A stretch of DNA of 64,000 bases from an uncultured Gemmatimonadota bacterium (GTDB taxonomy: Bacteria > JAAXHH01): positions 2,176,001-2,240,000 of the forward strand of contig OX638340.1 of NCBI GenBank assembly GCA_951812955.1. The letters run 5' to 3'. The first letter of the stretch is position 1. Each line of letters opens with the position of its first letter. This document shows positions 1 through 64,000 of this stretch, piece by piece. The notes beneath the pieces are model-generated. The model was given only the letters and a program-made list of their open reading frames with translations, had not been told where the DNA came from and made no database searches. Made by a program: the position numbers and the translations under genes.

Positions 1-345
1 GCAGGTGCGACCGAAGCCGGGTACAATACCATCCGTAATCGCAACTCCTATCGTATTCCCCTTGAAAATAGAACTAAAGAGGCCGGAATCGCAAGAGAAA
101 ACGCCAGTATTACTTCCTTTGACGACTTCATGCCGTTTCGTTGTATATCTATACTGTACAGCCGATATGAAAGGTCTTGACGACGTCCGAACCTGCTTCC
201 ATATTCATAGGGTGGTTCCCGACCTGTTGACCACTGTATACCGGACTTGCCGGTTCCAAACTTCGTAAAAACTCACCTGCCGGATCCTGTCGGAAAGACT
301 TCGTCAGTGCTGGATGGCATTTAATTACGTAGAAGAGGAGGTCCT

Positions 346-1008
346 ATGGCTGATCGACACGATGAAGCCAGGCCCGATGAATCGTCCCAATCCAAAAATA
401 AAACGGGGACCCGGTTCACGCGGCGCGGTTTTCTCAAGGGCGCGGGCGCCGGTGCGGTAACGGCGGCCGTGGCGCCGGCCATTCTGGTTTCAGAGGCCGG
501 GAAGGCAGCGGCCCAGGAAACCGAAGGGGTTATGTCTGCGACCGTTACGCTCGACGTGAACGGCCAGTCTCACAACGTCGAAGTGGAAGCGCGCACGACC
601 CTGGCGGACGCGCTGCGGGACAGGCTGGAGATCACCGGCCCCAAGGTGGTCTGCGACCGGGGAGAGTGCGGGGCCTGTACGGTAGCGATGGACGGCAAGC
701 TCGTCTTCAGCTGCATGACGCTGGCCATGGACGCACAGGGACGGAAGATCGAAACGGTCGAAGGCCTGGCAGACGGCGACAATCTGCATCCCCTGCAGGA
801 AGCGTTTATCGAGAAGGACGCACTGATGTGCGGATTCTGCACGCCGGGGTTCCTGATGTCTTCCAAAGCGCTGCTGGACGCCAATGGCGACCCGACGCCG
901 GAAGAAGTCCGGGAGGGATTGTCCGGGAACATCTGTCGCTGCGGTACTTATCCTCACGTGTTCGAAGCCGTGACGAGCGCCGCCGAAAAGATGCGGAAGG
1001 GAGGGTGA
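346..1008 (+). CDS. Aldehyde oxidoreductase / xanthine-dehydrogenase-family [2Fe-2S] small subunit with Tat signal (PaoA/YagT-like)
   Basis: Twin-arginine motif RRGFLKGAGAGAVTAA near the N-terminus. Two 2Fe-2S cysteine clusters (CDRGECGACTV; CGFCTPG...CRCGTY). RBS GAGGAGG 6 nt upstream. Confidence 0.85.
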   Translation: MADRHDEARPDESSQSKNKTGTRFTRRGFLKGAGAGAVTAAVAPAILVSEAGKAAAQETEGVMSATVTLDVNGQSHNVEVEARTTLADALRDRLEITGPKVVCDRGECGACTVAMDGKLVFSCMTLAMDAQGRKIETVEGLADGDNLHPLQEAFIEKDALMCGFCTPGFLMSSKALLDANGDPTPEEVREGLSGNICRCGTYPHVFEAVTSAAEKMRKGG

Positions 1009-1012
1009 GTCT

Positions 1013-3232
1013 ATGCAGCAGAAGATGAAGAAGGTCAAGATCACCATCCAGGAAGACGGTGAACCTAAAGAAATTGAAATTGAAGTTCCGGATACCGGCG
1101 AAGGCGGCTGGGGCGACGTATCGAAGAACAGGTACGTCAGCAAGTCCCACACCCGTGTGGACGCGGTCGACAAGGTTACCGGACGCGCCAAGTACACCGC
1201 CGACATCAAGTTGCCCGGCCTGCTCTACGGGCGCATCCTCCGGTCGGCACATCCCCGCGCCCGGATCAACCGCATCGACGCCACCCGGGCGATGGCGCTG
1301 GACGGCGTGAAAGCGGTGGTGCTGCCCGGAGACGATCCCGCCGTATTCTCGCGGGAGTGCCGGTTCGCAGGACAGGAAATAGCGGCCGTTGCGGCGACGA
1401 CGCCGGAGGTCGCGGAAGACGCGCTCCACGCCATCGACGTGGATTACGAGGTGCTGCCCTTCGTCGTGGACGAAGACGCGGCGCGGGACCCGGCAGCGGC
1501 CCAGGTGCACGGCGACCGGGCAAACGAGGGCGAGTCCCGGGTCGGTGAACAGGGTGACATTGCCGCGGGCTTCGCACAGGCCGACGTGACGCTCGAGGCA
1601 TCCTACCGGTGCCAGGTGCAGTCCCACATCGCGCTGGAGACCCACGGCACCGTGTGTCAGTGGGAAGGCGACAAGCTGACGGTCTGGGCCTCCACGCAGG
1701 GTGTATTCAGCGTGCGAGGGGAACTGGCCGGCCATTTCGGAATCCCGGAAACGAACGTGCGCGTGATCACCGAATTCATGGGCGGCGGGTTCGGCGCCAA
1801 GTTCGGCGCCCGTAAAGAGGGCGTGATCTGCGCGCTGATCGCCAAAAAGGCCGGGGCGCCCGTGAAGCTGATGCTGACGCGCAAGGAAGAGCACCTGGCC
1901 ACTGGAAACCGGCCCTCCGCCGTGCAGCACGTCAAGCTGGGAGCGACGAAGGACGGCAAGCTGGTCGCCTACGAGCGTTCCAACTATGGTACGCCCGGAG
2001 TCGCCGGCAGCGCCAATATACCGGGTGCGCCGTATCTTTACGAGATCCCCAACTACCGCATCGAACAGACGAGCGTGTTTACCAACGCCGGGCCGATGGC
2101 CGCCCAGCGCGCGCCCGGACACCCCCAGGCGGCCTTCGCCATGGAGTCCATGATGGACGAAATGGCCGAGGCGCTGGGATTGGACCCCGTTGACATCCGG
2201 CAGATGAACGATCCGGATGAAGCGCGGCGAAACATGGTGGCCATGGGGGCGGAGCACATCGGATGGAAGACCCGCCGAAGCGCACAACCCAACACTGGAA
2301 ACGGCCGGATCAAGACCGGCATGGGTGTGGGATCGTGCCGGTGGGGCGGTGGCGGCGGAAGGACCCAGGCCGAGTGTACCATCAATCCGGATGGAAGCGT
2401 CGAGGTGAAGTGCGGCACGCAGGATATCGGTACCGGTACGCTCACCCTGGTGCACATGATCGCGGCGGAAGAGTTCGGGCTGAAGACGGACGAAATCACC
2501 GTCGGTATCGGCGACACGAACTACCCCTTCTCGGGCGGGAGCGGCGGAAGCACCACGGCCGCGTCGGTCTCCCCCGCCATCAAGGGTACGACGATGCTGG
2601 CGAAACTCGAGCTGTTCAATAAGATCGCGCCCAGGTTCGGCGTGGAACCAGGCGAACTCGTGGCCTCGGACGGCAACGTGTTCGTGAGCAGCGATCCATC
2701 CAAAAGCATGACGTGGCAGCAGGCGACGGCCCAGCTCGGGGACGAGCCCATCTTCTTCCACGGCCAGTGGCTGCCCGGATACTCGGACAGCGGCGTGCCC
2801 GGCGTGCACTTCGTGGAAGTCAGTGTCGACACCGAGACCGGCCTGGTGAAGGTCGACCGGGTCGTGGCCGTCCACAACAGCGGACTGATCCTCAATCCCC
2901 TGACCTGGGCGAGCCAGGTAAACGGCGGCGTCCTGATGGGAATCGGATACGGGATGTATGAAAACCGCATCATGGATCCCGCGACGGGCTACATGGTCAA
3001 CGCCAACCTGGAAGACTATAGGCTCATGGGCTCCACGGACATTCCCGAAATCGATATTCTCAGGTACGACGAACCGGAACGAGGCGTCATCGGCATCGGC
3101 GAGCCCGCGACGATCCCGACCCCCGGCGCCATCGCCAACGCTATCTACAACGCCTGCGGCGCCCGGATACGGGAGATGCCGTTCACACCCGACAAAGTGC
3201 TCAGCGCGCTGGCCGCAGTGCAGGAGGGCTGA
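1013..3232 (+). CDS. Molybdopterin-binding large subunit of the xanthine dehydrogenase/aldehyde oxidase family (PaoC/CoxL-like)
   Basis: 739 aa with typical family motifs (GGGFGAK, QGxGTxLxQ-like, C-terminal GEP...IANAIxNA). Starts 5 nt after the FeS subunit. Confidence 0.85.
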   Translation: MQQKMKKVKITIQEDGEPKEIEIEVPDTGEGGWGDVSKNRYVSKSHTRVDAVDKVTGRAKYTADIKLPGLLYGRILRSAHPRARINRIDATRAMALDGVKAVVLPGDDPAVFSRECRFAGQEIAAVAATTPEVAEDALHAIDVDYEVLPFVVDEDAARDPAAAQVHGDRANEGESRVGEQGDIAAGFAQADVTLEASYRCQVQSHIALETHGTVCQWEGDKLTVWASTQGVFSVRGELAGHFGIPETNVRVITEFMGGGFGAKFGARKEGVICALIAKKAGAPVKLMLTRKEEHLATGNRPSAVQHVKLGATKDGKLVAYERSNYGTPGVAGSANIPGAPYLYEIPNYRIEQTSVFTNAGPMAAQRAPGHPQAAFAMESMMDEMAEALGLDPVDIRQMNDPDEARRNMVAMGAEHIGWKTRRSAQPNTGNGRIKTGMGVGSCRWGGGGGRTQAECTINPDGSVEVKCGTQDIGTGTLTLVHMIAAEEFGLKTDEITVGIGDTNYPFSGGSGGSTTAASVSPAIKGTTMLAKLELFNKIAPRFGVEPGELVASDGNVFVSSDPSKSMTWQQATAQLGDEPIFFHGQWLPGYSDSGVPGVHFVEVSVDTETGLVKVDRVVAVHNSGLILNPLTWASQVNGGVLMGIGYGMYENRIMDPATGYMVNANLEDYRLMGSTDIPEIDILRYDEPERGVIGIGEPATIPTPGAIANAIYNACGARIREMPFTPDKVLSALAAVQEG

Positions 3233-3235
3233 TCC

Positions 3236-4213
3236 ATGCAGAACTTTACCTACGTCAATGCGACGTCGATCGAGCAGGTGCCTTCCCTTCTGGGCCGTAG
3301 TTGGGACGATGCGGTGGTCATGGCGGGCGGAACGGATCTGCTCGGAGAGATGAAGGACTTCGCGGCCGTTCCCAGACGCGTGGTCAATCTCAAGTCCATC
3401 GAAGGACTGGACTACATCCGGCAGGACGATGCCGCGTTGAGTATCGGCGCACTGACCACGCTGACGGACGTATTAAACCATGATGCCGTTTCGAAGGACT
3501 ATACGGTACTCAACCAGGCGGTTTCCGTCATCGCCTCGCCCCAGATCCGCAACATGGCCACGCTCGCCGGGAACATCCTGCAACGTCCCCGATGCTGGTA
3601 CTACCGCAGCGAGGATTTCCCGTGCCTGAAGAAGGGCGGGGCCCGGTGCTACGCGGTGGGCGGGGTCAATACCTACCACGCGATCTTCGGTTCCGGACCG
3701 AGCTACATCGTCCATCCCTCCGACGCGGCACCGGCGCTGATGGCGCTCGGCGCCACGGTGAAGATCCATGGTCCCCGCGGCGGGAACGAAGTCGTCCTGG
3801 ACGATTTCTTCACGCTGCCTGAAATGAACATCCGAAGGGAAAACATCCTCCGTCCAAACGAAATCGTGACCGAATTGACGATACCGAAGCCGGAGGCGAA
3901 CAGCAAGGGGATGTATCTCAAGGTGCGCGAGCGGGATTCAATCGATTTCGCCCTCGTGAGCCTGGCCGCCCAGATGACCGTGGTAAACGGAACCTGCGAG
4001 CGGGCAAGCCTCGTATTCGGCGGCGTGGCGCCCGTGCCATGGCGCGCCATCGAGGCCGAGCGGTACCTCCAGGGACGCAGGATCACGGAATCTCGGGCGG
4101 AAAGCGCCGCCGAGGCGGCGGTGGAAGACGCCAAGCCCATGCCGCACAACGGATACAAGGTGGAGATCGCGAAGAACCTGGTCAGGCAGGCCGTAATGGC
4201 CCTGGCAGCGTAA
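3236..4213 (+). CDS. FAD-binding subunit of molybdopterin dehydrogenase (PaoB/CoxM-like)
   Basis: 325 aa. FAD_binding_5-like N-terminus (VVMAGGTDLL, ATLAGNI) and a CO-dehydrogenase flavoprotein C-terminal-like region. Follows the Mo subunit by 3 nt. Confidence 0.8.
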   Translation: MQNFTYVNATSIEQVPSLLGRSWDDAVVMAGGTDLLGEMKDFAAVPRRVVNLKSIEGLDYIRQDDAALSIGALTTLTDVLNHDAVSKDYTVLNQAVSVIASPQIRNMATLAGNILQRPRCWYYRSEDFPCLKKGGARCYAVGGVNTYHAIFGSGPSYIVHPSDAAPALMALGATVKIHGPRGGNEVVLDDFFTLPEMNIRRENILRPNEIVTELTIPKPEANSKGMYLKVRERDSIDFALVSLAAQMTVVNGTCERASLVFGGVAPVPWRAIEAERYLQGRRITESRAESAAEAAVEDAKPMPHNGYKVEIAKNLVRQAVMALAA

Positions 4214-4244
4214 GCAACCCGGCACAGCAAGCAAGGAGTCTATC

Positions 4245-4454
4245 ATGGCACAACCCGTATGCCGGTACCTGAGAACGAAATCGTTCTACACCGCGGAAAA
4301 GAACGAGAATACCCTTACCGAGGAAAAGCCGGGCCGCTCGTTCTGGTGCGTCCGGTCCGTGTCGGGCATCGGTCCAGATGACAAGGTCGTGGGTCCCGCG
4401 GAATGCGACGCGCATCGCGCCTGTTACGAAACCGTCGACGTGAGCTTCGTTTAA
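4245..4454 (+). CDS. Small hypothetical protein (69 aa, four Cys)
   Basis: AAGGAG RBS 6 nt upstream of the ATG. Lies between the aldehyde oxidoreductase operon and the fumarase gene. No recognisable family. Confidence 0.35.
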   Translation: MAQPVCRYLRTKSFYTAEKNENTLTEEKPGRSFWCVRSVSGIGPDDKVVGPAECDAHRACYETVDVSFV

Positions 4455-4475
4455 CAGGTTGGGAGACCCCGCGCA

Positions 4476-6098
4476 TTGAATGACTTTGTCTACCACGAGC
4501 TGCTGCCCGTGGGCGAGGACGATACCCCGTACCGTCACCTGACCGGCGATTACGTTTCGACCGGTACTTTCGAGGGCAGGGAGATTCTCAAAGTCGATAC
4601 GGCCGGACTGTCCCTGCTCGCGGACCAGGCCATCCGGGACAGCGCCCACCTGCTCCGGCCCGAACACCTCGCCCAGTTGCGCAAGATCCTCGACGACCCG
4701 GAAGCATCCGACAACGATCGCTTCGTCGCCATGGAGATGCTAAAGAACGCCAACATCTCCGCCGGCGGTATCCTGCCCATGTGCCAGGACACCGGCACGA
4801 TTATCGTCATGGGCAAGAAGGGCAACCGAGTCTGGACCGAGGGCGACGACGAGGCCGCCATCGCGCAGGGCACCATGAGCGCCTTCCTGAACACCAACCT
4901 GCGGTACAGCCAGCAGGCCCCCCTGGACATGTTCACCGAGTCGAACACGCGGACCAATCTGCCCGCGCAGATCGAACTCTACGCGGACCGGGGCGATGAG
5001 TACAAGCTCATGTTCATGACCAAGGGCGGAGGTTCGGCGAACAAGAGCCTCCTCTTCCAGGAGACCAGGGCGCTGCTGAACGAGGAACGGTTTCTCGAAT
5101 TCGTCGACGAGAAACTGCGTATACTCGGTACGGCGGCCTGCCCTCCGTACCACCTGGCCATCGTGGTTGGCGGCACCTCCGCGGAATACACGCTGAAGGT
5201 GGCCAAGCTGGCGAGCGCGCGCTTCCTGGACACGTTGCCGACCGAGGGCAATGAGCACGGCCAGGCCTTCCGCGACCTCGAGATGGAGGAGAAAGTGCTC
5301 CGGATGAGCCAGGAAATCGGCATCGGCGCCCAGTTCGGCGGCAAGTACTTCTGCCACGACGTACGTGTGGTCCGCATGCCGCGCCATGGCGCCTCGTGTC
5401 CGGTGGGCATTGCCGTTTCCTGCGCCGCGGACCGCCAGGTCCTGTCAAAGATCACGCGCGAGGGCATTTTCCTGGAACAGCTTGAGACCGAGCCGTCGAA
5501 ATACCTGCCGGAGATCGCCGACGAATCCCTCGGCGGCGAAGTGGTGGAAATCGATCTGAACCGGCCCATGTCCGATATCCGTGCCACGCTCAGCGGTTAT
5601 CCCGTCGCCACGCGCCTTTCCCTGACGGGTCCCATGATCGTCGCCCGGGACATCGCCCACGCAAAGCTCAAGGAGCGGCTCGACCGAGGCGAGGAGCTGC
5701 CGCAATACTTCAAGGACCTGTGCGTCTACTATGCCGGACCGGCCAAGACGCCGGAAGGGTACGCCTCAGGATCCTTCGGTCCCACGACGGCGGGACGCAT
5801 GGACACCTACGTGGACCAGTTCCAGGCGGCCGGCGGCAGCATGGTCATGCTCGCCAAAGGCAACCGATCCGTCCAGGTCACCAACGCCTGCAAGAAGCAC
5901 GGCGGATTTTATCTAGGGTCCATCGGAGGTCCGGCCGCACGGTTGGCGAAGGACTCCATCCGGGAAGTATCGGTGGTGGAGTACCCGGAACTGGGCATGG
6001 AGGCCATCTGGCGCATCCAGGTGGAGCGCTTCCCCGCCTTCATCGTCGTGGACGACAAGGGAAACGACTTCTTCTCGGGATTCATGCGCGGAAACTGA
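4476..6098 (+). CDS. fumA: Class I (Fe-S) fumarate hydratase, single-chain FumA/FumB type
   Basis: 540 aa. The N-terminus [22 protein letters not shown] aligns with the start of class I fumarases; both alpha and beta regions are present. The only in-frame start after the upstream stop is TTG at 4476, with GGGAGA upstream. Confidence 0.8.
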
Positions 6099-6100
6099 GT

Positions 6101-6901
6101 TCAGGAACCCGCTAGCACCAGTTCCAGGTGGGTTTCAGGCATCAGGCCGTCCACCAGGGCAACGGGTTGCCATGTCCACGTGGCCTGCCAGCGGTGACCG
6201 CGCTGATCGATCACCTGTCTCCTAAGCAGACTAATTCGCCAAACATCTCCCGCGGCGGGCGGCGTAGACTGCCCGTCTACCAGCCATTTGAAACCTTCCC
6301 AGGGCAGGGCCAGTTCCACAGTCCAGCCCCGGTCGACCCGGTCTCGCCTTCCCGGTTCGCCGTTCACTTTCACACCGGCCTGCAAGCCGGGAAACTTCCA
6401 GTCCGAGAAAGCCCACCGCATGGCGCGGATGTCGGTCCTCGTATGGCCGCCCAGCACCTCGGGCCGGTGCACCGCCAGGTCGAATTCCGGCACGTCGAAG
6501 CGGCCATCGTCCCGGTAGGCTTCCTTCCAGATGTAGAACATCTCCGAAGTCGCACCCAGCGGATTGACCGCAAGGTCGTAATACGCGCCGGGGCCGGTAA
6601 TCAACACGCCCACGTGACTGTTCTGGCGGACCTCGTTCCCGGCATCCTCATGCACGGCCTGTATATCGCGGTCCTCCAGCCAGAACCCGATGTAGAGGCC
6701 GTGGTCGTCCCAGGCCATGGACGCCGTTGTATCGAACAGGGCCCGCGCGCCGGAATGATCGCTGAACAGCGGGGAACGCTCTGCCTGTACCCACGTTTCC
6801 TCGCCGAGGTTGCCGTCTACGACGAGGTGCTCCCGGGTTCTGGCGCATGCATATCGCATGGGCTTCGTTGCCGCGGTCGGGCGCATCTTACTGCCCATCA
6901 T
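6101..6901 (-). CDS. CBM9-like / DOMON-like carbohydrate-binding domain protein (paralog 1)
   Basis: Motifs VVDGNLGEETW and WDDHGLYIGFWLEDRDI. Paralogous to the next gene. Confidence 0.5.
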   Translation of the reverse strand: MMGSKMRPTAATKPMRYACARTREHLVVDGNLGEETWVQAERSPLFSDHSGARALFDTTASMAWDDHGLYIGFWLEDRDIQAVHEDAGNEVRQNSHVGVLITGPGAYYDLAVNPLGATSEMFYIWKEAYRDDGRFDVPEFDLAVHRPEVLGGHTRTDIRAMRWAFSDWKFPGLQAGVKVNGEPGRRDRVDRGWTVELALPWEGFKWLVDGQSTPPAAGDVWRISLLRRQVIDQRGHRWQATWTWQPVALVDGLMPETHLELVLAGS

Positions 6902-7760
6902 GCCCTCCTACCACGCTGCCTGCTTCCTCACCCACCACCTTCTTGGTGAAATGAATCACGCTGAATCGATCGGGGATGTGGGAGTCGTATATCCCGTGGC
7001 TGTTCCAGGCCCACCCCGGACATGTTTTGAAGCCGCCTTCGTCGATCCACTGGAACCGCGAGAAATCCATGCGCCAGGTATCTCCTTCCTGGGCCGGCAG
7101 CGAGCGGCCGTCCGCCAGGTGCTTCAATCCCTGCCAGGGGAAGGCGATCTCGGCCGTCCACCCGCGGTCCCTGTCGCTCGGATCGTTGATGGTGCCGTCC
7201 ACGTGCACCGCCCACTTCATTCCCGGCATGTCCCATTCGCGAAAGACCCAGCGGCGCCCGCGGGGATGGGCGTGACCCGTCTTCGTGCCGCCGAGGGTAT
7301 CCACCAGGTCGGTGCCCTGCAGGTCGAATTCGGGAATCGTGCCGTATCCGCCTTTCGCGTAGGCGTCCTGCCACACGTAGAATCTTTCCATGATCGTCCC
7401 AAGGGGGTTCAGTTCGAATTCGTAGTAAGTGTCTTCCCCGGCGATGAATACCTCCACGTCGTTCTCCTCGCAGATCATGGAATCGCGCTCCGTGTACGTC
7501 GCCCGCACGTCGGGATCCTCCACCCAGAAGCCCACGTACAGGTAGTCGTCGTCCCAGAGCACCGCAGCCCGCGTATCGAACAGCGCCGGGCGGCCCGGCT
7601 CTTCCAGGTCCTCGAACCGCGGCGATCGGGCCGCCTCCTGCCAGGACGCCTCGTCGAGACGGCCATCCACCACGATAGGACCGTTGGTCCGGCAGGCGGT
7701 GTAGTGCTTCAATCCTTCTTCCGAATAGCCCCAGTTGCTGGTCATGCGCTTGTTCTCCAT
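6888..7760 (-). CDS. CBM9-like / DOMON-like carbohydrate-binding domain protein (paralog 2)
   Basis: Motifs VVDGRLDEASW and LWDDDYLYVGFWVEDPDV, collinear with the 6101-6901 product. Tandem duplication. Confidence 0.5.
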   Translation of the reverse strand: MENKRMTSNWGYSEEGLKHYTACRTNGPIVVDGRLDEASWQEAARSPRFEDLEEPGRPALFDTRAAVLWDDDYLYVGFWVEDPDVRATYTERDSMICEENDVEVFIAGEDTYYEFELNPLGTIMERFYVWQDAYAKGGYGTIPEFDLQGTDLVDTLGGTKTGHAHPRGRRWVFREWDMPGMKWAVHVDGTINDPSDRDRGWTAEIAFPWQGLKHLADGRSLPAQEGDTWRMDFSRFQWIDEGGFKTCPGWAWNSHGIYDSHIPDRFSVIHFTKKVVGEEAGSVVGGHDGQ

Positions 7761-7884
7761 ACTGGTCTTGAGTCTATGGCGTTCTGTTGATTCTTTTTTC
7801 GGTCCGCGTCCTGGAGATCAGGACCGGGGTCAGTCCTTAACGGAAATTCGGAAACAGACCCATGGCCAGGAATGTAACGGCCGC

Positions 7885-8928
7885 CTACTCCCTCCAAGGA
7901 ACTTCCAGCCCGAATTTCGCCGCGACCTCGATGAGCTTATCCCGGGTGCCGACAGGCAGGGGGATGCCGTGCTCGATGCGCTCCAGGCGAACGCGTTCCT
8001 CCGGCTCGCCGGGTACGAAGAGTTCGTCGACTCCTTCGACGCGCGGCAGGCCTTTCATGGCAGAGACCAGGTCATCGATCTGCGTGTGGTACACATCCGG
8101 ATCGGTGAACGCCGCGATATCGATGGCGCCGATGAAACTATTCTGCACCCCGGGACGGGCACCCGGTCCCGAGATGGCGGCCGTCAACAGCGGATTCCCG
8201 ACCATCAGACTCGACAGGCACTCGAAGATGAGGGCCAGGCCGTAGCCCTTGTAGCCGGCGGCCGGTTGCAGGAACCGGGCCTGGTGGGGATCCGTCGTCG
8301 GATGGCCGTCTCCGTCGAGCGCCCACGTGTCGGGAATGGACTCGCCCCGGTCCATCGCCACGTCCAGTTTGCCGAAAGCGGCCACGCTCGTGGCCATGTC
8401 CAGGGATATGGTGCGGCCATCGCTTCCCGGTACCGCGATGGCGATCGGACTGTTGTGCACGCCCGGTGCCCGCGCGCCAGGCGGCGCCATGTTCGGGGGA
8501 TTGCATACGGAAGCAATCCCGGCCATGTTTTCCCGGGCGGCCATCTGCGCGTAGTACGCCATGGCGCCCTGGTGAGTCGTGTTGCGGATAAGCACCCATC
8601 CGATGCCTGCCCCGCGGGCCTTTTCGATGGCCTGCTTCATGGCGAAGGTCGTAACCACCGGCCCGAAGGCACGGTCGGCCTCGATGAGCAACGTGGCGGG
8701 CGTCTCCCTTTCGATCCGGATGTCCGGCCGGGGATTGTAGTGTCCGGCTTCCACTGAATGGACATATCCGTTGACCCGCTGGACGCCGTGGGAGTCCACC
8801 CCTCGCAGGTTGGCCCAGACCAGCACTTCCGCTTCCACGGCCGCGTCCACAGGCGGCAGGCCGGCCTGCTCGAAGACCGCCGCCGTGAACTCCTGCAATT
8901 CCTTCCAATCTACGCGGATGTCCGCCAT
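7885..8928 (-). CDS. Ldh_2 family malate/L-lactate/sulfolactate dehydrogenase-like oxidoreductase
   Basis: Family-typical segments (SHGVQRV, GYKGYGLAL). Likely start MADIRVDWKEL at 8928 rather than the extended ORF start. Confidence 0.7.
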   Translation of the reverse strand: MADIRVDWKELQEFTAAVFEQAGLPPVDAAVEAEVLVWANLRGVDSHGVQRVNGYVHSVEAGHYNPRPDIRIERETPATLLIEADRAFGPVVTTFAMKQAIEKARGAGIGWVLIRNTTHQGAMAYYAQMAARENMAGIASVCNPPNMAPPGARAPGVHNSPIAIAVPGSDGRTISLDMATSVAAFGKLDVAMDRGESIPDTWALDGDGHPTTDPHQARFLQPAAGYKGYGLALIFECLSSLMVGNPLLTAAISGPGARPGVQNSFIGAIDIAAFTDPDVYHTQIDDLVSAMKGLPRVEGVDELFVPGEPEERVRLERIEHGIPLPVGTRDKLIEVAAKFGLEVPWRE

Positions 8929-9231
8929 GCGCCGTCCTTTCCAATCACATTTCACCAAACCGTTCCTTCCAATGCGTTTCATGCCGCCGGACGCCGTCGC
9001 AAGCAACATGAAGCGCCGTCAGACTGCCGTAAGATAGATGGTCGGATCATGCCACGCCAGGGGTTACTTCCCAGACGGGATCCGGCTGGACGGAAACCGG
9101 AACGACGTCGTATGAGGCGCGGGTGACCGGGGCGATCCGCGCACGATCTTCATCGTTGACAAAGCACGGGCCGATCGGTAAAGTTCCCATGCACTCGGAG
9201 CGCAGCGGTATTCGTCTGATACGGCATAACT

Positions 9232-9480
9232 ATGATCCTGATATTGATACTTCGGATATACCTGGCCCTCATCATCATCCGCGCGTTGATGTCATGGTTC
9301 AACCCGGACCCGGAAGCTCCGCTGGTTCGCCTGCTGACCTGGCTCACGGAGCCGGTCCTGGCGCCTTTCCGGCGGATCATTCCACCCATCGCCGTGCCGA
9401 AAACCAACGTACGTATAGACCTGGGCCCCGTCTTCGTACTGCTGATCGGCGGCTGGCTCTTGACCAAGCTGCGTTACTGA
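9232..9480 (+). CDS. yggT: YggT family membrane protein
   Basis: 82 aa. Motif ALMSWFNP...LTEPVLAPFRRIIPP...DLGPV is characteristic of YggT/Ycf19. A 21-bp direct duplication (ttgaccaagctgcgttactga / ccaagctgcgctactga) lies at its 3' end. Confidence 0.75.
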   Translation: MILILILRIYLALIIIRALMSWFNPDPEAPLVRLLTWLTEPVLAPFRRIIPPIAVPKTNVRIDLGPVFVLLIGGWLLTKLRY

Positions 9481-9536
9481 CCAAGCTGCGCTACTGACCG
9501 CGCTCGTCCGTTCGATTTCGCGGAGGTAAACCACGC

Positions 9537-10376
9537 ATGATCGTCGTAGGACTCGAGACTTCTTCCACCAACGCCGGGATCGCCGTGATTCGGGGCGGCC
9601 AGGTGTTGGCCGAGACGTCGCTGGAGATGGACGCCGTTCACGCCGAGAAGATGCCGGGTATCCTGGAACGCACCATGGGCGACCTGGGCCTGCAGTGGAC
9701 GGAAGTGGAAGGATTCGCGATCTCGATCGGACCGGGGTCCTATACCGGGCTCCGGGTCGGATTAAGCCTGGTCAAGGGCCTGGCCTACGTTACGAAGAAC
9801 CCGGTCGCCGCCGTGCCCACGCTCGATGCCATCGCCTTCCAGGTACCCTGCTGCAGGTATCCCGTCCACGTATTGGCGGATGCCCGCAGGGGCCGGGTTT
9901 ACGAAGCCCGGTACGACACGGCTGGCGGATGGCCGAAGCAGATCACCGATTTCAGGGTAGGTCCGCTCGAAGACATGTTGGAAACCATCGAGGACAAAGT
10001 GTTGCTCATCGGAAGCGGGGTCGACGAGCACCGTGCACGCATCGTCTCATCACTCGGTGAACGGGCCTGTTTCCCACCTCCTGGCACCGGACGACTGATG
10101 GCCTCTTCGACCGCTTTTCTCGGCCTGGACCGTCTCAAAAAGGGCGAGCAAGCCGACCTGAACGGGCTCGAACCCCTGTATCTGCGACAGACGGACTTCG
10201 CCACGCAGCCGCCATCCCGGCTCGGTCAGACTTCGCCCGCCGATGCTTCCCCAGGTCAGTCTGGTCCGTCTGATCCGCCCGCCGATGCTTCCCCAGGTCA
10301 GTCTGATCCGCCTCGTCCGTCCGGTCCGCCTGATCCGCCTCACTCGGCCGGCCGCACCGAAACTGCGTCCGACTGA
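9537..10376 (+). CDS. tsaB: tRNA t6A biosynthesis protein TsaB (YeaZ) with a repeat-encoded C-terminal Pro/Asp/Ser-rich tail
   Basis: N-terminal MIVVGLETSS...AISIGPGSYTGLRVG is the Kae1/YeaZ fold. The C-terminal approx. 55 aa (PADASPGQSGPSDP repeated) are encoded by a 45-bp tandem repeat. Confidence 0.8.
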   Translation: MIVVGLETSSTNAGIAVIRGGQVLAETSLEMDAVHAEKMPGILERTMGDLGLQWTEVEGFAISIGPGSYTGLRVGLSLVKGLAYVTKNPVAAVPTLDAIAFQVPCCRYPVHVLADARRGRVYEARYDTAGGWPKQITDFRVGPLEDMLETIEDKVLLIGSGVDEHRARIVSSLGERACFPPPGTGRLMASSTAFLGLDRLKKGEQADLNGLEPLYLRQTDFATQPPSRLGQTSPADASPGQSGPSDPPADASPGQSDPPRPSGPPDPPHSAGRTETASD

Positions 10377-10379
10377 CCC

Positions 10380-10838
10380 ATGGTCGAGACCACTCCCATA
10401 ACCATACGGGAAATGGATCGAGGGCATGTCCCTCAGGTCCTGGAAATCGAACAGGCCTCGTATCCGGCACCCTGGTCCGAATCCGCTTTCATCAATGAAA
10501 TGACATCGGGGGCTTCCGTCGCCATAGTCGCTCTCGCCGGGGAGTCCGTGGCAGGTTTCGCAGTAGGGTGGACCGTAGCCGACCAGTTGCACATCGCCAA
10601 CATCGCTGTGGCAGCCTGCCATCGTCGCCGGGGCGTTGGAACCGGGATGATGGTCTGGCTCTTGAAGGAGGCCGGACGGAGGGGGTGCATTTCCTCCAGC
10701 CTGGAAGTACGCGAGTCGAACCAGGCGGCCCGCTCGATGTACAGGCAACTGGGATATCGTTCGGTTGCCGTGAGAAAGACCTACTATTCGGATCCTCGAG
10801 AAGACGCCATTGTCATGGTGAAGGATCTGGAAGAATAG
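10380..10838 (+). CDS. rimI: Ribosomal-protein-alanine N-acetyltransferase RimI (GNAT)
   Basis: 152 aa. GNAT motifs (IAVAACHRRRGVGTGMM). Conserved tsaB-rimI adjacency. Confidence 0.8.
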   Translation: MVETTPITIREMDRGHVPQVLEIEQASYPAPWSESAFINEMTSGASVAIVALAGESVAGFAVGWTVADQLHIANIAVAACHRRRGVGTGMMVWLLKEAGRRGCISSSLEVRESNQAARSMYRQLGYRSVAVRKTYYSDPREDAIVMVKDLEE

Positions 10839-10975
10839 GGTTTTCTACGGCGCGGCAGGGGCGCTACAGGGGGGAACTATCGAGGAGTAACCAGAGCGCG
10901 GCCGGAGCGCAGCTGGAGCGCTACAGGGGCACTGCCGAGGGAGTTACCACAGCGCTACAAGGGTGCTAATGGGTC

Positions 10976-12208
10976 CTACCGAAAGGTATTGACGCCACCC
11001 GTCACCAGTTTCTCGAGCACGATAGACGCGGTGCGACCGACCTGTTCCGTGGAAGCGCGGTCTCGGAAGACGCGGTGGCCGCCTTCGGCGATTTTACGCT
11101 GCAGTTCGCGGTCTCCATGCAGCCGGCGGATGGCGCCGGCGAGCGCTTCCGGATCTCCGCGCCTGCACAGCAGAGCGCTTTCCCCGTCGGCCAACAGCTC
11201 CCGGATGGCCGGGGAGTCCGCGGTGATGACCGCTTTACCCGCCGAAAGCGCCACAAACACTTTGCCCGGTATCACTCGGGCCGCTTTGCCGGACGTGCCG
11301 AATATCCCCAGACATACGCCCTTTCCCTGCAGGAACCGATGGACTCGCTCGTAGGGTATCCAATCGGTGAAGCGTACGTTTTCCAGGTTCAGTCTCCGAG
11401 CGGTCTCGTGGATTTCGTCCGTCAGTTGACCCGTCCCAACGAAATGGAAGACGATATCCGGCATGTCCTTCAGGCGATTCGCCGCTTCCATCATGAACGG
11501 CAAGCCGTGAAGCGGGATGAACTTGCCGACGAACAGGACCCGGAACGGCGTGTCCCCGGAGCGATCCGGTCCGCTCAAATCCTCCGGCGCAACCGGTCCG
11601 CTCAGACCCTTCGACACGTTCTGTCCGCACAGACCCTCCGGCGCAACCGGCTCCACTGCGCCGACGAAGACACGGGAAAACCGGTCGCGCGGCAGATTGA
11701 ATGTATCCACGAAATAGTCGATGTGGGCGTCCGTATCCAGAAGCACGAGGTCCGCCTTCGCGCAGGTCTGCCGGTCCAGCCAGCGCAGGAAACGGCTCGT
11801 CAGCGTGCCTTCCGCAATGGACCGGCGGTCGTCGACCAGGGTGTCGTAAAGAGAGACCAGCGGACTGAATACGAGGGGCCGCCGCGGAAACCGGGTGAGC
11901 AGCCATGCCAGCGGCATATCGAAATGGCCGATGTATCCGACCAGCATGACATCGTAGCGACCGACCGTGAAGAGGTACTTGAGCAACAGGCGGAGATAGG
12001 CCAGCTTCAGCTCGATGGCGCGCAAGACAAGCGAGAACGGGGCCAGGTACCTGCCGGTTTTGTCGCGTTCCTTCTCCCATAGGGGCACGTGGCACTCCAG
12101 CACCCGCCAGCCGGCTCGCGCAAGGCCATCGACGAGCGTTCGGTTACGCGGATAATCGCGTTCGTAAGTGCCAAAGAAGCAGATGCGACCATGTTGGGCG
12201 CGTGCCAT
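10976..12208 (-). CDS. Glycosyltransferase family 4 (GT-B, group 1)
   Basis: C-terminal E-x7-E-like region, GT1-type motifs, VFALSAGKAVITAD. Probable start MARAQHGRICFFG at 12208. Carries an internal short-repeat insertion (GPVAPEDLSGPDRSG). Confidence 0.7.
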   Translation of the reverse strand: MARAQHGRICFFGTYERDYPRNRTLVDGLARAGWRVLECHVPLWEKERDKTGRYLAPFSLVLRAIELKLAYLRLLLKYLFTVGRYDVMLVGYIGHFDMPLAWLLTRFPRRPLVFSPLVSLYDTLVDDRRSIAEGTLTSRFLRWLDRQTCAKADLVLLDTDAHIDYFVDTFNLPRDRFSRVFVGAVEPVAPEGLCGQNVSKGLSGPVAPEDLSGPDRSGDTPFRVLFVGKFIPLHGLPFMMEAANRLKDMPDIVFHFVGTGQLTDEIHETARRLNLENVRFTDWIPYERVHRFLQGKGVCLGIFGTSGKAARVIPGKVFVALSAGKAVITADSPAIRELLADGESALLCRRGDPEALAGAIRRLHGDRELQRKIAEGGHRVFRDRASTEQVGRTASIVLEKLVTGGVNTFR

Positions 12209-12212
12209 GGTA

Positions 12213-13181
12213 TCATCCCAGCCGTTCCCGGACGGCGTAGTCTTCCGTGCGCCGGGCCTGGTGGGCAATCATTTCCGCGATCAGCCCCATGGATACGAGC
12301 TGAATGCCGAGGACCATGAGGAGTACGGAGAACAGCAACAGGGGACGGGTTCCGATGCCGACTCCACTCAACCAGAGCCAGGACAGGTAGAGCGCGATGG
12401 CGAATCCGGCGCCGAAAGACAGCAGGCCGAATGAGCCGAAGAGATGCAGAGGGCGCCGGGTGTAATTGGAAACGAAATACACGGTCAGCAGGTCGAAGAA
12501 CCCGTGGGTGAACCGCCCCAGTCCGAACTTGGTGTGCCCGTGCTTCCTTGGGTGATGCAGTACCTGCGTTTCCGTCACGCGGAAACCGGCCCAGTGCGCC
12601 AGCACCGGCAGATAACGGTGGAGTTCCCCGTAGACGGGAATGGTTTCCACCACTTCACGGTTGTAGGCTTTCAGCCCGCAGTTGAAATCGTGCAGTCGCA
12701 GGCCGCTGACGATACCCGTTACCCAGTTGAACAGCTTCGAGGGGATTCGCTTGGACAGGGGATCCTTCCGGGTTTTCTTCCAGCCGGAGACCAGGTCGAA
12801 GCCCTCGCTCAGCAGGTCGACCATGCCGGGCGCTTCCGCGGGATCGTCCTGCAGGTCGGCGTCCATCGTCACGACGACATCGCCGTGGCTCGCTTCGAAG
12901 CCGACGGCCAGCGCCGCGGACTTTCCATAGTTGCGGCGGAACCGGATAGCCCGGATCCGATCATCATGCTCCCTGAGCCCGCGTATCGTCCCGAAGGACT
13001 CATCACGGCTGCCGTCGTCGATATAGATCACCTCGAAGGACTTTCCCGACGCCTCGAGGGCCGCGACAATACGTTCATGGAGTTCCGGCAGGCTCTCTGC
13101 CTCGTTGAACAGGGGAACGACGACGGATATGTCCACCTTTTCCTCCCTATCATCCGTTTTTTTCGGGTCGTCAAGCGGCAT
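12213..13181 (-). CDS. GT2 polyprenyl-phosphate glycosyltransferase (Dpm1/ArnC/GtrB-like) with a C-terminal membrane anchor
   Basis: VVVPLFNE, YIDDGSRD and DADLQDDP (DxD) motifs. Two C-terminal TM helices. Confidence 0.8.
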   Translation of the reverse strand: MPLDDPKKTDDREEKVDISVVVPLFNEAESLPELHERIVAALEASGKSFEVIYIDDGSRDESFGTIRGLREHDDRIRAIRFRRNYGKSAALAVGFEASHGDVVVTMDADLQDDPAEAPGMVDLLSEGFDLVSGWKKTRKDPLSKRIPSKLFNWVTGIVSGLRLHDFNCGLKAYNREVVETIPVYGELHRYLPVLAHWAGFRVTETQVLHHPRKHGHTKFGLGRFTHGFFDLLTVYFVSNYTRRPLHLFGSFGLLSFGAGFAIALYLSWLWLSGVGIGTRPLLLFSVLLMVLGIQLVSMGLIAEMIAHQARRTEDYAVRERLG

Positions 13182-14298
13182 CAGTACTTTCCCCTATTGA
13201 ACGCTGGATCACCCGCAGCGTCTGCCGAGCCGTGTTTTCCCAGGTGTAACGCCTGCTCCTCTCCAGGGCGTTCCCAGCGAGCCGTTCACGCTCTTCCTGG
13301 TCACGCAGCAGGCCGATCAACGCGCGTGCCATGGCCTTCCGGTCACCGAGGGGGACCAGCACGCCCGTTTCACCGTCGACCACGGCGTCGCGGAGTCCGG
13401 GCACCCGGGTAGCCACGACCGGTACACCGCAGGCATTGGCCTCGATCACGGTAATGCCCCATCCTTCCTTGCTCGAGGGATAGGCCGCTACTTCGGCGCG
13501 GGTCAGCATGCGCACTTTTTCTTCCTCGGAAACGTAACCCGTGAAATGCACCACATCACCCAGGCCCATGGATTGGGCCAACGATTCAAGCGCGCGCCGC
13601 CTGTCGCCCCCGCCCACGATCATCAGGCGCGCATCGGGGATCTTTTCGCGAACGATTGCCATGGCCTGGATCAGGTGGTCCACGTTCTTGTACTTCTTCA
13701 GACGGCCGAGGTAGATTACCAGCCCGGAATCCTTGCCGTCCGGCGCGGCCGGCGCATCGATGATCCCGGCGTCGAGCCCGTTGTGTACGACGCTGATCCG
13801 GTCCGCCGCGACCCCCATCCGGACGAGTTCGTCCCGGGTGCTTTCCGATACCACTTCAAAGAGACAATGCCGGTATACCCGCGGAATCAACCGTTCCATG
13901 AAGTACAGGCAGGTCGCGAGCACCGGGTTGATTTCCCGGTAGAACGTGGTCCCGAAAAGATGGTGCAGCAGGACCATCACCGGGGGGGCGTTCAGAAACC
14001 AGGGCAGCAGGGCGGGTATCTTGTTGATGTCTTCGATGACGACGTCGAAGGGCCGGTGGGAAAGGCGCCTGCGATAGTGCCACGGGACGGTCAGGTTGAA
14101 CGTCCATTTCCCGCCGAGACGGATGACTTCGATCCCGTCTACTTGCTCGGATTCTGTGGCGCCGGGGAACCTGCTACAGAGCAGGGTGACCTGGTGTCCC
14201 CATTCCGCGATCCGTGAGAAAGTCTCGTGCAGGTGCACTTCGGCGCCGCCCGCTTCCGGGTTGCGGATATCCCTCCAGTTAATGACCAGAATGCGCAT
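13171..14298 (-). CDS. Glycosyltransferase family 4 (GT-B)
   Basis: EGWGITVIEANACGVPVVAT GT1 motif. Probable start MRILVINW at 14298. Confidence 0.75.
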   Translation of the reverse strand: MRILVINWRDIRNPEAGGAEVHLHETFSRIAEWGHQVTLLCSRFPGATESEQVDGIEVIRLGGKWTFNLTVPWHYRRRLSHRPFDVVIEDINKIPALLPWFLNAPPVMVLLHHLFGTTFYREINPVLATCLYFMERLIPRVYRHCLFEVVSESTRDELVRMGVAADRISVVHNGLDAGIIDAPAAPDGKDSGLVIYLGRLKKYKNVDHLIQAMAIVREKIPDARLMIVGGGDRRRALESLAQSMGLGDVVHFTGYVSEEEKVRMLTRAEVAAYPSSKEGWGITVIEANACGVPVVATRVPGLRDAVVDGETGVLVPLGDRKAMARALIGLLRDQEERERLAGNALERSRRYTWENTARQTLRVIQRSIGESTDAA

Positions 14299-14317
14299 TT
14301 GCCCGAACCCGGCGCGC

Positions 14318-17050
14318 CTAGGGACCGCCTGTGTCGCCGGTATCCTGACCGCCTGCGTCGCCGACCTCGCCAAGATCATCGATCATCGCCTGTACGACCG
14401 AATCTTCCGGTGCGATCCGCAGCCACCTTTCGAGGGTCTCCAGCATGCGTGCCGTATCCTGCTGCAGGTAGTAGAGGTTCACCAATTGGTCGTATCCCGC
14501 GGTGTATTCCGGGAATGCCGCCACGCCTCGTTCGAGCAAGGCTGTGGCCTCATCGATCCGGCCCTGTTTTCTCATGGCTTGTGCAAGCGCCGTATACCCG
14601 TCGAAGGTCTTGTATGCGCCGGCCAGCTCGAAAGCATGGGGTTCGACATCCGCAAACACGCCCTTGTCTGCATAAAACTGGATGAGCATCAGTCGTTCCA
14701 GCACCCCGTTGCTGATGTCGTATTCCAGGTACTTCTCGATGGCGGCGATGGCCTGGTCGATTTCACCCCTTCTCCAGCGATTGAGCGCCAGTTGATGGAA
14801 GGATACGGTGTAATTCCGCAGGAGGGTGCGAATCTGCCTGTCCTTGTATACCTCCGGGTCCGCAATGCCGCGATACCGGTAGACGTTCCATAGATTGTGC
14901 TCTGTCCTGTCGAGGTCCATGAGTTCCGGGTTGGGGTCTCGGACGACCTGCCACACCATGCCTTCCAGCTGCAGGTATTCGTCCAGGCCCACGTCGTTCT
15001 CCGGCGAAACGGTTACGGCGAAATAGACGGGCCTGGTCCAGTTGTTCTGTTCCAGGATGTGCAAGATCATCAGATCCTGCACCCTCAGGTATCCGATGTC
15101 CTCCCCAAGCGTACCGGCCCTCGGCACGGTCCACGTGAGCCCGGCGATCTCGACCTCCCTGTCGTCCCAGCCCTGGACGTTCAAGGACTCGATGGTCTCA
15201 TCGGGCAGCGCGATCGGCACCCGGGGCTCCTGGTACTTCAACTGCTTGATGTACCAGTCGGTATTGAGCAGGCTGAGATTGATCACCCGCACATCCTTGC
15301 GTATGCCTTCCACTTCCTGCAGGAACCAGAGGGTGAAGGTGTCGTTGTCGCCGTTGGTGAAGATGAGGCCGTTCTCTTCGCACGACTGCAGTATGTTGTA
15401 CGCGTAGTCGTACGGGATATAGTTGCCTTCGCGCGAGTGGGACTCGTAATGATAGGTGAAAGGTACGAGCGGAAGGGCGAGCGACAGCATGGCGATTCCC
15501 GCGGTTCCTTTTTCCACGGGCAACCGTAAGCGTTCCAGCCACATCGCTATTTGTCCCAACAGCGACCGGACGCCGATTCCCATTAGTATCGCGGTATAGA
15601 CGAAGGCCGGCGTATAGAAATAATCCCGGATGCGCACCTCGCGCTGTATGCCCTGGCTGCCGTCGGAAAAATTCATGTACAGGATGAGTCCGATACTGCA
15701 GGTGAGCAGCATCCCACCCAGGAACAGGATGCTTCTCCGGTCACGCTCCGCCTGGGTGAGGATTCCCAGGGCGACCAGCAGGACGGGGAGTAGCCAGTAG
15801 GGGAAGCCGGGATCGTTGAACTGCCGGGAAAAGAAACGCCAGAACCCCATGTTTTCGCCATCGCCGAACTGGGACGACCAGCTTCCTTTGCGATTGAACA
15901 TCGATTCGAGCATGCTTTCCTGTCCGTATTGCTTACGCTCCAGGAATCCCTCGAAATTCTTCCAGTTCGACGGGTCATTCTCGTTGATGACCGGCTGTTG
16001 CGCCGCCCGGATCGGCACGTAGAAGTTCACGGAGTATCCCAGCACGGCCATGCAGAGCACGATGAGCCAGAAAGGCCACTTGTACCGGCCAGGATCATCA
16101 GCCGTCGCGGAGACCAGCGCGAGAGCCAGGCTCACCAGCGCCACGCTGAACATGACCGTTCCCCAGGTGGCCTCGAATCCGCCGATACCAAGCAGCGGAA
16201 GTCCGTTGTATGAGCCTATTTCATCCAATCCGAATAACATCACGGCGACGGACAGGACGAATGCCAGCGCCGGGTAGCCCCAGGGCAGCCGTCCCCTGAA
16301 TAGAACCAGACCGGCGGCTGCGAGGGGGACCGCGAGGAAAAACACGTCGATGGAGGCCACGACACTGAACAGGATAAGGCCCATGACCGCGCCCAGCAGA
16401 ATCAGCTTCCTGTTCGACCAGATCAACCTGTCCGTACAGATCACGCTCAGAAAAGCGGCGGGCAGGACGAGCATGGTGAACATGTGCACCGCTATGCCGA
16501 GAAAAGCAAGGTAAGCGACCAGGAAGAGATACCGCTCGCTGCCGTCCTTATCGTGGTTTTCGATCCAGTGCAGGATCAGCCAGGTGCAAACCATCATGAA
16601 CAGCATGGAGAGCGCGTAGACCTCGGCTTCGACCGCGTTGAACCAGAAGGTATCGGAGAAAGCAAGCAGGAGCGCGCCGGTCAGTGCGCTGCAGCAAACG
16701 ACCAGGCTTTCATATAGGGTCAGTCCATTCCGTTCCCGGTTGAGCGTAACCGCCTTTACGATGACCAGGTAAACGGCCGACACAGTCAGCGCGCTGAAAA
16801 GGCACGAAGAGAAATTCACCAGCCAGGCGATGCCCAAGCCCAGGTCGGGCAGCAAGGTGAACAGGCGACCGATCAGGATGTAGAGCGGGGATCCGGGAGG
16901 ATGGGGTATGCCGAGGGTATAGGATGCTGCAATGAATTCACCCCCGTCCCAGAAAGGCACGGTTGGCGCGATGGTCTTGGTGTATACGGCCAGCGACACG
17001 ATGAAGGCGGCCGCCATGCCGATCATGGACACAACGCGATATGCGGACAT
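14318..17050 (-). CDS. DUF2723-family integral membrane GT-C-like glycosyltransferase (TMEM260/PMT-like) with C-terminal TPR repeats
   Basis: 910 aa. About 11-13 predicted TM helices. First-loop motif PTVPFWDGGEF (a GT-C DE-type motif). TPR repeats in the last approx. 250 aa. Confidence 0.7.
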   Translation of the reverse strand: MSAYRVVSMIGMAAAFIVSLAVYTKTIAPTVPFWDGGEFIAASYTLGIPHPPGSPLYILIGRLFTLLPDLGLGIAWLVNFSSCLFSALTVSAVYLVIVKAVTLNRERNGLTLYESLVVCCSALTGALLLAFSDTFWFNAVEAEVYALSMLFMMVCTWLILHWIENHDKDGSERYLFLVAYLAFLGIAVHMFTMLVLPAAFLSVICTDRLIWSNRKLILLGAVMGLILFSVVASIDVFFLAVPLAAAGLVLFRGRLPWGYPALAFVLSVAVMLFGLDEIGSYNGLPLLGIGGFEATWGTVMFSVALVSLALALVSATADDPGRYKWPFWLIVLCMAVLGYSVNFYVPIRAAQQPVINENDPSNWKNFEGFLERKQYGQESMLESMFNRKGSWSSQFGDGENMGFWRFFSRQFNDPGFPYWLLPVLLVALGILTQAERDRRSILFLGGMLLTCSIGLILYMNFSDGSQGIQREVRIRDYFYTPAFVYTAILMGIGVRSLLGQIAMWLERLRLPVEKGTAGIAMLSLALPLVPFTYHYESHSREGNYIPYDYAYNILQSCEENGLIFTNGDNDTFTLWFLQEVEGIRKDVRVINLSLLNTDWYIKQLKYQEPRVPIALPDETIESLNVQGWDDREVEIAGLTWTVPRAGTLGEDIGYLRVQDLMILHILEQNNWTRPVYFAVTVSPENDVGLDEYLQLEGMVWQVVRDPNPELMDLDRTEHNLWNVYRYRGIADPEVYKDRQIRTLLRNYTVSFHQLALNRWRRGEIDQAIAAIEKYLEYDISNGVLERLMLIQFYADKGVFADVEPHAFELAGAYKTFDGYTALAQAMRKQGRIDEATALLERGVAAFPEYTAGYDQLVNLYYLQQDTARMLETLERWLRIAPEDSVVQAMIDDLGEVGDAGGQDTGDTGGP

Positions 17051-17121
17051 GTTCAGCTATTCCCCTTGAGGTCTTTTATACGTCGGGACGTCACGATGTC
17101 GGCAGGCGAAGGATCCGGGAT

Positions 17122-17859
17122 TCACCGGCCGTATTCGAGCCGGTCAGCGAGCATTTCCGGCAGGCCGGCGTCTCGTATCTTCCGCTGCGCGGTTTCAAGG
17201 TCGTAGGCAACGCGCTTTATCTCGGCCCTTTTTTCCGCAGTGTCGTATATGCAGTAAGCCGCGCGGGGATCCCCGTCCCGCGGCTGGCCGACACTGCCCA
17301 CGTTCACGATGTATCTGCATTCCGAATCCATCCCGACCTCCGTCGCCGCGATCTGCCGGCTTCGGTCCGCCGTTGTCCGCTTTTCGAATATCCCCGGCGT
17401 GTGCGTATGACCCACTACGCAAAGCGCAATATCGCCGGGCATCGCATCGAATGCTTCATCCGTCAGCCAATGCGAAGTCAGGTATATCCAGTCCTCCGGG
17501 TTGGCCGGACTAGCGTGAACGGCGAAAAGATCGTCCTTCCGCCAAGTGTAGGGCAGTGTGCCCAGGTAGCGCCGGCCGGCGGGCGTAAGCTGCCGCCGCG
17601 TCCACAGAGCCGCCTCCGCGGCGTAGCGATTGAAAGTAGCGATATCCAGTCTGCCGATCGCGGCATGATCGTGATTGCCGGCGATCACGTCAGACGTCAG
17701 CCCGATAATGCGGTCGAGACACTCGTTTGGATTGGCTCCGTACCCGACCACATCGCCCAGACAGAGGTACCGGTCGATGCGTTCATCGGCAAGGGCTTCG
17801 AGTACGGCATCCAGCGCTTCCAGGTTTCCATGTGTGTCGGACAGCATGCCGTATCTCAC
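17122..17859 (-). CDS. Metallophosphoesterase (calcineurin-like; YfcE/MJ0936 type)
   Basis: Motifs MLSDTHGN, GDVVGYG, GNHD and VVGHTHT. Confidence 0.75.
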   Translation of the reverse strand: MRYGMLSDTHGNLEALDAVLEALADERIDRYLCLGDVVGYGANPNECLDRIIGLTSDVIAGNHDHAAIGRLDIATFNRYAAEAALWTRRQLTPAGRRYLGTLPYTWRKDDLFAVHASPANPEDWIYLTSHWLTDEAFDAMPGDIALCVVGHTHTPGIFEKRTTADRSRQIAATEVGMDSECRYIVNVGSVGQPRDGDPRAAYCIYDTAEKRAEIKRVAYDLETAQRKIRDAGLPEMLADRLEYGR

Positions 17860-17908
17860 TGTTCGGATTCATTCCCTGTGTATGCGCGGGTATACCGATC
17901 GGGCAGGA

Positions 17909-18343
17909 TCAGGTTTGGTCCGTCTCCACCAGATGCTTCGCGGCCACTGCGTCCAGGACGCCATTTACGAACCCGCCGGACTGTTCCGTGCTGTACTTCT
18001 TGGCCAGTTCGATCGCTTCGTTGATGGAAACCGCCGTCGGTATATCGAGAAAGGCGATGAGTTCGCAGGCGCCCAGCCGGAGGATGCAGTCGTCGATGCG
18101 GGCCACGCGGTCCCGGTCCCAGTGCCGCACCACCGCGTTGATGTGACTGTTCACGGTCTCTTCATGCTGGCGGAGCCGATCGATCAGCGTTTCGGCGAAA
18201 CGCCGGGTGTTGCGTGACGCCAGGGACCACCCGGGCAGCCTTGGAAGGGCCTTGCCGGGGTCGTCTCCGGTCTGTTCGGCGAGGTAAAGCGTCTGAAGCG
18301 CCAGTTCACGGCCCAGGCGGCGCTCTCCCGCGCGTGCATTCAC
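17909..18343 (-). CDS. nusB: Transcription antitermination factor NusB
   Basis: [13 protein letters not shown]...NGVLDAVA is the NusB fold. Probable GTG start at 18343 immediately after the ribH stop. The upstream ORF extension is Arg-rich read-through. Confidence 0.7.
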
Positions 18344-18882
18344 TCCCGTTCCCTCGTTCCGTCCTGCCTGTCCTGCCCGTTCGTTCCGTCCTGCCCTCCC
18401 GGTGCGCGCTGCCCGTCTAGCCTGCGCATCAAGTCCGCCATTTCCAGCGCGGCCAGGGCGGCGTCCCAACCCCTGTTGCCGGCCTTCGTACCTGCGCGTT
18501 CGATGGCCTGTTCGAGGTTTTCTGTGGTCAGCACGCCGAAGATCACCGGCACCCCGGTATCCCTGGCGGCAGCGGCAATGCCCTTCGCCGATTCCCCGGC
18601 CACGTAATCGAAATGGGGAGTCGCGCCGCGGATGACGCATCCCAGGCAGATCACGGCGTCATAGATGCCGCTTGCCGCCATCTTCCGGGCCGCCAGCGGG
18701 ATCTCGAAGGCGCCGGGCACCCAGACCACGTCGATCCGGTCTTCATCCACTCCATGGCGGCGCAGTCCATCCAGCGCGCCCTTCAGCAGGGACTCGCTGA
18801 TAAACCCGTTGAAGCGGCCGGCCACGATACCGTACCGGTCGCCACTCCCGTTGACCAGGCTGCCTTCGATGGTTTTCGTCAC
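18340..18882 (-). CDS. ribH: 6,7-dimethyl-8-ribityllumazine synthase with a repeat-encoded Gly/Gln/Asp-rich C-terminal tail
   Basis: [12 protein letters not shown]...WVPGAFEIP is canonical RibH. The last approx. 25 aa are encoded by the (gttccgtcctgcc)n repeat at 18345-18420. Confidence 0.85.
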
Positions 18883-18900
18883 GAACTCGCTCCTTGCGGA

Positions 18901-20160
18901 TCACAGCAGGCTGTCGAAACTGATTTCGTCCGGCGGCTCGTCGAGATCCAACAGGTGGCCGAGTTTGCCGCGCTTGGTCTTGAGATAACCCACGTTGTAC
19001 CGGTTCGGCGACGTCTGCAGCGGGACGCGTTCGGTCACTTCGAGACCGTACCCCTCGATCCCTATCCGCTTCGACGGATTGTTGGTCATGATCCGGATCG
19101 TGGTCAAGCCCAGGTCCGCCAGAATCTGGGAACCGATCCCGTAGTCGCGGGCGTCCACGGGAAGCCCCAGCGCCTGATTTGCTTCCACCGTATCATGGCC
19201 CTGGTCCTGCAGGGCGTAGGCCCTGAGCTTGTTGGCCAATCCGATGCCCCGTCCTTCCTGGCGCATGTACAGCAACACGCCGCTCCCCTCGTCGCTGATG
19301 CGCTTGAGCGCCTGCTGCAACTGGTCGCCGCAGTCGCATCGCATGGACCCGAATACGTCTCCCGTGAGACATTGTGAGTGCACGCGGACGAGCACGTTCC
19401 GCTCGCCGTCCACGTTGCCCTTGACCAGGGCGACGTGGTGGTCGCCGGTCAGGTCGTCTTCGTACAGGTGGGAGTCGAATTCCCCGTACTTGCTGGGGAT
19501 GGTCGTCGTGACCACCCGCTTGACGAGTTTCTCGCTGGCCCGGCGATACTCGATAAGGTCCTTGATGGTGATGATCTTCAGGTCATGATCTTTCGCGATC
19601 TCCACAAGCCGGGGCAGACGGGCCATGGCCCCATCGTCGTCCATGATCTCGCAGAGCACGCCGGCGGGGTAGAGACCGGCCAGCTTCACCAGGTCGACGG
19701 TGGCCTCCGTGTGTCCGGCTCGCCGCAACACGCCGCCGTCGAAGGCCTGCAGCGGAAAGATATGGCCCGGACGGGCAAGGTCCTCGGGCCTGCTGCCCGG
19801 ACGGACGAATACCTGTACCGTCTCGGCGCGGTCCGCCGCGGATATGCCCGACGTCGTGCCGTTTACGGCATCGACGGATACGGTGAAGCGCGTGCCCAGC
19901 AAGGCCGTGTTGACCTCTTCGCCGACCATGGCAGGCACCTTCAGCTCTTCCAGGCGTTCGCGCGAGGTCGGAAGGCAGATCAGTCCACGACCATACCGGG
20001 CCATGAAGTTAATGGCCGCCGGAGTCGTTCTTTCGGCGGCCATGATAAAATCGCCTTCATTTTCGCGATCTTCGTCGTCGATGACTATAAGTATGCGCCC
20101 GGCCTTGATCTCTTCGATGGCTTCGGGGATGGTACTAAAGGGGGACGGCATGGAGTTCAA
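18901..20160 (-). CDS. ribBA: Bifunctional 3,4-dihydroxy-2-butanone-4-phosphate synthase / GTP cyclohydrolase II
   Basis: 419 aa with a DHBP synthase N-terminal half (RENEGD) and a GTP cyclohydrolase II C-terminal half (CxCG...C zinc motif). Confidence 0.85.
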   Translation of the reverse strand: MNSMPSPFSTIPEAIEEIKAGRILIVIDDEDRENEGDFIMAAERTTPAAINFMARYGRGLICLPTSRERLEELKVPAMVGEEVNTALLGTRFTVSVDAVNGTTSGISAADRAETVQVFVRPGSRPEDLARPGHIFPLQAFDGGVLRRAGHTEATVDLVKLAGLYPAGVLCEIMDDDGAMARLPRLVEIAKDHDLKIITIKDLIEYRRASEKLVKRVVTTTIPSKYGEFDSHLYEDDLTGDHHVALVKGNVDGERNVLVRVHSQCLTGDVFGSMRCDCGDQLQQALKRISDEGSGVLLYMRQEGRGIGLANKLRAYALQDQGHDTVEANQALGLPVDARDYGIGSQILADLGLTTIRIMTNNPSKRIGIEGYGLEVTERVPLQTSPNRYNVGYLKTKRGKLGHLLDLDEPPDEISFDSLL

Positions 20161-20229
20161 TCGTGTTTTCGGTTACCCGGACAGCGTGCGTCCCGGTCTG
20201 TATTCGAGCCGCCGCCAGGCTTTACCGAC

Positions 20230-20889
20230 CTACATTTTTTCTCTCAACCAGGCTTCGGTGATGGGTGAGACATCCTGGTCACCGCCGGGATGAGCATTCC
20301 GGCCGGTATGCATAAGGGACGCGACGTAACGGCCGATCATGTCCACTTCTATGTTGATCTCGTCACCGATCTGCCTGCTTCCGAACGTCGTAATCGACGC
20401 GGTATGAGGTATGATCGATACGGCTGCCAAATTACCCGCCAGACCGGCGATTGTCAAGCTAATTCCATCCAGCGCGATGGACCCTTTCTCGATGACGAAG
20501 GGCGTCAGATCGTCCGATATTTCCACCTCGTACCACAGGCTGTTGCCCTGTTCTTCCCGCGCTGCGATCCGCCCCACGCCGTCCACGTGGCCCTGCACCA
20601 GGTGGCCGTCTATCCTGTCCGATAGGCGCATCGGCCGCTCCAGGTTCACCCTGTGCCCGACCTGGAGATTCTCGAAGGTCGTCCGGGAAACCGTCTCGGG
20701 TACGATTTCCACGGAAAACGCCTCGTCGCCGTAATCCACAATGGTCAGGCAGACCCCGTTGACTGCGACGCTGGCGCCCTGCACCAGGTCCGGTGCCATG
20801 GACGGCGCCTCCACCGTCAGTTTCAGGCCGTCCCGGCCACCGTCGAGGGCCTGGATCAGACCCGTGGTTTCAACGATTCCCGTGAACAT
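20230..20889 (-). CDS. ribE: Riboflavin synthase alpha subunit
   Basis: MFTGIV start and duplicated lumazine-binding halves (VNGVCLTI / LDGISLTI). Confidence 0.85.
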   Translation of the reverse strand: MFTGIVETTGLIQALDGGRDGLKLTVEAPSMAPDLVQGASVAVNGVCLTIVDYGDEAFSVEIVPETVSRTTFENLQVGHRVNLERPMRLSDRIDGHLVQGHVDGVGRIAAREEQGNSLWYEVEISDDLTPFVIEKGSIALDGISLTIAGLAGNLAAVSIIPHTASITTFGSRQIGDEINIEVDMIGRYVASLMHTGRNAHPGGDQDVSPITEAWLREKM

Positions 20890-21004
20890 GGATGCTACTC
20901 CTCGTATCCTGCGCTGCGCCCGGCGATATGCCCATGATCTCTTAAGGCGTACGCCGGCGTTCCCCTGACCTCTTCAGCCGTACACCGGCATTTCCTCAAT
21001 CTCT

Positions 21005-22099
21005 TCAGCCGTATAATGGCGTTCCCGTGATGAGAAAATCGCCGCCCAACCGTTCCACCTGCGGATCGTTCAGGTCGATCGCCTTCGAGAGATCGTCCAG
21101 TTGCAGGCCGGCGATCGAGGGGATCCCCGCGCCCAGAATGCGCGGCGCGACGAAACAGGCGATCCGGTCTACGGCCTTTTCCCGAAGGAATGAAGCGGCC
21201 ACGCGGCTTCCGCCTTCCACCATTAGGGTCACGATCCCTGACCTGCCAAGTGCCGATTTGAGCGGATCCACGGGGACAGATCCGTCCCCGCCTTCCATTA
21301 CGAGCACTTCGGCGCCCGCCCCTTTCAGCCCGTTTATCCGATCTGCCGGCGCCGCTTCCGTAACGCACACGGTCGCCGGCGCGTCACCATTCAATATACG
21401 CGCGTCCAGCGGAGTCCGTGCCCGGCTGTCGAGCACGATGCGACGGGGCTGTCGGCCGTCCACGTGCCGGACCGTGAGCCGCGGGTCGTCCGCCAGCACG
21501 GTGTCGATGCCCACGAGCACGGCGTCCGCCCGGCTGCGCATCAGGTGTACCCGTTTTCTGGCGGCCTCCCCGGTGATCCACTGCGATTGGCCGTTCCGCG
21601 TGGCGATGCGGCCATCCAGCGTCTGGGCCAGCTTGAGCAGCACGAAGGGCTGGCCGGTTGTCCGGTGGTGGACATAGGCCGCGTTCAGTTCCCGCGCTTC
21701 CGCCTCCAGGAGGCCCGTCTCCACTGCGATACCCGCGGCGCGCAACCTTTCAATCCCCTTGCCGGAAACGCGCCGGTCCGGATCGGCCATGGCGAGGTGG
21801 ACGCGGACGATGCCCGACGCGATAATCGCGTCCGTGCACGGAGGCGTACTGCCCTGGTGGCAGCAGGGTTCCAGGGTAACGTACAACTCGGCCCCTCGAC
21901 CGCGGTCGCCGGCTTCGCGCAGGGCCTGGGGCTCCGCGTGCTGTCCTCCGTATTCCCCGTAGTATCCCCGGCCCAGAACGATGCCGTCGCGGACGACCAG
22001 AGATCCCACCATGGGATTGGGACTGGTCCGGCCAATTCCCTGCTCCGCCAGGTCCAGTGCCTGGCGCATGAATAACGCGTCTTTTTCCGATTTCGTCAT
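21005..22099 (-). CDS. ribD: Bifunctional diaminohydroxyphosphoribosylaminopyrimidine deaminase / 5-amino-6-(5-phosphoribosylamino)uracil reductase
   Basis: Deaminase HAE...PCxxC motif and a C-terminal RibD_C reductase domain. Probable start MTKSEKDALFMRQALDLA at 22099. Confidence 0.8.
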   Translation of the reverse strand: MTKSEKDALFMRQALDLAEQGIGRTSPNPMVGSLVVRDGIVLGRGYYGEYGGQHAEPQALREAGDRGRGAELYVTLEPCCHQGSTPPCTDAIIASGIVRVHLAMADPDRRVSGKGIERLRAAGIAVETGLLEAEARELNAAYVHHRTTGQPFVLLKLAQTLDGRIATRNGQSQWITGEAARKRVHLMRSRADAVLVGIDTVLADDPRLTVRHVDGRQPRRIVLDSRARTPLDARILNGDAPATVCVTEAAPADRINGLKGAGAEVLVMEGGDGSVPVDPLKSALGRSGIVTLMVEGGSRVAASFLREKAVDRIACFVAPRILGAGIPSIAGLQLDDLSKAIDLNDPQVERLGGDFLITGTPLYG

Positions 22100-22146
22100 G
22101 GCGTAAGCTAGGGTATCTGCGAAGAAGGTGTCAAGGCCTTTTGCCC

Positions 22147-22175
22147 TTGACAACAGGGGGTTCGCCCCCTAGTTT
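22147..22175 (+). promoter_or_regulatory. Sigma70-like promoter for ilvE (TTGACA-17-TAGTTT)
   Basis: TTGACA at 22147-22152, a 17-nt spacer that is itself a GGGGGTTCGCCCCC hairpin, then TAGTTT at 22170-22175, about 65 nt upstream of the ilvE ATG. The -35 lies inside a palindrome (GTCAAGGccttttgCCCTTGAC) that also reads TTGACA on the minus strand, toward ribD. Confidence 0.45.
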
Positions 22176-22242
22176 GCGCCAGATTGTATGGGGCGTAACG
22201 AACACCGCAGACGCGTACCGAACCGCCGAAAGGAGACCGGGC

Positions 22243-23166
22243 ATGGCCACCCTGCCTGAGGCCGAATTCATCTGGTTCAATGGAAAACTCGTACCCTGGC
22301 AAGACGCGAAGATACACGTGCTTTCCCACGTGGTCCATTACGGTTCGAGTTTTTTCGAGGGCATGCGCTGCTACGAGACGAAGCGGGGCCCCGCGGTGTT
22401 CCGGCTGGACGAACACGTGGACAGGCTGTTCGACTCCTGCAAGATCTACCGGGTTGAGATCCCCTATTCCCGGGACCAAATCCGGGACGCCGTCCTCGAG
22501 ACCATCCGGTCCAACAAGCTGGGTTCCTGTTACGTCCGCCCCGTGGTGTACCGCGGGTACGGACTACTCAGCGTCGACCCCCTGGGCTGCCCCGTGGAAG
22601 TCGCCATCGGGACATGGAACTGGGGCGCCTATCTCGGTGCCGACGTCCTGGAAAACGGCGTGGACGTATGCATCTCATCCTGGAGCCGTCCCGCGCCGAA
22701 CACCCATCCTGCCCTGTCGAAGGCCGGGGGTAACTACCTGAACTCCCAGCTGATCCGCATGGAGGCCATCGAGAACGGGTATAGCGAGGGCATCGCCCTG
22801 AACACCAACGGCCTGATCAGTGAAGGCAGCGGCGAGAACATCTTCGTCGTGAAAGACGGCCGGGTCATCACCAACAGCCTGGCGGCCTCGGTACTGGGCG
22901 GCATCACGCGCAACTCCGTCATGACGCTCGCACAGGACGCCGGGTTCGAGATCGTCGAACAGGATATCCCCCGGGAGATGCTTTACATCGCCGACGAGGT
23001 TTTCTTCGTGGGCAGCGCCGTGGAAGTGACGCCGGTCCGGTCCATCGACCGCATAGACGTCGGCGACGGTTCCCGCGGCCCGGTCACCAAGGAGATCCAG
23101 GACCGGTTCTTCGCGGTTACCACCGGCGAGGGCGAGGATACCCATGGCTGGTTGGCGTATGTGTGA
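22243..23166 (+). CDS. ilvE: Branched-chain amino acid aminotransferase
   Basis: MATLPEAEFIWFNGKLVPW is a class IV PLP aminotransferase start. AAGGAGA RBS 8 nt upstream. Confidence 0.85.
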   Translation: MATLPEAEFIWFNGKLVPWQDAKIHVLSHVVHYGSSFFEGMRCYETKRGPAVFRLDEHVDRLFDSCKIYRVEIPYSRDQIRDAVLETIRSNKLGSCYVRPVVYRGYGLLSVDPLGCPVEVAIGTWNWGAYLGADVLENGVDVCISSWSRPAPNTHPALSKAGGNYLNSQLIRMEAIENGYSEGIALNTNGLISEGSGENIFVVKDGRVITNSLAASVLGGITRNSVMTLAQDAGFEIVEQDIPREMLYIADEVFFVGSAVEVTPVRSIDRIDVGDGSRGPVTKEIQDRFFAVTTGEGEDTHGWLAYV

Positions 23167-23280
23167 GTTGAATCGCCGGTCGTAGCGATCGGGAAGAATA
23201 CGGGCGCGCCCAGGGAATCAAACAGTGAGCCGACGGTAGAGGCGACGCCCATTCGTGACGTTACATCCCGGTTCTCCGGC

Positions 23281-26200
23281 CTATCTGTTCCAGTCGGACA
23301 AATCGGGTACGCCCCAGCTGACGACGACCTCCAGTCCCGGTTCCGGTAACGCCCGCCGCGCGGTCTGTAGGCCCGTCGACGGCGCCGTCCAGTTCCGCAG
23401 CAAACCCCGCACCCGCCCGTCTACCGGATCCAGGAGGAGCGCCGCAGAGCGGTCATCCCCATCGTACTCGCTTTCTTCGCCGCCCAGCGTCGCGACGCCT
23501 TCGGGACCGGAAAGCACGATGCGTGAAAGCCGGCTGGACCAGTCTAGCCGGACCGGAATGACGAAGGCAAAGGAACCACCCTCGCCGTCGGCGATCTCGG
23601 CCATGCCGAAGCGCAGGCTGAACAGCGCGCCCCCTCCTTCGTCTTCGCCGACGATCCGGTACGGACCATCCAGTCGGGGCATGGATGCAGGCGCGTCAAT
23701 GGCGAAAGCCGGTTCAAGCACTATATCACCGTCGCTGTTCACACCGCCCCAGAGCAGCAGGCTGCGCGTGGACGGCGCGAAGGCCGCTGCCATCCGGGTT
23801 TCCCGTGTCTGCGACAAGCGGTAGCCCATGGCCTTGTTGAAATTGTAATCACTGATCCAAGCGGGATCGCAGTAGCCCATCAGATCCGGTGTACTCGGGT
23901 CCACTAATCTCCCCTCGAGAAGGTCATATCCCCATGCGCCTATCGAACCATCCGGATAGGGATATTCGGGATCGGGTCCACCGGCATCACCGCACGGGGC
24001 ATGAAATAAGTTCAGATTGTGGCCTAGTTCGTGGGCGATGGTAAATCCACTGAGGCCTGAGATAGTCACGTTTCCCGGCAGCTCACCCCGACCTCCGCCG
24101 TTTCTCAGCATACCCATGTAGTGTCCGGCCCCACCTTCCATGGTTGCAATTACCCCGGTAAGCCGGAAAACTTCAGATCGGTTTTCCCACACCGGATCCA
24201 CCGATATCGAGACAGGTTCATGAACATTCAGCACGAAGTCGCCCACGGGAAGGATATCGCGCGTCAATCGGAACAGGTCGGATTCAGCATTAAGTCCATC
24301 GATCTGCGCCAGGTACGATTCGTCGGGATGCTCCGTCCAGAGGAACGGAATCAGAGTGAGTTCAAAAGGCGGTAGATTCACCACGTCCACGGGCATTCGG
24401 CCCTCACGGGGAAGGCGGCCGGAGATGCCCAGAGCCGGATCCAGGCCGCCGTCCGGATCGATCTCGACGACCATCTCCAGCCCTGGCGCCAGAACGCGAC
24501 CGGGAATCCGTGCGTTGGCTGTAGCCGATAGATCTCCCTCTTCGATCTGCCGGGGAATAGTAGTGCCGCTGCCTGGTATGTCTACAGCATACACTTCGGC
24601 GCCGCGCTCGTAAAAGGTGGCCCGCACGGGAGGCAAGGCGGCATCCGGATCCGATTCCGACGTAATGAAAACGCGGAGTAGCGCATCTTCTCCCGCCATC
24701 AGGGGAACCGGATACGCGAGCGACTGCGTCGCCTGGGTAACGTAGGCCGCTGATCCTCCACCCCCTACGCCGCAGTCGGCAACCCGATTGTTCGGAATAC
24801 CCCGCAGCCAGTCCTGGAAACCGGGATCAGAAGGCGCACATAGTTGCGTTCCGCCAAGCAGGAGTTCTTCCAGGTCCAGGTTGGTCAACGTCGGAGGCAG
24901 TACGCCGGACATGTCTGCATTATCCGTAAGACCCAGCGACTTGAGTCCGACAAGACCACCGAAGGTTCGCGGGATATTGCCTCTAATCCTGTTGTACGAA
25001 AGACGCAGCTGTTCAAGGTTGCCGAGTTGGCCCAATTCCGGAGGGATCAGACCCGTCAACTGGTTGTTGGCAAGCCACAGTCTCTCGAGGTTGCCGAGTT
25101 GGCTTATTTCCAAGGGGATCGGCCCCGACAACTGATTGTTGGAAAGCTGCAGAATCACGAGGTTGCCGAGTTGGCCTATTTCCGAGGGGACCGGACCCGT
25201 CAACTGATTGTTGGTTAGATGCAGAATCTCGAGGTTGCCGAGTTGGCCTATTTCCAAGGGGATCGGACCCGACAATTGATTTTTGGAAAGCTGCAGTGTC
25301 TTGAGGTTGCCAAGTTGGCCTATTTCCGTGGGGATCGGACCCGACAACTGATTGAAGTCAAGCCCCAGCCATTCGAGGTTGCCGAGTTGGCCTATTTCCG
25401 TAGGGATCGGACCGCTTATTGAGGTGCCTTGAATTCCCAGCTTTTCGAGGGCGCCGAGTTGGACCAATTCCGGAGGGATCGACCCCGTCAACCGGGTGAA
25501 GTTAAGGTTCAGGTTTTCAAGGTTATGTAGTTGTCCGAGTTCCGGAGGAATCGACCCTGTCAACTGATTCCCGCCAAGAGACAATTCTGTGAGGTTTTGT
25601 AGTTGTCCAAGTTCCGGAGGAATCGACCCTGTCAACTGATTCCCGCCAAGAAACAATGTTGCGAGGTTATGAAGCTGTCCAAGTTTCGGGGGAATCGAAC
25701 CTGTTAACCGATTCTCGCCAAGGTATAATACTGTGAGATTGTAGAGCTGTCCAAGTTCCGGGGGAATCGAACCTGTTAACTGATTCCCACCAAGAGACAA
25801 TCTATTGAGTTTAATTAGTTGTCCGATATCAGGCGGTAACACTCCCAGAAGATTGTTCGCAGCTAAGCTCAGCCCTGTTGCCTCTCCACTTGAGTTGGTT
25901 GCCACGCCATGCCATTCGTCTAGTCGCGAATCGCTCAGCCAATTTGTACTGTTGGTCCAGTTTGGACCATTCGTACTGTTATATAGGGCAGCTAAGGGAT
26001 AGTAGTCCCGCCGCATTTCGGTGCAGTTCATTACTTTTTGTTGAGGTATGCCATCCAGCCATTCCTGAAACTGGGTATCCACCGGTGCGCACAGTTGTGT
26101 TCCCTCAAGTTCCAATTCAAGTAATCCGATACTCGTGAATGAATGTGGTACTGGTCCGATAAGCCCGGAATTGGATGAGAGATTCAGCACTTCAAGATTT

Positions 26201-28443
26201 GCCAGATCGCTCAACTGGCTTGGAAGCGATCCAGTCATATTGTTGTTGGCAAGCTCCAGCGCTCTCACCCTACCGCCGGCCCCCACAGACACGCCGTACC
26301 ACTCGTACAGCGGCGCATCGCTCAGCCAGTTTTCATCGTTCGACCATGATGCCCCGTCTGTTGCCCTGTAAAGCGCGATCAGGGTGCCCGAATCGCAGAA
26401 GACGGCGCCTCTCTTCGTTGAGATTCCGCTGAGCCACTTCTGGAATGCCGGGGTGCTGGGTATACACAGATCCGTAGATTCCATCTCAAGTGACTCAGGT
26501 TTTGTCTGAATAAGCGCCGGCGGCAACGGTCCGGTGAGTTCACGGTTATGGCTGAGACTCAGAATCCGCAGGCTTTTAAGGTTGCCCAATGCTGGCGGAA
26601 TTTGACCCGATAACCGATTCCGGCTGAGATGCAACCGTCGAAGGTTAGCCAGATTGCCCAGCTCAGGCGGAATCGAGCCGGACAGCTCGTTGTTATCAAG
26701 ATACAGACCTTGCAGGTTTTCAAGGCTCCCCAATGCTGGCGGGATCGGACCGGACAACTCGTTGCTCCCAAGATTCAGCTCTTGCAGGTTTTTCAGGTTG
26801 CCCAATACTGGCGGAATCGAGCCGGACAGCTCGTTGCCCCCAAGTTCCAGATATTGCAGGTTTTCAAGATTGCCCAGTTCAGGAGGAATCGGTCCCGACA
26901 ATTCGTTGCCCGCAAGATACAGATACTGCAGATTTTCAAAGCTGCCCAGTTCGGGCGGGATCGGACCGGACAATTCATTGTTCCAAAGACTCAGGTATTG
27001 TAGGTTTTCAAAGCTGCCCAGTTCGGGCGGGATCGGACCGGATATACGATTTCGGTAAAGATCCAGCTTATGTAGGCTGTCCAGGTTGCTCAACTCGACC
27101 GGGATTGAGCCGGACAACCCGTTCTCTTTGAGAACCAGGCTTGTGACGCGGCCCACGACGTTTGTCGTGACTCCGTACCACGCTTCGAGCGGCCCGTCGC
27201 TCAGCCAGTTGTCGTTGTTGCCCCAATTGGGGCCGTCGGTGGCGTTGTAAAACGCGGTCAGCCCCGCTCGATCAGTGCGGTCATCTGTGACCATTATCTC
27301 CACATTGGCAGACGCGCTGCCGGCACGCGCCGTGACCGTTGCGCTGCCGTTGCCGACCGCCGTCACCAGACCCTGAGAACTCACCGTCGCCACCGACGCG
27401 TCGCTGCTCTGCCAGTCCACGACCGCACCAGCTACCGGCTGGCCGTTCTGATCGAGCACCGATGCCGTCAACTGCACAGTCTCCCCCAGGGACATCAGCG
27501 TCGCCGCCGCCGGCTCGATTACCACGCTGCCCGCAGACTGCATGACCGTCACCGGGACGCTCCCGGACGCGCTGCCGGCACGCGCCGTGACCGTTGCGCT
27601 GCCGTTGCCGACCGCCGTCACCAGACCCTGGGAACTCACCGTCGCCACCGACGCGTCGCTGCTCTGCCAGTCCACGACCGCACCAGCTACCGGCTGGCCG
27701 TTCTGATCGAGCACCGATGCCGTCAACTGCACAGTCTCCCCCAGGGACATCAGCGTCGCCGCCGCCGGCTCGATTACCACGCTGCCCGCAGACTGCATGA
27801 CCGTCACCGGGACGCTCCCGGACGCGCTGCCGGCACGCGCCGTGACCGTTGCGCTGCCGTTGCCGACCGCCGTCACCAGACCCTGGGAACTCACCGTCGC
27901 CACCGACGCGTCGCTGCTCTGCCAGTCCACAACCGCACCAGCTACCGGCTGGCCGTTCTGATCGAGCACCGATGCCGTCAACTGCACAGTCTCCCCCAGG
28001 GACATCAGCGTCGCCGCCGCCGGCTCGATTACCACGCTGCCCGCAGACTGCATGACCGTCACCGGGACGCTCCCGGACGCGCTGCCGGCACGCGCCGTGA
28101 CCGTTGCGCTGCCGTTGCCGACCGCCGTCACCAGACCCTGGGAACTCACCGTCGCCACCGACGCGTCGCTGCTCTGCCAGTCCACAACCGCACCAGCTAC
28201 CGGCTGGCCGTTCTGATCGAGCACCGATGCCGTCAACTGAGCCGTCGATCCTAAGGAGTTGAGCGTAACCGACGAAGGGGTGATCGTAACTCGGGTGGGT
28301 ATGGGCGTTACGGAGACTGGAGGAGGCTGTTCAGGCGGTTTCGGCTTTGTCGGGCTGTCCTTGCCACAGGTAACCATCGCAAGAAGGGTCAGACATGCTA
28401 CTGGGATCAGAATAAGACGTGAGACGGCTGGAGGCGGAGTCAT
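23281..28443 (-). CDS. Giant secreted lipoprotein: signal/lipobox, 4x Big_2 Ig-like repeats, 3 blocks of plant-specific-type LRRs each with an LRRNT_2-like cap, C-terminal metzincin-like zinc metalloprotease domain
   Basis: 1720 aa. N-terminus MTPPP...LLAMVTCGKD has a lipobox-like Cys. The 85-aa Big_2-like unit is repeated from near-identical 255-bp DNA units. Many 24-residue LxxLxxLxLxxNxLSGxIPxELGxLxN repeats follow N-caps of the form ALYxATDGxxWxNxxNWLSDxPLxEWxGV. The zinc site reads TIAHELGHNLNLFHAP, i.e. HExxHxxNxxH. Confidence 0.8.
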   Translation of the reverse strand: MTPPPAVSRLILIPVACLTLLAMVTCGKDSPTKPKPPEQPPPVSVTPIPTRVTITPSSVTLNSLGSTAQLTASVLDQNGQPVAGAVVDWQSSDASVATVSSQGLVTAVGNGSATVTARAGSASGSVPVTVMQSAGSVVIEPAAATLMSLGETVQLTASVLDQNGQPVAGAVVDWQSSDASVATVSSQGLVTAVGNGSATVTARAGSASGSVPVTVMQSAGSVVIEPAAATLMSLGETVQLTASVLDQNGQPVAGAVVDWQSSDASVATVSSQGLVTAVGNGSATVTARAGSASGSVPVTVMQSAGSVVIEPAAATLMSLGETVQLTASVLDQNGQPVAGAVVDWQSSDASVATVSSQGLVTAVGNGSATVTARAGSASANVEIMVTDDRTDRAGLTAFYNATDGPNWGNNDNWLSDGPLEAWYGVTTNVVGRVTSLVLKENGLSGSIPVELSNLDSLHKLDLYRNRISGPIPPELGSFENLQYLSLWNNELSGPIPPELGSFENLQYLYLAGNELSGPIPPELGNLENLQYLELGGNELSGSIPPVLGNLKNLQELNLGSNELSGPIPPALGSLENLQGLYLDNNELSGSIPPELGNLANLRRLHLSRNRLSGQIPPALGNLKSLRILSLSHNRELTGPLPPALIQTKPESLEMESTDLCIPSTPAFQKWLSGISTKRGAVFCDSGTLIALYRATDGASWSNDENWLSDAPLYEWYGVSVGAGGRVRALELANNNMTGSLPSQLSDLANLEVLNLSSNSGLIGPVPHSFTSIGLLELELEGTQLCAPVDTQFQEWLDGIPQQKVMNCTEMRRDYYPLAALYNSTNGPNWTNSTNWLSDSRLDEWHGVATNSSGEATGLSLAANNLLGVLPPDIGQLIKLNRLSLGGNQLTGSIPPELGQLYNLTVLYLGENRLTGSIPPKLGQLHNLATLFLGGNQLTGSIPPELGQLQNLTELSLGGNQLTGSIPPELGQLHNLENLNLNFTRLTGSIPPELVQLGALEKLGIQGTSISGPIPTEIGQLGNLEWLGLDFNQLSGPIPTEIGQLGNLKTLQLSKNQLSGPIPLEIGQLGNLEILHLTNNQLTGPVPSEIGQLGNLVILQLSNNQLSGPIPLEISQLGNLERLWLANNQLTGLIPPELGQLGNLEQLRLSYNRIRGNIPRTFGGLVGLKSLGLTDNADMSGVLPPTLTNLDLEELLLGGTQLCAPSDPGFQDWLRGIPNNRVADCGVGGGGSAAYVTQATQSLAYPVPLMAGEDALLRVFITSESDPDAALPPVRATFYERGAEVYAVDIPGSGTTIPRQIEEGDLSATANARIPGRVLAPGLEMVVEIDPDGGLDPALGISGRLPREGRMPVDVVNLPPFELTLIPFLWTEHPDESYLAQIDGLNAESDLFRLTRDILPVGDFVLNVHEPVSISVDPVWENRSEVFRLTGVIATMEGGAGHYMGMLRNGGGRGELPGNVTISGLSGFTIAHELGHNLNLFHAPCGDAGGPDPEYPYPDGSIGAWGYDLLEGRLVDPSTPDLMGYCDPAWISDYNFNKAMGYRLSQTRETRMAAAFAPSTRSLLLWGGVNSDGDIVLEPAFAIDAPASMPRLDGPYRIVGEDEGGGALFSLRFGMAEIADGEGGSFAFVIPVRLDWSSRLSRIVLSGPEGVATLGGEESEYDGDDRSAALLLDPVDGRVRGLLRNWTAPSTGLQTARRALPEPGLEVVVSWGVPDLSDWNR
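27311..28238. repeat. Near-identical 255-bp tandem repeat array (about 3.6 copies) encoding Big_2-like Ig domains
   Basis: Copies begin at 27311, 27566, 27821 and 28076. The plus-strand antisense ORFs 27339-27545, 27594-27800 and 27849-28055 are identical. Confidence 0.9.
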
Positions 28444-28861
28444 GATCCGAAACGGCTGGGACTTGGAGCGTTGTCCCTTGGGAAGGACCAGAAGGATTCT
28501 CAGGTTAAGGAACCTCTAGTCAAGTTCCTGGCATATACTGCGTAAATAACGGAACCCTTCATTAATTCTGCACGGCTAAGAGGAAGCATATCGAATGCCT
28601 GTCAGGCAAGAAGCATAATCCGTCTAGAAGTAGCGGTCACACTATTTAAGTCCGACCCGACCACGACCGCACAAAAACATCGACAATATACTACACAAAA
28701 TAAAAGGTTAATAACCTAAGGAACCTCTGATCAAGCCCCTGACGTTGTTTTCGTGGATAAAGTAGATCATGCTAATATAATACAGGATAAAGAGTGATTT
28801 GTGCGTGAATAAAACGCCATATAAGAAGAATATTACGCGAATATCAGTCTTGGAATATCTT

Positions 28862-30093
28862 AAAGGAACCTTCGATCAAGTTCTTGGCGTTGTTTTCGTG
28901 GATAAGGTAATATGAACTCGGTATCCGTCGTACGTTGTGCAGCGCCTTCTCAACTTTAAGATCAAACGGGGTACGCGTTCATGAAACAATCGAGTTTTTT
29001 CGATATGGCCTACGATCAGAAGAAGAAAACGCGCAAGGAACGCTTTCTGGGTGAGATGGATGCGGTGCTTCCCTGGGACCTGTTGCTCGCGCCCATCCTG
29101 GCGCACTATCCGAAGGCGGGAGGCGGCAGGCGCCCCATAGGGGCTCCGGTGATGCTCAGGATCTACTTCATGCAGCAGTGGTACGGCCTTGGCGATCCGG
29201 CCATGGAAGACAGTCTCTACGACGTGGAATCGATGCGCCGCTTCGCAGGCGTGGATCTTGGCGGCGTGCCCGACGAGACGACGATCTGCAAGTTCCGCCA
29301 CCTCTTGGAAGCCCATGGACTGACCGAAGCGTTGTTCGAGCAGACAAAGCGCTATCTGTCGGATCGGGGCATGATGGTGAGCGAAGGCACGATCGTGGAT
29401 TCAGGCGATCATCCATGAGCCGTCGTCGACGAAGAACAAGGAGGGTAAGGGGGACCCCGAGATGGCCTTACGCGAAGAAGGGCAACACCTGGCACTTCGG
29501 CATGAAGGCCCACGTGGGCAGCGATCCGAAGGGACGGGTGCACAGCGTGGTGGCCACGCCCGCCTCGGTCCACGACGCCAAGGCGATGGAGGCCTGCCTG
29601 CATGGACAAGAAAAAGCGATCTACGGCGACAAGGCCTATGCGGACCAGGTGAGAAAGCAAAGGGCAGAAGAGGAAGGGATCGTATGGCGGGTGCATCGCA
29701 AGGCCAACAGGGGCAGGCGCCTCAACTGTGCGGACCGGTCGTTCAACCGAAAGAGCAATCGCGTACGAGCAAGGGTCGAACATCCCGTTGGCATCATCAA
29801 AAACCTGTGGGGCTATCGAAAGGTCAGGTACCGGGGTCTTGCCAAGAACACGGCCCATCTCTTCACCCTGTTCGCCCTGGCCAACTTCCAGTCCGAAGGG
29901 AACTGGCGCTCACATGGGAAGCAGTCCGTCCAGACCTGGCGAAACCGAGCACAATGGCCGATACGGGACCCATCTGAGGCCAAAAACACCCTCGCAAGTA
30001 CCCCAAACGACACCATTTTCAACATGATCGTCCTCTAAACTGACTCATATCATACCTCTTGGCCGGACAACCGGGTTGATCAGAGGTTCCTTA
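28862..30093 (+). mobile_element. IS5-family insertion sequence (about 1.23 kb) with terminal inverted repeats AAGGAACCTCTGATCAA / TTGATCAGAGGTTCCTT
   Basis: Left IR at about 28863 (aaggaaccttcgatcaag). Right IR at 30077-30093 is its exact complement with one mismatch. The transposase ORFs lie between them. Confidence 0.7.
28981..30038 (+). pseudogene. IS5-family DDE transposase, disrupted by two frameshifts (split over three frames)
   Basis: The N-terminal part (frame 1 to about 29395) ends EGTIVD. The IS5 hallmark IIHEPSSTKNKEGKGDPEM is in frame 2. KKGNTWHFGMKAHVGSD and the rest of the DDE domain are in frame 3 to 30038. Both shifts are +1, so they do not compensate. Confidence 0.7.
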
Positions 30094-30676
30094 AATGACT
30101 ACATTTCGACATGCTACTGTCTCAAAGTCATGATATGACATCCTGCAACTCACAATACATGTATCATGGTAGTAATGCGAATGCCATTTCTACGATATGT
30201 TCGTCTCATACATCACCAACTTCACCTCCCCCCACCCCAAACCGGCTTGTACCTTGGGGATGGAATTAGGACCTGGTGAAAGCTGTTCGATCGGCAGTGC
30301 AACGTTTGAAGTCAGGGATGACGGGTTCGGTTGTGTCGTAGGCATATGTGTGCAGGTACCGGTCTTACATTGAACAACTTCAGAGCTAGCAAAATAGCCG
30401 GCACCTCCTGTTGGAGAATTGACGGACTACCCTAGCGTTTGAGTCGGATTTGCAATATTAGCCCGGATGCCTATGGTGGTTTTGTGCAGCCAGTGAGTTA
30501 CGAGAATAGATGTACTTCCAGTAAACGTGGAAATGGACTCACTTTAGTCGCATCGGGTCAAAGGAAAGCTACTGATCCGGACTTACGCAGACCGGGTCAC
30601 TTTTTAGCGGCTACCCATAGAACTTAAGAATACAAAAAGACCGACGCCCGGTTGGGTTACAACTGCGTCGCTTCTA

Positions 30677-31837
30677 TCATCCCACCCACACCGGGTGATC
30701 CGCGCCCAGGTGTTCGTATCCGTCCGTCAGCATACGCGCGCCGGTACCGTCGGCATTTGCCAGCCAGAGTCCGCTCGGTGACCCCACCCCGGCGCGGCAG
30801 AAGGCAAACATGGAACCGTCCGGCGACCAGGCGGAGCGGAAGTTCCACACTCGAGATTCATAGGGTATGAACTCCGTTTCCTCGCCCGTAAAGGGATCGA
30901 GCAGGCAGATGGCGGTGCCGCCGCGGGCTTCTTCGGGATAGTATTCCCGGTTGAAGTGGTCGATGTCCGGCCGTTGCGCCTGGTACGGCCAGGCCGTGCG
31001 GGAACCGGGCTCCGCGCGGGTGTACGTAACCCGTTTCCCGTCCGGGGTCCACTGGGCGATGTTTGAACCGCCGCCCCGGGATTCAGGGTTTCCATAGGAC
31101 GTGGCGAACCACTGGCGCTGGCCCGTCGTGACCTTCCGGTGGGTCGCGCCGTCCGGACTGCCGAGGCACAGATCGGCCCAGTCGTGTCCCGGATCATCGG
31201 GATAGTGGCAGTCCTGGTAGATCAGCCATTGCCCGTCCGGCGACCACATGGGACCGAAGTACAGGTGGCCCGGCGCCGCCGTGACTTCCACCCGGTTTCC
31301 TCCGTCCAGGTCGGACACGAAAATGCAGTAGCTGTCCCGGTCGGCCAGCATGGTCGCATGGTACGCGAACTTGCGGCCGTCCGGGCTGATCTGGACGCAG
31401 TAGACGAACCCTTCCTCGGCACCTGTGATCTCCCGCGGATCGGATCCGTCCAGGTCCATGGTCCAGATGCGCTGTTTCCCGTCGATGATGGGGTTCATCA
31501 CGAGACGTTCCTCTCCGGGCAGGATATGGGTGCACCCCATGAACGGCGCGGGCCGGTTCTTGAGGGCGATCTCCTCCAGCAGGCGGTCTTCTTCCAGGTC
31601 GTATATCCAGAGATGGACTCGCACATTGCCTTCCCAGGCTTTGCCCGGTTCGTAGCCGGACACGATCACCCTGCGGCGATCGTCGAACAGCGGTCCCCAA
31701 CCCCAGCTGGACATACCTGGAACATCCGGACGGGGATACCAGACCCTCGCACCGGCCGGGCTCGCGGGGTCATCCAGATCGGCCACGCCCAGCCGCCCGT
31801 GGGAGTTGAAAAGCAGTCGTTGACACGTGTTTTGCAT
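30677..31837 (-). CDS. TolB-like / PD40 WD40-like beta-propeller repeat protein
   Basis: Repeated xSPDG motifs (ISPDGRKFAY, WSPDGQWLIY, GSPDGATH, WTPDGKRVTY, WSPDGSMFAF). Probable start MQNTCQ at 31837. The longer ORF N-terminus is Arg-rich read-through. Confidence 0.65.
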   Translation of the reverse strand: MQNTCQRLLFNSHGRLGVADLDDPASPAGARVWYPRPDVPGMSSWGWGPLFDDRRRVIVSGYEPGKAWEGNVRVHLWIYDLEEDRLLEEIALKNRPAPFMGCTHILPGEERLVMNPIIDGKQRIWTMDLDGSDPREITGAEEGFVYCVQISPDGRKFAYHATMLADRDSYCIFVSDLDGGNRVEVTAAPGHLYFGPMWSPDGQWLIYQDCHYPDDPGHDWADLCLGSPDGATHRKVTTGQRQWFATSYGNPESRGGGSNIAQWTPDGKRVTYTRAEPGSRTAWPYQAQRPDIDHFNREYYPEEARGGTAICLLDPFTGEETEFIPYESRVWNFRSAWSPDGSMFAFCRAGVGSPSGLWLANADGTGARMLTDGYEHLGADHPVWVG

Positions 31838-31884
31838 GATGATTCCCGTTACGCTGGCCGCCGGGGTCTCCGCTACGCCCGCGC

Positions 31885-33042
31885 CTAGGGCGTCCGCCAC
31901 GCGATCCCGGCGTGGAAGCCCACATCGGGGGTGTTCTGATACTGGCTGAGATTCTCGGTCAGGGCCAGATCGAGTGACAGTGACTCCGACAGGGCGTACC
32001 GCACACCGGCTGTCGCCTCGATGGCCGTGCGGTTCAAGGGTCCGAGCCTGCTGCCGGGGAAGGGGCCGATGTTGGTCTGCGTCTGGACCAGCGCGGCCAG
32101 CCGGCCCGTGGTCCGGTATTCGAAGGCCAGCACGAGGGAAGTGATGGACCGCAAAGGGAATCCCTCGCCATGGGAAGGCCTGCCCAGCCGGCTGTGGGCC
32201 AGGTTGGCGTGAAAGACCAGGTGCTGCTCCGGCCGCCAGGTCGCGAACAGCGCCGCCTGGAAATCCGTTCCCCCGCTGCCGGTCAGCGTCTCCAGGTTGC
32301 CCGTGGACAGCTTCACGGCGCCGGCAAGGGCAAGGGTGACGTTCCTCCCGCCCAGGTACAGCGGCGTCTTCACCCGAAGCACAAGGTCCCCGGGCCGAAA
32401 GGCGGCGGACTCCACGCTTCTGATCCAGAAACGGCGGTTTCGGACGACGAATACGCCATAGTCGTTCCTGGGGGCCCACTCCCTGCCCCCGTTGGACAGG
32501 TTGAACATGCCGTGGAACCCCTCCACCACGCCATCCAGAAAGCCGCCGCCGTGCTTGAGGAAGGGCAGGGTCATGCCTGCCTGCAGGCGCGATGCGATTC
32601 GCCAGTCCAGGTCCACCGAGACGCGCAGGGTTTCCGAATCGACGAACAGCCGGTATTCGTTTGCAGGTGCGGCCCGGTAGTAGTCATCGGCGATCAGGGT
32701 ATCGCCCACGGGAAGGGTGCTCGCGTAGGTATTGGCGTAGTCGAACCGAACGGCCCAACGGGCCGACCGCCTCGGCAGCAGGTCTCCCGCATCGGGACGG
32801 AGTCCGAGGAACAACATTCTTACCGGGAACTGGTCCCGCTGCATGAAGGGACCGGTGGCAGGGGACTGGGAGAATACGGGAAAGGCGATGGTTAACAGGC
32901 TGCAAGCAACCGCCCGGCGCAACACGCGAGCCGCGCCCGGTAGGCGAGCCGCCCTTGGAAAACGAGCCGCACCCGGAAAGCGAGTCGCAGCACCCGGAAA
33001 GCGCTTTTCAACCTGGAAACGGTGCGATGTATATTCCGTCAT
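31885..33042 (-). CDS. Hypothetical secreted, possibly outer-membrane beta-barrel protein (DUF3187-like?), with a repeat-containing N-terminus
   Basis: Signal-peptide-like RRAVACSLLTIAFPVFSQ. An alternative GTG start at 32925 would skip the RFPGAA-repeat N-terminus. Alternating amphipathic beta-strand pattern. Family assignment is tentative. Confidence 0.45.
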   Translation of the reverse strand: MTEYTSHRFQVEKRFPGAATRFPGAARFPRAARLPGAARVLRRAVACSLLTIAFPVFSQSPATGPFMQRDQFPVRMLFLGLRPDAGDLLPRRSARWAVRFDYANTYASTLPVGDTLIADDYYRAAPANEYRLFVDSETLRVSVDLDWRIASRLQAGMTLPFLKHGGGFLDGVVEGFHGMFNLSNGGREWAPRNDYGVFVVRNRRFWIRSVESAAFRPGDLVLRVKTPLYLGGRNVTLALAGAVKLSTGNLETLTGSGGTDFQAALFATWRPEQHLVFHANLAHSRLGRPSHGEGFPLRSITSLVLAFEYRTTGRLAALVQTQTNIGPFPGSRLGPLNRTAIEATAGVRYALSESLSLDLALTENLSQYQNTPDVGFHAGIAWRTP

Positions 33043-33075
33043 TCCATGCTCCAGCCCAGGTCCCGCACCGGGATC

Positions 33076-34887
33076 TCAACCCAGGTAGGCCAGCGTCTGG
33101 CCCGCGATCACCTGGACGCCCGGGTTTATGGAGACATGGGTCACGGTACCTGCGACGTCGGCGGTGACCTGCATTTCCATTTTCATGGCTTCCAGGACCA
33201 CGATGACGTCCCCTTCCTCTACGGTCTGCCCGGGAGCGACCGCCACCTTGAGCACTTTGCCGGGGATCGGCGCGATAACCGGCGTGGTCCCGGCTCGTTC
33301 CGCCGCCTCAGACGCGGCCTCGGACGTATCGGGCTGCAGGTCGACATCATAGGCCTTGCCGTTCACGATCGCCGTTTTGCCCTCGATGCGCAGCGCGTAA
33401 CTTCTGCCGTTGACGGTCACCTGGTATCCACGGGGACCGTCCGTTCCAGGCAGCGCGTCTTCCGGCGGTTCCTCCTGGTCCTTCGCGGCCTTCTTGCGGA
33501 CGCCGATGAACCCCTCACCCTTCAGAAAGGCCACCCCCCGGTCGCCGCACGCCGCGACGATGAAGATGTTCTCGTCCGTATCCTCGATCCCGGCTTCCTT
33601 CAGCACGCTTCGAGCCGCTTCGATGCCCTTCTTCGGATCGTTGTCGTTCAGTTCCAGCACAGGCCGACGGTTGGGCGGCAGCCCAAGCTGCTCCGAGGCG
33701 ATGTTCACGACCACCGGGTCCGGGGGCACGGGCGTCTTGCCGAAATAACCCAGCACCATGCGTCCGTAGTCTTCGGCGATCTTCTTCCAGGGGCCCATCA
33801 TCACGTTGTTGAAAGCCTGCTGGAAGTAGAACTGGGAAACCGGGGTGACCGACGTGCCGTACCCGCCCTTCTCTACGACCTCGCTCATGGCCTTGATGAT
33901 GGCGGGATAACGGTCCATGATGCCATTGTCCCGGAGCATCTGCGTATTGGCGGTCAGGGCGCCGCCCGGCATGGGGCTCCAGGGGAGCAGGGGTTCGACG
34001 GCCACGGCCTCGGGGGGAAGGAAATAGTCTTCCATGCACTCCTTCAGGACCTCCGACGCTTCCCGCACACCGTCGGGGTCGATGTCCAGGTCGTAGTTCG
34101 TGCCGCGCAGCGCGTGCCACATGACGAGGATGTCGGGCTGCGAGGTGCCGCCCGAAACCGGTGCGAAGGCGAGGTCGATGGCATCGGCGCCGGCTTCGAG
34201 CGCCGCCTGGTACGCGGCGACGGCGATGCCCGACGTGTCGTGGGTATGATAATGGATCCAGGTACCCTCGGGCAGCAGCTTCCGGGCGGCCTTCACGGAT
34301 TCGTAGGCCTTGGAAGGCACGGCCGTGCCCGAAGCGTCCTTGAAACACACCGAGTCGAAGGGAATGCCGGCGTCGAGGATCTTCCTGAAGGTCTCCGTGT
34401 AGAACGCCGCGTCGTGAGCGCCCGAACATCCCGGCGGAAGTTCCATGACGGTGACGCACACCTGGTGCTTGAGGCCGGCCTCCGTGATGCACCGTCCGCT
34501 GTGCACGAGGTTCTCCACGTCGTTCAGGGCGTCGAAGTTCCGGATGGTCGTCATGCCGTGTTTTTTGAACAGTTCAGCGTGCAGACGGATGATGTCGCGG
34601 GGCTGCGAATCCAGTCCGACCACGTTAACACCCCGGGACAGGGTCTGCAGGTTGGCGTCCGGACCCACGGCCTCCCGGATGGCGTCCATCCGTTCGAATG
34701 CGTCTTCGTTGCAATAGAAATAGGGCGACTGGAACAAGGCGCCGCCGCCGGCTTCGAAGTAATCGATCCCCGCGTTACGCGCCGCTTCCACGGCGGGCAT
34801 GAAGTCCCGGGTAAATACGCGCGCGCCGTAAACGGACTGGAATCCGTCCCGGAACGTGGTGCACATGAAATTGACTTTCTTTTTCAC
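33076..34887 (-). CDS. oadA: Oxaloacetate decarboxylase alpha subunit (carboxyltransferase + biotinyl carrier domains)
   Basis: 603 aa. PYC_OADA/HMGL-like N-terminal domain (TTFRDGFQS; HxH). C-terminal biotin attachment motif EAMKM. Confidence 0.75.
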   Translation of the reverse strand: MKKKVNFMCTTFRDGFQSVYGARVFTRDFMPAVEAARNAGIDYFEAGGGALFQSPYFYCNEDAFERMDAIREAVGPDANLQTLSRGVNVVGLDSQPRDIIRLHAELFKKHGMTTIRNFDALNDVENLVHSGRCITEAGLKHQVCVTVMELPPGCSGAHDAAFYTETFRKILDAGIPFDSVCFKDASGTAVPSKAYESVKAARKLLPEGTWIHYHTHDTSGIAVAAYQAALEAGADAIDLAFAPVSGGTSQPDILVMWHALRGTNYDLDIDPDGVREASEVLKECMEDYFLPPEAVAVEPLLPWSPMPGGALTANTQMLRDNGIMDRYPAIIKAMSEVVEKGGYGTSVTPVSQFYFQQAFNNVMMGPWKKIAEDYGRMVLGYFGKTPVPPDPVVVNIASEQLGLPPNRRPVLELNDNDPKKGIEAARSVLKEAGIEDTDENIFIVAACGDRGVAFLKGEGFIGVRKKAAKDQEEPPEDALPGTDGPRGYQVTVNGRSYALRIEGKTAIVNGKAYDVDLQPDTSEAASEAAERAGTTPVIAPIPGKVLKVAVAPGQTVEEGDVIVVLEAMKMEMQVTADVAGTVTHVSINPGVQVIAGQTLAYLG

Positions 34888-35013
34888 ATTAGTTCCTTAC
34901 GGTTTGGAGGAATAGATGCTTTCTCATATCCTGTGCCACCCATATCTACATTGTATCTACATACATATCTACATTGTATCGACGTGCCCGTGGTACCGGT
35001 TTTTGCGCCGTGC

Positions 35014-36144
35014 TCATACGCCTACCAGCACCGACCATAGTATGCCCGCGGCGATCGCGGAGCCGAGAACGCCTGCCACGTTGGGCCCCATGGCGTGAAA
35101 CAACAGGAAATTCTGCGGGTCTTCGCGGTGCGCTTCCACCTGGGCTACCCTCGCCGCCATGGGCACGGCGGATACGCCCGCGGCGCCAATCAGCGGGTTG
35201 ATCTTGTCTTTGACAAACAGGTTCATGAACTTGGCGAAAAGCACGCCGCCGCTCGTCGCGATGCAGAATGAGACCACGCCCAGGGCGAAAATGAAGAGCG
35301 ATTCCAACGAGAGAAAGGCCTCCGCCTGCGTGCTCGCGCCGACCGAGAAGCCCAGCAGGATGGTGACGATGTCGATCATCGACGTGCGGGCCGTGTTGGC
35401 CAGCCGTTCCGTCACGCCGCATTCCTTGAGCAGGTTGCCGAAGAAGAGCATGCCCACCAGGACCACCGAGTCCGGCGCGATCATCGCGGCGATGATAAAG
35501 GCGACGATGGGGAAGATGATCTTCTCCCGCTGCGAGACCGTCCGGGGCGAAACCATGCGGATGAGCCGTTCCTCCCGCGTGGTAAAAAGCCGCATGATGG
35601 GCGGCTGGATGATGGGAACCAGGGCCATGTAGGAATACGATGCGATGGCGATCATGGACAGCAGGTGGGGCGCCAGTTTCGAAGACAGGAAAATGGCGGT
35701 GGGACCATCCGCTCCGCCAATGATCGCGATGGCGCCCGATTCAGCCGGAGTGAATCCGATGGCCATGGCGCCCAGCAGGGTCAGGAAAATGCCGATCTGG
35801 GCGGCGGCGCCCAGGAGGACGAGCCGCGGGTTGGACAACATGGCCGAGAAATCGGTCATGGCCCCGATGCCCAGGAAGATCAGGGGCGGGAAGATGCCTT
35901 CCCTGACCCCGAAATAGATGTAGTAAAGTACGCTTCCTTCGTCGTATACCCCGTGGCCGTCCCCTTCCATCATGGGGATGTTGCCCAGCATGATTCCGAA
36001 ACCGATGGGAACCAGGAGCAGCGGTTCGTACCTGCGGACGATCGCGAGCACGATCATGACCATGCCGATCAGGATCATCACGCCGTGTCCCCACGTAGCC
36101 GAGGCCAGGCCGGAAGCCGACAGAAAGTCATACAGTATCGTCAT
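35014..36144 (-). CDS. oadB: Na+-translocating decarboxylase beta subunit (OadB family)
   Basis: 376-aa polytopic membrane protein with OadB-like conserved segments (GIFPPLIFLGIGAMTDF, IIGGADGPT). Confidence 0.75.
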   Translation of the reverse strand: MTILYDFLSASGLASATWGHGVMILIGMVMIVLAIVRRYEPLLLVPIGFGIMLGNIPMMEGDGHGVYDEGSVLYYIYFGVREGIFPPLIFLGIGAMTDFSAMLSNPRLVLLGAAAQIGIFLTLLGAMAIGFTPAESGAIAIIGGADGPTAIFLSSKLAPHLLSMIAIASYSYMALVPIIQPPIMRLFTTREERLIRMVSPRTVSQREKIIFPIVAFIIAAMIAPDSVVLVGMLFFGNLLKECGVTERLANTARTSMIDIVTILLGFSVGASTQAEAFLSLESLFIFALGVVSFCIATSGGVLFAKFMNLFVKDKINPLIGAAGVSAVPMAARVAQVEAHREDPQNFLLFHAMGPNVAGVLGSAIAAGILWSVLVGV

Positions 36145-36166
36145 TTAATCCGCCCGCATGGCCTGA

Positions 36167-36430
36167 TTACCGGTTATTGTTTTTTTCGTCGAGTGCGAAT
36201 CCGACCGCCGCGGCCACGGCTTCGTCGTCGTGCGGGGATTCCGATTCGGTGGGGTTGTGCGGACTTTCAGGGAGTATACCCCCGATCGAGGCCATGACTT
36301 TCGGCAGCATGGCAATGCAGAAGCTGATCGCGGCGAGGGCCAGGAACACGATGAACATGCCGGTGAAGGCGATTTCAAGGCCCTGGCCGTCCACGATGCG
36401 TTGCCAACCGATATACAGGGGAGTGGACAT
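36167..36430 (-). CDS. oadG: Oxaloacetate decarboxylase gamma subunit-like small membrane anchor
   Basis: About 87 aa from MSTPLYIG. Single N-terminal TM helix plus a charged tail. Immediately upstream of oadB. Confidence 0.5.
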   Translation of the reverse strand: MSTPLYIGWQRIVDGQGLEIAFTGMFIVFLALAAISFCIAMLPKVMASIGGILPESPHNPTESESPHDDEAVAAAVGFALDEKNNNR

Positions 36431-36588
36431 TAGCCCTTTGACAGAATCCGTGGAGACATTAGATATTATCGATTGGATCAAATAAAGGGCGGAACGCGCT
36501 CCGGGCAAGGGATTTATGGTGTGAAAGCCGCCGCGTGAAAGGGTGGTTTCCCGCTGCCCATTCGAAGCCAGACACCAAGGAATCCGGT

Positions 36589-37896
36589 ATGAGCACCGAC
36601 ATCAGGAACATCACGTATGCACTGGCCCCGGACCGGGTATGGGACGGCGTTTCGGACGAGACGCGGGACGGGTTGGCCGTCGTGGTGAAAGACCGCCACA
36701 TCGACGCGGTCCTGCCGGTTGCGGAAGTCCCTGCCGACATGGAGACCGCAATCCTGCCGGACTGCACGCTCCTGCCCGGCCTGATGGACGCCCACGTCCA
36801 CTACAGTTCCGTCATGGGACCGGCGTTCCTGGCCGCGGGGGTAACCACGATCCGTGACGTGGGCAACGACCTGGCGTGGATCCTGGGCGAGCGCGAGCGC
36901 CACGCCAATGACCTTTCGGCCGGTCCCTCCATCCTGTGCTGCGGCCATCTGCTCGACGGACCTCAGGTCTACTGGCCCCAGATGGGCCGTGCGCATGGCA
37001 GGTCGGAAGAGATCGTCGAATCGGTCCGTCGGCACGCCGAAGCCGGGGTGGACCAGATCAAGCTGTACGCGGGCGTGGAACCACAATTACTGAAGGCGGC
37101 TGTTGACGCCGCCCATGAATCGGGTAAATTCGTGGTGGCTCATCTGCAGACGACTACCGCGGAGGATGCCGTACGGCTCGGGCTTGATGAATTCGAGCAC
37201 CTGGCCGGCTGCGGCGTAGCCTGGCGCGCGGCCTCCGAAATGGAAGACGATCTCATGATCGATCTGCTCCTGGAGCGTGACGTGATCATCGACCCTACCC
37301 TGGTGGTCTGGGACCGGCTCGGCCGCATCCTGGACCGGCCGTTCCACCACGACGCCCGGAAGTCCTGGGTCCACCCCCGCCACCTGGATATATGGCAACG
37401 GTACCTCAGCCGTTTCGGACCGCCGGAGCAACGGTGGAGATACCAGGGCGCCATGACGCACCTGAAGCGGTTCCTGCGCAGGGCGCATCAACGGGGCGTT
37501 ACCGTCGCGCTGGGCACAGATACGCCCTTTCCCCACCTCGTCCCGGGGATGAGCGTGCATGACGAACTCGCCATGTATACCGACGCCGGCATCCCGGCCG
37601 TGGACGCGCTCCGGTCCGCCACTGCCGTAAACGCCCAAGTGCTGGGCATAGACGACCGGACCGGTACGATCCGGCCGGGCCTGCGGGCCGATCTCGTCGC
37701 GGTACGGGGGAATCCCCTCGAACGGATAGAAGATATCGAAAACGTACACTGCACCGTGCGAGAAGGACGGCGTTTCGAACCGTCTGGACTGATGGAGGTC
37801 CATAGGTCGACCTTCGGCAGAGAACCCGACGGCGCGGTCACGCGGGATCTGCAGGATTACGTCGACGGCAAACTGTTGAATCGGCCGGCCTCATGA
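36589..37896 (+). CDS. Metal-dependent amidohydrolase family protein
   Basis: GLMDAHVHY metal-binding HxH motif. Probable start MSTDIRN at 36589. Confidence 0.7.
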   Translation: MSTDIRNITYALAPDRVWDGVSDETRDGLAVVVKDRHIDAVLPVAEVPADMETAILPDCTLLPGLMDAHVHYSSVMGPAFLAAGVTTIRDVGNDLAWILGERERHANDLSAGPSILCCGHLLDGPQVYWPQMGRAHGRSEEIVESVRRHAEAGVDQIKLYAGVEPQLLKAAVDAAHESGKFVVAHLQTTTAEDAVRLGLDEFEHLAGCGVAWRAASEMEDDLMIDLLLERDVIIDPTLVVWDRLGRILDRPFHHDARKSWVHPRHLDIWQRYLSRFGPPEQRWRYQGAMTHLKRFLRRAHQRGVTVALGTDTPFPHLVPGMSVHDELAMYTDAGIPAVDALRSATAVNAQVLGIDDRTGTIRPGLRADLVAVRGNPLERIEDIENVHCTVREGRRFEPSGLMEVHRSTFGREPDGAVTRDLQDYVDGKLLNRPAS

Positions 37897-38096
37897 AACG
37901 CATGATCAAGGACCTCCTGTTCTGCCTGATGATATCCGCCTTCACGGCGGCCATCCCCGCGGCAGGCGCAAGTACGCTGCTGGCGATGACCGGGATCATT
38001 GAGGACGACAGTGCACTGATCTGGATTTTCGTGGTTCTCGCGATACCTGTTTTCGTTTTTACCTACATGCGCGTTACGAGGAATTCGCGCGGCTGA
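37893..38096 (+). CDS. Small hypothetical membrane protein (67 aa, 2 TM)
   Basis: ATGA overlap with the amidohydrolase stop. Two hydrophobic helices. Confidence 0.35.
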   Translation: MKRMIKDLLFCLMISAFTAAIPAAGASTLLAMTGIIEDDSALIWIFVVLAIPVFVFTYMRVTRNSRG

Positions 38097-38230
38097 ATGC
38101 GGCTGAGCAAGCAGGCAACGGACCCCGCGTGGATGAGCACGGCCTGGCGCTTCTGAACGCGACCGGACGCGGCTGAGCAAGCAGGCAACGGACACTGAGC
38201 GACCTGGCTCTTCTGGACGCGGTCCGGCGC
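38090..38230. repeat. Intergenic tandem direct repeat (about 70-bp period; GCGGCTGAGCAAGCAGGCAACGGAC x2)
   Basis: Copies at 38099-38123 and 38169-38193, with partially repeated flanks. Confidence 0.7.
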
Positions 38231-38282
38231 GACGGTGGCGATTGAAAACGGATCAGCTCTCAACCCCTGGGAGGACGGCAAC

Positions 38283-38822
38283 ATGACGCAAAAGACGCAA
38301 GCGGCGACGCTGGGCGGAGGTTGTTTCTGGTGTCTCGAAGCGATCTATCAGCAGATCAAGGGCGTCACGGGCGTGGTGTCCGGCTATGCCGGGGGAAGCG
38401 TCGACAACCCGGATTACAAGTCCGTTTGCACCGGTGCCACGGGTCATGCCGAGGTCGTACGGATCACCTTCGATCCGGCCGCTATCAACTACGCGGATCT
38501 CCTGCATATCTTCTGGCGCATTCATGACCCGACTACACGCGACCGCCAGGGCGGGGACGTCGGTACGCAATACCGTTCGATCATCCTGTACCACGACGAT
38601 GAGCAGAAACGCACGGCCGAATACTCGAAGACGGAGGCCGACGCGTCGGACCTGTGGAGCGCGGCGATCGTCACCGAGATCGAACCGCTCACGACGTTCT
38701 ACGAAGCCGAGGCGTACCACCACGACTATTACCGCAACAATCCACGGCAACCCTACTGTTTCATGGTCATCGACCCGAAAGTGGACAAGTTCAGAAAATC
38801 CTTCCAGCACATGATTTCGTGA
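38283..38822 (+). CDS. msrA: Peptide methionine sulfoxide reductase A
   Basis: Active-site GGGCFWC motif. Start probably MTQKT at 38283. Confidence 0.85.
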   Translation: MTQKTQAATLGGGCFWCLEAIYQQIKGVTGVVSGYAGGSVDNPDYKSVCTGATGHAEVVRITFDPAAINYADLLHIFWRIHDPTTRDRQGGDVGTQYRSIILYHDDEQKRTAEYSKTEADASDLWSAAIVTEIEPLTTFYEAEAYHHDYYRNNPRQPYCFMVIDPKVDKFRKSFQHMIS

Positions 38823-38850
38823 TCCGCCGTAATCCAAGGAGTGCTTTTCT

Positions 38851-40320
38851 GTGCGCGTGGGCATCCTCTCGCTGATCCACGAATCCAATACCTTCAGCAA
38901 TACGCCTACGACCCTGGACCTGTTCCGGCGGGACGGGATCCTTACGGGCGAAGCCGTCGCCGACCACTTCAGGGGCGGATTCCACGAGATCAGCGGATTC
39001 CTGGAGGGCCTGGACGACGCGCGTATCGGCGCCGTACCGCTCTTCTACGCATCCACGCCCCCTTCCGGCCGGATTACGCGGGACACCTGCTTCGCGCTGA
39101 TCGAGATGATGTTCGAGCAACTCGCGGGCGCGGGGCCGCTCGACGGGCTGCTCGTCGCTCCCCACGGCGCCAATGCCGGCGAGGGAGCGGACTACCACGA
39201 CCTGGACGGCTACTGGCTTACGCGGCTGCGCAGGGAAATCGGACCGGACCTTCCGGTCATCTGCACCATCGATCCCCACGCCAATCTCTCAAGCCGCATG
39301 ATTTCGTCTTGCAACGCCACCATCGCCTACCGCACCAACCCGCACCTGGACCAGAAGCAGCGGGGTCTGGAGGCCACGTCGCTCATGGCCCGGACTCTTT
39401 CGGGTGAATTGCGTCCCGTACAGGCGGCATCCTTCCCGGCCGTGGCCATCGGCATCGAGCGCCAGGACACGTCCTCGCCGCCCTGCCTGCCCCTCTACGA
39501 ACAGGCAGATGCTTGGCTGAGGGAGGAGAGCGTCCTTTCCAACAGCATCGTCCTCGGGTTTCCCTATGCGGACGTGCCGGAAATGGGCTCGGCTATTATC
39601 GCCGTGACCGACGGCGATGCCGGCCTGGCCCAACACATCGCCGACGACCTCGCCGGATACCTGGTCGCGCACCGCGACGAATTCGTCGGCGAGTTCGTTT
39701 CCATCTCCGATGCGGTCGATGCCGCGCTGGGCAACGAGGGACCCGTGTGCCTCCTCGACATGGGCGACAACGTAGGCGGCGGCTCGGCCGCGGACGGCAC
39801 GCTCATCGCCCATGAATTGCTGGGCCGCGGCGACGCGCGGACTTTCCTCTGCCTGTACGACCCCGGGTCCGTCGAACAGGCCGTTTCCGCGGGCGTCGGA
39901 ACTCGGCTTACACTGGAAATGGGGGGCAAGACGGATGACCGGCACGGGCCACCTATCCGGACCGAGGTACGCGTACTGGGCATCCACGAGGGACGCTTCA
40001 CCGAATCCGCCGTGCGCCACGGCGGCAGGACGGCGTTCGACATGGGACGGACGGCGGTCGTGAGCACGGACAGCGGACTGACCGTCAGCCTGACGACGCT
40101 GCGGACGGTCCCGGTGAGCCTCGGCATGATGACCAGCATCGGCCTGGACCCGGCTGATTTTCAGGTGCTCATTGCCAAAGGCGTACACGCGCCCACGGCG
40201 GCCTACGCCCCGGTGAGCAAACGTCTGATACGGGTGGACACGCCCGGCGCCACAACGGCGGACATGCGGCGGTTCGAGTACCGGTACCGGCGGCGGCCGC
40301 TCTATCCTTTCGAAGACTGA
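38851..40320 (+). CDS. M81 family metallopeptidase, microcystinase MlrC-like (DUF1485 + MlrC_C)
   Basis: MRVGILSLIHESNTF start and overall MlrC architecture over 489 aa. Confidence 0.7.
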   Translation: MRVGILSLIHESNTFSNTPTTLDLFRRDGILTGEAVADHFRGGFHEISGFLEGLDDARIGAVPLFYASTPPSGRITRDTCFALIEMMFEQLAGAGPLDGLLVAPHGANAGEGADYHDLDGYWLTRLRREIGPDLPVICTIDPHANLSSRMISSCNATIAYRTNPHLDQKQRGLEATSLMARTLSGELRPVQAASFPAVAIGIERQDTSSPPCLPLYEQADAWLREESVLSNSIVLGFPYADVPEMGSAIIAVTDGDAGLAQHIADDLAGYLVAHRDEFVGEFVSISDAVDAALGNEGPVCLLDMGDNVGGGSAADGTLIAHELLGRGDARTFLCLYDPGSVEQAVSAGVGTRLTLEMGGKTDDRHGPPIRTEVRVLGIHEGRFTESAVRHGGRTAFDMGRTAVVSTDSGLTVSLTTLRTVPVSLGMMTSIGLDPADFQVLIAKGVHAPTAAYAPVSKRLIRVDTPGATTADMRRFEYRYRRRPLYPFED

Positions 40321-40445
40321 ACAGGCAGCGCACGAAAGACTGAACAGGCAATGCACGTGCGTATGCTCGGGCCGGATCCACCAGGTTCTCGCATGACCGC
40401 TCGCTTAACCGGCTTTCGCACGGACGCTCGAAGAGTCCGTATGCC

Positions 40446-40474
40446 TTGACAGTAAACCTCCCGGTGATTATGGT
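40446..40474 (+). promoter_or_regulatory. Sigma70-like promoter (TTGACA-17-TATGGT) upstream of the PhyH-family gene
   Basis: -35 at 40446-40451 and -10 at 40469-40474. The approx. 130-nt leader contains three ACGTACAAGA-like repeats. Confidence 0.45.
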
Positions 40475-40611
40475 TTTTCGGAATGCGCAGCAACCCGGAT
40501 GGTCAGGAAGCGGCCCTGTCCTGATTTCGGCAATCGAATACGTGCAGCGACCTACAAGATACATACTGAGACGTACAAGAAACGTACAAGAGACATGCAA
40601 GGAGAGACCAG

Positions 40612-41361
40612 GTGGATGATCTGAACGTAAAACTCGATCAGCTGGAACGGGATGGTTTCGTGTTGATCAAAGGCGCCCTGTCTCCGGAAGAAACCGAGGA
40701 AGTACGTTCGCGGATCTTTCACGCCAGGGAACAGGGGTGGGAAGAAGGCCTGAACGCGGTGGGCAACATGTGGTTCGACACCCTGCTGGACCGGGAACCC
40801 GGGATCTTCGGTCCGCTCGTGGGCCATCCGAGCGTGGCGCCGCTGCTCTACGCCATGATGGGCAAGCAATGCCAGCTCCGCAGTTTCCGTGCTCACATCA
40901 ATCCCGGCGCCTATACCCAGGAATGGCACATGGACTTCTACGGTTACTGGAACGAGAAGCGGGAAACGGAAAAACGAAGGCTGGCCGTGCAGCCCAGCAG
41001 CGTGAACACGACCTTCTACTTCCAGGACAACGTCGCGGGCCAGGGCCATCTGAGGTTCGTCAAGAACGGCCACCTATCCGAGCCGCCTCACCTGTATCCC
41101 CGGATCGAGCATGAAGCATTCGAAAAGTGGTGCTACGCGCAGGAACACGTCGTGCTGCACCCCATGGCGGGCGACGCCGTCGTCTTCCTCAGTCACATCC
41201 CCCACCAGGGCGCCAAGGAAGATGACGACATGGAACGGTGCAACGTGGTCTGCCATTTCCAGACCTGCCCGATGTACGAAGGCGTATGGTACGTCTCCAG
41301 TCCCCGTCCCTTCAAGGGATCCTTCCCCTTTCACAAGACGGTGCCTGCGGGGATGGACTAG
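40612..41361 (+). CDS. Phytanoyl-CoA dioxygenase (PhyH) family Fe(II)/2-oxoglutarate oxygenase
   Basis: GTG start with AAGGAGAGA RBS. HxD...H facial triad candidates (WHMDFY...HIPH). Confidence 0.65.
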   Translation: MDDLNVKLDQLERDGFVLIKGALSPEETEEVRSRIFHAREQGWEEGLNAVGNMWFDTLLDREPGIFGPLVGHPSVAPLLYAMMGKQCQLRSFRAHINPGAYTQEWHMDFYGYWNEKRETEKRRLAVQPSSVNTTFYFQDNVAGQGHLRFVKNGHLSEPPHLYPRIEHEAFEKWCYAQEHVVLHPMAGDAVVFLSHIPHQGAKEDDDMERCNVVCHFQTCPMYEGVWYVSSPRPFKGSFPFHKTVPAGMD

Positions 41362-41436
41362 CCCTGAGGTACACCCGTTGCGAACGGGCGGTTGTTCACT
41401 GTATCCCGATGTTTCAAACCATCGCGACGAAATCCG

Positions 41437-41465
41437 TTGACACGAGAAAAATCGACCTTTAAAAT
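41437..41465 (+). promoter_or_regulatory. Sigma70-like promoter (TTGACA-17-TAAAAT) for the HU/IHF gene
   Basis: -35 at 41437-41442 and -10 at 41460-41465. GAGGAGG RBS before the ATG at 41551. Confidence 0.5.
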
Positions 41466-41550
41466 ACGGTCCTGCGTTGTTAAGTTAAATTAATGCATAG
41501 GGATAGCGTTCAATAGTCATCGGCGGTCCGGTTTCCGGGAGGAGGCCTTC

Positions 41551-41847
41551 ATGACCACCACCAAGAAGGAACTGGTGGAACAGATCAGCAAGCGCCTGGG
41601 GCTCAAGAAGGAACAGGTGTTCCCTGTTGTCGACCAGACGTTCGCGGCCATGCGGGATTCACTGATCCAGGGCGATCGCATCGAAATCAGGGGATTCGGT
41701 GTTTTCGAAGTCAAGGACACGAAGGCCCGCACTTCTGCGCGCAATCCCCGCACGAGTGATATCGTTTACGTCCCGGCCGGAAAAAAGACCCGTTTCAAAC
41801 CCGGAAAACTGTTGAAAGAAGCCCTTCGGGTCCCTCTCGATGACTGA
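41551..41847 (+). CDS. HU/IHF family nucleoid-associated DNA-binding protein
   Basis: 98 aa with the IHF/HU fold signature (GFGVFEVKDTKARTSARNPRTSD...KPGK). Confidence 0.85.
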   Translation: MTTTKKELVEQISKRLGLKKEQVFPVVDQTFAAMRDSLIQGDRIEIRGFGVFEVKDTKARTSARNPRTSDIVYVPAGKKTRFKPGKLLKEALRVPLDD

Positions 41848-42730
41848 AACCAAGGCGGATTGCATACCTCCCGCCGTCCTCTCGAAACTCACCGCATTCG
41901 TCCGTACGCATCTGTTTCGATGGATGATGTGCCTGTGTCCTTTCCTGGCCGCCTTGCTGGACACGGCAGCACAGCAGGACACGGCCACCGTACAGGATTC
42001 GACCGCCTTGCAGGACACGACCGTCGAAACGGCCCTGCAGCAGGTCCCAGCGATATCGCTGGAAGAAGCCGTAACATTCTACGAATCCGGCCAGAACGAC
42101 CGGGCACGCGAGGCCTTCCTGCGTATTCTCGGTGACCGGCCTGAAGAGCCGATCGTCCTCTACCATATGGGACGCCTGGAGACGGACCAGGAGGCGGCCG
42201 AACAGTATTTCCTGAAGGTCCTGTTGCACGAACCGGAACACGCGCTGGCGGACGACGCGCTGCTGGAGGTCTCCCGCATCCAGTACGCCCTGGGCCGACA
42301 CGACGAGGCAGTGAACGCCTGCAACCGGCTCCTCGTGGCATATCCGGAATCGGACCTGGAGAACGAAACGCGCTTCCTGCTGGGACGAGCGCTTCTCGAC
42401 GGGCGAAGGCCGGAACTCTCGCGTCTGGTCTTCGAGCAACTGCTCGCTTCGGCGCCCGACTCGACGCTCGTTCGTTCGGCGCGGCTGGCCATTGCGGACA
42501 GCTACCAGGTGCAGGGGGATTTGATCGAAGCCGCCCGCCAGTACCTTAGGTTCGAGATCGATTTTCCGGGCGTGGAAGGGCTGGAGACGGTCCTGTGGCA
42601 GGCGGGGCAATGCCTTGAAAACGCGGGACGCACCGTCGAGGCCGGATACGTGTACCAGCGACTGATCAAGCGGTATCCCGACTCGGCGGAAGCGAAGCGC
42701 GCCCGCGTGGAAAGGCCTGTGCCGGAATAG
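41840..42730 (+). CDS. Tetratricopeptide-repeat protein (YbgF-like, probably exported)
   Basis: Multiple TPR units. Overlaps the hup stop by 8 nt. Start uncertain; an internal MMCLCPFLAALL could be a signal peptide. Confidence 0.55.
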   Translation: MTETKADCIPPAVLSKLTAFVRTHLFRWMMCLCPFLAALLDTAAQQDTATVQDSTALQDTTVETALQQVPAISLEEAVTFYESGQNDRAREAFLRILGDRPEEPIVLYHMGRLETDQEAAEQYFLKVLLHEPEHALADDALLEVSRIQYALGRHDEAVNACNRLLVAYPESDLENETRFLLGRALLDGRRPELSRLVFEQLLASAPDSTLVRSARLAIADSYQVQGDLIEAARQYLRFEIDFPGVEGLETVLWQAGQCLENAGRTVEAGYVYQRLIKRYPDSAEAKRARVERPVPE

Positions 42731-42763
42731 CGGCGCGTCCGACGCGGTCCGAGCCGACTGGCG

Positions 42764-45637
42764 CTACCTGGCCGGCTTGAAGTACACGGAATGGTCCGGC
42801 GCGATCATGATACGCTTTACCTTGTCCGGCATTGCATACTCGAAGGTCTGACGCTTTTTCGTATTCCAGATTTCACGGGTTATCCGCTCCCCGTTTTCCA
42901 GTTCGAATACAAGGGGCACGATCGCCCTGAAAACCCGCCCGTCCTGTTCCTGCAGAAGCTGCCCGCGTACCGTAAACACCTTTCCTGCCGCCGCGCTGCC
43001 CTCGCCGGCCGCTCCTCTGCCGGTCTCCTTGCTGCCTGCGCCCGCGTTGCCGTCGCTCGCGTTACTACTGACGCTGACGGACCCCTCGCCGGCCGCCCCC
43101 TCGCTGCTCGAATCGCTGCCTGCCGCCGCGCTGCCGGTGTGATATACCCGGTAGACCGGATAGCCTGTGTCCCGGATCCACTGGTCGAAGAACCAGTCCA
43201 TCTCTCGGCCCGTAACCTCCTCGACTTCGGTCTCGAAGTCTTCCGTCGTAACGAGCTTGCCTGCCTTTTCGCGGCTGAAACGGGAGAGCACGCTCATGAA
43301 ATGGCCATCCCCGATGGTGCGCCGCAGCATGTGGAGTACCATGGCGCCTTTCTCATAGACGATGGCCTGGTAATTTCCCCCGAGCCGGCTTCCCAGGTCG
43401 ATCGCGCCGTGACGGTCGGCAAAGAGCGCCTGGTCCGTGTGCCGCTTCAGCATCTCGCGGAACGCTTCTGCGCCGGCCTCGCGTTCAATGTACATGTCGG
43501 CCGCGTAGGTCGCCACGGCCTCCGACAACCATGCGTCGCGGTACGTCCTGGGGATCACGGATCCGCCCCACCACTGGTGGGCCAGTTCATGGGCCAGGAA
43601 TCCGCGGAAGATGTGCTGCACTTCCGTGTACATGTGGGCGTGCAGGTTCGCGCCCAGGCTGAAGGCGTCCTGGTAGTACAGGCCCCACAGCATGAGCATC
43701 GACGGCAGCGCCCGGCCGAATGCATAGTCGTCCGGCATCTGGACGACGTCGAGTTTTTCGTAGGGATAGGGCCCGAAGATCCCGCCGAAGAAGTCCAGCG
43801 CGGGGCCGATGTGGTTGAGGATCCGTGCCGTGCTCGAATCGGCCCTGCGTCGGTCTTTGTCCACGCTGAGCATCACGTCGACTCCCCCCACGGATACCGT
43901 GCGGGTACGGCTTTCGGAGAACGTCATGCCCAGTGACGATACGGGACGCTTCCGCTGCCAGCGTGTGACGCGCGTATCTTCCTTCACTCGACTGGCCACG
44001 CTGGCGCCGGTCGTCGCCACGGTCAGCTTTTCGGGGTAGCGCAGTTCCAGGTCGAAAGTGTACAGATCCTCGTTGGAATGCACGGGCAGCCACTGCTGGT
44101 TGTTTAACAGGCCGAAGAAGTCTTCGCCGCCGTCCCGAAAAACGTCACCATCGTACCAGAAGGTCAGCGTGGTGGTACTGTCCTTCTGAACAGGCCGGCG
44201 AAACGGCACGGTGACATAGGTTCCCTGCCTCGTGAATAGCGCGCCATCGCCGCTGGCATAGTCCACGCGAAAGACTTCGAATTCCGGGTTCAGGGCGAAA
44301 GTCGCCGCCGTGAGCGGGTCCGCCCAGGCCGTGATTTCCAGGGTCGTCTTCATACGCATCCGCCTGCCGTCATCCTCCATCGTCCCAGCGATATCGTAGT
44401 GGTCCAGGGACAGCAGCGGACCAGGGGTCATCTCGTTCTTCTTCGCACGTTCAACCGGTTCCTGCGCGAAACGGCACCAGACCACGGGGGGACTGATTTC
44501 CGGGTTCCTGGGAAAACCGCTCTTCTGTACCAGGCTGACCGACTCCGCTTCATAGGGACTGTACGTGTAGACGAGCCACCGGTCCGAGTCCTTGAGGTCG
44601 ATTTCGGTCTGCAGGAAGTAAGGATGGGTGTGGGCGAGTGAGAAGCGTTGCCGGGCGGGTCTCATGTCCATGAAGTAGTCCTGGTCTACGCGTTTCAGCA
44701 AAGCCCGGGCGCGGTCGAATACCCGTCCGCCCTTGACGCGCGACAACGCGACGCCTTCCACCAGGTTCTCGTAACCTTCGGGCGACAGGACCAGCACCAT
44801 CCGGTCGAACCGGGCCGTGTACACATCGGCGTCCGTGCGGGAGTACCGGTTCATCTGCTGGCGCTCGACACGGTCCGGCGGCGTGAAGGTGAATCGGCCC
44901 GTTCCCACGAGGACCGCGCGCCCGATCCGGTCGCCGGAATATCCGGGCATGAGCAGGCCGTCTTCCATGTGCATTACGCCGGCGGGTCGCTCGATCGTCA
45001 GGCGGTCGAAGGCGTAGACTTCGTCCTCGCGCAGCGCGAACCGGTAGCCGAGGCGGGCCGTCAGCAAGGGTTCGAACCGTTCGGCCTTCCAGTCTGCCCC
45101 ATGCTGCGCGAAATGGACTTTCCACAGTTCCGACGAAAGCCGTTCTTTTCCTTCCATGAAAACACTGAGGTGGATTTCGGGACGGGCAAGAAGACTATCC
45201 ACCGCGTACCGCTCCCTCAGCCGGATCCTGGTACCCGCATGCCGTTCAGACAGGGAAGGCGCGTCTTCTGCGAGGATCTCTTCCAGCTGGACCTCGTCGA
45301 TTTCACGGCCGTTAATAAGCCTGTACAGACGGGTAAGGGCGTTTTCGATGGACGCGCCCGGGATGACGGGCTGGTCGACTGCGCGGTCTTCAGTCGCAGG
45401 GTCTTCGTTGACGGACCGGCCGATTGCGCGGTCGTCTATCGTGGGGGCTTCGTTCGCGGTGCCTGCCGACTGCGGGGCCGCAGAACCACGGACCGAGCTC
45501 GCCGGGCCTTCGACAGCCTGCGGAGGCGCCGGTTCGGCGCTGGGGCCGTCGTACGCGTCAAAGACAACGAGAGAGAGAATGAAAATCGGAAGGGTGAGCA
45601 ACAACCGGGATATCGGACGTGGCGGGGTGGCGATCAT
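42764..45637 (-). CDS. M1 family aminopeptidase (aminopeptidase N-like), secreted
   Basis: HELAHQWWG followed 18 residues later by E (gluzincin HExxH-18-E). N-terminal signal peptide. 957 aa with a Ser/Gly/Ala-rich linker near the C-terminus. Confidence 0.8.
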   Translation of the reverse strand: MIATPPRPISRLLLTLPIFILSLVVFDAYDGPSAEPAPPQAVEGPASSVRGSAAPQSAGTANEAPTIDDRAIGRSVNEDPATEDRAVDQPVIPGASIENALTRLYRLINGREIDEVQLEEILAEDAPSLSERHAGTRIRLRERYAVDSLLARPEIHLSVFMEGKERLSSELWKVHFAQHGADWKAERFEPLLTARLGYRFALREDEVYAFDRLTIERPAGVMHMEDGLLMPGYSGDRIGRAVLVGTGRFTFTPPDRVERQQMNRYSRTDADVYTARFDRMVLVLSPEGYENLVEGVALSRVKGGRVFDRARALLKRVDQDYFMDMRPARQRFSLAHTHPYFLQTEIDLKDSDRWLVYTYSPYEAESVSLVQKSGFPRNPEISPPVVWCRFAQEPVERAKKNEMTPGPLLSLDHYDIAGTMEDDGRRMRMKTTLEITAWADPLTAATFALNPEFEVFRVDYASGDGALFTRQGTYVTVPFRRPVQKDSTTTLTFWYDGDVFRDGGEDFFGLLNNQQWLPVHSNEDLYTFDLELRYPEKLTVATTGASVASRVKEDTRVTRWQRKRPVSSLGMTFSESRTRTVSVGGVDVMLSVDKDRRRADSSTARILNHIGPALDFFGGIFGPYPYEKLDVVQMPDDYAFGRALPSMLMLWGLYYQDAFSLGANLHAHMYTEVQHIFRGFLAHELAHQWWGGSVIPRTYRDAWLSEAVATYAADMYIEREAGAEAFREMLKRHTDQALFADRHGAIDLGSRLGGNYQAIVYEKGAMVLHMLRRTIGDGHFMSVLSRFSREKAGKLVTTEDFETEVEEVTGREMDWFFDQWIRDTGYPVYRVYHTGSAAAGSDSSSEGAAGEGSVSVSSNASDGNAGAGSKETGRGAAGEGSAAAGKVFTVRGQLLQEQDGRVFRAIVPLVFELENGERITREIWNTKKRQTFEYAMPDKVKRIMIAPDHSVYFKPAR

Positions 45638-45667
45638 GTCCGTTTCCTCACGGGGAATGCATGATCC

Positions 45668-46048
45668 CTAGTCCATCGATTCCCGCAGGTCGATCAGGCT
45701 GGACCTGATCCACTGTATGATTTCAGGTTCGGATGCGGTTTCACCTGGAGACTCTTTCGCCTCGCCGCTTTGAACCCTGTCCCCCCCGCGCCCAGCTTTC
45801 GCCGCGCGGCGGTCCGACGAAGATTCCTGGAGCTTCTTCCTTGCACCGGCTATCGTGTATCCTTCGTCCCGGGTGAGACGCTTGATCGTGCGGATGAGCT
45901 TGATGTCCTTTTCTCGGTACATCCGCTTGCCGGCGCGGGTCCGCTTGATGCGAAGCTGGCTGAATTGATCTTCCCAGAATCGGAGTACCGACGGCTCAAG
46001 GTCGAGCAGGGTCGATACTTCGCTGCTGGAGTAATACAGCTTGTTCAT
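45668..46048 (-). CDS. MerR family transcriptional regulator
   Basis: N-terminal HTH YYSSSEVSTLLDLEPSVLRFWEDQF. Confidence 0.7.
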   Translation of the reverse strand: MNKLYYSSSEVSTLLDLEPSVLRFWEDQFSQLRIKRTRAGKRMYREKDIKLIRTIKRLTRDEGYTIAGARKKLQESSSDRRAAKAGRGGDRVQSGEAKESPGETASEPEIIQWIRSSLIDLRESMD

Positions 46049-47370
46049 CGTTTTCCTTCCCGCCCGCGAACGATCACCCGAATAGGCGACCCCTCGAATT
46101 CGAAGGTCTCGCGAAGCCGGTTCGACAGGTAACGCTTGTACGAATCCGGAACGCCTTCGTCGTGGTTCAGGAAAAACACGAAAGTGGGCGGAGATGCCTG
46201 TGCCTGCGTACAGTATAGAATCCGGGTCGACCGGCCGTTTCGCGCAGCCGGGGGCGGATAATAGGCTGAGATGCTTTCCACGACCCGGTTCAATTCACCG
46301 GTTGAGACCCGGAGCGAGCACATTTCGTGCACGTGCTGTGTCTTCTGCATGATCTGCGTCACACCCCGGCGGGTCTCGGCCGACACGAACAGGATCGGGG
46401 CGTAGTCGGCAAAACGGAGGTACTCCCTGGCCGACCGGATAAAGGCTTCGGACGATTGCTCGGTCCGGTCCACCAGGTCCCACTTGTTGAAGGCGATGAC
46501 CAGCCCCTTCCCGGCTTCTTCCACCTGGGATACGATCCGCTGTTCCTGTGCGGACAGGCCATCGACCGCGTCCACCAGGAGCACCGCCACGTCGCAGCGC
46601 CCTATACTCCGCATCGACCGCGTGAAACTGTAGAACTCGACATCGCTGGAAATCCGGGCGCGGCGCCTGAGGCCGGCGGTATCGATCAGGCTGTATTTCA
46701 CGCCTTGCCGGGTGATCCGCGTGTCCACCGAGTCCCTCGTCGTGCCGGGAACGTCCGAGACGATCACGGTGTCCCTTCCCACGATGGCATTGACCAGGGA
46801 CGATTTTCCCACGTTGGGCTTGCCCACGATCGCCACCTTGATCGCGCCGTCTTCCTCCTCGGCGACGGGTACGGGTTCGGGCATCCGTTCCGCCAGCAGG
46901 TCCATCAGGTCGCCCGTATTGCGTCCCTTCAGCGCGGAAATCATCACAGGGTCGCCCAGGCCGAGGGCGCCGAACTCGTAGGCATGGTTCTCCTGCGCGC
47001 CGCTGTCCACCTTGTTGGCGACGACGATGACCTGCTTGCCGGCCCGGCGGACGACTTCGGCCGCCTTCTGGTCCAGGGGCATTACGCCGGTGCGGACGTC
47101 CGTGACCAGCAGGATCACGTCGGCTTCGCTGACGGCCAGCCGGGCCTGCTGTTCGATGGCCGCCTCCATGGGTTCGTCGGATTCAGGTACCAGGCCACCC
47201 GTGTCCACCACCGTGAACTTCTTCCCGAACCAGTCGGCCTCGGCGTAATGCCGGTCCCGCGTAATGCCCGGGGCGTCGTGCACGATCGCGTCCCGGCGTC
47301 CGATCATCCTGTTGAACAACACCGACTTGCCCACGTTGGGACGTCCTATGATGGCGATGACAGATGACAT
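46045..47370 (-). CDS. der: Ribosome biogenesis GTPase Der (EngA), tandem GTPase domains + KH-like
   Basis: Two G-domains (GRPNVGKS; GKPNVGKS) and a C-terminal KH-like domain. Confidence 0.9.
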   Translation of the reverse strand: MSSVIAIIGRPNVGKSVLFNRMIGRRDAIVHDAPGITRDRHYAEADWFGKKFTVVDTGGLVPESDEPMEAAIEQQARLAVSEADVILLVTDVRTGVMPLDQKAAEVVRRAGKQVIVVANKVDSGAQENHAYEFGALGLGDPVMISALKGRNTGDLMDLLAERMPEPVPVAEEEDGAIKVAIVGKPNVGKSSLVNAIVGRDTVIVSDVPGTTRDSVDTRITRQGVKYSLIDTAGLRRRARISSDVEFYSFTRSMRSIGRCDVAVLLVDAVDGLSAQEQRIVSQVEEAGKGLVIAFNKWDLVDRTEQSSEAFIRSAREYLRFADYAPILFVSAETRRGVTQIMQKTQHVHEMCSLRVSTGELNRVVESISAYYPPPAARNGRSTRILYCTQAQASPPTFVFFLNHDEGVPDSYKRYLSNRLRETFEFEGSPIRVIVRGREGKR

Positions 47371-47423
47371 GGTTGTTTTATTGTACCTTAGAGATCATGG
47401 GTTCGGTGCGATCCGGAGACAGT

Positions 47424-48716
47424 TTACAGTCCCGGTAGATCCATCACGTTTTCCGGGAAGAGTTCCACCGGCGCGCCGACACGCTCGCTCAGGCCGGACA
47501 GGGTCATGTCATCCAGCAGCAGGCCATTGTCGTTCAGCACGTTCGGCGGCAAATACACCCGGTCGCCCACTTCCCTGTCCTTCAACGCGCGAAGGATATC
47601 CTGGCCGGTCAAAAGTCCCGACACGGTGATCCCCGATCCGAAGAAAGTGTTTTCCGCCACGACCAGTTTCGCGTCCACGTTTTCCACCCGGTTGAGCGGT
47701 TCCGCGAGAGAAGTCCTGACCACTTCCTGGGCCAGTTCGGCCGTGACGAGCGTCGTTCGTACCGTCCCGGCCGCCCGGCCGGGCAGCATCCTCGTCTGCT
47801 CCGCCATGCGGGTCTCGAAATGCGAGACCATGCCGACGCCGTTCTCCACGACGGGACAGTCTTCGTAGAAGGACGGCGGTGGCAGCGGCGTGGACGACAT
47901 CAGGTACCATTCGTCGGAAAGGTACACGAGCGGATGTCCAAGCCGCTCGCGGAGTTCTTCCTGCCAGGCGCCGACCGTGTCGATCATGCGCCTTGCGTAG
48001 TCCACGGTGACCGGTTCGAGGTGGTAGAGTCCCTGCCGGTGTTCGGAAAGACCGACCGGTACGATGGATATCGATTCCACGGCCGGATAGAGTTCGGCGA
48101 GGTCGTCCACCGTTTTCCTCAGCGCCGCACCGTCGTTGAGACCGGGACAGAGCACGATCTGCGTTTCGATCAGGATGCCGCTTTCGGCCAGCCGTCCGAG
48201 TATGGGCATGATGTCCTTCGCCTTCGGCGAGCCCAGCAGCATCCGGCGAAGTTCCGGGTCCGTGGCGTGGACCGACACGTAGACCGGGCTCAACCGCTGC
48301 ACGATGATACGTTCGAGGTACGCGTCGGAAGCGAAGGCCAGCGTCACGTAGTTGCCGTACAGAAAGGTGAGCCGCACGTCCTCATCCTGGAAGTATACGG
48401 CCTTGCGCATGCCCTTCGGATTCTGGTGGATGAAACAAAACACGCACTTATTCGCACAGGCCTGGTAGGGCGGCTCATGCAGGTCCAGTCCGAGGTCTTC
48501 ATCCGGATCCTTCTCCACGTCGATCAGGATCCTGCTTCCATTCGCCTGGAGGATGTCCAGTTCCAGCACGTCTTCGCTGGACCAGAACCTGTAGTCGAGC
48601 GAATCCCTGACCCGGGCCCGGTTAATCCGAATCAACCGGTCGCCAGGGACCAGACCGACATGCTCCGCGATGCTGCCAGGATGTACCTGTTCTATCCGCA
48701 TATCACATAACACCAT
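47424..48716 (-). CDS. PDZ domain + radical-SAM-like (DUF512) protein
   Basis: N-terminal PDZ (GLVPGDRLIRINR). CxxxCxxC motif CANKCVFC. DUF512-like C-terminus. Confidence 0.65.
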   Translation of the reverse strand: MVLCDMRIEQVHPGSIAEHVGLVPGDRLIRINRARVRDSLDYRFWSSEDVLELDILQANGSRILIDVEKDPDEDLGLDLHEPPYQACANKCVFCFIHQNPKGMRKAVYFQDEDVRLTFLYGNYVTLAFASDAYLERIIVQRLSPVYVSVHATDPELRRMLLGSPKAKDIMPILGRLAESGILIETQIVLCPGLNDGAALRKTVDDLAELYPAVESISIVPVGLSEHRQGLYHLEPVTVDYARRMIDTVGAWQEELRERLGHPLVYLSDEWYLMSSTPLPPPSFYEDCPVVENGVGMVSHFETRMAEQTRMLPGRAAGTVRTTLVTAELAQEVVRTSLAEPLNRVENVDAKLVVAENTFFGSGITVSGLLTGQDILRALKDREVGDRVYLPPNVLNDNGLLLDDMTLSGLSERVGAPVELFPENVMDLPGL

Positions 48717-49128
48717 GAAATTTCAATGACAACATAGCGTCATCACAAGCATTCGTTTAGGTATCTCCATTAACAATTTGCGACTCTTGACAATATAGAG
48801 AATCGAACCCATTGTGTCAAGGGTATTGGCGTGCCGCGGAACCCGTAGATTGGGGGTGCCGACGGCCGGAATCCGGGGGCACTGGAACGCGGACTTTTCG
48901 CTTGCCCGCAGCGCCGCCGCAGGGCTATATTGATTACATTGGCCCGCCGATCGGCATAGCGGGTGTAAGCGATTGAATTTACGGTCTTTACAGGCCATCG
49001 AGCGGCACGACATCGACCGGTGGAACGGCTCCACGCCTGTTTACGGAAGTTCTCGCATGTTTACCGCGTGTATCGTGTATAAGAAGTTCGCGCATGTTTA
49101 CGAATCAGAGATTGCCGGGGAACAAGCC

Positions 49129-50529
49129 ATGACAGCCAGAACCATGTACGAGAAGGTCTGGGACCAGCACGTCGTCAAGGAGATGCCCGATGGGCTTACC
49201 GTCCTGTACATCGACGCCCATCTGGTCCACGAAGTGACCTCTCCGCAGGCTTTCGAGGGGCTGCGGACCGCGGGCCGGAAGCTGAGGCGGCCCGACCTGA
49301 CCTACGCCACGATGGACCACAACGTGCCCACCACCGACCGGTCCATTCCCATGACCGACGAGATCGCGCGGCTGCAGGTGGACATGCTGTCCCGGAATTG
49401 CGAGGAGTTCGGCGTGCCCCTGTACGATCTCGACTCGCCGCGCAACGGGATTGTCCACGTGATCGGACCGGAGCTGGGCATCACGCAGCCCGGGCTGACC
49501 ATGGTCTGCGGCGACAGCCACACGTCCACCCACGGGGCCTTCGGCGCGCTGGCTTTCGGCATCGGCACGAGCGAGGTCGAGCACGTGATGGCTACGCAGT
49601 GCCTGCTGCAGAAGCGTTCCAGGACCTTCGAAATACGTGTCGACGGCGTGTTGAGCGAAGGGGTTACCGCCAAGGACATCATCCTGAACATCATCCGCCG
49701 CACCGGTACCGCAGGGGGTACAGGCGCGGTCATCGAGTACACGGGCAGCACGATCCGCGGCCTTTCCATGGACGAACGGATGACGATCTGCAACATGTCC
49801 ATCGAACTGGGCGCCAGGGCCGGCCTCATTGCGCCAGACGACACAACCTTCGAGTACCTGGCGGGGCGGGAATTCGTCCCCGAAGGCGCGGCGTTCGACC
49901 GGGCCGTGGAGGGATGGCGGAAACTGGCCACCGACGATGAAGCCGAATACGACGAGCGGCTCGGGCTGAATGCGGACGAGATCGTACCCCAGGTGTCGTG
50001 GGGTACGAACCCCGGCATGGTGACGGACGTGACCGGCGTCGTGCCGGATCCCGGCGGGATGGACAGCGAGAACGACCGGCGCGCGGCGGAAAAGGCCCTG
50101 TCCTACATGGCGCTGGAACCCAACACCTCCATCACCGATATCGAGATCGACCGCGTCTTCATCGGCAGCTGCACCAATTCCCGGCTGAGCGACCTGCAGG
50201 CGGCGGCGGACGTCATCAAGGGCCGCCGCGTATCGCCGCGGGTGACCGCCCTGGTCGTGCCCGGCTCGCACGCGGTCAAACGGCAGGCCGAAGCCGAGGG
50301 ATTGGACCGGGTGTTCAAGGAGGCGGGTTTCGAGTGGCGCGAAGCCGGTTGCAGCATGTGCCTGGGCATGAACCCGGACATCCTGCAGCCCGGCGAACGG
50401 TGCGCCAGCACCTCTAATCGTAATTTCGAAGGCCGGCAGGGACGGAACGGACGGACCCACTTGGTCAGCCCGGCCATGGCTGCGGCGGCGGCCGTAGCGG
50501 GGCATTTCGTCGACGTGAGAAACTGGTAG
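49129..50529 (+). CDS. leuC: 3-isopropylmalate dehydratase large subunit
   Basis: Aconitase-family motifs and LeuC N-terminus [16 protein letters not shown]. The longer ORF (from 48973) is upstream read-through. Confidence 0.9.
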
Positions 50530-50563
50530 GTAGGCAGTAGGCACACCCGAAACGGAGTATGGC

Positions 50564-51160
50564 ATGCCGGAACCCTTTACCACACACACCGGTCTGGTCG
50601 CCCCACTGGACCAGATCAACGTGGATACGGACCAGATCATCCCCAAGCAGTTCCTGAAACGCATCGAGCGCACCGGATTCGGCCAGTTCCTCTTCTACGA
50701 CTGGCGGTTCACGGGAGACGGTTCGCCCGATCCCGGTTTCGTGCTCAACGAAGGCCGCTACCGGGACGCCACGATTCTGGTCACCGGGGACAACTTCGGC
50801 TGCGGGAGTTCCCGAGAGCACGCCCCGTGGGCACTGCAGGACTATGGCTTTCGCGTAATCATCGCGCCGTCCTTCGCGGACATCTTCTACAACAACTGCT
50901 TCAAGAACGGACTGCTTCCCGTCGTACTGGACGCCGATACTGTGCGGCGCATGCTCGCAGACGCCGCGGAACAGCACCGGTATACCGTCTCGGTAGACCT
51001 CGAAGAACAGGTCGTCTCCGAGCCCCGCGGCGCGTCTCATCGGTTCGAAGTCGATCCCTTCCGCAAGAACTTTATCCTGAATGGTCTGGACGAAATCGGC
51101 TGGACCCTGCAATACGAGGATGATATAGCGGCGTATGAACGTACCCAGCGTACCGGTTGA
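50564..51160 (+). CDS. leuD: 3-isopropylmalate dehydratase small subunit
   Basis: 198 aa, aconitase swivel domain, directly after leuC. Confidence 0.9.
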
Positions 51161-53894
51161 CCGGCTGCTCGCGCTGTCCCAGGCCAGCGACGAAATGTTG
51201 CGCAGCGTGTTTCACCGGGACCGCCACGCCACGCTGTGCACGGTGACCCGGTGCGTCCACGACCTGTTGGATGCCGAGTACTGCGGCATCTTCCTGGCAC
51301 CGGACGACGCGCCGCACGAACTCGAACTGACGGCGCAGTACTCGGACCTGTCCGGTCACGACGATTCGGCGCCGGTCCGCTTGCGGATACACAGCGACAC
51401 CCGGGGGGGCATGACCGGTCATATCGCCGAGCAGGGAGACGTCGTGCGCCTGCGCGGCACGCAGATCACCGAAAGTCCCTTCTATACCTCGGAAGTGCGC
51501 GAATACCTCGCCAGCAAGAAGCTGCGATCCCTCCTCGCCATTCCGCTCAAGGATCCCAAGGACCTGGTCCTGGGACTCGTCAAGGTGGAAAACAAGAAGC
51601 GGCCCGATGGTCCATCCTCGGAGTCCGGCTTCGACGAGGCCGACGAATCCATCGCCCGCATCCTGGCCAATACCATCTCGCTCGTCCTGGAGCATCTGAG
51701 GACGGATTCCATCAACCGGAGCCTCGTGCAGGCGATTCACTCGATCCGGGACCGTGGCTCCATGCTCGAAGAGATCCTGCGCTGCAGCCGTGCGCTCGTC
51801 CACGCCGACCGAAGCGATCTCGCCCTCTGGAACGACGCGCTCGGCGACCTGGTCGTGGGCGCCCAGTTGGGGGAGCGCACGATGACCATGGGCCGGCCGG
51901 TCCCGGGACCCAGCATCGTGCGCCGGCTTTGGAACGATCCCGGTCTGCGCGAGGTCTGCATTCCCGACGTATCGGCAGAGCCGTACTACCATGCAATCGA
52001 CGTCAGAACCCGAAGCCAGGCGTCGGTCAAGCTTCGGTTCGAGGATCGGGACATCGGCGTACTGAACGTGGAATCCTTCAACGAAGACGCCTTCGACGAG
52101 CACGACCTGGAGATGCTCCAGTGGCTGGGCCACTACGCGGCCATCGCCTACCAGGTCGTCGGCAGGGAAGTCCAGTTCCGCGGGATCGTCGAGCGCCTCG
52201 TCGAACAGTCGCCGCCCCGCGACGAACTGCTCAACCGGATCCTCGTCAGCATACGGTCGATCTACGGGTTCACCGACTGCGTAATCTACACCGTGGACAA
52301 CACGGAGCAGATGCTCCAGTGCAGGTCGTACATCGGTTGCGAGGGATTCGACGAAGACCCTTCGGTGCTGAGTTACCGGTTCGACGATAACACCCTTGCG
52401 AGCAAGGTTTACCGCGATCGCAAGGGATACCTGTGCGCCGATCCCCAGACGGATCCCTACATCAGTCGGCACGCTCTCCACCGGTTCAAATTCAAGTCGC
52501 CCATACTCGCCATCCCCCTGATTTACAACGAGAAAGTCGTGGGCACCTGCACCCTATGGAGCCAGTCCGGGAAGGTGACGCCCGGCGAGCATCACCTGGT
52601 CGAGATGGAGCCCTTCGCCCGGCTGGCGGCCGCGAACATAGCCCTGGCGGAGACCGAGCGGCACCGAAGCACCGTACTGGAATCCATTCAGGAAATCCTC
52701 ACGCTCATGCAGACCGAGATGTCGCGGGACAAGAACCTGCGTCTCATCCTCCAGGGCGTACAGGCCGCGGGATTCGACCGGGTACGCATCTACGAGACGG
52801 ACGAGACCCGGGAGAAACTCGTTGGGATCGACTCCGTCGGCATGGCAGATTCCGAAACCTTCATCGGTTATTCCATGACCATCAGGGACAATCCCTACGT
52901 CGACCACGTGGCGAAGCAGTCGCTGACCCGGCCCGCCGCCTGCTGGTTCGACCCGGCCGACCCCGCCTTCTGGGGGACGGACCCGGCCGCCGCCAGCCTG
53001 GGCAAGGACGACGATCTGCCCTGGCTGGACGTTCCCCTGGTCATCGCGGGCAGGTTCTACGGCATGATCGGCGCGGACAACATGCATACCCGCCGCGAAA
53101 TCACCAGCGATCACCTGGATTTCATGAACGTCGTGGGTGCCCTGACCGCGCAGGTCATCGCCAACTCGAGAACCGTCGACCTCCTGCGCGACCGCACCCG
53201 CGCCGAGGCGCGAAGCGAACTGGCCCAGCGGACGCTACACGCTCTGAAGACGCCCGCCATGGCCACGCAGATCTTCCTGAGGCATCTCGGCGAGACGGTC
53301 GTCGACACGCCGTCGAACAACGGCCGGGCGGGAGAGCTCATGGACAAGATCCGCGGACAGGTCGACCGGATCGCCGCGATCGCGGAGGACATGCAGCGGT
53401 TGACCAAGCTGACCTTCACGCCGAAGCGAAAGGTGAACATCAACGAAGTGGTGCGCCGCACCGTCATGGACGGCCTGATCAGCGACGACTGCCACGCGGA
53501 GTTCGACTTCGTGGAACCGGCGCCCATCGTCGAAGCAAACGTGGAAGAAATCGACCAGGTCATTACCGAACTGACCGGCAACGCGTGGAAGGTCATGGGG
53601 TACCGGGGAGATATCCAGGTATCCACCCGGATGGGTTCATCCGCCGACTATCCCCGGTTGTTGCACGGGAAAGAGGGCCGGTACGTGCTGATCAACGTGC
53701 GCGATACGGGCCCCGGGATCCCGGAGACCATGCTCAAAGAACTCTTCGAACCCGGCGTGTCGACCACCGGCGGTTCCGGGCTCGGGCTGTATGCCATACG
53801 GACCATCGCCGAGGAGCACCAGGGCGAGGTCTGGCTCGAGGATACCGGTCCGCAAGGCGCCACCTTTACCTTCGCCCTGCCCCTTGCGGGCTGA
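51135..53894 (+). CDS. Cytoplasmic multi-GAF sensor histidine kinase
   Basis: 919 aa with no TM segments. At least 3 GAF-like domains. H-box-like [14 protein letters not shown]-terminal HATPase_c ([16 protein letters not shown]). Confidence 0.75.
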
Positions 53895-53935
53895 ACGACA
53901 TTCCGGGCACGGACAAACTCACTGACGGGCATGCC

Positions 53936-55099
53936 ATGGCCAAACCCCTCGTATTGCTCCTCGACGACGATCCCGCCATGATCGATGCCGTTTCCCTCGA
54001 TCTGGAACCGGATTTCGACGTCATCTGCGCCAATGGGGTGGATGAATGCGTGGAGCGGATCGGCAGCGCCCGTGGCGCCGTCGACGTGGCGGTGATCGAC
54101 ATGTGGATCGAAACGGACCGGGAAGGTGGACTCGAAGCGATCCGGCGCATCCGGGCCCTGGAGTCTCCGCCGGAATGCGTCGTGCTGACCGCCTACGGCA
54201 CCCAGCCCAACATCGTGAAGTGCATGGAGGCAGGGGCCTTCAGTTACGTGGAGAAATCGGGCCGGGTCGCCGACGATACCACCGGACTGTTGATCACGGC
54301 CATCAACCGGGCGTTGGAAACGCGCCACCTGAAACAGCTCGAGGCGGCCCAGGAACAGATCAAGGCGGACGAGCGTCTCAAGCAGGACATCCAGCGCGCC
54401 TACGAGATCCAGCGTTCCATGCTGCCCCAGGAGGACCTGGCACACGCCGGTATGCGGTTCACCGGTTACTGCCGGCCGGCCGAGAACGTGGGAGGCGACT
54501 ATTACGACTACTTCTCGCTGCCGGACGGGCGGGTCGGCCTGCTGATCGGCGACGTGACCGGGCACGGGTTCAACGCGAGCCTGATCATGGCCATGGCGCG
54601 CAGCTGCCGGTCAACCCAGACCCGTGTCGACCCCGATGTCCCGCCGGTCATGGACGCCCTCAACCGGATCGTACAGACCACCGGTCCCAACTGGCTCTTC
54701 ATGACGGCCTGCTACCTGCTGATCGATCCAGCCGAACGTCGGTACGCCTACGCCAACGCCGGCCATCACTTCCCGCTTCACTACCACGCGGATACCCGCA
54801 CGGCCGACCCCCTGGAGTCCACCGGCCCCCTGCTGGGGATATACGCCGGCACGACCTTCGAAGCCGTGGAACGGACCTGGAACCCCGGCGACACGCTGGT
54901 CCTCTTTTCGGACGGGATCGTCGAGGCGGAAAACGCCACGGAAGAGGTCTTCGGAGAAGACCGCCTCCGGGCGCTCGTGGAAACCCATGGACACGAACCG
55001 CCGGCGGACCTGAAGCAGCGCATAATCGACGCCGTCGAGACGTTCAGCCAAGGCGTTCCGTTCATGGACGACGTGACACTCGTGGTGGCGAGACTCTAG
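53936..55099 (+). CDS. Response regulator with REC domain + PP2C-type (SpoIIE/RsbU-like) phosphatase output
   Basis: MAKPLVLLLDDD...D phospho-acceptor. C-terminal PP2C motifs (GGDYYDYF, GDVTGHG, DGIVEAEN). Listed 888-aa ORF upstream of 53936 is out-of-frame overlap with the kinase gene. Confidence 0.8.
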   Translation: MAKPLVLLLDDDPAMIDAVSLDLEPDFDVICANGVDECVERIGSARGAVDVAVIDMWIETDREGGLEAIRRIRALESPPECVVLTAYGTQPNIVKCMEAGAFSYVEKSGRVADDTTGLLITAINRALETRHLKQLEAAQEQIKADERLKQDIQRAYEIQRSMLPQEDLAHAGMRFTGYCRPAENVGGDYYDYFSLPDGRVGLLIGDVTGHGFNASLIMAMARSCRSTQTRVDPDVPPVMDALNRIVQTTGPNWLFMTACYLLIDPAERRYAYANAGHHFPLHYHADTRTADPLESTGPLLGIYAGTTFEAVERTWNPGDTLVLFSDGIVEAENATEEVFGEDRLRALVETHGHEPPADLKQRIIDAVETFSQGVPFMDDVTLVVARL

Positions 55100-55129
55100 A
55101 GCGGTATTCCGGGACGAGATTTTTCGATC

Positions 55130-55252
55130 GAACATCAGATGCCATGCCCGTGGCACGTTGCGAGCGAAGCCATGGCGAACTTCCCCGGCGAGACAACATC
55201 GTTGGAACATCAGATGCCATGCCCGTGGCACGTTGCGAGCGAAGCCATGGCG
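55130..55252. repeat. Tandem direct repeat (2 x 48 bp, 75-bp period), each copy with a TGCCA/TGGCA hairpin and a GCCATGGC palindrome
   Basis: Copy 1 at 55130-55177 and copy 2 at 55205-55252, identical. Lies between the REC-PP2C gene and the GNAT gene. Confidence 0.8.
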
Positions 55253-55276
55253 TAGCGCTGAGTTGAGGACACTGTC

Positions 55277-55858
55277 TTGAAAATTGTCGAAGAACCACTG
55301 ACAAGGCTGACCGAGCACGGCCAGGTGCCCATCGCCTTCGAGGTGAAATCCCGTTTCCGGACCGATCCGGTGGACGGCGGCCTCGGCGGCATCGCGCTGG
55401 TAGAAGAACCGGTGCATCCCTCCTACGTAAAGGACTACGACCGGACGTCCGAAGAAGGACCCGCCGGATGGCTCGGGCGGTGGCGCGAGCGGTGGGACAC
55501 TTCGGCGTGGGGGATGCTTGCGGCCTATGACGGTTCTCGACGGGTGGGCGGGGCGGTACTTGCCCGGCGCACGGACAGAGTGAACATGCTGGAGGGGCGG
55601 GACGACCTGACGGTGCTTTGGGACCTGCGCGTCCACCCGGACTATCGCGGGACCGGCTTCGGGCGAGCTCTGTTCGAAGCCACCGTGGAATGGGCGCGCC
55701 GACACGGTTGCGTCGAGTTGAAGATCGAAACCCAGAATAACAACGTTCCCGCGTGCAGGTTCTATGCCCGCCAGGGGTGCCGCCTTGGTGCCATCATCTC
55801 CAACGCCTACGAAGAGTTCCCGGACGAGATTCAGCTGATATGGCGACTGCCGATCTGA
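55277..55858 (+). CDS. GNAT family N-acetyltransferase
   Basis: Acetyl-CoA binding motif RGTGFGRALFEATVEWAR. The start codon is uncertain (TTG at 55277). Confidence 0.6.
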   Translation: MKIVEEPLTRLTEHGQVPIAFEVKSRFRTDPVDGGLGGIALVEEPVHPSYVKDYDRTSEEGPAGWLGRWRERWDTSAWGMLAAYDGSRRVGGAVLARRTDRVNMLEGRDDLTVLWDLRVHPDYRGTGFGRALFEATVEWARRHGCVELKIETQNNNVPACRFYARQGCRLGAIISNAYEEFPDEIQLIWRLPI

Positions 55859-56061
55859 CGGGGATTTCCGCCTTGCGTCCCGGTTGCGCCGGCTTATAAT
55901 GAGGAGTATCCGGCAGCACGGGAATTCTCACGGTCCCTCGCATCGAGAGCGCCGGCCCGCTGAGGGCACCGGCTCACCACAGGATATATCGAAGTAGAGC
56001 TGTACAATTGTACAGCTGAAAGACCGGACCACAACCTGGACAGGCAGCCTCGGACCGCTCC

Positions 56062-56910
56062 ATGCACCCCACGCCCCTGACCGAATCCCAGCGACGTTCT
56101 TTTGAAGAGGACGGTTTCCTCATCGTCCCGGGCGCACTCGACCCCGCTCAAATCGATGCGCTGACGGAAACAGGCGACCGGCTCCTGGATGGTTTCGAGT
56201 ACCCGGGTTTTTACGCCCATCGCCGTCCCGGTCTCGTGCAGGAGAAGCCCTTTCTGGATCTCGTAACGAACGATCGCACGGTCCCGCTGATCGTGGCCTT
56301 GCTCGGTTTCAACATCCACATCACGAACACGGCCCTCATCCACAAGCACCCAGAGGCGCCAGGGGATACCGATCAAGTCAACTGGCACCGCGACGTGGGC
56401 GTTTCACTGGACGTGGGTCACGTGAAGGTACCGCTGGTCGGCCTGAAGATCGGCTATTGCCTGACGGATTTCCTCGGTCCGGACACGGGCACGACCCTGT
56501 TCGTCCGGGGCAGCAATAACATGAAGTCTGCGCTCGCGATACGGAAGGGGCAGATCCATCCGGACGAATACGTGCAGCCGGTCCTCCGGGCTGGCGACGC
56601 TTTTCTCTTCGAAAACCGGACCTACCACGCGGCCGGACTGAATTTCACGAAACAGATCGCCAAACTGGTCATCTATGGCTATCACTACCGGTGGATCAAG
56701 CCGGACCACTACATGCGGTTCTACAACGATACGCCGCAGCCCGATGCCAGCCTGCTCGAGGGAACCGACGACGTGGGCCGCCAGTTGCTGGGCGCTACGG
56801 TGGACTCCGAGGGCCGCGAAGCGCCCGACGGCATCGACTGGCCCATCCGGGAATGGGCCGATCAGCACGGACTCGACGTAGCGCAGTACACGCACACCGT
56901 AGATGCCTGA
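56062..56910 (+). CDS. Phytanoyl-CoA dioxygenase (PhyH) family protein (second copy)
   Basis: FEEDGFLIVPGAL, HRD and HAAGLN motifs. Distant paralog of the 40612-41361 gene. Confidence 0.65.
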   Translation: MHPTPLTESQRRSFEEDGFLIVPGALDPAQIDALTETGDRLLDGFEYPGFYAHRRPGLVQEKPFLDLVTNDRTVPLIVALLGFNIHITNTALIHKHPEAPGDTDQVNWHRDVGVSLDVGHVKVPLVGLKIGYCLTDFLGPDTGTTLFVRGSNNMKSALAIRKGQIHPDEYVQPVLRAGDAFLFENRTYHAAGLNFTKQIAKLVIYGYHYRWIKPDHYMRFYNDTPQPDASLLEGTDDVGRQLLGATVDSEGREAPDGIDWPIREWADQHGLDVAQYTHTVDA

Positions 56911-56979
56911 TCGATTTGCTCGAAACTGACCGGACTGTTTCCAGAAGGTCCGCTGCAACCCAAGTCTGCACAGGTTCCC

Positions 56980-57707
56980 ATGTACCTGAAACACATGCTT
57001 CCCCATCAACTGCGCAAGGCGGTGGAACGGGGCGACCCACTGCTGGTCCCCGCGCCGGATGCGTCGAGACCCACGGGCCGCACATGGCCATCGGCCACGA
57101 TACGATCATCGTGGAAGAGATCTGCGACCGGGTGGCCAGACGCGTTGAAGCCGTCATCTCGCCGCCCTTCGACTTCGGCCCCACCGGCTACGCGCTGGGC
57201 GGCCCCGAAGACGGCACCATTGATCCCGATTACGATTCCTTCGGGTCGTTCGTGAAGTCAATCTTGCGCAACTTCCTGGAGATGGGCTTCCGGCGGATCT
57301 ACGTAATCATCATGCACCAGGGCATGGAAGCGCCGCTGGCGCTCACCTTCAAGAAGGCCGCAGCGGAACTGTCCTTTGAAATGGTCCTGGCCGAAGGCAA
57401 GCCGCGGGGATGGTGGGCGGACGCCGCGCTGTCCAGGACATCGCAACAGTTCGGTCGGATCCAGGTACATCCCATGATCCTGCCTGCAGCGTCTCCACCG
57501 GCCGGAGGCGACCACGCCGGCTACAACGAGACCTCATTCCTATTGGCCACGCGCCCCGAACTGGTCGACCAGGAACAGTTGGACGAGAACGCGCCGTGGT
57601 ACTGCCGGCAGGATGAAGAACGGAACAGCTGGACAGCCAACGCTCAGCACGGGGCGTCGATGGTCGAAGCTGTCGTCGATGCCTGGGTTGCATTACTGCA
57701 GGACTGA
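56980..57707 (+). pseudogene. Creatininase-family amidohydrolase with an internal frameshift
   Basis: The N-terminal 22 aa (MLPHQLRKAVERGDPLLVP) are in one frame. VETHGPHMAIGHDTII...FRRIYVIIMHQG, the conserved creatininase core, continues in another frame. The junction is a GC-expansion near 57045 (ccgcgccgg). Confidence 0.55.
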
Positions 57708-57746
57708 ATTCCAATCGAAGTGCTTTATTGTAGAAAGGAGCAAAGC

Positions 57747-58457
57747 ATGCGGTCCATTTTCGTCGGTATCGAGTACGCCGGCAAATCCACCCTCATCGAT
57801 CTGCTGGACGCCTATTACCAGAAACGGAGGCGCCGGACGCACCTGGATGATCATTTCACCATCCCGGACGCTTCACTGAGTCCCGTGTCCAGGGCTCAGT
57901 ACGTCCACTACCCCGACGACGTGAAAGAACGCATGCAGCGGATGCAACTGCACTACCACGTGGAGGTGATCCGCAACTACCCCCATACGCTGATCGCCGG
58001 CTGGCACATCGAGGAAGCCGTCTACTGCGACGTGTACGGCAACGTGGCGGGGAATCCCTATTACCCCAACTACATCCACAACAACCAGCGGCATTACGAG
58101 GTGCTGGTGCTGGAAGCCCGACTGCCCGACGTCGTGCTGATCCACCTCACGGCCGACGACGAGGCGATCCGGGAGCGCATGCGCACCGATCCCCACGAGT
58201 ACCAGATCATCGACGAGAAGGATGTACCGGATCTGAAGAAGCGCTTTGAGGACGAAGTCGACCGGTCGCTCCTGACGCGCAACGGCCACCTCATCACGCT
58301 GGATACGACCGAAAAGTCTCCAGAGGAATCGCTGGACGAATTGCTGCTCAAGACGGATCCGCTGGTGACCGACGGGGAACTGGCCATGCGGGCCATGCCG
58401 GTGCCCGAGGGAGATTACGAGGTACGGTACGAGAAGGGTGTGAGGACGTTGGTGTAA
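57747..58457 (+). CDS. P-loop NTPase (putative nucleoside/nucleotide kinase-like)
   Basis: Walker A GIEYAGKST. AAAGGAG RBS 8 nt upstream of the ATG at 57747. Confidence 0.5.
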   Translation: MRSIFVGIEYAGKSTLIDLLDAYYQKRRRRTHLDDHFTIPDASLSPVSRAQYVHYPDDVKERMQRMQLHYHVEVIRNYPHTLIAGWHIEEAVYCDVYGNVAGNPYYPNYIHNNQRHYEVLVLEARLPDVVLIHLTADDEAIRERMRTDPHEYQIIDEKDVPDLKKRFEDEVDRSLLTRNGHLITLDTTEKSPEESLDELLLKTDPLVTDGELAMRAMPVPEGDYEVRYEKGVRTLV

Positions 58458-58615
58458 ATGGACGGTGGCAAACACCTATTCAAGACTAAATTGAGTCTGG
58501 ATACTAGATTGCCGACTCGTTTTTCGACTGTATTATAATAGCAGCGGCCATCGACCAGATCGGCTTTCTCAATACATGTTGTCAGTAAGGACTTCGGTTC
58601 TAACTGGACCATCAT

Positions 58616-58855
58616 ATGGATAATCTGGCTTTGATAGTAGACTCGGTATCTACCATATGCCTCGTAGTCTTGGCAATCGTCACCCTGTCATGGAAGTTCT
58701 CACAAAGAAATCAGGGCGAGTTGCAGGAGGTACGTGATTCCATTAATGAAATCAAAAACGTACTGTTTGACATCAATGGCAGACTGGGACGAGTTGAAGG
58801 GCAGTTGGCTTCTGGCTTAGGTAGCAGCGAGGAGAAAATTAACAGTGACAAGTAG
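58616..58855 (+). CDS. Small hypothetical membrane-anchored protein (79 aa) in AT-rich islet A
   Basis: N-terminal TM helix plus a coiled-coil-like tail. Local GC is far below the window average. Confidence 0.4.
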   Translation: MDNLALIVDSVSTICLVVLAIVTLSWKFSQRNQGELQEVRDSINEIKNVLFDINGRLGRVEGQLASGLGSSEEKINSDK

Positions 58856-59120
58856 ATTGTCTTTAGAAGCTAAAACGCTGGTTCTGAAGGCCTTGCAAAC
58901 CGAAGATGGGCTGATTTTGACCGGGCAGACTTTCGGAGGTTGGTTCATTCAGACCGGTAACTGGAATACCGGGTTTGTGAAAGGACACGATGCGGCCAGA
59001 TGGAAAGACGCACTGGAAACGTTGTATTTAAACCAGTTTATCAAACTTACCGGCGTCCACCTGTATGAACTCACATCCAATGGCCGGCAGTTGAGCAATT
59101 CTCTCAGTGCCGAAGATTAG
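58845..59120 (+). CDS. Small hypothetical protein (91 aa), GTG start overlapping the previous ORF
   Basis: An 11-nt overlap suggests translational coupling. No known domain. Confidence 0.35.
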   Translation: MTSRLSLEAKTLVLKALQTEDGLILTGQTFGGWFIQTGNWNTGFVKGHDAARWKDALETLYLNQFIKLTGVHLYELTSNGRQLSNSLSAED

Positions 59121-59236
59121 CATCTACCCTCAATAGGGCCCCGGGCAGAAGTCCGGGGCTTTTCCATTCTGGGTGGTGATTCAGGGCTATATCCAATTTA
59201 ACTAATACAATCCGATTGATCTAGCTTGTCGGGTTT

Positions 59237-60376
59237 CTAAGCCGCCATTTCCTTGCCCTGAGCTTCCCTTATGCACTCCGCGAGAATGGGTATGCCATCG
59301 CGGATATCCTCAATCGTGGGGAAACCGTACGCGATGCGCAGGTAGGGAATATCCTCTCCCAGGGCGCTGAATCCCTGCCCCGGCGTGTAGTAGACGTCGC
59401 GGCTTGCCGCCAGTTGGTGGGCCTTGCGCGTGTCCGTCGCCGATGGGATCCGTACCCACACGAACATGCCGCCGGGCGGATCCGTCCACCAGACCTCATC
59501 GCCCAACGCGCCGAAGTGGGCCTCCAGCGATTCGACGACCGCGTCCTTGCGCGCTTTCATGACGCGGTTCACTTCTGCGATGTGGTCCCATAGATGCTCG
59601 CCGAAGTATTCCGCTACGATCATGCTCGCCAGGGCGTTCGTCCCTCCGTCCATCTTGTTGGCCATGATCCGCTGCTGCAACGCCTCCGGGGCCATGAAAT
59701 AACCCTGCCTCACGCCTGGTCCGAGTATCTTGGAGAAAGAACCGACGTAAACGACCCGTTCGTCTTCGTCCAGATGATACAGGTTCGGCGGCACCGGATC
59801 GGACTGGAACACGATGTCCCCGTAGCAGTGGTCGTCCACGACCGGCGTATCAAACTCGCGAGCCAATTCGAGCAGGCGTTCCCGCCGTTCCAGCGGCATG
59901 ATAGAGCCCGTTGGATTGTGATGGGTGGGGATGGTGTAGATGAACTTCGGCGGCGTTCCCGCGTCGACAAGACCCTGCAATACGGTCTCCAGTTCGTCCG
60001 TGACCAGTCCCTGTTCGTCGAGCGGCGCAGGCACGATGCGCACCTGCCTGCTGCGAAACACACTCAACGAGCCGCCGTAAGAAAAGGATTCCGTGACGAT
60101 CGTGTCTCCGGGTGACGCGAAGGCGTCCGTGATCAACTGCAGCGCCTGCATCGAACCAGAGGTTAAAACGATCTCTTCCAGGGGCACCGCTCGTCCAGTG
60201 CCGCGCGCGAATCGCTGCGAAGCGATGGCTCTCAACGGTTCGTATCCCCGGCCGTCCGGGTAGTTTACCAGTTCCGAGCCGCGTGCGGCAATGACCTTTG
60301 CCGCGGCCTCGGCCAGCGCATCTGACGGGAAGGACAGGGGGTCGGGCCGTCCGGCGCCTAGATTGATCTCACGCAT
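59237..60376 (-). CDS. PLP-dependent aminotransferase, class I/II fold (2-aminoadipate/aromatic aminotransferase-like)
   Basis: 379 aa. PLP-lysine context YVGSFSKILGPGVRQGY. GC-rich like the backbone. Confidence 0.7.
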   Translation of the reverse strand: MREINLGAGRPDPLSFPSDALAEAAAKVIAARGSELVNYPDGRGYEPLRAIASQRFARGTGRAVPLEEIVLTSGSMQALQLITDAFASPGDTIVTESFSYGGSLSVFRSRQVRIVPAPLDEQGLVTDELETVLQGLVDAGTPPKFIYTIPTHHNPTGSIMPLERRERLLELAREFDTPVVDDHCYGDIVFQSDPVPPNLYHLDEDERVVYVGSFSKILGPGVRQGYFMAPEALQQRIMANKMDGGTNALASMIVAEYFGEHLWDHIAEVNRVMKARKDAVVESLEAHFGALGDEVWWTDPPGGMFVWVRIPSATDTRKAHQLAASRDVYYTPGQGFSALGEDIPYLRIAYGFPTIEDIRDGIPILAECIREAQGKEMAA

Positions 60377-60507
60377 CGATTTGCTCCTGCAGAACTTGGA
60401 TGTATTAGTATCGGTTTTTTGCTGCTAAATACAATCAGGATATCTCACCAACTAGATGGTGTTACAGTCTCAGTGTTTAATGGTAATGGAGAACTGCACT
60501 GTCTTTG

Positions 60508-61152
60508 TCACCTACGTGATCGCGATGGTACTGAACAATGATCATCCAATATTTTAACAAGAGACATACAAACACTTCTCATCTGACTAATCGCACTACT
60601 TATCTCTGATCGAGTATATCTGCGTCCGATATTCTCCGGTGGTTCTCGACCATGGGCAATAGCATTTCTGTGTGCGACCACTTCGTCTATTCGATTTCTA
60701 TGTTTTCGTCGGCGTACAGGCATCCGCCGAATACCAAAAACCCCAAAAATAAATCGCAGATGCGAGTATCTATAATGTGTTCCGTCGGTAGGTGGTTTGA
60801 TATTACTGGACAGATCAGGCTTTTGATCTGAAAATGCACGTTCAAATACTTTAACTCGATTTAACCATTCCTTACTTCGCGACCCGTCCCGCAATGATTT
60901 CAATTCTGGATCCAAGTAAATAGCCATTAGTGTAGGCAACAGATCTTTCATCATGTGTTTGTGGTTTTTAATCGCTTCTACTGCCCCAATCACTGCGTTA
61001 TTCACAGTGTATTCGTAGACAGCGTAAGTCTGCACAAACAAAAGCCCCTTGGCAACGACTGCTTGGTGTTCTTCCAGCTTCCTTGTCGCCTTCCAAAATT
61101 GCTCAATTGATAAAAACCGAGTTTCAATTTCTGTCTTAAGTGCTGGGAACAT
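60508..61152 (-). CDS. HEPN-like protein (R-x4-H motif: HRNAIAHG) - putative RNase partner of the DUF262 protein
   Basis: 214 aa. C-terminal EVVAHRNAIAHGREPP matches the HEPN Rx4-6H (RNxxxHG) signature. 17-nt overlap with the upstream DUF262 gene. AT-rich. Confidence 0.55.
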   Translation of the reverse strand: MFPALKTEIETRFLSIEQFWKATRKLEEHQAVVAKGLLFVQTYAVYEYTVNNAVIGAVEAIKNHKHMMKDLLPTLMAIYLDPELKSLRDGSRSKEWLNRVKVFERAFSDQKPDLSSNIKPPTDGTHYRYSHLRFIFGVFGIRRMPVRRRKHRNRIDEVVAHRNAIAHGREPPENIGRRYTRSEISSAISQMRSVCMSLVKILDDHCSVPSRSRR

Positions 61153-62215
61153 ACACTCTTCCTAAGAATCGATCTCGGCAGAACTCTATACGACCCTTCA
61201 CAGCTCTCAAACTATTTGTCGCGCCTGTGGTGAATCCTCTGAGTTCGTCCGAGTTCATCCAAGTAGAAATGTCTGTTGTGTCCAGTTTAGCATGTTCTTT
61301 TAATGCTAGTGATGCTCCTACGGCTATTGCCTCATAGAGATTCAATGGCGTTAAGCCCTTCCGACCAGGACGCCTTATACCTTCTGGGAAAGTTTGGGCT
61401 AGTTTTTGAAAAACCGTTCGAAACTCTTTTTCTTTGGTAATGTAGTCAAAGTGATTGCTCGCATCCTTCATGTAATCCGTTAAAAACTCCTCAACACTGT
61501 GTTCAAAGTTATTGTATCGATCCAAATACGCAAAATAACGAAGCACACATTCTTCTAAAGTTCCATCATTCCTGTTTCCTTTTGAAAGTTTTACGACCTT
61601 TTGGAAGTCATCAGTTTTTGCCAACTCATCTAGTTTGTCAGCAAACTTTCCTTGGTACACGCAGTCCCGTATTTCTTGGTTCGTTAGCAAAACACCGCCG
61701 GTGTTCAAGCGCTCAAAAAGATCAAACCGTATTACTTTGTCACTCTTATCGTTCAGGGTAACAACTCTTAAAGGTCTAGTCTTCACATGTTGTTGAATTG
61801 TTGTAGGAAAGGTACCATATGTCAAATTGTTGAAATTACTTAGTTTCTTCAGCCCTTTTAATACTAGCTTCTCACCCAAGCCAAATTGATTACGCAGTTC
61901 TTCATCGCCAGCAAACTTGACTATTGCACTCAAACGTTGAACTCCATCAACAGCTTCCCACGTGAAATCGTCATTTGTTGCCATAAAAAGATTGGGAATC
62001 GGTATTCCAAGCATGAGCGATTCTACGAGTCGAGAACAGCGTTCATCATTCCAGCGAAATTGCCGTTGGTATGAAGGTGCAACTGATATCTGTCCTTCCT
62101 TTAGCATGCTCAATAGTTCTTGGAGTTGGATGTCGAAAGTATCGAAATCCACTGTTCGTCGTTGAGTTGCCAGTTGATCAGTAAGGTCTTGCGGTATTTC
62201 GATAGGAATTTGCAC
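61136..62215 (-). CDS. DUF262 (ParB/Sulfiredoxin-like, GmrS-like) domain protein
   Basis: 359 aa. N-terminal motifs QRQFRW and AVDGVQRLSAI (the DGQQR motif of DUF262). No DUF1524/His-Me nuclease domain follows. AT-rich island. Confidence 0.7.
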   Translation of the reverse strand: MQIPIEIPQDLTDQLATQRRTVDFDTFDIQLQELLSMLKEGQISVAPSYQRQFRWNDERCSRLVESLMLGIPIPNLFMATNDDFTWEAVDGVQRLSAIVKFAGDEELRNQFGLGEKLVLKGLKKLSNFNNLTYGTFPTTIQQHVKTRPLRVVTLNDKSDKVIRFDLFERLNTGGVLLTNQEIRDCVYQGKFADKLDELAKTDDFQKVVKLSKGNRNDGTLEECVLRYFAYLDRYNNFEHSVEEFLTDYMKDASNHFDYITKEKEFRTVFQKLAQTFPEGIRRPGRKGLTPLNLYEAIAVGASLALKEHAKLDTTDISTWMNSDELRGFTTGATNSLRAVKGRIEFCRDRFLGRVYVPST

Positions 62216-62706
62216 TTCACCCTCCTACGATCCGGCTTTCAATCAAGTTCCGATTAGCGAGACAATCTTGTTACGAACCAAGATGATAAAGGCTGCCAGT
62301 GCTAGTTAAACTCTAACATGTTCTTGGTAGGTAAAATATGCGCTAATAAGCCTCTCTGATTTGCCAATCTCATAAACTCATATACTTAAGCCGTAGAATT
62401 GCTAATGTGAATTATGTGTGAAACTGTGCAAGATTGAGGTACTCGATTACCGTGTAAGTTTTGGACGACACGGTGCCAGTTGGTTCATTCTCCTACAGTT
62501 ACTACAAATGCCGTGTAACTCGACCAGACAGCCAATGTAGAGCGGCCTTCCCATGCCTGTCAACCGCTTATGCACGGACGCGGGGCGTCTTCAACCGTAT
62601 ACGAGGCGCATTCAGCCGGATAAGTGGGCGCCGTTGACAGGATGCATGACCCTTTCTACATTGGTCCTACCGGTACCAGCAACTGAATCTCTCCATCATA
62701 TCGCCC

Positions 62707-64000
62707 ATGATCTCACACCGATTCATCCCCCTGCTCGCCACAATTGTTACGTGCGCGTCGTTCCAGACCGTTGCGCCCGTCACCCATGCGCAGGACCAGC
62801 CACCGGGTCAGCTGCAATCCAAGCGCCCGATTCGCGTCGAAGTCCCGCTCTTCGAGGGCGGCCAGGGGCTGGAGTTCTTCCTCGAGTGCGCCCGGACCTA
62901 TGAACAGGAGCATGAGGGCGTAGTGATCGACCTCTACGGCGATCCCCGCATACACGACAAGGTGCGGGTGCGCATCCTTGAACGCTCCTTCCCCGAGGTC
63001 ACAAACGCCCGCCTGAACTACTGGGCGCTCATCCGCAACGGCGACCTGCTGCCCTTGGACGAGTTTCTCGACCAGCCCAACTGGGAAGGGGACCGTACCT
63101 GGCGCGAATCGTTCCTGCCCGGTACGCTGACCCAGTACACGCATGAGGGTAAGACCTATGGCGTTCCCCTGATGGCGTCGGCCTACGCGGTGTGGTACAA
63201 CAAGAGCCTCTTCGAAGAACACGGCTGGCAACCGGCGACCACCTGGGAAGAGTTCTTTGCGCTTTGCGAAGAGATCAAGGCCGCCGGCATGTGGCCGCTC
63301 GCCTTCCAGGGCCGTTACCCGGGCTACGTGCAGGCCGTGATCGACCACGCATACTACCACCTGGCAGGACCGGAAAGGTACTTCGACCAGAAGAACCTGG
63401 TACGCGGCAGTTTTGACAATCCCGAATTCGTCGAGTCCCTGTCCCTTGCGCAGCAAATCGCACTCAACTTTTTCCAGCCGGGCGCCATGGGCATGAGCCA
63501 CACCGAATCGCAGCTCGAGTTCTTCCTGGGCCACACGGCCATGATCTTCTGCGGTTCGTGGCTCAAGAGCGAGATGCTGGGCAAGATACCGGACGGTTTC
63601 CGCCTGGGCTCCTTCAACCTGCCGGTAGCGCCTACCGGCAAGGCGGATCCATCGGCCGTTTACGGCGGGTCCGGGTACTATTTCGTCATGAAGGACAGCG
63701 ACAACCCGCTGGCCGGGGTCGAGTTCCTGCGCTTCATGACCTCCCGGCGCATGGCCGGCCGCTTCGCCCGGATGCGCGACATCCCCGTGTCCGTGGCCGG
63801 CGTATCCGAAGAGAACCTGTCGGAAGACATGGCCGACCTGGCGGCCATGCTGAAAGACGCGGCCGTCACTTACGGTACGCCGCCCGGGGAAGGCTATCCG
63901 GCTATGACGCAGTACTGGACCGACGCGCGCTTCCGCGTCATAACCGGACAAACCACGCCAGCCGAAGCCGCGGCGGAACTGGAAACCGCGGCGGCCGTGG
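62707..64000 (+). CDS. ABC transporter extracellular solute-binding protein, family 1 (sugar-type), 3'-truncated by the window end
   Basis: Not in the ORF track because it has no stop in the window. Frame from the ATG at 62707 gives signal peptide MISHRFIPLLATIVTCASFQTVAPVTHA, then a continuous SBP_bac_1-like sequence to position 64000. Confidence 0.7.
   Translation, partial: MISHRFIPLLATIVTCASFQTVAPVTHAQDQPPGQLQSKRPIRVEVPLFEGGQGLEFFLECARTYEQEHEGVVIDLYGDPRIHDKVRVRILERSFPEVTNARLNYWALIRNGDLLPLDEFLDQPNWEGDRTWRESFLPGTLTQYTHEGKTYGVPLMASAYAVWYNKSLFEEHGWQPATTWEEFFALCEEIKAAGMWPLAFQGRYPGYVQAVIDHAYYHLAGPERYFDQKNLVRGSFDNPEFVESLSLAQQIALNFFQPGAMGMSHTESQLEFFLGHTAMIFCGSWLKSEMLGKIPDGFRLGSFNLPVAPTGKADPSAVYGGSGYYFVMKDSDNPLAGVEFLRFMTSRRMAGRFARMRDIPVSVAGVSEENLSEDMADLAAMLKDAAVTYGTPPGEGYPAMTQYWTDARFRVITGQTTPAEAAAELETAAAV

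Follow-up and report, generated by a model that had tools for sequence, protein, structure and literature searches.

A cluster of four close-packed glycosyltransferase genes within a 64-kb window (the whole stretch of DNA that was analysed) may well encode a lipid-carrier-dependent periplasmic glycosylation module with protein Ser/Thr as its most likely acceptor, a reading in which we place about even confidence. The cluster joins a DUF2723 membrane transferase related to human TMEM260 to a GT2 enzyme resembling polyprenyl-phosphate sugar synthases and to two GT4 enzymes, and its gene linkage extends across phyla.

A co-directional cluster downstream of rib and nusB

The four genes run on the minus strand from 17050 to 10976 in the order GT-C, GT4a, GT2 and GT4b, directly downstream of ribD-ribE-ribBA-ribH-nusB and a metallophosphoesterase gene. 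Coordinates here and below are positions within the window:

17909..22153, minus strand: ribD-ribE-ribBA-ribH-nusB housekeeping genes (Pfam), head of the same directon
17122..17859, minus strand: calcineurin-like metallophosphoesterase, YfcE-like (PF12850, E 1.3e-18), between nusB and GT-C
14318..17050, minus strand: TMEM260-like GT-C (DUF2723, GT117-type; PF11028), 910 aa
13171..14298, minus strand: GT4a, 375 aa from ATG 14298 (longest ORF start 14379)
12213..13181, minus strand: GT2 polyprenyl-phosphate glycosyltransferase of the ArnC/GtrB class, 322 aa
10976..12208, minus strand: GT4b, about 401-410 aa from the likely start ATG 12208 (ORF 10976-12268)

The original prediction of a co-directional four-gene cluster with two GT4 enzymes agrees with the ORFs, all of which were found on the minus strand at the positions it gave. 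It had also placed the cluster in the same directon as ribD-E-BA-H-nusB and the phosphoesterase, with no obvious internal terminator; Pfam matches identified those genes, and no minus-strand terminator-like site was found between genes (region total of 5 versus 10.3 expected). The junctions measure +71 nt (phosphoesterase/GT-C), +19 nt (GT-C/GT4a), -11 nt (GT4a/GT2) and +4 nt (GT2/GT4b). The likely true start of GT4a, 14298, is the one called in a 97%-identical contig, and nusB starts at GTG 18343, overlapping the ribH stop by 4 nt. The end of the directon faces convergent rimI-tsaB. Spacing and cross-phylum synteny are both consistent with co-transcription of rib-nusB and the glycosyltransferase cluster as a single operon; the 71-nt gap 5′ of the GT-C gene could hold a promoter.

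Ten-gene order is identical in four related contigs (L001, L002, L013 and L081), and the rib-nusB-DUF2723 order was also found in Zixibacteria, Fibrobacterota, Eisenbacteria and Ignavibacteria; the synteny spans 5 phyla. Neither the domain E-values nor the ten-gene synteny could plausibly have arisen by chance. The position of the phosphoesterase is also kept in the Eisenbacteria loci L037 and L052 (46-49% identity).

Kinship of the DUF2723 protein with TMEM260

The 910-aa product had been predicted to be a DUF2723/TMEM260-like GT-C protein bearing C-terminal TPR repeats, and both assignments were confirmed. Residues 35-206 match PF11028 (TMEM260-like; Pfam, E 3.7e-53, scoring 180.4 bits where the gathering threshold is 24.2), the sole PDB match of the N-terminal 744-residue profile is TMEM260 (E 1.2e-39), and the multi-pass transmembrane (TM) fold is superimposable on solved GT-C enzymes. 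The C-terminus matches TPR_14 (E 5.6e-10), with Pfam TPR matches at 751-889. The second family domain, TMEM260_2 (PF28495), is a precomputed match on the 97%-identical protein P0001 and all close homologues, and reflects these proteins rather than the window protein's own score. Human TMEM260 (GT117; PDB 9RQL/9RQM/9RQN) is an ER protein O-mannosyltransferase that acts on IPT domains in plexins, cMET and RON; it has the same Pfam order, TMEM260_N (PF11028), TMEM260_2 and then TPR, and the same arrangement of extracytoplasmic Rossmann-like and TPR domains after the TM domain. In the AF2 model, strands alternate with helices in the Rossmann-like domain and residues 738-899 form helical repeats. 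The domains and key codons are:

15437..17050, minus strand: transmembrane GT-C domain, residues 1-538
14840..15436, minus strand: Rossmann-like 'palm' domain, predicted periplasmic, residues 539-737, in which TNGDNDTF is invariant
14354..14839, minus strand: C-terminal TPR 'fingers' domain, residues about 738-899
16946-16948, minus strand: D35 codon
16901-16903, minus strand: H50 codon
15626-15634, minus strand: R473/R475 codons
15347-15349, minus strand: D568 codon

A 62-sequence alignment revealed D35, H50, E141/E143, H189, R372-x-x-Y375 and R473/R475 as family-invariant in the TM domain. Among these, D35 and H50 (FWDGGEF...GIPHPPG) align with D52 and H67 of TMEM260, which belong to its sugar-recognition motif in the first extracytoplasmic loop, and R475 (EVRIRDYF) with R355, which lies in a TM helix, while the likewise invariant G567-D568 (TNGDNDTF) aligns with G440-D441; the essential D52, H67, R355 and D441 are thus all kept. 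D441 is the catalytic base of TMEM260, part of an R-G-D sequence in the luminal Rossmann-like domain, and its mutagenesis is reported (bioRxiv 10.64898/2026.03.17.711096). The topology check on the GT-C protein agreed with the extracytoplasmic placement originally proposed: about 15 TM helices are predicted, the positive-inside rule is obeyed (K+R 20% in cytoplasmic versus 6% in periplasmic loops), and all invariant loops and the C-terminal Rossmann-like and TPR domains are predicted to be periplasmic.

The relationship to TMEM260 is nevertheless distant. HMMER aligns two segments only, which together make up about one-third of the 910-aa protein, and TMEM260 has 11 TM helices. Its donor-loading loop with R264 and Y267 is left unaligned; the invariant R372-K-Q-Y375, which has R264/Y267-like spacing and lies in a flexible periplasmic loop (pLDDT <50 at 374-376), is a candidate counterpart. 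The peptide-binding Asn ladder of the TMEM260 TPR is not evident in the 62-sequence alignment, where the TPR region of the GT-C protein is poorly conserved, and a large Bacteroidota DUF2723 subfamily is without any Pfam-detectable TPR. The poor conservation or absence of the TPR and the unaligned R264/Y267 count against the proposed module. Unlike TMEM260, the window gene sits in a probable operon with its putative donor synthase and GT4 enzymes.

Actinobacterial Ppm1/Pmt (GT39), eukaryotic PMT and TMTC1-4 likewise combine a polyprenyl-phosphate donor with a GT-C enzyme acting on Ser/Thr of exported proteins, as is proposed here, and the TMTCs also join GT-C to luminal TPRs. Compared with Ppm1/Pmt and PMT, the window protein belongs to another GT-C family, with no significant PMT/PMT_2 membership and no MIR domains.

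The probable donor synthase and its presumed lipid carrier

GT2 matches Glycos_transf_2 (E 3.4e-27), and the DADLQDDP motif and two-helix membrane anchor noted in the original prediction were located at residues 107-114 (12840-12863; DAD at 107-109) and in the C-terminal hydrophobic segments 247-265 and 283-301. Matches to ArnC (9bhc, E 6e-53, residues 17-306 to 9-296) and GtrB (5eke, E 4.7e-34; 5ekp, 6.1e-34) cover the full length, including the TM hairpin. Judged by these matches, GT2 is assignable to the polyprenyl-phosphate glycosyltransferases of the GtrB/ArnC/CsbB class, and the alternative of a cytoplasmic-product synthase was not upheld. The earlier description of GT2 as a Dpm1-like polyprenyl-phosphate synthase holds at class level only: a Dpm1-type mannose synthase was rejected, the match to P. 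furiosus DPMS (E 6.5e-17) covering only the catalytic domain, 15-180. ArnC proper was also rejected, with 195.7 bits against an NCBIfam equivalog cut-off of 529 and no arnA/B/D/T/E/F nearby. PgfS (152 bits) likewise fell under its equivalog cut-off, and the Halo Dol-P-hexose transferase model scored 46.7 bits (cut-off 375).

In the mechanism that we propose, GT2 would load one sugar from a nucleotide sugar onto a polyprenyl phosphate at the cytoplasmic face, as its class membership suggests; because this is a bacterial inner membrane, the carrier is presumably undecaprenyl, not dolichyl, phosphate. The Und-P-sugar would then be flipped, and the TM domain of the GT-C enzyme would hold it through D35, H50 and R475, with D568 of the periplasmic Rossmann-like domain acting as general base for inverting transfer to a hydroxyl. 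The acceptor would most likely be Ser/Thr of an exported protein; as happens in human TMEM260, the TPR domain would keep the acceptor segment in extended form. GT4a and GT4b would serve the same glycoconjugate pathway in the cytoplasm.

The logic of synthase, flipping and periplasmic GT-C is shared with ArnC/ArnT, the Und-P-L-Ara4FN synthase and GT-C lipid A aminoarabinosyltransferase, to which FlmF2/FlmK and LgmA/LgmB are analogous. GT2 is most similar to ArnC, a lipid A donor synthase, and not to a mannose-specific synthase, which counts against the main reading. The GT-C protein, however, is of another sequence family than ArnT (PMT_2 E 1e-3, under the cut-off), and ArnT is without its Rossmann-like and TPR domains. 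The ArnC/GtrB type of the synthase also sets the cluster apart from Ppm1/Dpm1. GtrB-class GT2 enzymes stand beside extracytoplasmic GT-C proteins in GtrA/GtrB/GtrC, CsbB/GtcA/YfhO and Streptococcus mutans PgfS/PgfM as well. These Gtr-type three-component systems act on O-antigen, teichoic acids or adhesins; they differ in GT-C family and in including a flippase gene. In the 64-kb window, tblastn with 11 PF03706 DUF2723 neighbours as queries found no PF03706 flippase, and there is no GtrA-like or other flippase gene, a further point against the protein reading; PF03706 genes do occur in orthologous clusters of other phyla.

Partner genes across related loci and the possible acceptor

Both GT4a and GT4b carry a Glyco_transf_4 N-domain plus a Glycos_transf_1 C-domain (GT-B, retaining GT4). 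GT4a (PF00534, E 5.9e-48) has no TM segment; GT4b matches PF13692 (E 1e-19) and PF00534 (E 2.9e-18). No equivalog model scored either above its cut-off. Among 80 related loci from >12 FCB-group phyla, the two commonest conserved DUF2723 neighbours within 7 kb were orthologues of GT4a (42-48% identity, adjoining DUF2723 in 16) and GT2 enzymes of the polyprenyl-phosphate-sugar-synthase type (15 of 80), and PF03706 flippase-like genes were present in 11. Almost all genes of these three classes are encoded on the DUF2723 strand, repeatedly downstream of the GT-C gene. The GT4a and PF03706 genes are bound to DUF2723 as tightly as GT2 across phyla. This linkage, and the operon at locus L019 described below, speak for the proposed lipid-carrier-dependent module.

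These neighbours also bear on a serious rival, one that we regard as possible but doubtful, in which the donor chemistry is the same and the acceptor is a lipid. GT4a would make a glycolipid (glycosyl-diacylglycerol, glycosyl-phosphatidylglycerol or a PIM-like lipid) or an LPS-core intermediate in the cytoplasm, which would be flipped, by PF03706 proteins in relatives. The GT-C enzyme would decorate this product, or lipid A/core, in the periplasm with Und-P-sugar from GT2, resembling ArnC/ArnT or the mycobacterial PimA/PimB-Ppm1-PimE scheme. The nearest solved structures to GT4a are PimA, PimB' and MshA, and it also matches a GlcNAc-PG synthase model. In P. aeruginosa, a GT4 paired with a UPF0104/PF03706 flippase is responsible for the synthesis and export of glycosyl-phosphatidylglycerol (PMC12713373). 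A pair of this kind, like GpgS/GpgF (P. aeruginosa GlcN-phosphatidylglycerol) and MprF-type PplT flippases, flanks DUF2723 in L037, L052 and the Fibrobacterota locus L019, where nusB, DUF2723, GT4a, the flippase-like gene and GT2 form a single operon of overlapping or abutting genes. In 8 Ignavibacteria loci, the gene immediately 3′ of DUF2723 encodes a GT9 heptosyltransferase, an enzyme of the LPS core. Unlike GpgS/GpgF, however, the window has neither a PF03706 gene nor a deacetylase, and GT4a scores only 61 bits on the GlcNAc-PG synthase model (cut-off 480). Against a lipid acceptor, too, arnA/B/D-type donor-tailoring genes are absent, GT2 is far under the ArnC cut-off, and the TPR and base-supplying Rossmann-like domains are hallmarks of the protein-modifying TMEM260. 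To our knowledge, no characterised lipid-modifying GT-C (ArnT, PimE, Emb, Aft) has either domain.

At least two cytoplasmic glycosyltransferases in the cluster are superfluous for monosaccharide transfer, which counts against the protein reading. They would find a role if the GT-C enzyme were an oligosaccharyltransferase, with GT2 starting an Und-P glycan that GT4a and GT4b extend before flipping and en bloc transfer to protein, modelled on Dol-P glycan extension by AglJ/AglG/AglI in Haloferax. One probable operon does hold three cytoplasmic glycosyltransferases and one GT-C, GT2 matches the AglJ model (87 bits), and related clusters also encode additional GT2 and GT4 enzymes, an RmlD-like protein and a methyltransferase. 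We nevertheless consider this unlikely: TMEM260 transfers only one mannose, delivered by a monophosphate carrier, and the residues with which it contacts the sugar are retained in the window protein, and a Wzx-type flippase is absent. GT4b is confined to the four close relatives (the GT4 in its position in Eisenbacteria is not an orthologue) and the extra glycosyltransferases vary by phylum, so no conserved oligosaccharide is implied.

Finally, the adjacency might be incidental, with GT2 and the GT4s serving an unrelated exopolysaccharide or LPS pathway and a GT-C protein that merely trails rib-nusB drawing its donor from elsewhere or being non-catalytic. In about 50 of the 80 loci, the 7 kb around DUF2723 contain no gene from the five glycosyltransferase/flippase-like neighbour classes that were tracked, frequent neighbours include the housekeeping recG, ybeY, hemW-like and DUF1844 genes, and the rib-nusB linkage of DUF2723 is seen with or without GT2. 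Yet same-strand GT2 linkage recurs in at least six phylum-level lineages, often with a flippase-like gene; genes overlap, GT4a and GT2 by 11 nt in the window and likewise in L019; and the invariance of all catalytic residues argues against a non-enzymatic role. We regard coincidence as quite improbable.

The DUF2723 family is large, with about 16,000 representatives, and already bears the label GT117; the searchable literature yielded no experiments on any bacterial DUF2723 protein and no characterised bacterial GT117 member. The cluster described here resembles a bacterial system of that family for the extracytoplasmic glycosylation of proteins, or of a lipid.

Gene order and boundaries of the directon

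Pfam searches placed the glycosylation genes in a row on the minus strand, preceded by a set of rib genes, nusB and a phosphoesterase gene.

Genes of the directon in order of reading, with their Pfam assignments (window positions)
Directly upstream of GT-C, minus strand: ribD, ribE, ribBA, ribH, nusB and a calcineurin-like phosphoesterase gene
17050 to 14318, minus strand: GT-C, a 910-aa membrane glycosyltransferase; PF11028 'TMEM260-like', E 3.7e-53, 180 bits against a cut-off of 24; C-terminal TPR matches
14298 (or 14379) to 13171, minus strand: GT4a, a GT4 enzyme; Glycos_transf_1, E 5.9e-48
13181 to 12213, minus strand: GT2, a 322-aa enzyme; Glycos_transf_2, E 3.4e-27
12208 (or 12268) to 10976, minus strand: GT4b, a second GT4 enzyme; Glycos_transf_1, E 2.9e-18

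Because tsaB and a GNAT (rimI-like) gene downstream converge on the cluster and an aminotransferase-IV gene upstream of ribD diverges from it, we delimited the directon as ribD to GT4b (22153→10976), in agreement with the original prediction that the glycosylation genes continue the rib-nusB-phosphoesterase directon on the same strand. The successive junctions from ribD to GT4b measured +115, +69, +18, -4 (ribH/nusB), +49, +71 (phosphoesterase/GT-C), +19, -11 (GT4a/GT2) and +4 nt, and independent gene calls on a 97%-identical metagenome scaffold matched the gene boundaries. The prediction of no obvious internal terminator also held, as a consensus scan returned no minus-strand terminator-like site between directon genes; the region contained 5 such sites, fewer than the 10.3 in shuffled sequence. 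Rfam families, including the FMN riboswitch sought to define the operon start, gave no match in the window at gathering thresholds.

An intrinsic terminator 3′ of GT4b was considered and rejected, as the 137-nt convergent spacer between rimI (+) and GT4b (-) folds like its shuffles, with no significant RNA fold (z 0.5). Short direct repeats recur in this spacer (10839-10975) every 57 nt or so, with TGTAGCGC in three copies and GGTWACTCC in two, and within the window CTGTAGCGC is confined to it. The phosphoesterase is a YfcE-like metallophosphoesterase (17122-17859, minus strand), whose position between nusB and the glycosylation genes is common to Latescibacterota-like relatives and Eisenbacteria (46-49% identity; L037 6315-7022 and L052 6260-6979); an LpxH-type role received no NCBIfam support.

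Elsewhere in the window, the gene at 23281-28443 (minus strand), upstream of the aminotransferase-IV gene that diverges from the directon, encodes a predicted 1720-aa surface protein that combines Ig-like domains (Big_2 and Big_1) with a long LRR array and a region resembling Peptidase_M66; such a repeat-rich exported protein could be of the kind that gets glycosylated, but nothing ties it to the cluster. Adjacent ORFs of 266 and 290 aa with weak matches to CBM9-like carbohydrate-binding domains (6101-7760, minus strand) adjoin an Ldh_2 malate/L-lactate dehydrogenase-family gene (7885-9009, minus strand). At 60001-62215 the G+C content falls to 0.456 versus approximately 0.62 elsewhere, and this stretch, which holds a GmrSD_N (DUF262) restriction-endonuclease-like gene (61136-62215, minus strand), probably represents a defence islet of small size that was acquired; a 412-aa ORF without a Pfam match (62713-63951, minus strand) follows that gene.

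The membrane glycosyltransferase and its putative partner enzymes

As a single sequence, GT-C matched human TMEM260, an ER protein O-mannosyltransferase (PDB 9RQL), at E 5e-18, and a profile of its N-terminal 744 residues built with 20 homologues had TMEM260 as its sole match among solved structures (E 1.2e-39). Together with the PF11028 score, this confirmed the anticipated DUF2723/GT-C identity of the protein, and the Pfam TPR matches corroborated its proposed C-terminal repeats. A 2026 cryo-EM preprint divides TMEM260 into four parts, in which a 'wrist' of GT-C type and a variable TM module are joined by a Rossmann-like 'palm' in the lumen and by 'fingers' made of TPRs; its mutagenesis identified as required D52 and H67 of the sugar-recognition motif, R264 and Y267 of the donor-loading loop, R355 and, as the catalytic base, D441 of the palm (10.64898/2026.03.17.711096).

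Residues of TMEM260 and their aligned counterparts in the window GT-C
D52: D35, motif FWDGGEF
H67: H50, motif GIPHPPG
R355: R475, motif EVRIRDYF
G440-D441: G567-D568, motif TNGDNDTF

All of these positions were invariant in a 62-sequence alignment with identity down to 36%. The R264/Y267 pair gave no alignment to GT-C, and an invariant R372-K-Q-Y375 of equal spacing in a flexible periplasmic loop is a candidate only. Counting hydrophobic helices in the predicted model gave 15 TM segments, and K+R accounted for 20% of residues in loops assigned as cytoplasmic versus 6% in those assigned as periplasmic; this predicts a periplasmic location for all invariant loops, for the Rossmann-like domain and for the TPR domain.

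Residues 17-306 of GT2, including the C-terminal membrane hairpin, aligned with ArnC (E 6e-53) and Synechocystis GtrB (E 5e-34), whereas archaeal Dol-P-Man synthase aligned over the catalytic domain alone (E 6.5e-17). NCBIfam ranked ArnC first (196 bits), followed by PgfS (152) and AglJ (87), all far under their equivalog cut-offs. On these alignments and this ranking we assign GT2 to the ArnC/GtrB class of polyprenyl-phosphate glycosyltransferases, so that the earlier description 'Dpm1-like' stands at the level of enzyme class and not in its specific sense, and the full-length alignment through the hairpin argues against a synthase of a cytoplasmic product. Similarity to ArnC, and then to PgfS, GtrB, AglJ and DPMS/PpgS, stayed under every equivalog threshold, and we therefore assign no sugar to GT2. 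GT4a and GT4b contain no TM segments, and neither reached a specific model. The nearest likeness of GT4a is to PimA and MshA; as BshA, MshA, PimA, WaaG or GlcNAc-PG synthase it scored far under the cut-off in every case. GT4b is restricted to close relatives of the window, and orthology with the GT4 behind GT2 in Eisenbacteria L052 was rejected (27% identity, C-domain only).

Distribution and neighbourhoods of the DUF2723 family

At least 2,750 of 8,000 scored candidates matched DUF2723 at E<1e-10, and for its catalytic region the representatives at 50% identity numbered 16,394 at E≤1e-3 and 1,453 at E≤1e-30. A scan with one genome per species yielded no fewer than 596 loci, and the 80 best were analysed. 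Latescibacterota formed the closest group among these 80 (82-86% identity), and the others came from Zixibacteria, KSB1, Marinimicrobia, Ignavibacteria, Chlorobi, Bacteroidota, Balneolales, Rhodothermales, Eisenbacteria, Cloacimonadota, Gemmatimonadota, Fibrobacterota and Calditrichota; the family spans essentially all FCB-group phyla. Cultured Cytophagales with members include Dyadobacter, Emticicia and Arcicella, and the matches listed in homologue searches aimed at B. fragilis, F. johnsoniae and P. gingivalis were MAGs and Cytophagales only.

The C-terminal module of GT-C varies across the family, because a large Bacteroidota/Ignavibacteria subfamily of approximately 920 aa (L023 and homologues P0121-P0240) has TMEM260_N and TMEM260_2 without Pfam-detectable TPR, and a Cytophagales subfamily of approximately 995 aa bears an extra domain, PF28497. 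Cytophagia, KSB1 and a MAG without classification also have two full-length paralogues in tandem (L006 10001-15364, L012 581-5987 and L015 10001-15348), which suggests that acceptor or donor specificity diversified inside one genome.

The complete ten-gene order is retained in four relatives (L001, L002, L013 and L081), and the rib-nusB-DUF2723 order also occurs in Zixibacteria (L011), Fibrobacterota (L019), Eisenbacteria (L037, L052) and Ignavibacteria (L067). Clustering of all ORFs less than 7 kb from GT-C in the best 80 loci revealed recurrent neighbours, almost all of them on the same strand.

Recurrent neighbours of GT-C (loci of 80)
GT4a orthologues, 42-48% identity: 16
Polyprenyl-P-synthase-class GT2s: 15
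PF03706/TIGR00374 'flippase-like' membrane proteins: 11
Another GT2 type: 11
SAM methyltransferase: 10
GT9 heptosyltransferase: 8

Mere adjacency of unrelated genes is a reading that we consider improbable. Overlapping or abutting genes in Fibrobacterota L019 run ribBA, ribH, nusB, DUF2723, GT4a, flippase-like, GT2 (53% identical to the window GT2), RmlD-like, GT2, GT2, and those in Eisenbacteria run nusB, phosphoesterase, methyltransferase, GT4a, flippase-like, DUF2723, GT2 (56%), GT4, GT2. Synthase, flippase-like protein and GT-C are the trio that a lipid-linked-sugar pathway needs. Of this trio, the synthase and GT-C are present in the window lineage; a tblastn search found no flippase-like, methyltransferase, GT9 or second DUF2723 gene elsewhere in the 64 kb.

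The conserved core of the Bacteroidota O-glycan is reported as Man-Rha-GlcA. The extended Fibrobacterota operon (L019 8920-18269, MAG JAYUVP010000344.1; nusB, DUF2723, GT4a, PF03706 flippase-like, ArnC-like GT2, RmlD-like reductase and two further GT2 genes, one short and one of 541 aa) includes in the RmlD-like reductase a rhamnose-pathway gene, which is of note given that core.

A candidate glycosylation pathway and its acceptor

In the pathway that we propose, GT2 would form an Und-P-sugar, which would be flipped by a protein encoded elsewhere; GT-C would bind the flipped donor through D35, H50 and R475, and D568 would activate the acceptor hydroxyl for an inverting transfer. The pairing of a synthase with a GT-C enzyme is textbook logic (ArnC/ArnT, GtrB/GtrC, Ppm1/Pmt). 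Transfer of an oligosaccharide en bloc is improbable in our estimation.

The acceptor would most likely be Ser/Thr of exported proteins, a reading to which we give about an even chance and which we prefer because the whole GT-C architecture is homologous to TMEM260, an enzyme that uses its TPR and palm domains to hold a peptide in extended form. The main alternative, a lipid or LPS acceptor, is somewhat unlikely; it is favoured by ArnC and ArnT being the closest relatives of GT2 and of the fold, by the likeness of GT4a to PimA-type glycolipid synthases, by GT9 LPS-core genes downstream of GT-C in Ignavibacteria, and by a Pseudomonas pair of GT4 and UPF0104 flippase that produces glycosyl-phosphatidylglycerol (PMC12713373).

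Taken alone, the window provides a well-supported functional annotation, and the mechanism is not new. Public databases label such proteins 'DUF2723', 'protein O-mannosyl-transferase family' or 'glycosyltransferase family 117 protein', and the searchable literature on bacterial DUF2723/PF11028/GT117 returned papers on human TMEM260 only, with no bacterial member characterised and none with a known substrate. Those catalytic residues of TMEM260, mapped in 2026, that align with the bacterial proteins show no variation among them, and the partner genes are those expected for a lipid-linked-sugar pathway. According to a 2025 review of Bacteroidota O-glycosylation, the machinery behind the conserved core glycan, which is based on mannose, is still undiscovered, as are the flippase and the OTase; the review recommends seeking homologues of eukaryotic O-mannosylation (PMC12871550). 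For this missing machinery, the TMEM260-like family is an obvious candidate, being FCB-wide and having conserved partners of the GT4, flippase-like and GT2 kinds. More speculatively, and on balance doubtfully, TMEM260-like GT-Cs may be the ancestral FCB initiators of protein O-glycosylation, including the missing mannose-core enzyme of the general Bacteroidota O-glycan, with GT4, flippase-like protein and Und-P-sugar synthase as co-evolving partners. If so, TMEM260, a human congenital-disease enzyme, would be descended from, or share ancestry with, a bacterial system. The locus and the family together provide a concrete candidate, open to testing, for a route of periplasmic glycosylation that is as yet unassigned.

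What the first reader, a model, noticed from the sequence alone, without database searches (positions are those of the whole stretch)
23281..28443. 1720-aa lipoprotein fusing Ig-like (Big_2) repeats, plant-specific-type LRRs with LRRNT_2 caps, and a metzincin protease
The LRRs are the 24-residue LxxLxxLxLxxNxLSGxIPxELGxLxN type. Each of three blocks is preceded by an ALYxATDGxxWxNxxNWLSDxPLxEWxGV cap, as in plant receptor-kinase ectodomains, which is rare in bacteria. The C-terminus carries HELGHNLNLFH (HExxHxxNxxH), a reprolysin/M43-like metzincin zinc site. A ligand-binding LRR solenoid combined with a protease on a surface lipoprotein suggests a targeted adhesin-protease directed at a host or prey surface. 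The recombinogenic repeats and the IS element immediately upstream both point to an accessory, fast-evolving locus.
Basis: partly seen in the sequence, partly recalled or inferred. Interest (0 to 1): 0.75.

Follow-up and report, generated by a model that had tools for sequence, protein, structure and literature searches.

The report
Strain-variable LRR–metzincin lipoprotein gene
This is a real 1720-residue gene for a probably membrane-anchored protein that joins a stalk of Ig-like domains and three plant-style leucine-rich-repeat binding modules to a zinc protease; it belongs to a very large but unstudied family and sits in a chromosomal hot spot that differs between closely related strains.

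Summary
The sequence observation holds. An intact 1720-aa ORF lies on the minus strand (23281-28443). It encodes a signal peptide ending in a Cys, four Big_2 domains, 25 exact 24-residue plant-type LRRs in three capped modules, and a C-terminal HELGHNLNLFH module.

Two claims fail. The N-caps are not Pfam LRRNT_2, and the architecture is not rare. The protease module has 1204 relatives (50%-identity clusters) at E<=1e-30. Most of the best 150 are 900-2700 aa long and have the same cap-LRR-cap-protease layout. The named ones come mainly from Gemmatimonadota, Latescibacterota and Acidobacteriota MAGs, many sponge-derived, and some are labelled "M66 family metalloprotease".

The accessory-locus idea is directly supported. 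The gene, AT-rich spacers and a frameshifted IS5 element form a 7.5-kb insert between two convergent core genes. Ten related genomes carry nothing, an EcsC gene, or different paralogues (about 48% identity) at that site.

Most likely function: an envelope-anchored protease whose LRR modules select the target protein. The target is unknown, and host association is inferred. It is a new member of a catalogued but uncharacterised family.

The parts
23281..28443 (-). Whole ORF, 1720 aa plus stop
   Evidence: GC3 0.66
28366..28443 (-). Signal peptide ending in Cys26 (MTPPPAVSRLILIPVACLTLLAMVT-C-GKDSPTKP); probable lipobox with Thr at -1
   Evidence: Read from the sequence. The same '...TCGKDSPTKP' N-terminus occurs in many family members, and canonical L-S/A-C-G lipoboxes occur in Gemmatimonadota homologues.
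28297..28365 (-). Pro-rich linker (aa 27-49)
27280..28296 (-). Four tandem Big_2 Ig-like domains (aa 50-388), 85-aa / 255-bp units
   Evidence: Pfam PF02368, 4 stretches; TRF array 27311-28239 at 99%; copies 2 and 3 differ by 1 nt
26383..27267 (-). LRR module 1 (aa 393-687): N-cap, 9 LRRs of 24 aa, C-cap with Cys pair
26014..26382 (-). LRR module 2 (aa 688-810): N-cap, 2 LRRs, C-cap
24766..25995 (-). LRR module 3 (aa 817-1226): N-cap, 14 LRRs, C-cap (C1202...C1224)
23284..24726 (-). Protease module (aa 1240-1720): N-terminal beta-sandwich, metzincin catalytic domain, C-terminal beta-sandwich region
24001..24033 (-). Zinc-binding motif HELGHNLNLFH (aa 1471-1481)
   Evidence: H, E, H, H invariant in 45/45 and present in 119/120 homologues
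23878..23880 (-). Met1522, candidate Met-turn (DLMGYC), followed by invariant Cys1525
   Evidence: Invariant in alignments A1, A2 and A3. It lies between the active-site helix and the C-terminal helix of the model.
28860..30095 (+). IS5-family insertion sequence with inverted repeats; transposase split over two frames (28981-29418 and 29178-30038)
28506..28764 (+). Two orphan copies of the IS left end (28506-28553, 28717-28764) in an AT-rich spacer (GC 0.42) between the IS and the gene start
23167..30680 (.). 7.5-kb strain-specific insert between the stop codons of two convergent core genes: class-IV aminotransferase 22243-23166 (+) and a PD40/TolB-like gene about 30677-31900 (-)
   Evidence: blastn breakpoints against L081-L086; gene maps

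Best explanation
The gene encodes an exported, probably lipid-anchored, modular zinc endopeptidase. A signal peptide ending in Cys26 anchors the protein to a membrane. A Pro-rich linker and four Big_2 domains act as a stalk. Three capped solenoids of plant-type LRRs (9, 2 and 14 repeats) provide concave protein-binding surfaces. The last solenoid is joined through a conserved, probably disulfide-bonded C-cap to a catalytically competent metzincin (HExxHxxNxxH plus Met-turn).

The LRR modules most likely select and hold the protein substrate or surface that the protease then cuts. This is a targeting domain fused to a catalytic domain.

The gene belongs to a large multi-copy family. Here it is accessory cargo in a chromosomal hot spot that differs between closely related strains, which fits a variable cell-surface interaction repertoire.

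Shown: the domain anatomy, the metzincin fold, conservation of the catalytic residues, the family size and architecture, and the insertion polymorphism. Inferred: lipidation and surface exposure, protease activity, LRR-mediated targeting, and that the target is a host (probably sponge) extracellular protein.
For: - ORF and domains.
- Catalytic residues: H1471, E1472, H1475, H1481 and M1522 are invariant in 45/45 homologues from genome loci, and C1525 is invariant. The motif is present in 119/120 database homologues.
- Extracytoplasmic location: conserved Cys pairs in each C-cap and in the protease module fit an oxidising compartment. Signal-Cys-Gly N-termini recur across the family.
- LRR variability: it is concentrated at the x positions of LxxLxLxxN (columns 22, 23, 1, 3, 4), on an almost invariant scaffold. 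That is the pattern expected of a ligand-binding face.
- Coupling of LRR and protease: the model of LRR + C-cap + protease (aa 1050-1720) has pTM 0.90, which suggests a fixed geometry between them. The C-cap/protease junction is conserved in the family.
- Accessory status.
- Family distribution in sponge-derived MAGs.
Against: - There is no experimental evidence for any step.
- The lipobox is non-canonical (Thr at -1; Arg in one paralogue), and SignalP/LipoP could not be run.
- The canonical Gly of HExxHxxGxxH is Asn here (Ser, Asn or Gly in the family).
- I could not inspect model coordinates. Active-site geometry and the orientation of the LRR concave face towards the cleft are therefore unknown.
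Its Der and aminotransferase proteins are closest to named Zixibacteria/Latescibacteria proteins at only 63-75%. Host association is extrapolated from where the relatives were found.
- No ligand or substrate can be deduced from sequence.
Confidence: 0.6

Rival explanations
1. It is a general nutrient-scavenging exoprotease. The LRR and Big_2 domains merely tether the enzyme to the cell or to particulate or polymeric protein (like binding modules on other secreted hydrolases), with no specific host target.
Against: Variation is concentrated on the LRR concave face. Strain-specific presence/absence and paralogue swapping at one site are more typical of specific interaction proteins than of housekeeping digestion. 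Multi-copy tandem arrays of diverged paralogues occur.
Confidence: 0.2
2. It is primarily an adhesin or decoy. The LRR modules bind a partner (for example to evade host recognition), and the metzincin domain is inactive or only autoprocesses or releases the protein.
For: The canonical Gly of the metzincin motif is replaced by Asn/Ser. LRR proteins of sponge symbionts are usually discussed as eukaryotic-like binding proteins (PMC12993501).
Against: All zinc ligands, the catalytic Glu and the Met are invariant across sequences only 36-57% identical. That argues for purifying selection on catalysis.
Confidence: 0.1
3. The LRR region acts mainly as an intramolecular regulator (autoinhibitor) of the protease, as LRR domains do in IpaH/SspH-type effectors. 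Ligand binding would release activity.
For: pTM is 0.90 for the LRR + protease model, and the C-cap/protease junction is conserved. Both suggest a fixed LRR-protease interface. No separate prodomain is evident in the module. The IpaH analogy is from my own knowledge.
Against: Family members exist with the protease module and no LRR (for example 600-650-aa forms in L058, L066 and L070). I had no coordinates to see whether the cleft is covered.
Confidence: 0.07
4. The ORF is an assembly artefact or a decaying pseudogene in an IS-ridden region.
For: It contains near-identical 255-bp repeats. The adjacent IS transposase is frameshifted. The exact protein is not on record in the public collection. 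A paralogue in L083 is split into 1023 + 431 aa.
Against: The frame stays open for 5160 nt in a GC-rich genome. The whole architecture is colinear with independent homologues: P0362 (1520 aa, 58% identity over 1515 residues) and P0365 (1626 aa). All catalytic and cap residues are intact. Only the Big_2 copy number could plausibly be mis-assembled.
Confidence: 0.03

Closest known systems
Peptidase family M66 (StcE of enterohaemorrhagic E. coli; Pfam PF10462)
   Different: Only 81 of the 306 model positions match, around the zinc site. The family profile does not place StcE among its 60 best PDB matches. The Gly of the motif is Asn/Ser. An invariant Met is present, whereas M66 members are said to lack the conserved methionine (PMC7518263). 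The LRR and Big_2 modules are absent from StcE (my own knowledge). A mucinase specificity cannot be inferred.
Adamalysin/reprolysin and ADAM/ADAMTS catalytic domains (M12B)
   Different: Sequence similarity is confined to about 40 residues. No recognisable cysteine-switch prodomain or disintegrin domain was found. The flanking beta-sandwich domains differ.
Plant LRR receptor-kinase ectodomains (GSO1, FLS2, BRL2, RGFR1) with LRRNT_2 caps
   Different: The caps fail Pfam LRRNT_2 and lack the plant Cys pair. The first half of the cap (LxALYxATxGxxW) and the C-cap (GTxLCxPxxxxFQxWLxGI...C) are different motifs. There is no kinase or transmembrane segment. Several short capped modules replace one long solenoid.
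Bacterial proteins with plant-type LRRs (Xanthomonas XopAE/XopAC/XopL effectors; Leptospira LIC LRR proteins)
   Same: NCBIfam XopAE, XopAC and XopL and the LIC_11051 family hit the LRR region (E 3e-51 to 3e-27, all below their cutoffs). Leptospira LRR structures appear among the PDB hits. So plant-type LRRs in bacteria are an established phenomenon.
   Different: Those proteins lack a protease domain and the cap-LRR-cap modular organisation. None reaches its family cutoff here.
LRR-plus-enzyme effectors such as IpaH/SspH/SlrP (LRR + E3 ligase)
   Different: Different catalytic chemistry, a cytosolic host target, type III secretion, and no sequence relationship in the catalytic part.
Eukaryotic-like repeat proteins (ELPs) of sponge symbionts
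   Same: LRR proteins are a recognised ELP class in sponge-associated Latescibacterota and other symbionts (PMC12993501). Many homologues come from sponge-derived MAGs.
   Different: Full-text searches found no paper that combines sponge symbionts with M66 (0 'M66' occurrences among the 15 papers listed of 119 matching). None of the 11 listed papers naming Peptidase_M66/PF10462 is about sponge symbionts by its title or abstract. ELPs are generally treated as pure binding proteins.

Membership tests
Metzincin clan MA(M) | Extended zinc motif HExxHxxGxxH/D | tested here: inconclusive
   HELGHNLNLFH: all three His and the Glu are present and invariant. The Gly position is Asn here and S 24 / N 9 / G 8 among 45 homologues.
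Metzincin clan MA(M) | Conserved Met (Met-turn) downstream of the third His | tested here: met
   M1522, 41 residues after H1481, is invariant in A1, A2 and A3. It lies between the active-site helix and the C-terminal helix. The geometry itself could not be inspected.
Metzincin clan MA(M) | Metzincin catalytic fold | tested here: met
Peptidase M66 (PF10462 / StcE) | Pfam score above the gathering cutoff | tested here: met
   29.5-32 bits against 20.6; 45/45 homologues match, best E 5.7e-11.
Peptidase M66 (PF10462 / StcE) | Match over the whole peptidase unit, and significant sequence similarity to the type enzyme StcE | tested here: not met
   Only model positions 168-248 of 306 align. The family profile against PDB lists adamalysins first (E 8e-4), and StcE is not among the best 60.
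Peptidase M66 (PF10462 / StcE) | Mucin-type O-glycoprotein specificity | not testable with these tools
Plant-specific (PS) class LRR | 24-residue repeat LxxLxLxxNxLSGxIPxxLGxLxx | tested here: met
   25 repeats in an exact 24-residue register. The best sequence and fold matches are plant LRR-RK ectodomains.
LRRNT_2 (PF08263) N-terminal cap | Match to the Pfam model, including the Cys-x-W-x-G-V-x-Cys motif | tested here: not met
   None of the 3 caps hits, even at E<=10. Of 51 family caps, 1 hits at E 0.048, while 29 weakly hit LRR_10 PF18805. There are no Cys in the caps. Only the W-x-G-V strand aligns with plant caps.
Bacterial lipoprotein | Signal peptide with lipobox [LVI][ASTVI][GAS]-C | tested here: inconclusive
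   An n-region with Arg, a hydrophobic core, then A-M-V-T-C26-G. Thr at -1 is non-canonical. The motif '..TCGKDSPTKP' recurs in the family, and Gemmatimonadota homologues have canonical LSCG/LACG. SignalP/LipoP were not available.
Big_2 (PF02368) | Pfam score above cutoff | tested here: met
   125.8 bits against 22.8, 4 stretches.
IS5 family insertion sequence | IS5 DDE transposase flanked by terminal inverted repeats | tested here: met
   NF033581 scores 148.9 bits (cutoff 140) for the C-terminal part and 122 bits for the N-terminal part in another frame. 19-21-nt inverted repeats are present. The transposase is frameshifted, so the element may be inactive.
Type IX secretion substrate | C-terminal Por/T9SS sorting domain | tested here: not met
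   No T9SS C-terminal-domain model appears among the NCBIfam or Pfam hits at E<=0.01.

The most novel reading that the evidence does not exclude
The cap-LRR-cap-metzincin lipoproteins could be a hypervariable, horizontally exchanged 'receptor-protease' repertoire. Uncultivated symbionts of sponges (Gemmatimonadota, Latescibacterota, Acidobacteriota and the unnamed lineage of this window) would use it to recognise and cleave specific host extracellular or immune proteins. Cassette swapping at chromosomal hot spots would generate strain-specific host-interaction profiles, analogous to variable surface antigens.
Probability: 0.25. Interest if true: 0.65.

Novelty: new member of a known kind. Interest (0 to 1): 0.4.

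Why it matters
How uncultivated animal symbionts, especially those of sponges, are told apart from food bacteria and how they remodel their host matrix is an open question. Eukaryotic-like repeat proteins are the usual suspects, but they are treated as passive binders. This gene exemplifies a very large, unstudied family in which a receptor-like LRR binding surface is built onto an apparently active zinc protease. The comparison with sister genomes shows that such genes are swapped in and out of a defined chromosomal site between close relatives. That gives concrete, expressible candidates (protease module, single LRR modules) and a defined polymorphic locus for testing targeted proteolysis in symbiosis. 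For annotation, it shows that the label 'M66 family metalloprotease' rests on a partial match. It also shows that 'plant-type LRR' in these bacteria is a family trait and not a sign of recent transfer from plants.

Tried and rejected
- Pfam LRRNT_2 on the three caps alone (E<=10) and on 51 family caps: essentially no hits. The label was rejected.
- Single-sequence and profile searches of the protease module against PDB sequences gave only weak adamalysin matches around HExxH, and StcE was not recovered. A first profile search with A1 was swamped by LRR columns, so the alignment was rebuilt as A2.
- The afdb50 fold library was unavailable.
- Exact-sequence look-ups of the 1720-aa protein and of RibE found nothing. 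Repeating the OAD-beta look-up did not reveal the >1-Mb contig that also carries it. It is therefore still unknown whether the closest complete genome (ERZ25069711, Der 98%) has the gene.
- Synteny: none of the window's flanking genes occurs in the 79 genome loci that carry homologues, so there is no conserved operon context.
- Composite transposon: all four IS ends lie on the 5' side of the gene and none on the 3' side. Rejected.
- No EcsC remnant in the window.
- No second family member or LRR gene elsewhere in the window.
- Rfam found nothing in the window at gathering threshold.
- Promoter and terminator scans were not above shuffled expectation.
- Literature: no paper links M66 or LRR-metalloproteases to sponge symbionts. 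The accession numbers of the related assemblies occur in no paper. A paper on plant-bacteria gene transfer does not mention LRRs.
- GC content: the coding part of the insert is not clearly foreign (protease module 0.613 against 0.612 for the rest of the window). Only the spacers are AT-rich. Composition is therefore not used as evidence of transfer.
Full report
OBSERVATION. The coordinates 23281-28443 delimit one uninterrupted ORF of 1720 codons, read on the minus strand. Pfam finds four Big_2 domains (aa 50-388), very strong LRR matches and a Peptidase_M66 match at aa 1439-1520 that exceeds the gathering cutoff (29.5 against 20.6 bits). The three N-cap motifs are at aa 397, 690 and 819, and HELGHNLNLFH is at aa 1471-1481. 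Printed in rows of 24, all 25 LRRs stay in register without a single slip: 9, 2 and 14 repeats in three modules. The repeats are real in the DNA: a 255-bp unit x3.6 at 99% identity and 72-bp LRR arrays at 77-83%. Big_2 copies 2 and 3 differ by one nucleotide in 255. The sequence observation is therefore confirmed. Only the strand needed adding.

IS IT M66? All 45 homologues score above the Pfam M66 cutoff, and 26 also touch Reprolysin_3. However, the match covers only positions 168-248 of the 306-position model. A family profile searched against PDB sequences ranks adamalysins first (E 8e-4) and does not list StcE among the best 60. A structural paper states that M66 members lack the conserved methionine (PMC7518263), whereas this family has an invariant Met. 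I therefore call the module an M66-like metzincin. NCBI's name for some homologues, 'M66 family metalloprotease', rests on a partial match.

The caps are not LRRNT_2. None of the three hits the Pfam model even at E<=10. Of 51 caps sampled from the family, one hits at E 0.048, while 29 weakly hit LRR_10. A profile of the caps aligns its second half (NWLxDxPLxxWxGVxxxxxGRVxxL) to the N-cap position of FLS2, RLK5, TDR, PEPR1 and BAK1, but without the plant Cys pair. So the cap is a positional analogue that shares the W-x-G-V strand. It is not a member of the plant family.

Plant-type LRRs are not exotic in bacteria. NCBIfam models for the Xanthomonas effectors XopAE, XopAC and XopL and for a Leptospira family all hit the region, though below their cutoffs. 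Within modules 1 and 3, sequence variation is concentrated in columns 22, 23, 1, 3 and 4 of the 24-mer. These are the x positions of LxxLxLxxN. The scaffold (NxLSGxIPxELGxLxNL) is almost invariant. This is the pattern expected of a ligand-binding concave face.

FAMILY. The protease module has more than 1200 hits in the 90%-clustered database. The best is 65% identical, and many hits carry LRR Pfam domains. An exhaustive phmmer search over 1.84 billion 50%-identity representatives gives 5052 hits at E<=1e-3, 3513 at <=1e-10 and 1204 at <=1e-30. Of the 138 newly retrieved sequences among the 150 best representatives, 119 are 900 aa or longer (maximum 2731 aa), and the module sits at the C-terminal end in nearly all of the 150. 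Of those 119, 113 have plant-type LRRs, 106 an N-cap and 98 a C-cap by regular expression. Many begin with the same '...TCGKDSPTKP' N-terminus as the window protein. The nearest full-length relatives are colinear with it: P0362 is 1520 aa with 58% identity over 1515 residues, and P0365 is 1626 aa.

In species-representative genomes, 79 loci were recovered. Most are from Gemmatimonadota (Longimicrobiales, Candidatus Palauibacter). Chromosome-scale contigs of Latescibacterota (best, 56-57%) and Acidobacteriota also carry the module, and there are short contigs binned as Chloroflexota, Gammaproteobacteria, Bacteroidota and Opitutales. Full ORFs in these loci run from about 560 to 2550 aa. Many begin with a signal peptide ending in a Cys-Gly lipobox-like motif (some canonical, e.g. 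LSCG, LACG), and they are often in tandem arrays of 2-4 paralogues. Palauibacter species come from sponges. The architecture is therefore common in these lineages, not rare. In the A3 alignment the C-cap residues T, C, W, L, C and the junction to the protease are at least 90% conserved. The LRR-protease fusion is thus ancestral to the family and not a recent accident.

LOCUS. The flanks are ordinary chromosome. On the 3' side lie ribD-ribE-ribBA-ribH and a class-IV aminotransferase. On the 5' side lie a PD40/TolB-like gene, DUF3187 and the oxaloacetate decarboxylase genes. An IS5-family element (inverted repeats at 28862 and 30093) lies 417 bp upstream of the start codon, and its transposase is split over two frames. 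Two orphan copies of its left end lie between it and the gene.

The decisive result comes from relatives. A contig carrying an identical OAD-beta protein (L081) is colinear with the window at about 94.5% nucleotide identity. In it, the aminotransferase stop is 12 bp from the PD40 stop. Window 23167-30680 is a 7.5-kb insert. Ten related genomes were informative at this site (aminotransferase 88-91% identical). One has nothing there (L081). Seven have only an EcsC-family gene (L082, L085-L088, L090, L091). Two have two tandem Big_2-LRR-metzincin paralogues on the opposite strand (L083, L084), which are only about 48% identical to the window protein. An eleventh contig (L089) ends right after the aminotransferase and says nothing. 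None of the window's flanking genes occurs next to the 79 distant homologues. The gene is therefore accessory cargo in a hot spot between two convergent core genes. The IS is not arranged as a composite transposon around the gene.

ORGANISM. It is not named. Der GTPase has 98-100% identical matches in unnamed ENA assemblies of 3.65-4.2 Mb. L080, a 3.85-Mb contig whose name ends in '_c' (the assembler's mark for circular, as I read it), is syntenic over window 36-58 kb. The closest named proteins are from Zixibacteria (63-75%) and Latescibacteria (65%). The protease module is closest to Latescibacterota copies. A sponge or other host habitat is plausible but not shown.

MECHANISM. Shown: an exported-type N-terminus, a stalk of Ig-like domains, three capped LRR solenoids, and a metzincin with every catalytic residue intact. 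Conserved Cys pairs in the caps and the protease module fit an extracytoplasmic location. The model of LRR + C-cap + protease has pTM 0.90, which suggests that the last solenoid is held in a fixed position relative to the enzyme.

Inferred: the protein is lipid-anchored at Cys26 (Thr at -1 is non-canonical). It is displayed on or in the envelope. Its LRR surfaces capture a protein partner that the metzincin cleaves. Strain-level cassette turnover and concave-face variability point to a variable interaction partner, most plausibly host extracellular proteins. I put 0.6 on the core statement (an anchored, active, LRR-targeted protease that is accessory). I put considerably less on the identity of the target.

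Rivals are a general nutritional protease (0.2), an adhesin with a vestigial or self-processing protease (0.1), an LRR that mainly autoinhibits the enzyme (0.07), and an artefact or pseudogene (0.03).

Noticed in passing
window 60001-62300: A low-GC stretch (0.456 against about 0.61). Two minus-strand ORFs (60508-61152, 61136-62215) have GC3 of about 0.36. The second matches the GmrSD restriction-endonuclease N-terminal domain. This is probably a foreign defence islet.
   Followed up: partly
window 28860-30095 and 28506-28764: The IS5-family element has its transposase split over two frames near 29400. Two orphan left-end copies (47 nt, 68-85% alike) lie in direct orientation between the IS and the LRR gene. 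A sigma-70-like hexamer pair falls inside the first orphan end, about 53 nt upstream of the ATG, but the scan was not above chance.
   Followed up: partly
window 18340-22153: The riboflavin operon (ribD, ribE, ribBA, ribH) has no Rfam FMN riboswitch nearby. No Rfam family reaches its gathering score anywhere in the 64 kb.
   Followed up: no
L082, L085-L088, L090, L091 (about 10958-11863 in most); absent from the window: Most related genomes carry a 301-aa EcsC-family gene at the hot spot where the window has the LRR-protease. L089 and L090 additionally have an IS1595-type transposase on the other side of the aminotransferase. Both flanks of that gene are therefore insertion-prone.
   Followed up: partly
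L083 16457-20827: The second LRR-metzincin paralogue at the hot spot of a sister genome is split into 1023-aa and 431-aa ORFs exactly at the start of the protease module. This is either a pseudogene or a sequencing error.
   Followed up: no
L067 (binned Gammaproteobacteria) vs L068 (Gemmatimonadetes): Their protease modules are 90% identical although the contigs are assigned to different phyla. This is either mis-binning or recent cross-phylum transfer. Acidobacteriota copies are about 60% identical to Gemmatimonadota copies, which is more than many Gemmatimonadota paralogues are to each other.
   Followed up: partly
ENA assemblies ERZ25072076, ERZ25067264, ERZ25072670 (loci L082, L085-L090): Several distinct genomes or strains of the same unnamed lineage (3.65-4.2 Mb) occur within single assemblies. 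They carry different alleles at the hot spot.
   Followed up: no
window 14318-17050, 38851-40320, 56691-57707: The window encodes a TMEM260-like protein O-mannosyltransferase fused to TPR repeats, an MlrC/M81 peptidase and a creatininase. From my own knowledge, genes of this kind are often reported from host-associated marine bacteria. This is suggestive of habitat, not proof.
   Followed up: no
window 49105-50673 (-), 54046-55266 (+), 62713-63951 (-): Three sizeable ORFs (522, 406 and 412 aa) have no Pfam match at E<=1e-5. The 406-aa one has an unusually low GC3 (0.45).
   Followed up: no
P0361, P0363 (family representatives): Two family members (2036 and 1882 aa) contain two HExxHxxxxxH protease modules in one protein.
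   Followed up: no

Follow-up and report, generated by a model that had tools for sequence, protein, structure and literature searches.

A probable three-ended, non-autonomous IS5-group unit and older left-end stumps upstream of a giant lipoprotein gene in an uncultured Gemmatimonadota bacterium

IS5 from Escherichia coli is the type element of the IS5 family, and the target usually quoted for it is CTAG/YTAR. Some other groups of this family use programmed -1 frameshifting. Insertions of IS5 are able to activate neighbouring operons in E. coli, such as bgl, fucAO, glpFK and flhDC. Besides complete elements, general reviews of insertion sequences catalogue non-autonomous derivatives, which include MITEs and defective copies mobilised in trans, as well as solo terminal repeats. 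For Tn1721, a transposon with an additional end, the accepted origin involves two copies flanking a segment, followed by the partial deletion of one of the copies (PMC5736529).

The window analysed here is a stretch of 64,000 nt from contig OX638340.1 of an uncultured Gemmatimonadota bacterium. It holds a giant lipoprotein gene (Big_2/LRR/M66), whose start at 28443 is confirmed: it is the first ATG in an ORF of 1720 aa, and the N-terminus resembles that of a lipoprotein. A first, sequence-only reading had placed a decayed insertion sequence upstream of this start, and the position is confirmed: the GGAACC of the left-end copy nearest to the gene (copy 1) starts 66 nt upstream of this codon. 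The region is best explained, with good probability, as a dead, non-autonomous IS5-group element of 1,371 bp, accompanied by one or two older left-end stumps in a TTAA-rich intergenic hot spot. Decayed elements of this type are commonplace in genomes, and only one structural feature of this one is somewhat out of the ordinary.

Judged by its profile matches, the core of the element (28865-30090) is an IS5-family element of the IS5 group. The frame-corrected translation matches NCBIfam transpos_IS5_4 (3.6e-94, 315 bits against a cut-off of 140), Pfam DDE_Tnp_1 (PF01609, 3.2e-25) and DUF772 (PF05598, 2.7e-18), which bears out the degenerate IS5-family element seen in the first reading and provides the DDE_Tnp_1 transposase with an N-terminal DUF772 region by which the IS5 group is recognised. 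Over 28863-30097 the DNA is 90-92% identical (about 91%) to intact copies, the closest of which sit in uncultured Gemmatimonadota-type MAGs. The intact copies are 1,230-1,234 bp long, with one 313-aa ORF, 16-nt repeats and 4-bp duplications. As in the IS5 group, the ORF is single and uninterrupted in the intact relatives (loci L002-L007, L027, L028 and L087-L093); the window copy lacks a single ORF because it is a pseudogene. Its lengths, 1,226 bp for the core and 1,371 bp for the unit, fall within the approximately 1-1.5 kb of the group. The transposase sequence is divided as follows.

28981-29418, plus strand: N-terminal fragment of the transposase pseudogene, 145 aa, with the DUF772 DNA-binding region; the first +1 frameshift, at about 29403, ends its frame
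29416-30038, plus strand: DDE part of the transposase pseudogene, a 207-aa ORF opening in the frame set by the first +1 insertion

The spread of the coding sequence over three frames, already claimed from the sequence alone, is evident both from the ORFs and from the alignment to intact relatives, which places single-base insertions at about 29403 and about 29468. The alignment also reveals a 3-nt in-frame deletion at about 29017 and a 4-nt deletion after 29889, and the stop codon has been lost (TAG to TGG, 29915-29917). The 207-aa ORF follows the transposase frame only downstream of the second insertion, and its tail is out of frame after the 4-nt deletion. The motifs IVD..., YGDKAY and RVEHP, with the D, D and E residues, are readable in the corrected translation; the frame is broken, and conserved residues nearby are changed (IIHAPSS to IIHEPSS, EHPF to EHPV). 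The ratio of synonymous to non-synonymous substitutions is 5:9 and 6:5 between composite copies, which is about neutral, compared with 14:2 and 24:7 between intact copies. The transposase of the window is thus a pseudogene.

The two deletions and the lost stop codon are absent from the list of the first reading. Exact proteins are on record for both parts, that of the N-terminal fragment (P0127) in two other assemblies and that of the 207-aa ORF (P0145) on a contig of 3,813,436 nt. The possibility that the N-terminal fragment is a domesticated DUF772 DNA-binding protein was rejected, given the about neutral substitutions and the loss of conserved residues in type B copies (W to G, G to E). Another protein, P0138 (L094, L095), was considered as a further composite copy and turned out to come from another frameshifted copy, which has the usual single left end.

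A pair of +1 shifts so close together could conceivably stem from indel-prone reads, and the first reading had flagged about 29395 and about 29450 as possible sequencing errors. The shifts are real, since six other assemblies, made in several projects with several assemblers, contain the same two insertions (L083-L086, L096 and L097), which excludes such errors; the three-end structure recurs there as well, and the indels lie outside homopolymers, amid substitutions. Programmed frameshifting, which the first reading had already set aside, would call for two overlapping ORFs in active copies and a slippery site. Intact relatives have instead one uninterrupted ORF, and the window shows lineage-specific single-base insertions together with further indels, where the +1 insertions are followed by the -4 deletion and the loss of the stop codon, and conserved residues are altered too. 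That the transposase is really intact or expressed by recoding, with the repeated ends as an assembly error, is then extremely improbable and effectively already refuted.

The ends of the element were located with the 17-nt motif AAGGAACCTCTGATCAA, which, allowing up to 3 mismatches, has four matches in the 64 kb. By chance 0.06 matches are expected from shuffles, and 0 of 100 shuffles reach four.

28507, plus strand: end-motif match with 2 mismatches
28718, plus strand: end-motif match with 0 mismatches
28863, plus strand: end-motif match with 2 mismatches
30076-30092, minus strand: end-motif match with 0 mismatches

These matches agree with the earlier description of a left-end-like sequence occurring three times in direct orientation (at about 28505, 28718 and 28863) and of a single complementary right end at 30077-30093, which is the sole right end in the window. 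In a repeat search the three left copies align over 47 nt, where copy 3 is 85% and copy 1 is 68% identical to copy 2; the approximately 50 bp that copies 2 and 3 were said to have in common correspond to this alignment. The repeats begin with GGAACC at 28509, 28720 and 28865, and the right repeat ends at 30090. As in the IS5 group, the terminal inverted repeats are short, with 16 nt each (GGAACCTCTGATCAAG and GGAACCTCTGATCAAC).

28720-28764, plus strand: outer left end (copy 2), a 16-nt repeat plus 29 nt of subterminal sequence, with 39 of 45 positions as in intact copies
28865-28880, plus strand: inner left repeat (copy 3), GGAACCTTCGATCAAG, with 14 of 16 positions matching; homology to intact copies begins here
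30075-30090, minus strand: right terminal inverted repeat, GGAACCTCTGATCAAC as read on the minus strand

Going by the point where homology to intact copies begins, the 1,226-bp core originally had its left end at copy 3. The best inverted-repeat pairing is that of copy 2 with the right end, at 95% over 21 nt. The two mismatches of the inner repeat are the same in every composite copy, whereas the outer repeat perfectly matches the right repeat and the left repeat of intact copies (16/16), so that the extra ends are genuine IS ends, as had been supposed. The right repeat of the window is identical to that of the closest intact copies (L087-L093), and copies 2 and 3 have derived bases in common at positions 25, 34 and 37.

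Around these ends lie older remnants and two spacers.

28509-28534, plus strand: copy 1, a solo left-end remnant with strong homology over 26 nt, 23 of 26 as in intact copies
28551-28566, plus strand: copy 1b, a probable, degenerate left-repeat stump that abuts copy 1, 13 of 16 in L083 and 11 of 16 in the window
28535-28715, no strand: spacer 1, AT-rich, locus-specific and outside the mobile unit, its left edge taken up by the tail of copy 1 and by copy 1b
28765-28864, no strand: spacer 2, 100 nt, AT-rich, carried inside the unit

The homology of copy 1 continues more weakly to about 28550. This stump persists at the same place in several strains, namely in all four assemblies of the locus (the window, L083, L096 and L097). 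Its repeat reads GGAACCGCTGATCAAG in L083, and a GA-to-AG swap is therefore specific to the window, L096 and L097. Copy 1b is a probable fourth, very degenerate left-repeat stump, as suggested by its similarity to the repeat: at least 13/16 matching positions on one strand would arise by chance in about 400 nt with a probability of about 1.5e-3. Copy 1, and probably copy 1b, are older solo ends bound to this locus. Spacer 1 is 100% identical to L096 and L097, and 94% (28535-28600) and 61% (28601-28719) identical to L083; beyond this locus it resembles none of the fetched loci, nor does it resemble the IS, spacer 2 or the right flank. Spacer 2 is found only in composite units (L083-L086, L096 and L097, 99% identical) and is probably a captured flank. 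A 30-nt tandem duplication lies at its left edge in L085, L096 and L097, and a promoter-like site on the plus strand (TGGATA, 16 nt, TATAAT, 28754-28781) points into the IS. A short-word BLAST of both spacers against the window and all 97 loci matched only the same locus or composite units. The spacers were also considered as diverged IS sequence, as copies of each other or as copies of the right flank, and Smith-Waterman scores were no better than those of shuffles. No known RNA family was found in the region beyond a sub-threshold chance match, nor were extra solo ends found within 3 kb of 37 related copies, where the few 3-mismatch matches (L005, L012 and others) look like chance.

The relationship between copies 2 and 3 bears on the extent of the mobile element.

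28720-30090, plus strand: IS5-family unit of 1,371 bp, bounded by the outer left end and the right end, most likely non-autonomous

According to the first reading, three independent insertions took place and the two older ones were cut down to solo left ends, so that copy 2 would be locus-bound and the element would comprise 28865-30090 only. Such a history finds support in the genuine IS origin of all four ends, in the location within a hot spot rich in TTAA targets, in the behaviour of copies 1 and 1b as solo remnants and in the start of homology to intact copies at 28863-28865. Nevertheless, copy 2 and spacer 2 are joined to the IS at a second locus, in L085, where the 1,371-bp unit has a different right flank (TATA tacattcg...) and different neighbouring genes. 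There it carries the 30-nt duplication seen in L096 and L097 and shares about 99% identity with the version in those two; the L085 contig begins at the outer repeat, and the left junction of the second locus falls outside it. The first base of that contig is also the first base of L084, whose contig spans exactly from the outer repeat to the right repeat. L083 stops 2 nt past the right repeat, and both L084 and L086 present the unit as stand-alone contigs. Independent short-read contigs thus break exactly at copy 2 and at the right end, and not at copy 3, an argument that hinges on assembler behaviour. In addition, between the window and L083 identity rises sharply at 28720, from 61% in the DNA just outside to 99-100% in the left part of the unit, and every copy shares the mutations of the inner repeat, next to a perfect outer one. 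Repeated insertion followed by deletion to solo ends fits copy 1, and probably copy 1b, as locus-bound remnants, and does not fit copies 2 and 3, which travel with the IS body and are also present together in L085. As a whole, the model of three independent insertions is unlikely, if still deserving some weight. L083 itself was considered as an independent insertion elsewhere and discarded: its DNA before the junction is homologous, in diverged form, to window positions 28592-28716, where the score is 87 and shuffles average 22, whereas the right flank shows no such homology.

These comparisons join copy 2, spacer 2 (100 nt), copy 3 and the IS body into a single unit, which has apparently been copied whole. 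This 1,371-bp unit is most likely non-autonomous, mobilised in trans and built like Tn1721/Tn1722; an outer left end of 45 nt and a spacer of 100 nt precede a complete core that has its own left repeat. A possible source of transposase in trans is offered by the intact relatives L091 and L093, which come from the same sample series (LUOR22-1) as L084 and L086. The preferred history would start with two sister copies in the same orientation, 100 nt apart, of which the upstream one would have been reduced to its first 45 nt. The inner repeat and the transposase gene would then have decayed, and the whole unit would have been moved at least once by transposase from an intact copy, acting on the outer left and right repeats. 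The anatomy, the family, the pseudogene state, the recurrence at a second locus and the persistence of the stumps here in several strains are direct observations, and the steps of this history are inferred. Several points speak against this explanation: no contig covers the left junction of the unit at the second locus, and no independent site with a target duplication around the outer left and right ends was seen; the flanks at the window locus, CTAA and TTAA, are an imperfect duplication; between the outer and inner 45-nt ends there are 7-8 differences, more than sister copies of recent origin should show; and all remnants keep the left end in the same orientation, which random decay leaves unexplained.

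The MITE-like array suggested by the first reading is absent. A MITE would be a non-coding element below about 600 bp, with both repeats, a target duplication and many copies, whereas the window has one right end and copies 1, 1b and 2 are without a partner right end, so no short paired-end element is present. A scan of metagenome contigs with GTTGTTTTCGTGGATAARGTA for a MITE or a multi-copy solo end gave only two unrelated chance matches, and neither spacer 2 nor the inner repeat was found in scans of viral contigs.

The target sites account for the repeated use of this region.

28505-28508, no strand: TTAA beside copy 1, the oldest stump, the preferred 4-bp target of the IS group, as read from the sequence
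28716-28719, no strand: CTAA, left flank of the unit, whose right flank is TTAA; L083 has TTAA at the same junction
30091-30094, no strand: TTAA, right-hand target-site duplication, as read from the sequence

A perfect 4-bp duplication, mostly TTAA, is found in 33 distinct insertions of the group, in line with the IS5 group as a whole, and these insertions yield the consensus A-N-TTAA-N-T. The bases around the CTAA junction fit this consensus, and CTAA probably represents the TTAA target duplication after a mutation. In the window, the flanks are CTAA/TTAA for the unit (3/4 bases) and TAAA/TTAA for the core. The native intergenic DNA has 7.0 TTAA per kb, compared with 0.81 per kb in the window (about 9-fold), and the same spot has been hit repeatedly because the IS group targets A-N-TTAA-N-T.

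The proximity of copy 1 to the giant gene raises the question of a regulatory role.

28496-28523, minus strand: candidate sigma-70-like hybrid promoter, with -35 TTGACT in the copy 1 repeat, a 16-nt spacer and -10 GAGAAT in the flank, directed toward the giant gene

A promoter at this site is put forward here as a hypothesis drawn from its sequence. The site matches 9/12 positions, and its -10 ends 53 nt upstream of the ATG. The stacked left ends might have been kept as promoter or regulatory sequence for the giant gene, either through this hybrid promoter or through binding sites for the truncated DUF772 fragment, which could coexist with the non-autonomous unit. The candidate lies on the strand of the gene, with a -35 improved by the GA-to-AG change, the left end faces the gene in all remnants, and the arrangement is kept in four assemblies whose neighbouring genes are 5-10% different. 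On the other hand, the promoter scan reports 3 sites in total against 1.8 expected, which is not above chance, and the phylum may have a different consensus. The site is also weaker in L083, where the alignment reads TTGATC/GAGATT and the scan does not report it, and the DUF772 fragment, with W to G and G to E changes in type B copies, is under relaxed constraint. Regulatory use of the stumps is accordingly judged improbable. A joint reading, in which a spare outer end, acquired after the inner one had mutated, lets the dead element survive as a parasite while the stumps have been co-opted as a promoter of the giant gene, its -35 sharpened by the lineage-specific change, is likewise rather implausible. 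If true, it would exemplify end-replacement rescue combined with the exaptation of IS ends as a promoter, in a lineage of uncultured Gemmatimonadota that is probably associated with sponges.

For annotation, the boundaries of the mobile unit are most likely 28720-30090, and not 28865-30090, the frameshifts are real and inherited, and 28509-28566 is most likely IS debris, and not a regulatory repeat. The frameshifted copy has spread or been homogenised between loci. The TTAA-rich hot spot lies directly upstream of a very large surface-protein gene, and strain-to-strain differences in expression could therefore trace to this region. The current understanding of transposition is unchanged by these results; the unit illustrates cleanly, within the IS5 family, a natural arrangement of three ends as in Tn1721, in which a surrogate outer end most likely replaces a mutated inner one.

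Compared with known systems, the element resembles the IS5 group in its DDE transposase, with N-terminal DUF772 and DDE_Tnp_1, its length of about 1.2 kb, the single ORF of intact copies, terminal repeats that open with GG and measure about 16 bp, and A/T-rich target duplications of 4 bp. The nearest named relative found is a Ralstonia IS1021-type transposase. The protein is, however, only 54-57% identical to the nearest annotated relatives, which are plasmid-borne, and the element is therefore an unnamed IS. The copy in the window departs from typical IS5 in being dead and in its additional, outer left end, and the target of the group is centred on TTAA instead of the sites quoted for IS5. 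Like non-autonomous IS derivatives, it would need transposase from intact copies and seems to have kept functional outer ends, and its solo stumps are decay products at an insertion hot spot. It differs from a MITE in its 1.37 kb and its full-length pseudogene, in stumps that lack a partner end and in that no multi-copy short element was found. The closest architectural parallel is Tn1721/Tn1722 of the Tn3 family, where a complete basic element is likewise accompanied by an extra repeat in the same orientation on a truncated second copy, with carried DNA in between. The larger Tn1721 unit can move by its outermost ends, and the window unit may do the same, as the second locus and the contig breaks at the outer ends suggest. 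Nevertheless, the transposase family and the mechanism are different, the duplicated end is the left one, upstream of the transposase gene, whereas Tn1721 duplicates the right end, no more than 100 nt of DNA, free of genes, has been captured, and the basic element is dead, with its inner repeat mutated.

The object at this locus belongs to an ordinary class, a decayed IS5-family element accompanied by solo ends at a hot spot for insertion, and its one modestly unusual feature is a three-ended unit that appears to have been copied in one piece. The sequence-only reading had described three direct left ends and one complementary right end, and a motif scan recovered them all: the 17-nt motif AAGGAACCTCTGATCAA (≤3 mismatches) has four matches in the 64-kb window, where 0.06 would be expected by chance in shuffled sequence.

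Features of the insertion locus
28507, + strand: match to AAGGAACCTCTGATCAA, copy 1 (left-end remnant)
28718, + strand: match to AAGGAACCTCTGATCAA, copy 2 (outer left end)
28863, + strand: match to AAGGAACCTCTGATCAA, copy 3 (inner left repeat)
30076-30092, - strand: match to AAGGAACCTCTGATCAA, right end
28754-28783: 30-nt sequence GGATAAAGTAGATCATGCTAATATAATACA, single in the window; duplicated in contig L085 (35-64) and at equivalent positions in L096 and L097
28523-28518, minus strand: candidate -35 TTGACT, within the copy 1 repeat
28501-28496, minus strand: candidate -10 GAGAAT, after a 16-nt spacer, ending 53 nt upstream of the giant-gene ATG

In a repeat search the three + strand copies align over 47 nt, copy 3 being 85% and copy 1 68% identical to copy 2. 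The best inverted pair is formed by the right end and copy 2 (21 nt, 95% identical), and copy 3, which adjoins the transposase gene, pairs with the right end more poorly than copy 2 does.

The assignment to a degenerate IS5-family element holds, as the frame-corrected translation matches NCBIfam transpos_IS5_4 (3.6e-94) and the Pfam domains DDE_Tnp_1 and DUF772. A homologue scan covering a single genome per species found 79 loci, the best of which are five intact copies in the MAG chromosome OY762445.1 and one in Gemmatimonadetes bin APA_bin_41. These six share 95% protein and 90-91% DNA identity with the window copy, and the DNA homology to intact copies spans 28863-28865 to 30091-30097, with none beyond. 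Intact copies measure 1,230-1,234 bp and hold a single 313-aa ORF, terminal repeats GGAAYCTCTGATCAAG, and perfect 4-bp target duplications, chiefly TTAA but also TATA, TTGA, and CTAA. Among annotated relatives, the nearest in the plasmid collection are Ralstonia IS1021-type transposases (54-57% identity), and the element is therefore classified by similarity as an unnamed IS5-group member.

Three contigs from other assemblies (L083, L096, and L097) represent the same locus as the window, and each has copies 1 to 3, spacers 1 and 2, and the IS. L085 comes from another locus, with a right flank reading TATA-tacattcg... versus TTAA-atgactac... at the window locus, and with different genes after the element (hypothetical protein, DAP epimerase, and so on). 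Its element and the L096/L097 version are ~99% identical and share the 30-nt tandem duplication at the junction of copy 2 and spacer 2 that marks these type B units and is not present in the window, L083, or L084. The end of the L085 contig coincides with the outermost base of copy 2, L083 terminates 2 nt past the right repeat, and L084 is a stand-alone contig of 1,376 nt running exactly from that outermost base to 2 nt past the right repeat; such breaks are what assemblers yield where a repeated unit begins and ends. Identity between the window and L083 is 61% over 28601-28719 and jumps to 100% exactly at 28720. The outer repeat agrees at 16/16 positions with the left repeat found in the closest intact copies; two mismatches mark the inner one, and they are identical in all composite copies. 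Both 45-nt ends have in common three derived bases (positions 25, 34, and 37) absent from intact relatives, and thus belong to the same sub-lineage. Within the window and the retrieved loci, spacer 2 has no match beyond composite units. The flanks, aC-CTAA and TTAA-At, correspond to the target consensus A-N-TTAA-N-T with one substitution, and the left junction in L083 is TTAA. From these comparisons, it is concluded that the putative mobile unit is 28720-30090 (1,371 bp), with copies 2 and 3 both within. The proposal of repeated insertion followed by deletion to solo ends fits copy 1, which lies outside the unit, but not copies 2 and 3, which are parts of one unit also found in L085.

Judging from its sequence, the transposase gene is dead. 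Compared with intact copies, it holds 1-nt insertions at ~29403 and ~29468, deletions of 3 nt at ~29017 and 4 nt after 29889, and TGG in place of the stop codon; two conserved motifs are also altered (IIHAPSS to IIHEPSS and EHPF to EHPV). The previously described split of the gene is explained by the two insertions that break the frame, to which the further indels and the lost stop codon are added. Sequencing errors, for which that reading had advised a re-check at ~29395 and ~29450, are ruled out because the identical two +1 insertions occur in six further contigs from six different assemblies (L083-L086, L096, and L097). The 145-aa N-terminal ORF has an exact match on record (P0127), as does the 207-aa downstream ORF (P0145, from a 3.81-Mb contig). 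Synonymous to non-synonymous substitutions are 14:2 and 24:7 among intact copies and 5:9 and 6:5 among dead ones; the latter, approximately neutral, agree with a dead gene. Many further copies of the IS group in public assemblies hold their own, different frameshifts (P0012, P0064, P0132, and P0138; L094 and L095), and one (L021) has lost its stop codon, gaining a C-terminal extension of 32 aa. Across these uncultured lineages, the group seems to be in widespread decay.

Copy 1 (28509-28534; 23/26 matches, with weak homology to about position 42) is found in all four assemblies of the window locus. Its repeat reads GGAACCGCTGATCAAG in L083, and therefore the GA-to-AG swap of the window is common only to the window, L096, and L097. 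Abutting it, a fourth repeat-like stretch at 28551 (13/16 in L083, 11/16 in the window) is probably a stump older still. Native intergenic DNA here contains 7.0 TTAA per kb versus 0.81 window-wide, so that repeated insertions at this spot are expected. The target consensus of the group, derived from 33 insertions with perfect duplications (loci L001-L093) and with TTAA at most sites, is extended and palindromic, TTAA being preceded by A at -2 and followed by T in the second position past the duplication. Another AT-rich island, at 60001-62000 (12 TTAA in a 2-kb bin versus an average of ~1.6), is a potential IS target or foreign segment. All remnants keep the left terminus in the same orientation, which might reflect adjacent deletions that started at a downstream copy's left end, nested insertion with subsequent recombination, or selection against deletions reaching the giant gene.

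The IS region is AT-rich (G+C of 36-45% versus 61% for the window) and intergenic, lying between the giant-gene start and the 3' end of a PD40/Tricorn-like beta-propeller gene. The former is a 1720-aa minus-strand ORF (23281-28443, ATG at 28443) with a lipoprotein-like N-terminus, four Big_2 domains, long LRR arrays, and a Peptidase_M66 region. Within it, 27311-28239 consists of near-identical tandem 255-bp modules coding for Big_2 domains, of which three or four registers are matched at 98-100% by the 5' ends of L083 and L096; the numerous + strand ORFs there are shadows of this repeat. The beta-propeller gene was called as a 600-aa minus-strand ORF (30677-32479) that is too long at its 5' end, with ATG 31837 as the likely start of a 386-aa protein (orthologues are called at 395 aa). 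That the element could supply or disrupt giant-gene promoter activity is plausible. A consensus scan gave one candidate site on the strand of the giant gene, with its -35 inside the copy 1 repeat. The whole scan is not above chance (3 sites versus 1.8 expected), and the site is weaker in L083, as read from the alignment, and not reported by the L083 promoter scan. A strong sigma-70-like + strand site at 28754-28781 (TGGATA, 16 nt, TATAAT; 10/12), formed from the outer left end and spacer 2, points into the IS and could drive read-through transcription of the pseudogene.

Divergence between strains is mosaic over 27932-34011. Between the window and L096/L097, the stretch from the giant-gene 5' end up to 28719 is 100% identical and 30091-30676 is 99.5% identical, but identity falls to just 92.6-95% in the PD40 gene and to 90-92.5% in the genes past it, suggesting that the giant-gene/IS segment was recently exchanged by recombination. 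Spacer 1b (28601-28719) is an unusually fast-diverging stretch immediately upstream of the unit, just 61% identical, with indels, to L083 720-836, its neighbours being 98.9% (giant-gene 5' end) and 99-100% (IS unit) identical. The window body of the element is ~3% divergent from L096/L097, the flanks at this same locus being 99.5-100% identical, and it combines the -3 deletion of the L083/L084 type with the -4 deletion of the L085/L086 type, a mosaic pattern that suggests gene conversion between copies within the same genome.

Both +1 frameshifts are present in every known copy of the unit, which occurs at two loci; this implies that it would have moved by means of a transposase supplied in trans. 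Intact relatives are found in the same sample series as two composite contigs. The unit likely began as two sister IS copies in direct orientation, 100 nt apart, the upstream one of which would then have been cut to its first 45 nt. Once the outer repeat was able to act as left end, the inner one would have been free to decay. The same architecture distinguishes Tn1721 from Tn1722: beside a complete basic element, and separated from it by captured DNA, lies one more end on what is left of a second copy. For Tn1721, the accepted scenario is that a segment lay between two copies, one of which was then partly deleted (PMC5736529).

Follow-up and report, generated by a model that had tools for sequence, protein, structure and literature searches.

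The locus examined here, an AT-rich cassette with two overlapping genes in the chromosome of an uncultured high-GC bacterium, raises the question of whether it constitutes an undescribed defence module, as a sequence-only reading of the DNA had proposed, or belongs to a known family, and of how it reached its present site. The features within the 64-kb stretch that was analysed (hereafter, the window) are the following:

60393..62533, no strand assigned: AT-rich cassette of 2141 bp (GC 0.418), found in the window but not in its closest relative, L103
62216..62533, minus strand: 5' leader of the cassette, 318 nt, AT-rich, conserved only in the related locus L048 (82%)
61136..62215, minus strand: DUF262 gene, 359 aa, GTG start with AGGAGG ahead, encoding a ParB/Srx-like NTP-binding domain (approximately residues 30-190) and an all-helical C-terminal domain; nuclease domain absent
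61136..61152, minus strand: 17-nt stretch shared by the 3' end of the DUF262 gene and the 5' end of the HEPN gene (ATGTTCCCAGCACTTAA), translational coupling
60508..61152, minus strand: HEPN gene, 214 aa, ATG start, MAE_28990/RiboL-PSP type, predicted RNase effector
60393..60507, minus strand: 3' spacer of the cassette, 115 nt, AT-rich, GC 0.37
59237..60376, minus strand: host PLP aminotransferase gene (PF00155, 1e-35), 94% DNA identity to L103, GC3 0.76, now downstream of the cassette

The fall in GC content described beforehand was confirmed, equal-sized segments elsewhere having a mean of 0.616 (sd 0.025), which places the cassette at z = -8; the backbone, however, has about 61% GC and not the 65% first given. 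GC3 is 0.36-0.37 for the gene pair vs 0.76-0.83 for neighbouring genes. Since L103 holds the empty site, with flanks 93-97% identical to the window and the 2141 bp replaced by 63 bp (L103 11940-12002), the limits of the cassette could be set at 60393-62533, in near-exact agreement with the 60380-62550 initially delineated. On the minus strand, the leader contains no ORF of at least 50 aa and no promoter-like site of its own, and no terminator-like site was found in the 3' spacer; an Rfam search of 58-63 kb gave no match, and therefore the leader harbors no known RNA. The upstream neighbour of the cassette is a divergent plus-strand gene for an ABC-transporter solute-binding protein, and a 412-aa minus-strand ORF at 62713-63951 was discarded as an antisense artefact of this gene. 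The pair stands alone between metabolic genes, with no defence island around it.

Two promoter-like motifs, for which 0 matches are expected by chance, were identified by a consensus scan next to the upstream end of the cassette:

62534..62563, minus strand: promoter-like element TTGACA-N18-TACATT in backbone DNA; the cassette starts immediately past its -10 box
62634..62662, plus strand: second, divergent copy of the motif, TTGACA-N17-TACATT, facing the solute-binding protein gene

The minus-strand element also occurs in L103 (96.5% identity) and is conserved in the loci L048 and L001. As assigned by the consensus scan only, it is likely the promoter of the aminotransferase gene at the empty site and that of the cassette in the window; the insertion lies in the aminotransferase leader, directly behind this -10 box. 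The imperfect hairpins at the islet border, previously taken as support for horizontal acquisition, do correspond to real inverted repeats (62532-62664, fold z = -2.2), but these belong to the backbone DNA rather than to the islet and mark no mobile-element border: they represent the conserved divergent pair of promoter-like motifs, which is found at the empty site as well. Their location in backbone DNA and their matches to the two motifs rule out an att site or a terminator.

Horizontal acquisition, also part of the sequence-only reading, is borne out by the empty site of L103 and by allele mosaicism among the relatives. Flank identity between L048 and L001 is 95-97%, compared with only 74% for their DUF262-HEPN pairs; conversely, the window and L048 share 91-97% identity in their pairs (dS 0.2) and 81-89% in their flanks (dS 0.5-0.75). 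Since a species-level pair differs strongly in the alleles borne at this site, horizontal exchange is demonstrated. Further, in almost every locus the GC content of the pair is lower than that of its flanks. No target-site duplication, integrase or terminal repeats were found at the cassette ends, and a tRNA scan of the whole window gave none, so that the integration is not tRNA-linked.

Regarding the genes themselves, the ORF coordinates corroborate the 17-nt overlap, and the DUF262/HEPN junction varies from about -23 to +3 nt across homologous loci. Numerous homologs exist for both proteins, dN/dS values of 0.07-0.16 show that purifying selection acts on the two genes, and neither product matched a profile in an NCBIfam search. 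In the DUF262 protein, the hallmarks QRQFRW (residues 50-55, 62068-62051) and DGVQR (residues 90-94, 61948-61934) were read directly, the Y-Q-R-x-F-x-W and D-G-x-Q-R motifs are both intact, and Pfam PF03235 matches with an E-value of 2e-24, all as anticipated. The absence of a DUF1524 nuclease was likewise substantiated: PF07510 gave no match at E<=1, and the fold is that of a ParB/Srx domain followed by a helical domain. Since residues 160-359 are predicted to be all-helical, there is no beta-beta-alpha-metal finger, and no metal-nuclease fold was found by fold comparisons. GmrSD, BrxU and SspE are the best structural matches, the helical C-terminal domain being BrxU/SspE-like. Among PADLOC models, NsnA ranks highest (7e-63, positions 41-375 of 385), and PD-T4-2_A also matches (E=1.5e-47, 160 bits, positions 42-327 of 363).

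The assignment of the second protein to HEPN was upheld by its fold, its profiles and its motif HRNAIAHG (residues 161-168), whose catalytic part is located as follows:

60652..60669, minus strand: codons of the HEPN catalytic motif R162-N-A-I-A-H167, from sequence reading and conservation across homologs

Among 48 HEPN homologs, R162 and H167 are invariant and N163 is 90% or more conserved. Both PF18737 (MAE_28990, 39.7 bits) and PF18735 (RiboL-PSP, 37.5 bits) exceed their gathering scores, the former slightly ahead, and the 214-aa protein has the HEPN helical-bundle fold, with HEPN-MNT toxins as its structural neighbours. The PADLOC PD-T4-2_B model gave no match at E<=1 to the window HEPN and ten relatives, for which only noise-level RTasHEPN matches were obtained, and a PDB search with profiles of both proteins returned just short DUF262-motif matches or sub-threshold Csm6/CRISPR-associated ones. 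A tblastn search of plasmids with the window HEPN gave no match; the family is too divergent for single-sequence searches.

DUF262 and HEPN form an obligate pair across phyla. A DUF262 gene lies directly upstream on the same strand in 39 of 42 genome loci bearing HEPN homologs, from many phyla, and no intact HEPN homolog in this sample lacks it: of the other three loci, two have only remnants of a HEPN gene (a pseudogene or fragment) and one is a spurious match of 30 residues. Furthermore, all 27 viral contigs with a DUF262 of at least 45% identity, counting those with room downstream of it, carry the HEPN gene. The adjacency proposed for the two families is therefore confirmed. The DUF262 protein is the better conserved partner, its identity not falling below approximately 44% in cases in which that of the HEPN protein drops to 24-30%, and the HEPN family of MAE_28990-type pairs comprises about 1380 clusters at 50% identity.

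The claim that the module is undescribed did not hold. Operons combining ParB/DUF262 with RiboL-PSP/MAE_28990 HEPN proteins were predicted in 2013 (Anantharaman et al., PMC3710099), the partner family has already been named by NCBI, and the architecture is that of PD-T4-2 from E. coli ECOR65, validated as an anti-T4 system (Vassallo et al., 2022; PMC9519451, Tables S1 and S3) and the sole experimentally validated representative of the DUF262-HEPN family. The cassette is a member of this PD-T4-2-like family and no new kind of system; by its sequence profiles, the window pair classifies as a divergent MAE_28990-type member. In both PD-T4-2 and the window, a DUF262 gene without DUF1524 adjoins a gene for a small stand-alone HEPN protein, and PD-T4-2B has the same two top profiles (PF18735 and PF18737) as the window HEPN. 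PD-T4-2B, however, has approximately 165 aa with its motif near residues 110-130, vs 214 aa and residues 162-167 in the window; PD-T4-2_A matches the window DUF262 protein whereas PD-T4-2_B does not match the window HEPN, and the window pair is likened to PD-T4-2 indirectly, through profiles and architecture. In GenBank, PD-T4-2 occupies positions 338334-339873 of QOYX01000002, with PD-T4-2A as RCO39066.1 and the B ORF unannotated. The hosts differ as well, E. coli in one case and an uncultured high-GC bacterium in the other. The 2013 operons share the HEPN families and a ParB-like partner with the window pair, but the latter is not accompanied by a DNA methylase gene. With GmrSD, BrxU and SspE, the window protein shares the N-terminal DUF262 ParB/Srx NTPase domain, DGxQR and the following helical domain, and differs in lacking the C-terminal DUF1524 His-Me nuclease, the predicted effector being a separate HEPN protein. 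The helical bundle and R-x4-H are common to HEPN-MNT, Csm6 and AbiF/AbiD toxins, whereas the window pair comes without an MNT antitoxin, a CARF domain or an RNA antitoxin, its presumed regulator being the DUF262 protein.

Elsewhere, related pairs occur in defence-like contexts. In Entotheonella they are flanked by BREX, TacAT and transposases, and in Vibrio by integrases; others are carried by conjugative plasmids (IncX1/IncF), close to replication genes and pemIK, or by the P2-like coliphage P24B2, in a variable locus adjoining the replication nickase gene. The MAE_28990-type pairs of E. coli plasmids and P24B2 resemble the window pair in their DUF262 proteins (32-34% identical over nearly full length) and in their partners, which display RN-x-(I/L)-AHG, have 211-239 aa and align to the window family with hhalign probabilities of 96% and 81%. 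They differ from it in their low identity and in being borne by mobile elements, whereas the window copy is a cassette on its own within the leader of a chromosomal gene. A search of E. coli plasmids, chromosomes and phages revealed three other subtypes, with HEPN proteins of 180, 182, 211 and 239 aa, none of which is a bona fide PD-T4-2_B by score; an E. coli prophage HEPN reached just 19 bits on that model.

Taken together, we favor, with a probability of about 0.72, the reading that the cassette is a horizontally acquired DUF262-HEPN defence pair in which the DUF262 protein would control a HEPN RNase, with a captured host promoter. By analogy with GmrSD, BrxU and SspE, whose attached nuclease is gated by DUF262 NTPase activity, and with HEPN toxins, the DUF262 protein would bind the HEPN protein and keep it inactive; upon sensing phage DNA or a nucleotide cue, it would change in an NTP-dependent manner and thereby free or activate a HEPN dimer, whose RNA cleavage would halt the phage and probably be costly to the cell. 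An abortive-infection role, as the sequence-only reading had it, is a candidate function. The captured promoter would drive the cassette and, by read-through, the aminotransferase gene as well. It is unlikely, though compatible with a defence role since the two can both hold, that the pair works as a toxin-antitoxin style addiction module, with the HEPN protein as toxin and the DUF262 protein as neutraliser, stabilising its carrier DNA with phage defence secondary or absent. The two-gene overlapping layout, the plasmid-borne relatives near replication genes and pemIK, and the HEPN-MNT structural neighbours would fit such a module; conversely, a 359-aa two-domain NTP-binding protein is atypical as an antitoxin, pairs are found next to BREX and in hotspots of phage defence genes, and the one tested representative, PD-T4-2, protects against T4 in native and heterologous hosts (PMC9519451).

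The remaining alternatives concern the DUF262 protein. That it is itself the effector appears improbable. In this reading it would cut or nick DNA as a ParB-like enzyme, or act on modified DNA in the manner of type IV enzymes, and the HEPN protein would be an accessory or a sensor that binds RNA or nucleotides. Anantharaman et al. (2013; PMC3710099) do place the ParB-like fold among the endoDNase domains of restriction-modification systems and term the MAE_28990 partner a 'ParB nuclease', and DUF262 is far more conserved than HEPN, but the invariant R-x4-H points to an active RNase, the DUF262 protein gave no sign of a metal-nuclease fold, and in GmrSD, BrxU and SspE it is DUF1524 that cleaves while DUF262 is the NTPase/sensor (PMC10952713). 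Far less plausible is a degenerate Menshen system, NsnABC, which consists of NsnA, the ABC ATPase NsnB and the inPIN-nuclease NsnC (Millman, 2022; Li et al., 2025, PMC12065111), after loss of NsnB and NsnC. NsnA shares with the window protein a ParB-DUF262 domain and a C-terminal helical 'ParBDB'-like domain, and is its top PADLOC match over nearly its full length; however, the system has two genes rather than three, the next ones are HEPN and the host aminotransferase in place of the ABC ATPase and the inPIN-nuclease, homologs keep HEPN as the partner, and purifying selection acts on the genes. In addition, every HEPN-paired DUF262, including those of E. coli, Flavobacterium and phage P24B2, scores higher on NsnA than on PD-T4-2_A, so that the NsnA model is simply broader. 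A conventional GmrSD with a cryptic DUF1524 shares the N-terminal domain and nothing more, and is practically discounted by the PF07510 result, the all-helical C-terminus and a length of 359 aa vs 560-600 aa for BrxU and SspE.

It is conceivable, albeit doubtful, that the MAE_28990-type pairs constitute a sister system of PD-T4-2 with a function of its own, set apart by another trigger or RNA target; if so, the trigger might be unmodified phage DNA or a nucleotide signal, and the family would be one that defence-system censuses currently miss. Because the PD-T4-2_B profile is too narrow, a large, phylum-spanning DUF262-HEPN clade escapes this standard defence-finder model, and censuses based on it may undercount the family. 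Residues R162 and H167, together with D90, Q93 and R94, provide defined mutational targets for the putative control of a HEPN RNase by a DUF262 NTPase. Finally, this locus offers a natural example of cassette movement: the empty site is defined exactly, two divergent alleles occupy one locus in backgrounds that are nearly identical, and the insertion lies directly past a host promoter.

The AT-rich cassette, of 2141 bp (window 60393-62533), lies between an aminotransferase gene and an ABC-transporter solute-binding gene on the plus strand, with the following features:

60508..61152, minus strand, HEPN gene, 214 aa, ATG start
61136..62215, minus strand, DUF262 gene, 359 aa, GTG start with AGGAGG six bases ahead
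62534-62563, minus strand, promoter-like motif copy 1, GTTGACAGG-N13/14-TCTACATTGG
62634-62662, plus strand, promoter-like motif copy 2, GTTGACAGG-N13/14-TCTACATTGG, near-identical and divergent

These coordinates agree with the sequence-only reading of two minus-strand ORFs sharing 17 nt. The GC content drops to 0.38-0.47 along 60.3-62.5 kb, and the cassette as a whole displays 0.418 versus a mean of 0.616 (sd 0.025) in same-size windows elsewhere, hence z = -8; the islet is real, although the backbone is of ~61% GC and not the ~65% first estimated. Codon composition gave the same picture, with a GC3 of 0.36-0.37 for the gene pair against 0.76-0.83 for the adjoining genes. Purifying selection acts on both genes (dN/dS 0.07-0.16).

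The 359-aa protein matched Pfam GmrSD_N/DUF262 (PF03235; E=2e-24, residues 33-185), and the motifs previously quoted for it were located at residues 50-55 (QRQFRW) and 90-94 (DGVQR). The residues of the NTP site (Y49, Q50, R51, F53, W55, D90, G91, Q93 and R94) were invariant among 39 homologs of 59-78% identity. No further Pfam match was found in this protein, DUF1524 being absent even at E<=1, and its AlphaFold model (pLDDT 83) displays an alpha/beta N-terminal domain followed by helix only from about residue 160; a cryptic His-Me nuclease was therefore ruled out. The protein thus consists of an intact NTP-binding ParB/Srx domain and a nuclease-free helical domain. Regarding its partner, the 214-aa protein exceeded the gathering scores of both PF18737 HEPN_MAE_28990 (39.7 against 26.8 bits) and PF18735 HEPN_RiboL-PSP (37.5 against 28.4 bits), and carries HRNAIAHG at residues 161-168. 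In 48 homologs with identities down to 23%, E157, R162, H167 and G168 were invariant and N163 was conserved in at least 90%, and the AlphaFold model was very confident (pLDDT 94.9), so that catalytic motif and fold are both intact. Taken together, profile matches, conserved motifs and models uphold both domain calls of the sequence-only reading, namely a DUF262 protein devoid of DUF1524 and a HEPN protein.

The HEPN family comprises ~1380 clusters at 50% identity (E<=1e-3). A pattern scan from the HEPN side, limited to one genome per species, yielded 42 loci from Alpha- and Gammaproteobacteria, Acidobacteriota, Planctomycetota, Verrucomicrobiota, Bacteroidota, Entotheonella and others, and a DUF262 homolog was found directly upstream on the same strand in 39 of them. 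The three exceptions do not speak against the pairing: in L016 a stop codon splits the gene and the N-terminus is truncated, L042 retains only a C-terminal HEPN fragment, and L044 is a spurious match of 30 residues. Two more loci correspond to visibly decayed pairs. From the DUF262 side, IMG/VR offered 27 viral contigs whose DUF262 was at least 45% identical and had room downstream for a partner, and in every one of them the HEPN came directly after it; below ~36% identity, the partner of the viral DUF262 was variable. The junction between the genes spans about -23 to +3 nt among homologous loci, and the pairing is obligate and translationally coupled. DUF262 holds ~44% identity or more where HEPN falls to 24-30%, and is the more slowly evolving partner.

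The pair had been proposed as an undescribed module, a claim that does not survive comparison with the literature. The RiboL-PSP HEPN family was entered as 'operon with ParB' by Anantharaman et al. (2013; PMC3710099), and PD-T4-2, isolated from E. coli ECOR65, was tabulated as 'DUF262, HEPN' by Vassallo et al. (2022; PMC9519451), whose HHpred table assigns PD-T4-2A to PF03235 and gives PF18735, then PF18737, as best matches of PD-T4-2B; T4 plaquing on ECOR65 was regained once the system was deleted (PMC9519451). In reviews, the DUF262 systems without DUF1524 are given as PD-T4-2, Menshen and Dazbog (PMC10952713; PMC12065111). Moreover, plasmid-borne partners carry the RefSeq name 'MAE_28990/MAE_18760 family HEPN-like nuclease'. 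The architecture was thus predicted in 2013, validated in 2022 and its partner named in RefSeq. Besides that of ECOR65, pairs of this architecture in E. coli/Salmonella and their phages represent four other subtypes:

L045 and L047, plasmid pairs, 180-aa HEPN of RiboL-PSP type
L046, plasmid pair, 211-aa HEPN of MAE_28990 type with RNKIAHG, hhalign probability 95.7% to the window family
L049, prophage pair, 182-aa HEPN
P2-like phage P24B2, pair beside the replication nickase gene, 239-aa HEPN of MAE_28990 type, hhalign 81%, DUF262 34% identical to the window protein

Within PADLOC, the 359-aa protein scored best with NsnA of Menshen (7e-63), ahead of PD-T4-2_A (1.5e-47), while SspE and the GmrSD-like HEC-05/06 matched only its N-terminal motif region; in PHROGs, phrog_2598 spans the whole protein (4e-95). 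Every DUF262 from the HEPN-paired E. coli/Salmonella and P24B2 loci also scored higher with NsnA than with PD-T4-2_A, so the NsnA model is merely broader, and since the window pair lacks NsnB and NsnC, both present in Menshen, it was rejected as such; neither is it GmrSD, because DUF1524 is absent. It resembles PD-T4-2 in combining DUF262 with a PF18735/PF18737 HEPN, a likeness drawn from profiles and published tables, but falls outside strict profile membership. PADLOC PD-T4-2_B is a narrow model, with one weak match among the E. coli/Salmonella subtypes (E=2e-4, 19 bits), and does not recognise the MAE_28990-type clade. By these comparisons the window pair belongs, broadly taken, to the DUF262-HEPN family and represents its MAE_28990 subtype.

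Outside the window, the pair occurs in mobility and defence-type contexts, adjoining BREX, TacAT and transposases in Entotheonella and integrases in Vibrio, on conjugative plasmids, and by the nickase gene of P24B2. Since DUF262 in GmrSD, BrxU and SspE controls the nuclease through binding or hydrolysis of NTP (PMC10952713), the DUF262 protein may by analogy serve as sensor and switch, and the HEPN protein would be a predicted RNase effector whose release would halt phage growth. In the Entotheonella contigs L050-L052 (a Candidatus Entotheonella MAG from the metagenome series of L001), a HEPN copy 58% identical, with its DUF262 partner, directly follows a BREX-like cluster with PglZ and a PglX-like methylase, a toxin-antitoxin pair of TacA and an acetyltransferase, and transposases, and precedes a DUF1156 fragment; these contigs are otherwise identical and differ in transposase content.

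Relatives of the window genome were located through the pair and a small neighbouring ORF. The closest, L103, has flanking DNA 93-97% identical to the window and retains both the aminotransferase and the ABC-transporter gene, with 63 bp in place of 60393-62533; the pair is missing from L104 and L105 as well. In the more distant syntenic relatives L107-L109 (~11457-12845), the matching intergenic site is occupied by a gene for a PLP-dependent decarboxylase (462 aa) whose GC (0.65) is native-like, thus the slot between aminotransferase and ABC transporter is variable in content. Alleles and flanks are mismatched: between the syntenic loci L048 and L001, flanks are 95-97% identical and pairs only 74% (DNA), while between L048 and the window the pair is 91-97% identical (dS ~0.2) and the flanks only 81-89% (dS 0.5-0.75), identity switching at about 60400-60430. 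The L001 and window proteins share 78% (DUF262) and 63% (HEPN) identity. The empty site and the mismatched alleles are direct evidence that the pair has been gained or lost, and its alleles exchanged, at one fixed locus, bearing out the horizontal acquisition first suggested from composition. Recombination within the conserved flanking DNA is the probable route of exchange; searches for an integrase, a tRNA, direct repeats and a target duplication found nothing.

The hairpins that had been placed at the islet border and read as support for horizontal acquisition proved to be backbone DNA. This inverted repeat (62532-62664) lies outside the cassette, is kept at the L103 empty site (96.5% identity) and is conserved in L048 and L001, the spacing between motif copies being ~30-45 nt longer in the window and L103 than in those two. 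It consists of the two divergent promoter-like motifs, each scoring 10/12 as a sigma-70-type promoter in a consensus scan; the combined pattern occurs twice in the whole 64 kb versus 0 expected by chance, and the copies stand with the aminotransferase/cassette on one side and the ABC-transporter gene on the other. The cassette begins at the base right after the -10 box of motif copy 1. At the empty site this copy precedes the aminotransferase start codon by ~80 nt, so that the cassette is placed in the aminotransferase leader. No other promoter-like or terminator-like site was detected on the minus strand at the cassette by the consensus scan, and the cassette is most likely transcribed from that promoter-like copy, with read-through into the aminotransferase gene downstream.

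Other features of the region were also recorded. A second, smaller AT-rich islet (58460-59130, GC ~0.46) carries two ORFs sharing 11 nt:

58616-58855, plus strand, 79 aa, hydrophobic helix at the N-terminus followed by a coiled-coil-like part
58845-59120, plus strand, 91 aa

Neither matched Pfam, NCBIfam, PADLOC or PHROGs; their dN/dS of 0.14-0.27 versus relatives indicates that they are probably real genes, and they are 66-69% identical where flanks reach 88-90%. The 91-aa family comprises 10 clusters, with one member from a Gemmatimonadetes MAG. L103 lacks 58547-58821, most of the 79-aa ORF; in its place stand an additional 400 bp that include an ORF of 68 aa. Another nearby indel hotspot lies between P-loop kinase-like and creatininase genes, where L001 carries ~2.3 kb (11850-14177) with four genes (135, 103, 159 and 289 aa) without Pfam matches and the window a 15-bp junction (57710-57726). 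A 412-aa minus-strand ORF (62713-63951) was rejected as an artefact of high GC on the antisense strand; the true gene starts at ~62700 on the plus strand, runs past the window end and encodes a signal-peptide solute-binding protein 89% identical to L001, which in relatives is fused to an ABC permease or followed by one. Further GC dips to 0.41-0.49 (25400-25900, 28300-28800 and 29900-30200) fall inside and just upstream of a 1720-aa ORF (23281-28443, minus strand) and at the end of a 286-aa ORF (29178-30038).

The cassette is a new, divergent member of an experimentally validated kind, and a genuine horizontally exchanged defence-type module. Its added value is modest: it belongs to a MAE_28990-type clade that escapes the PADLOC PD-T4-2_B model, and it offers an unusually clean case of insertion behind a predicted host promoter with allele turnover.
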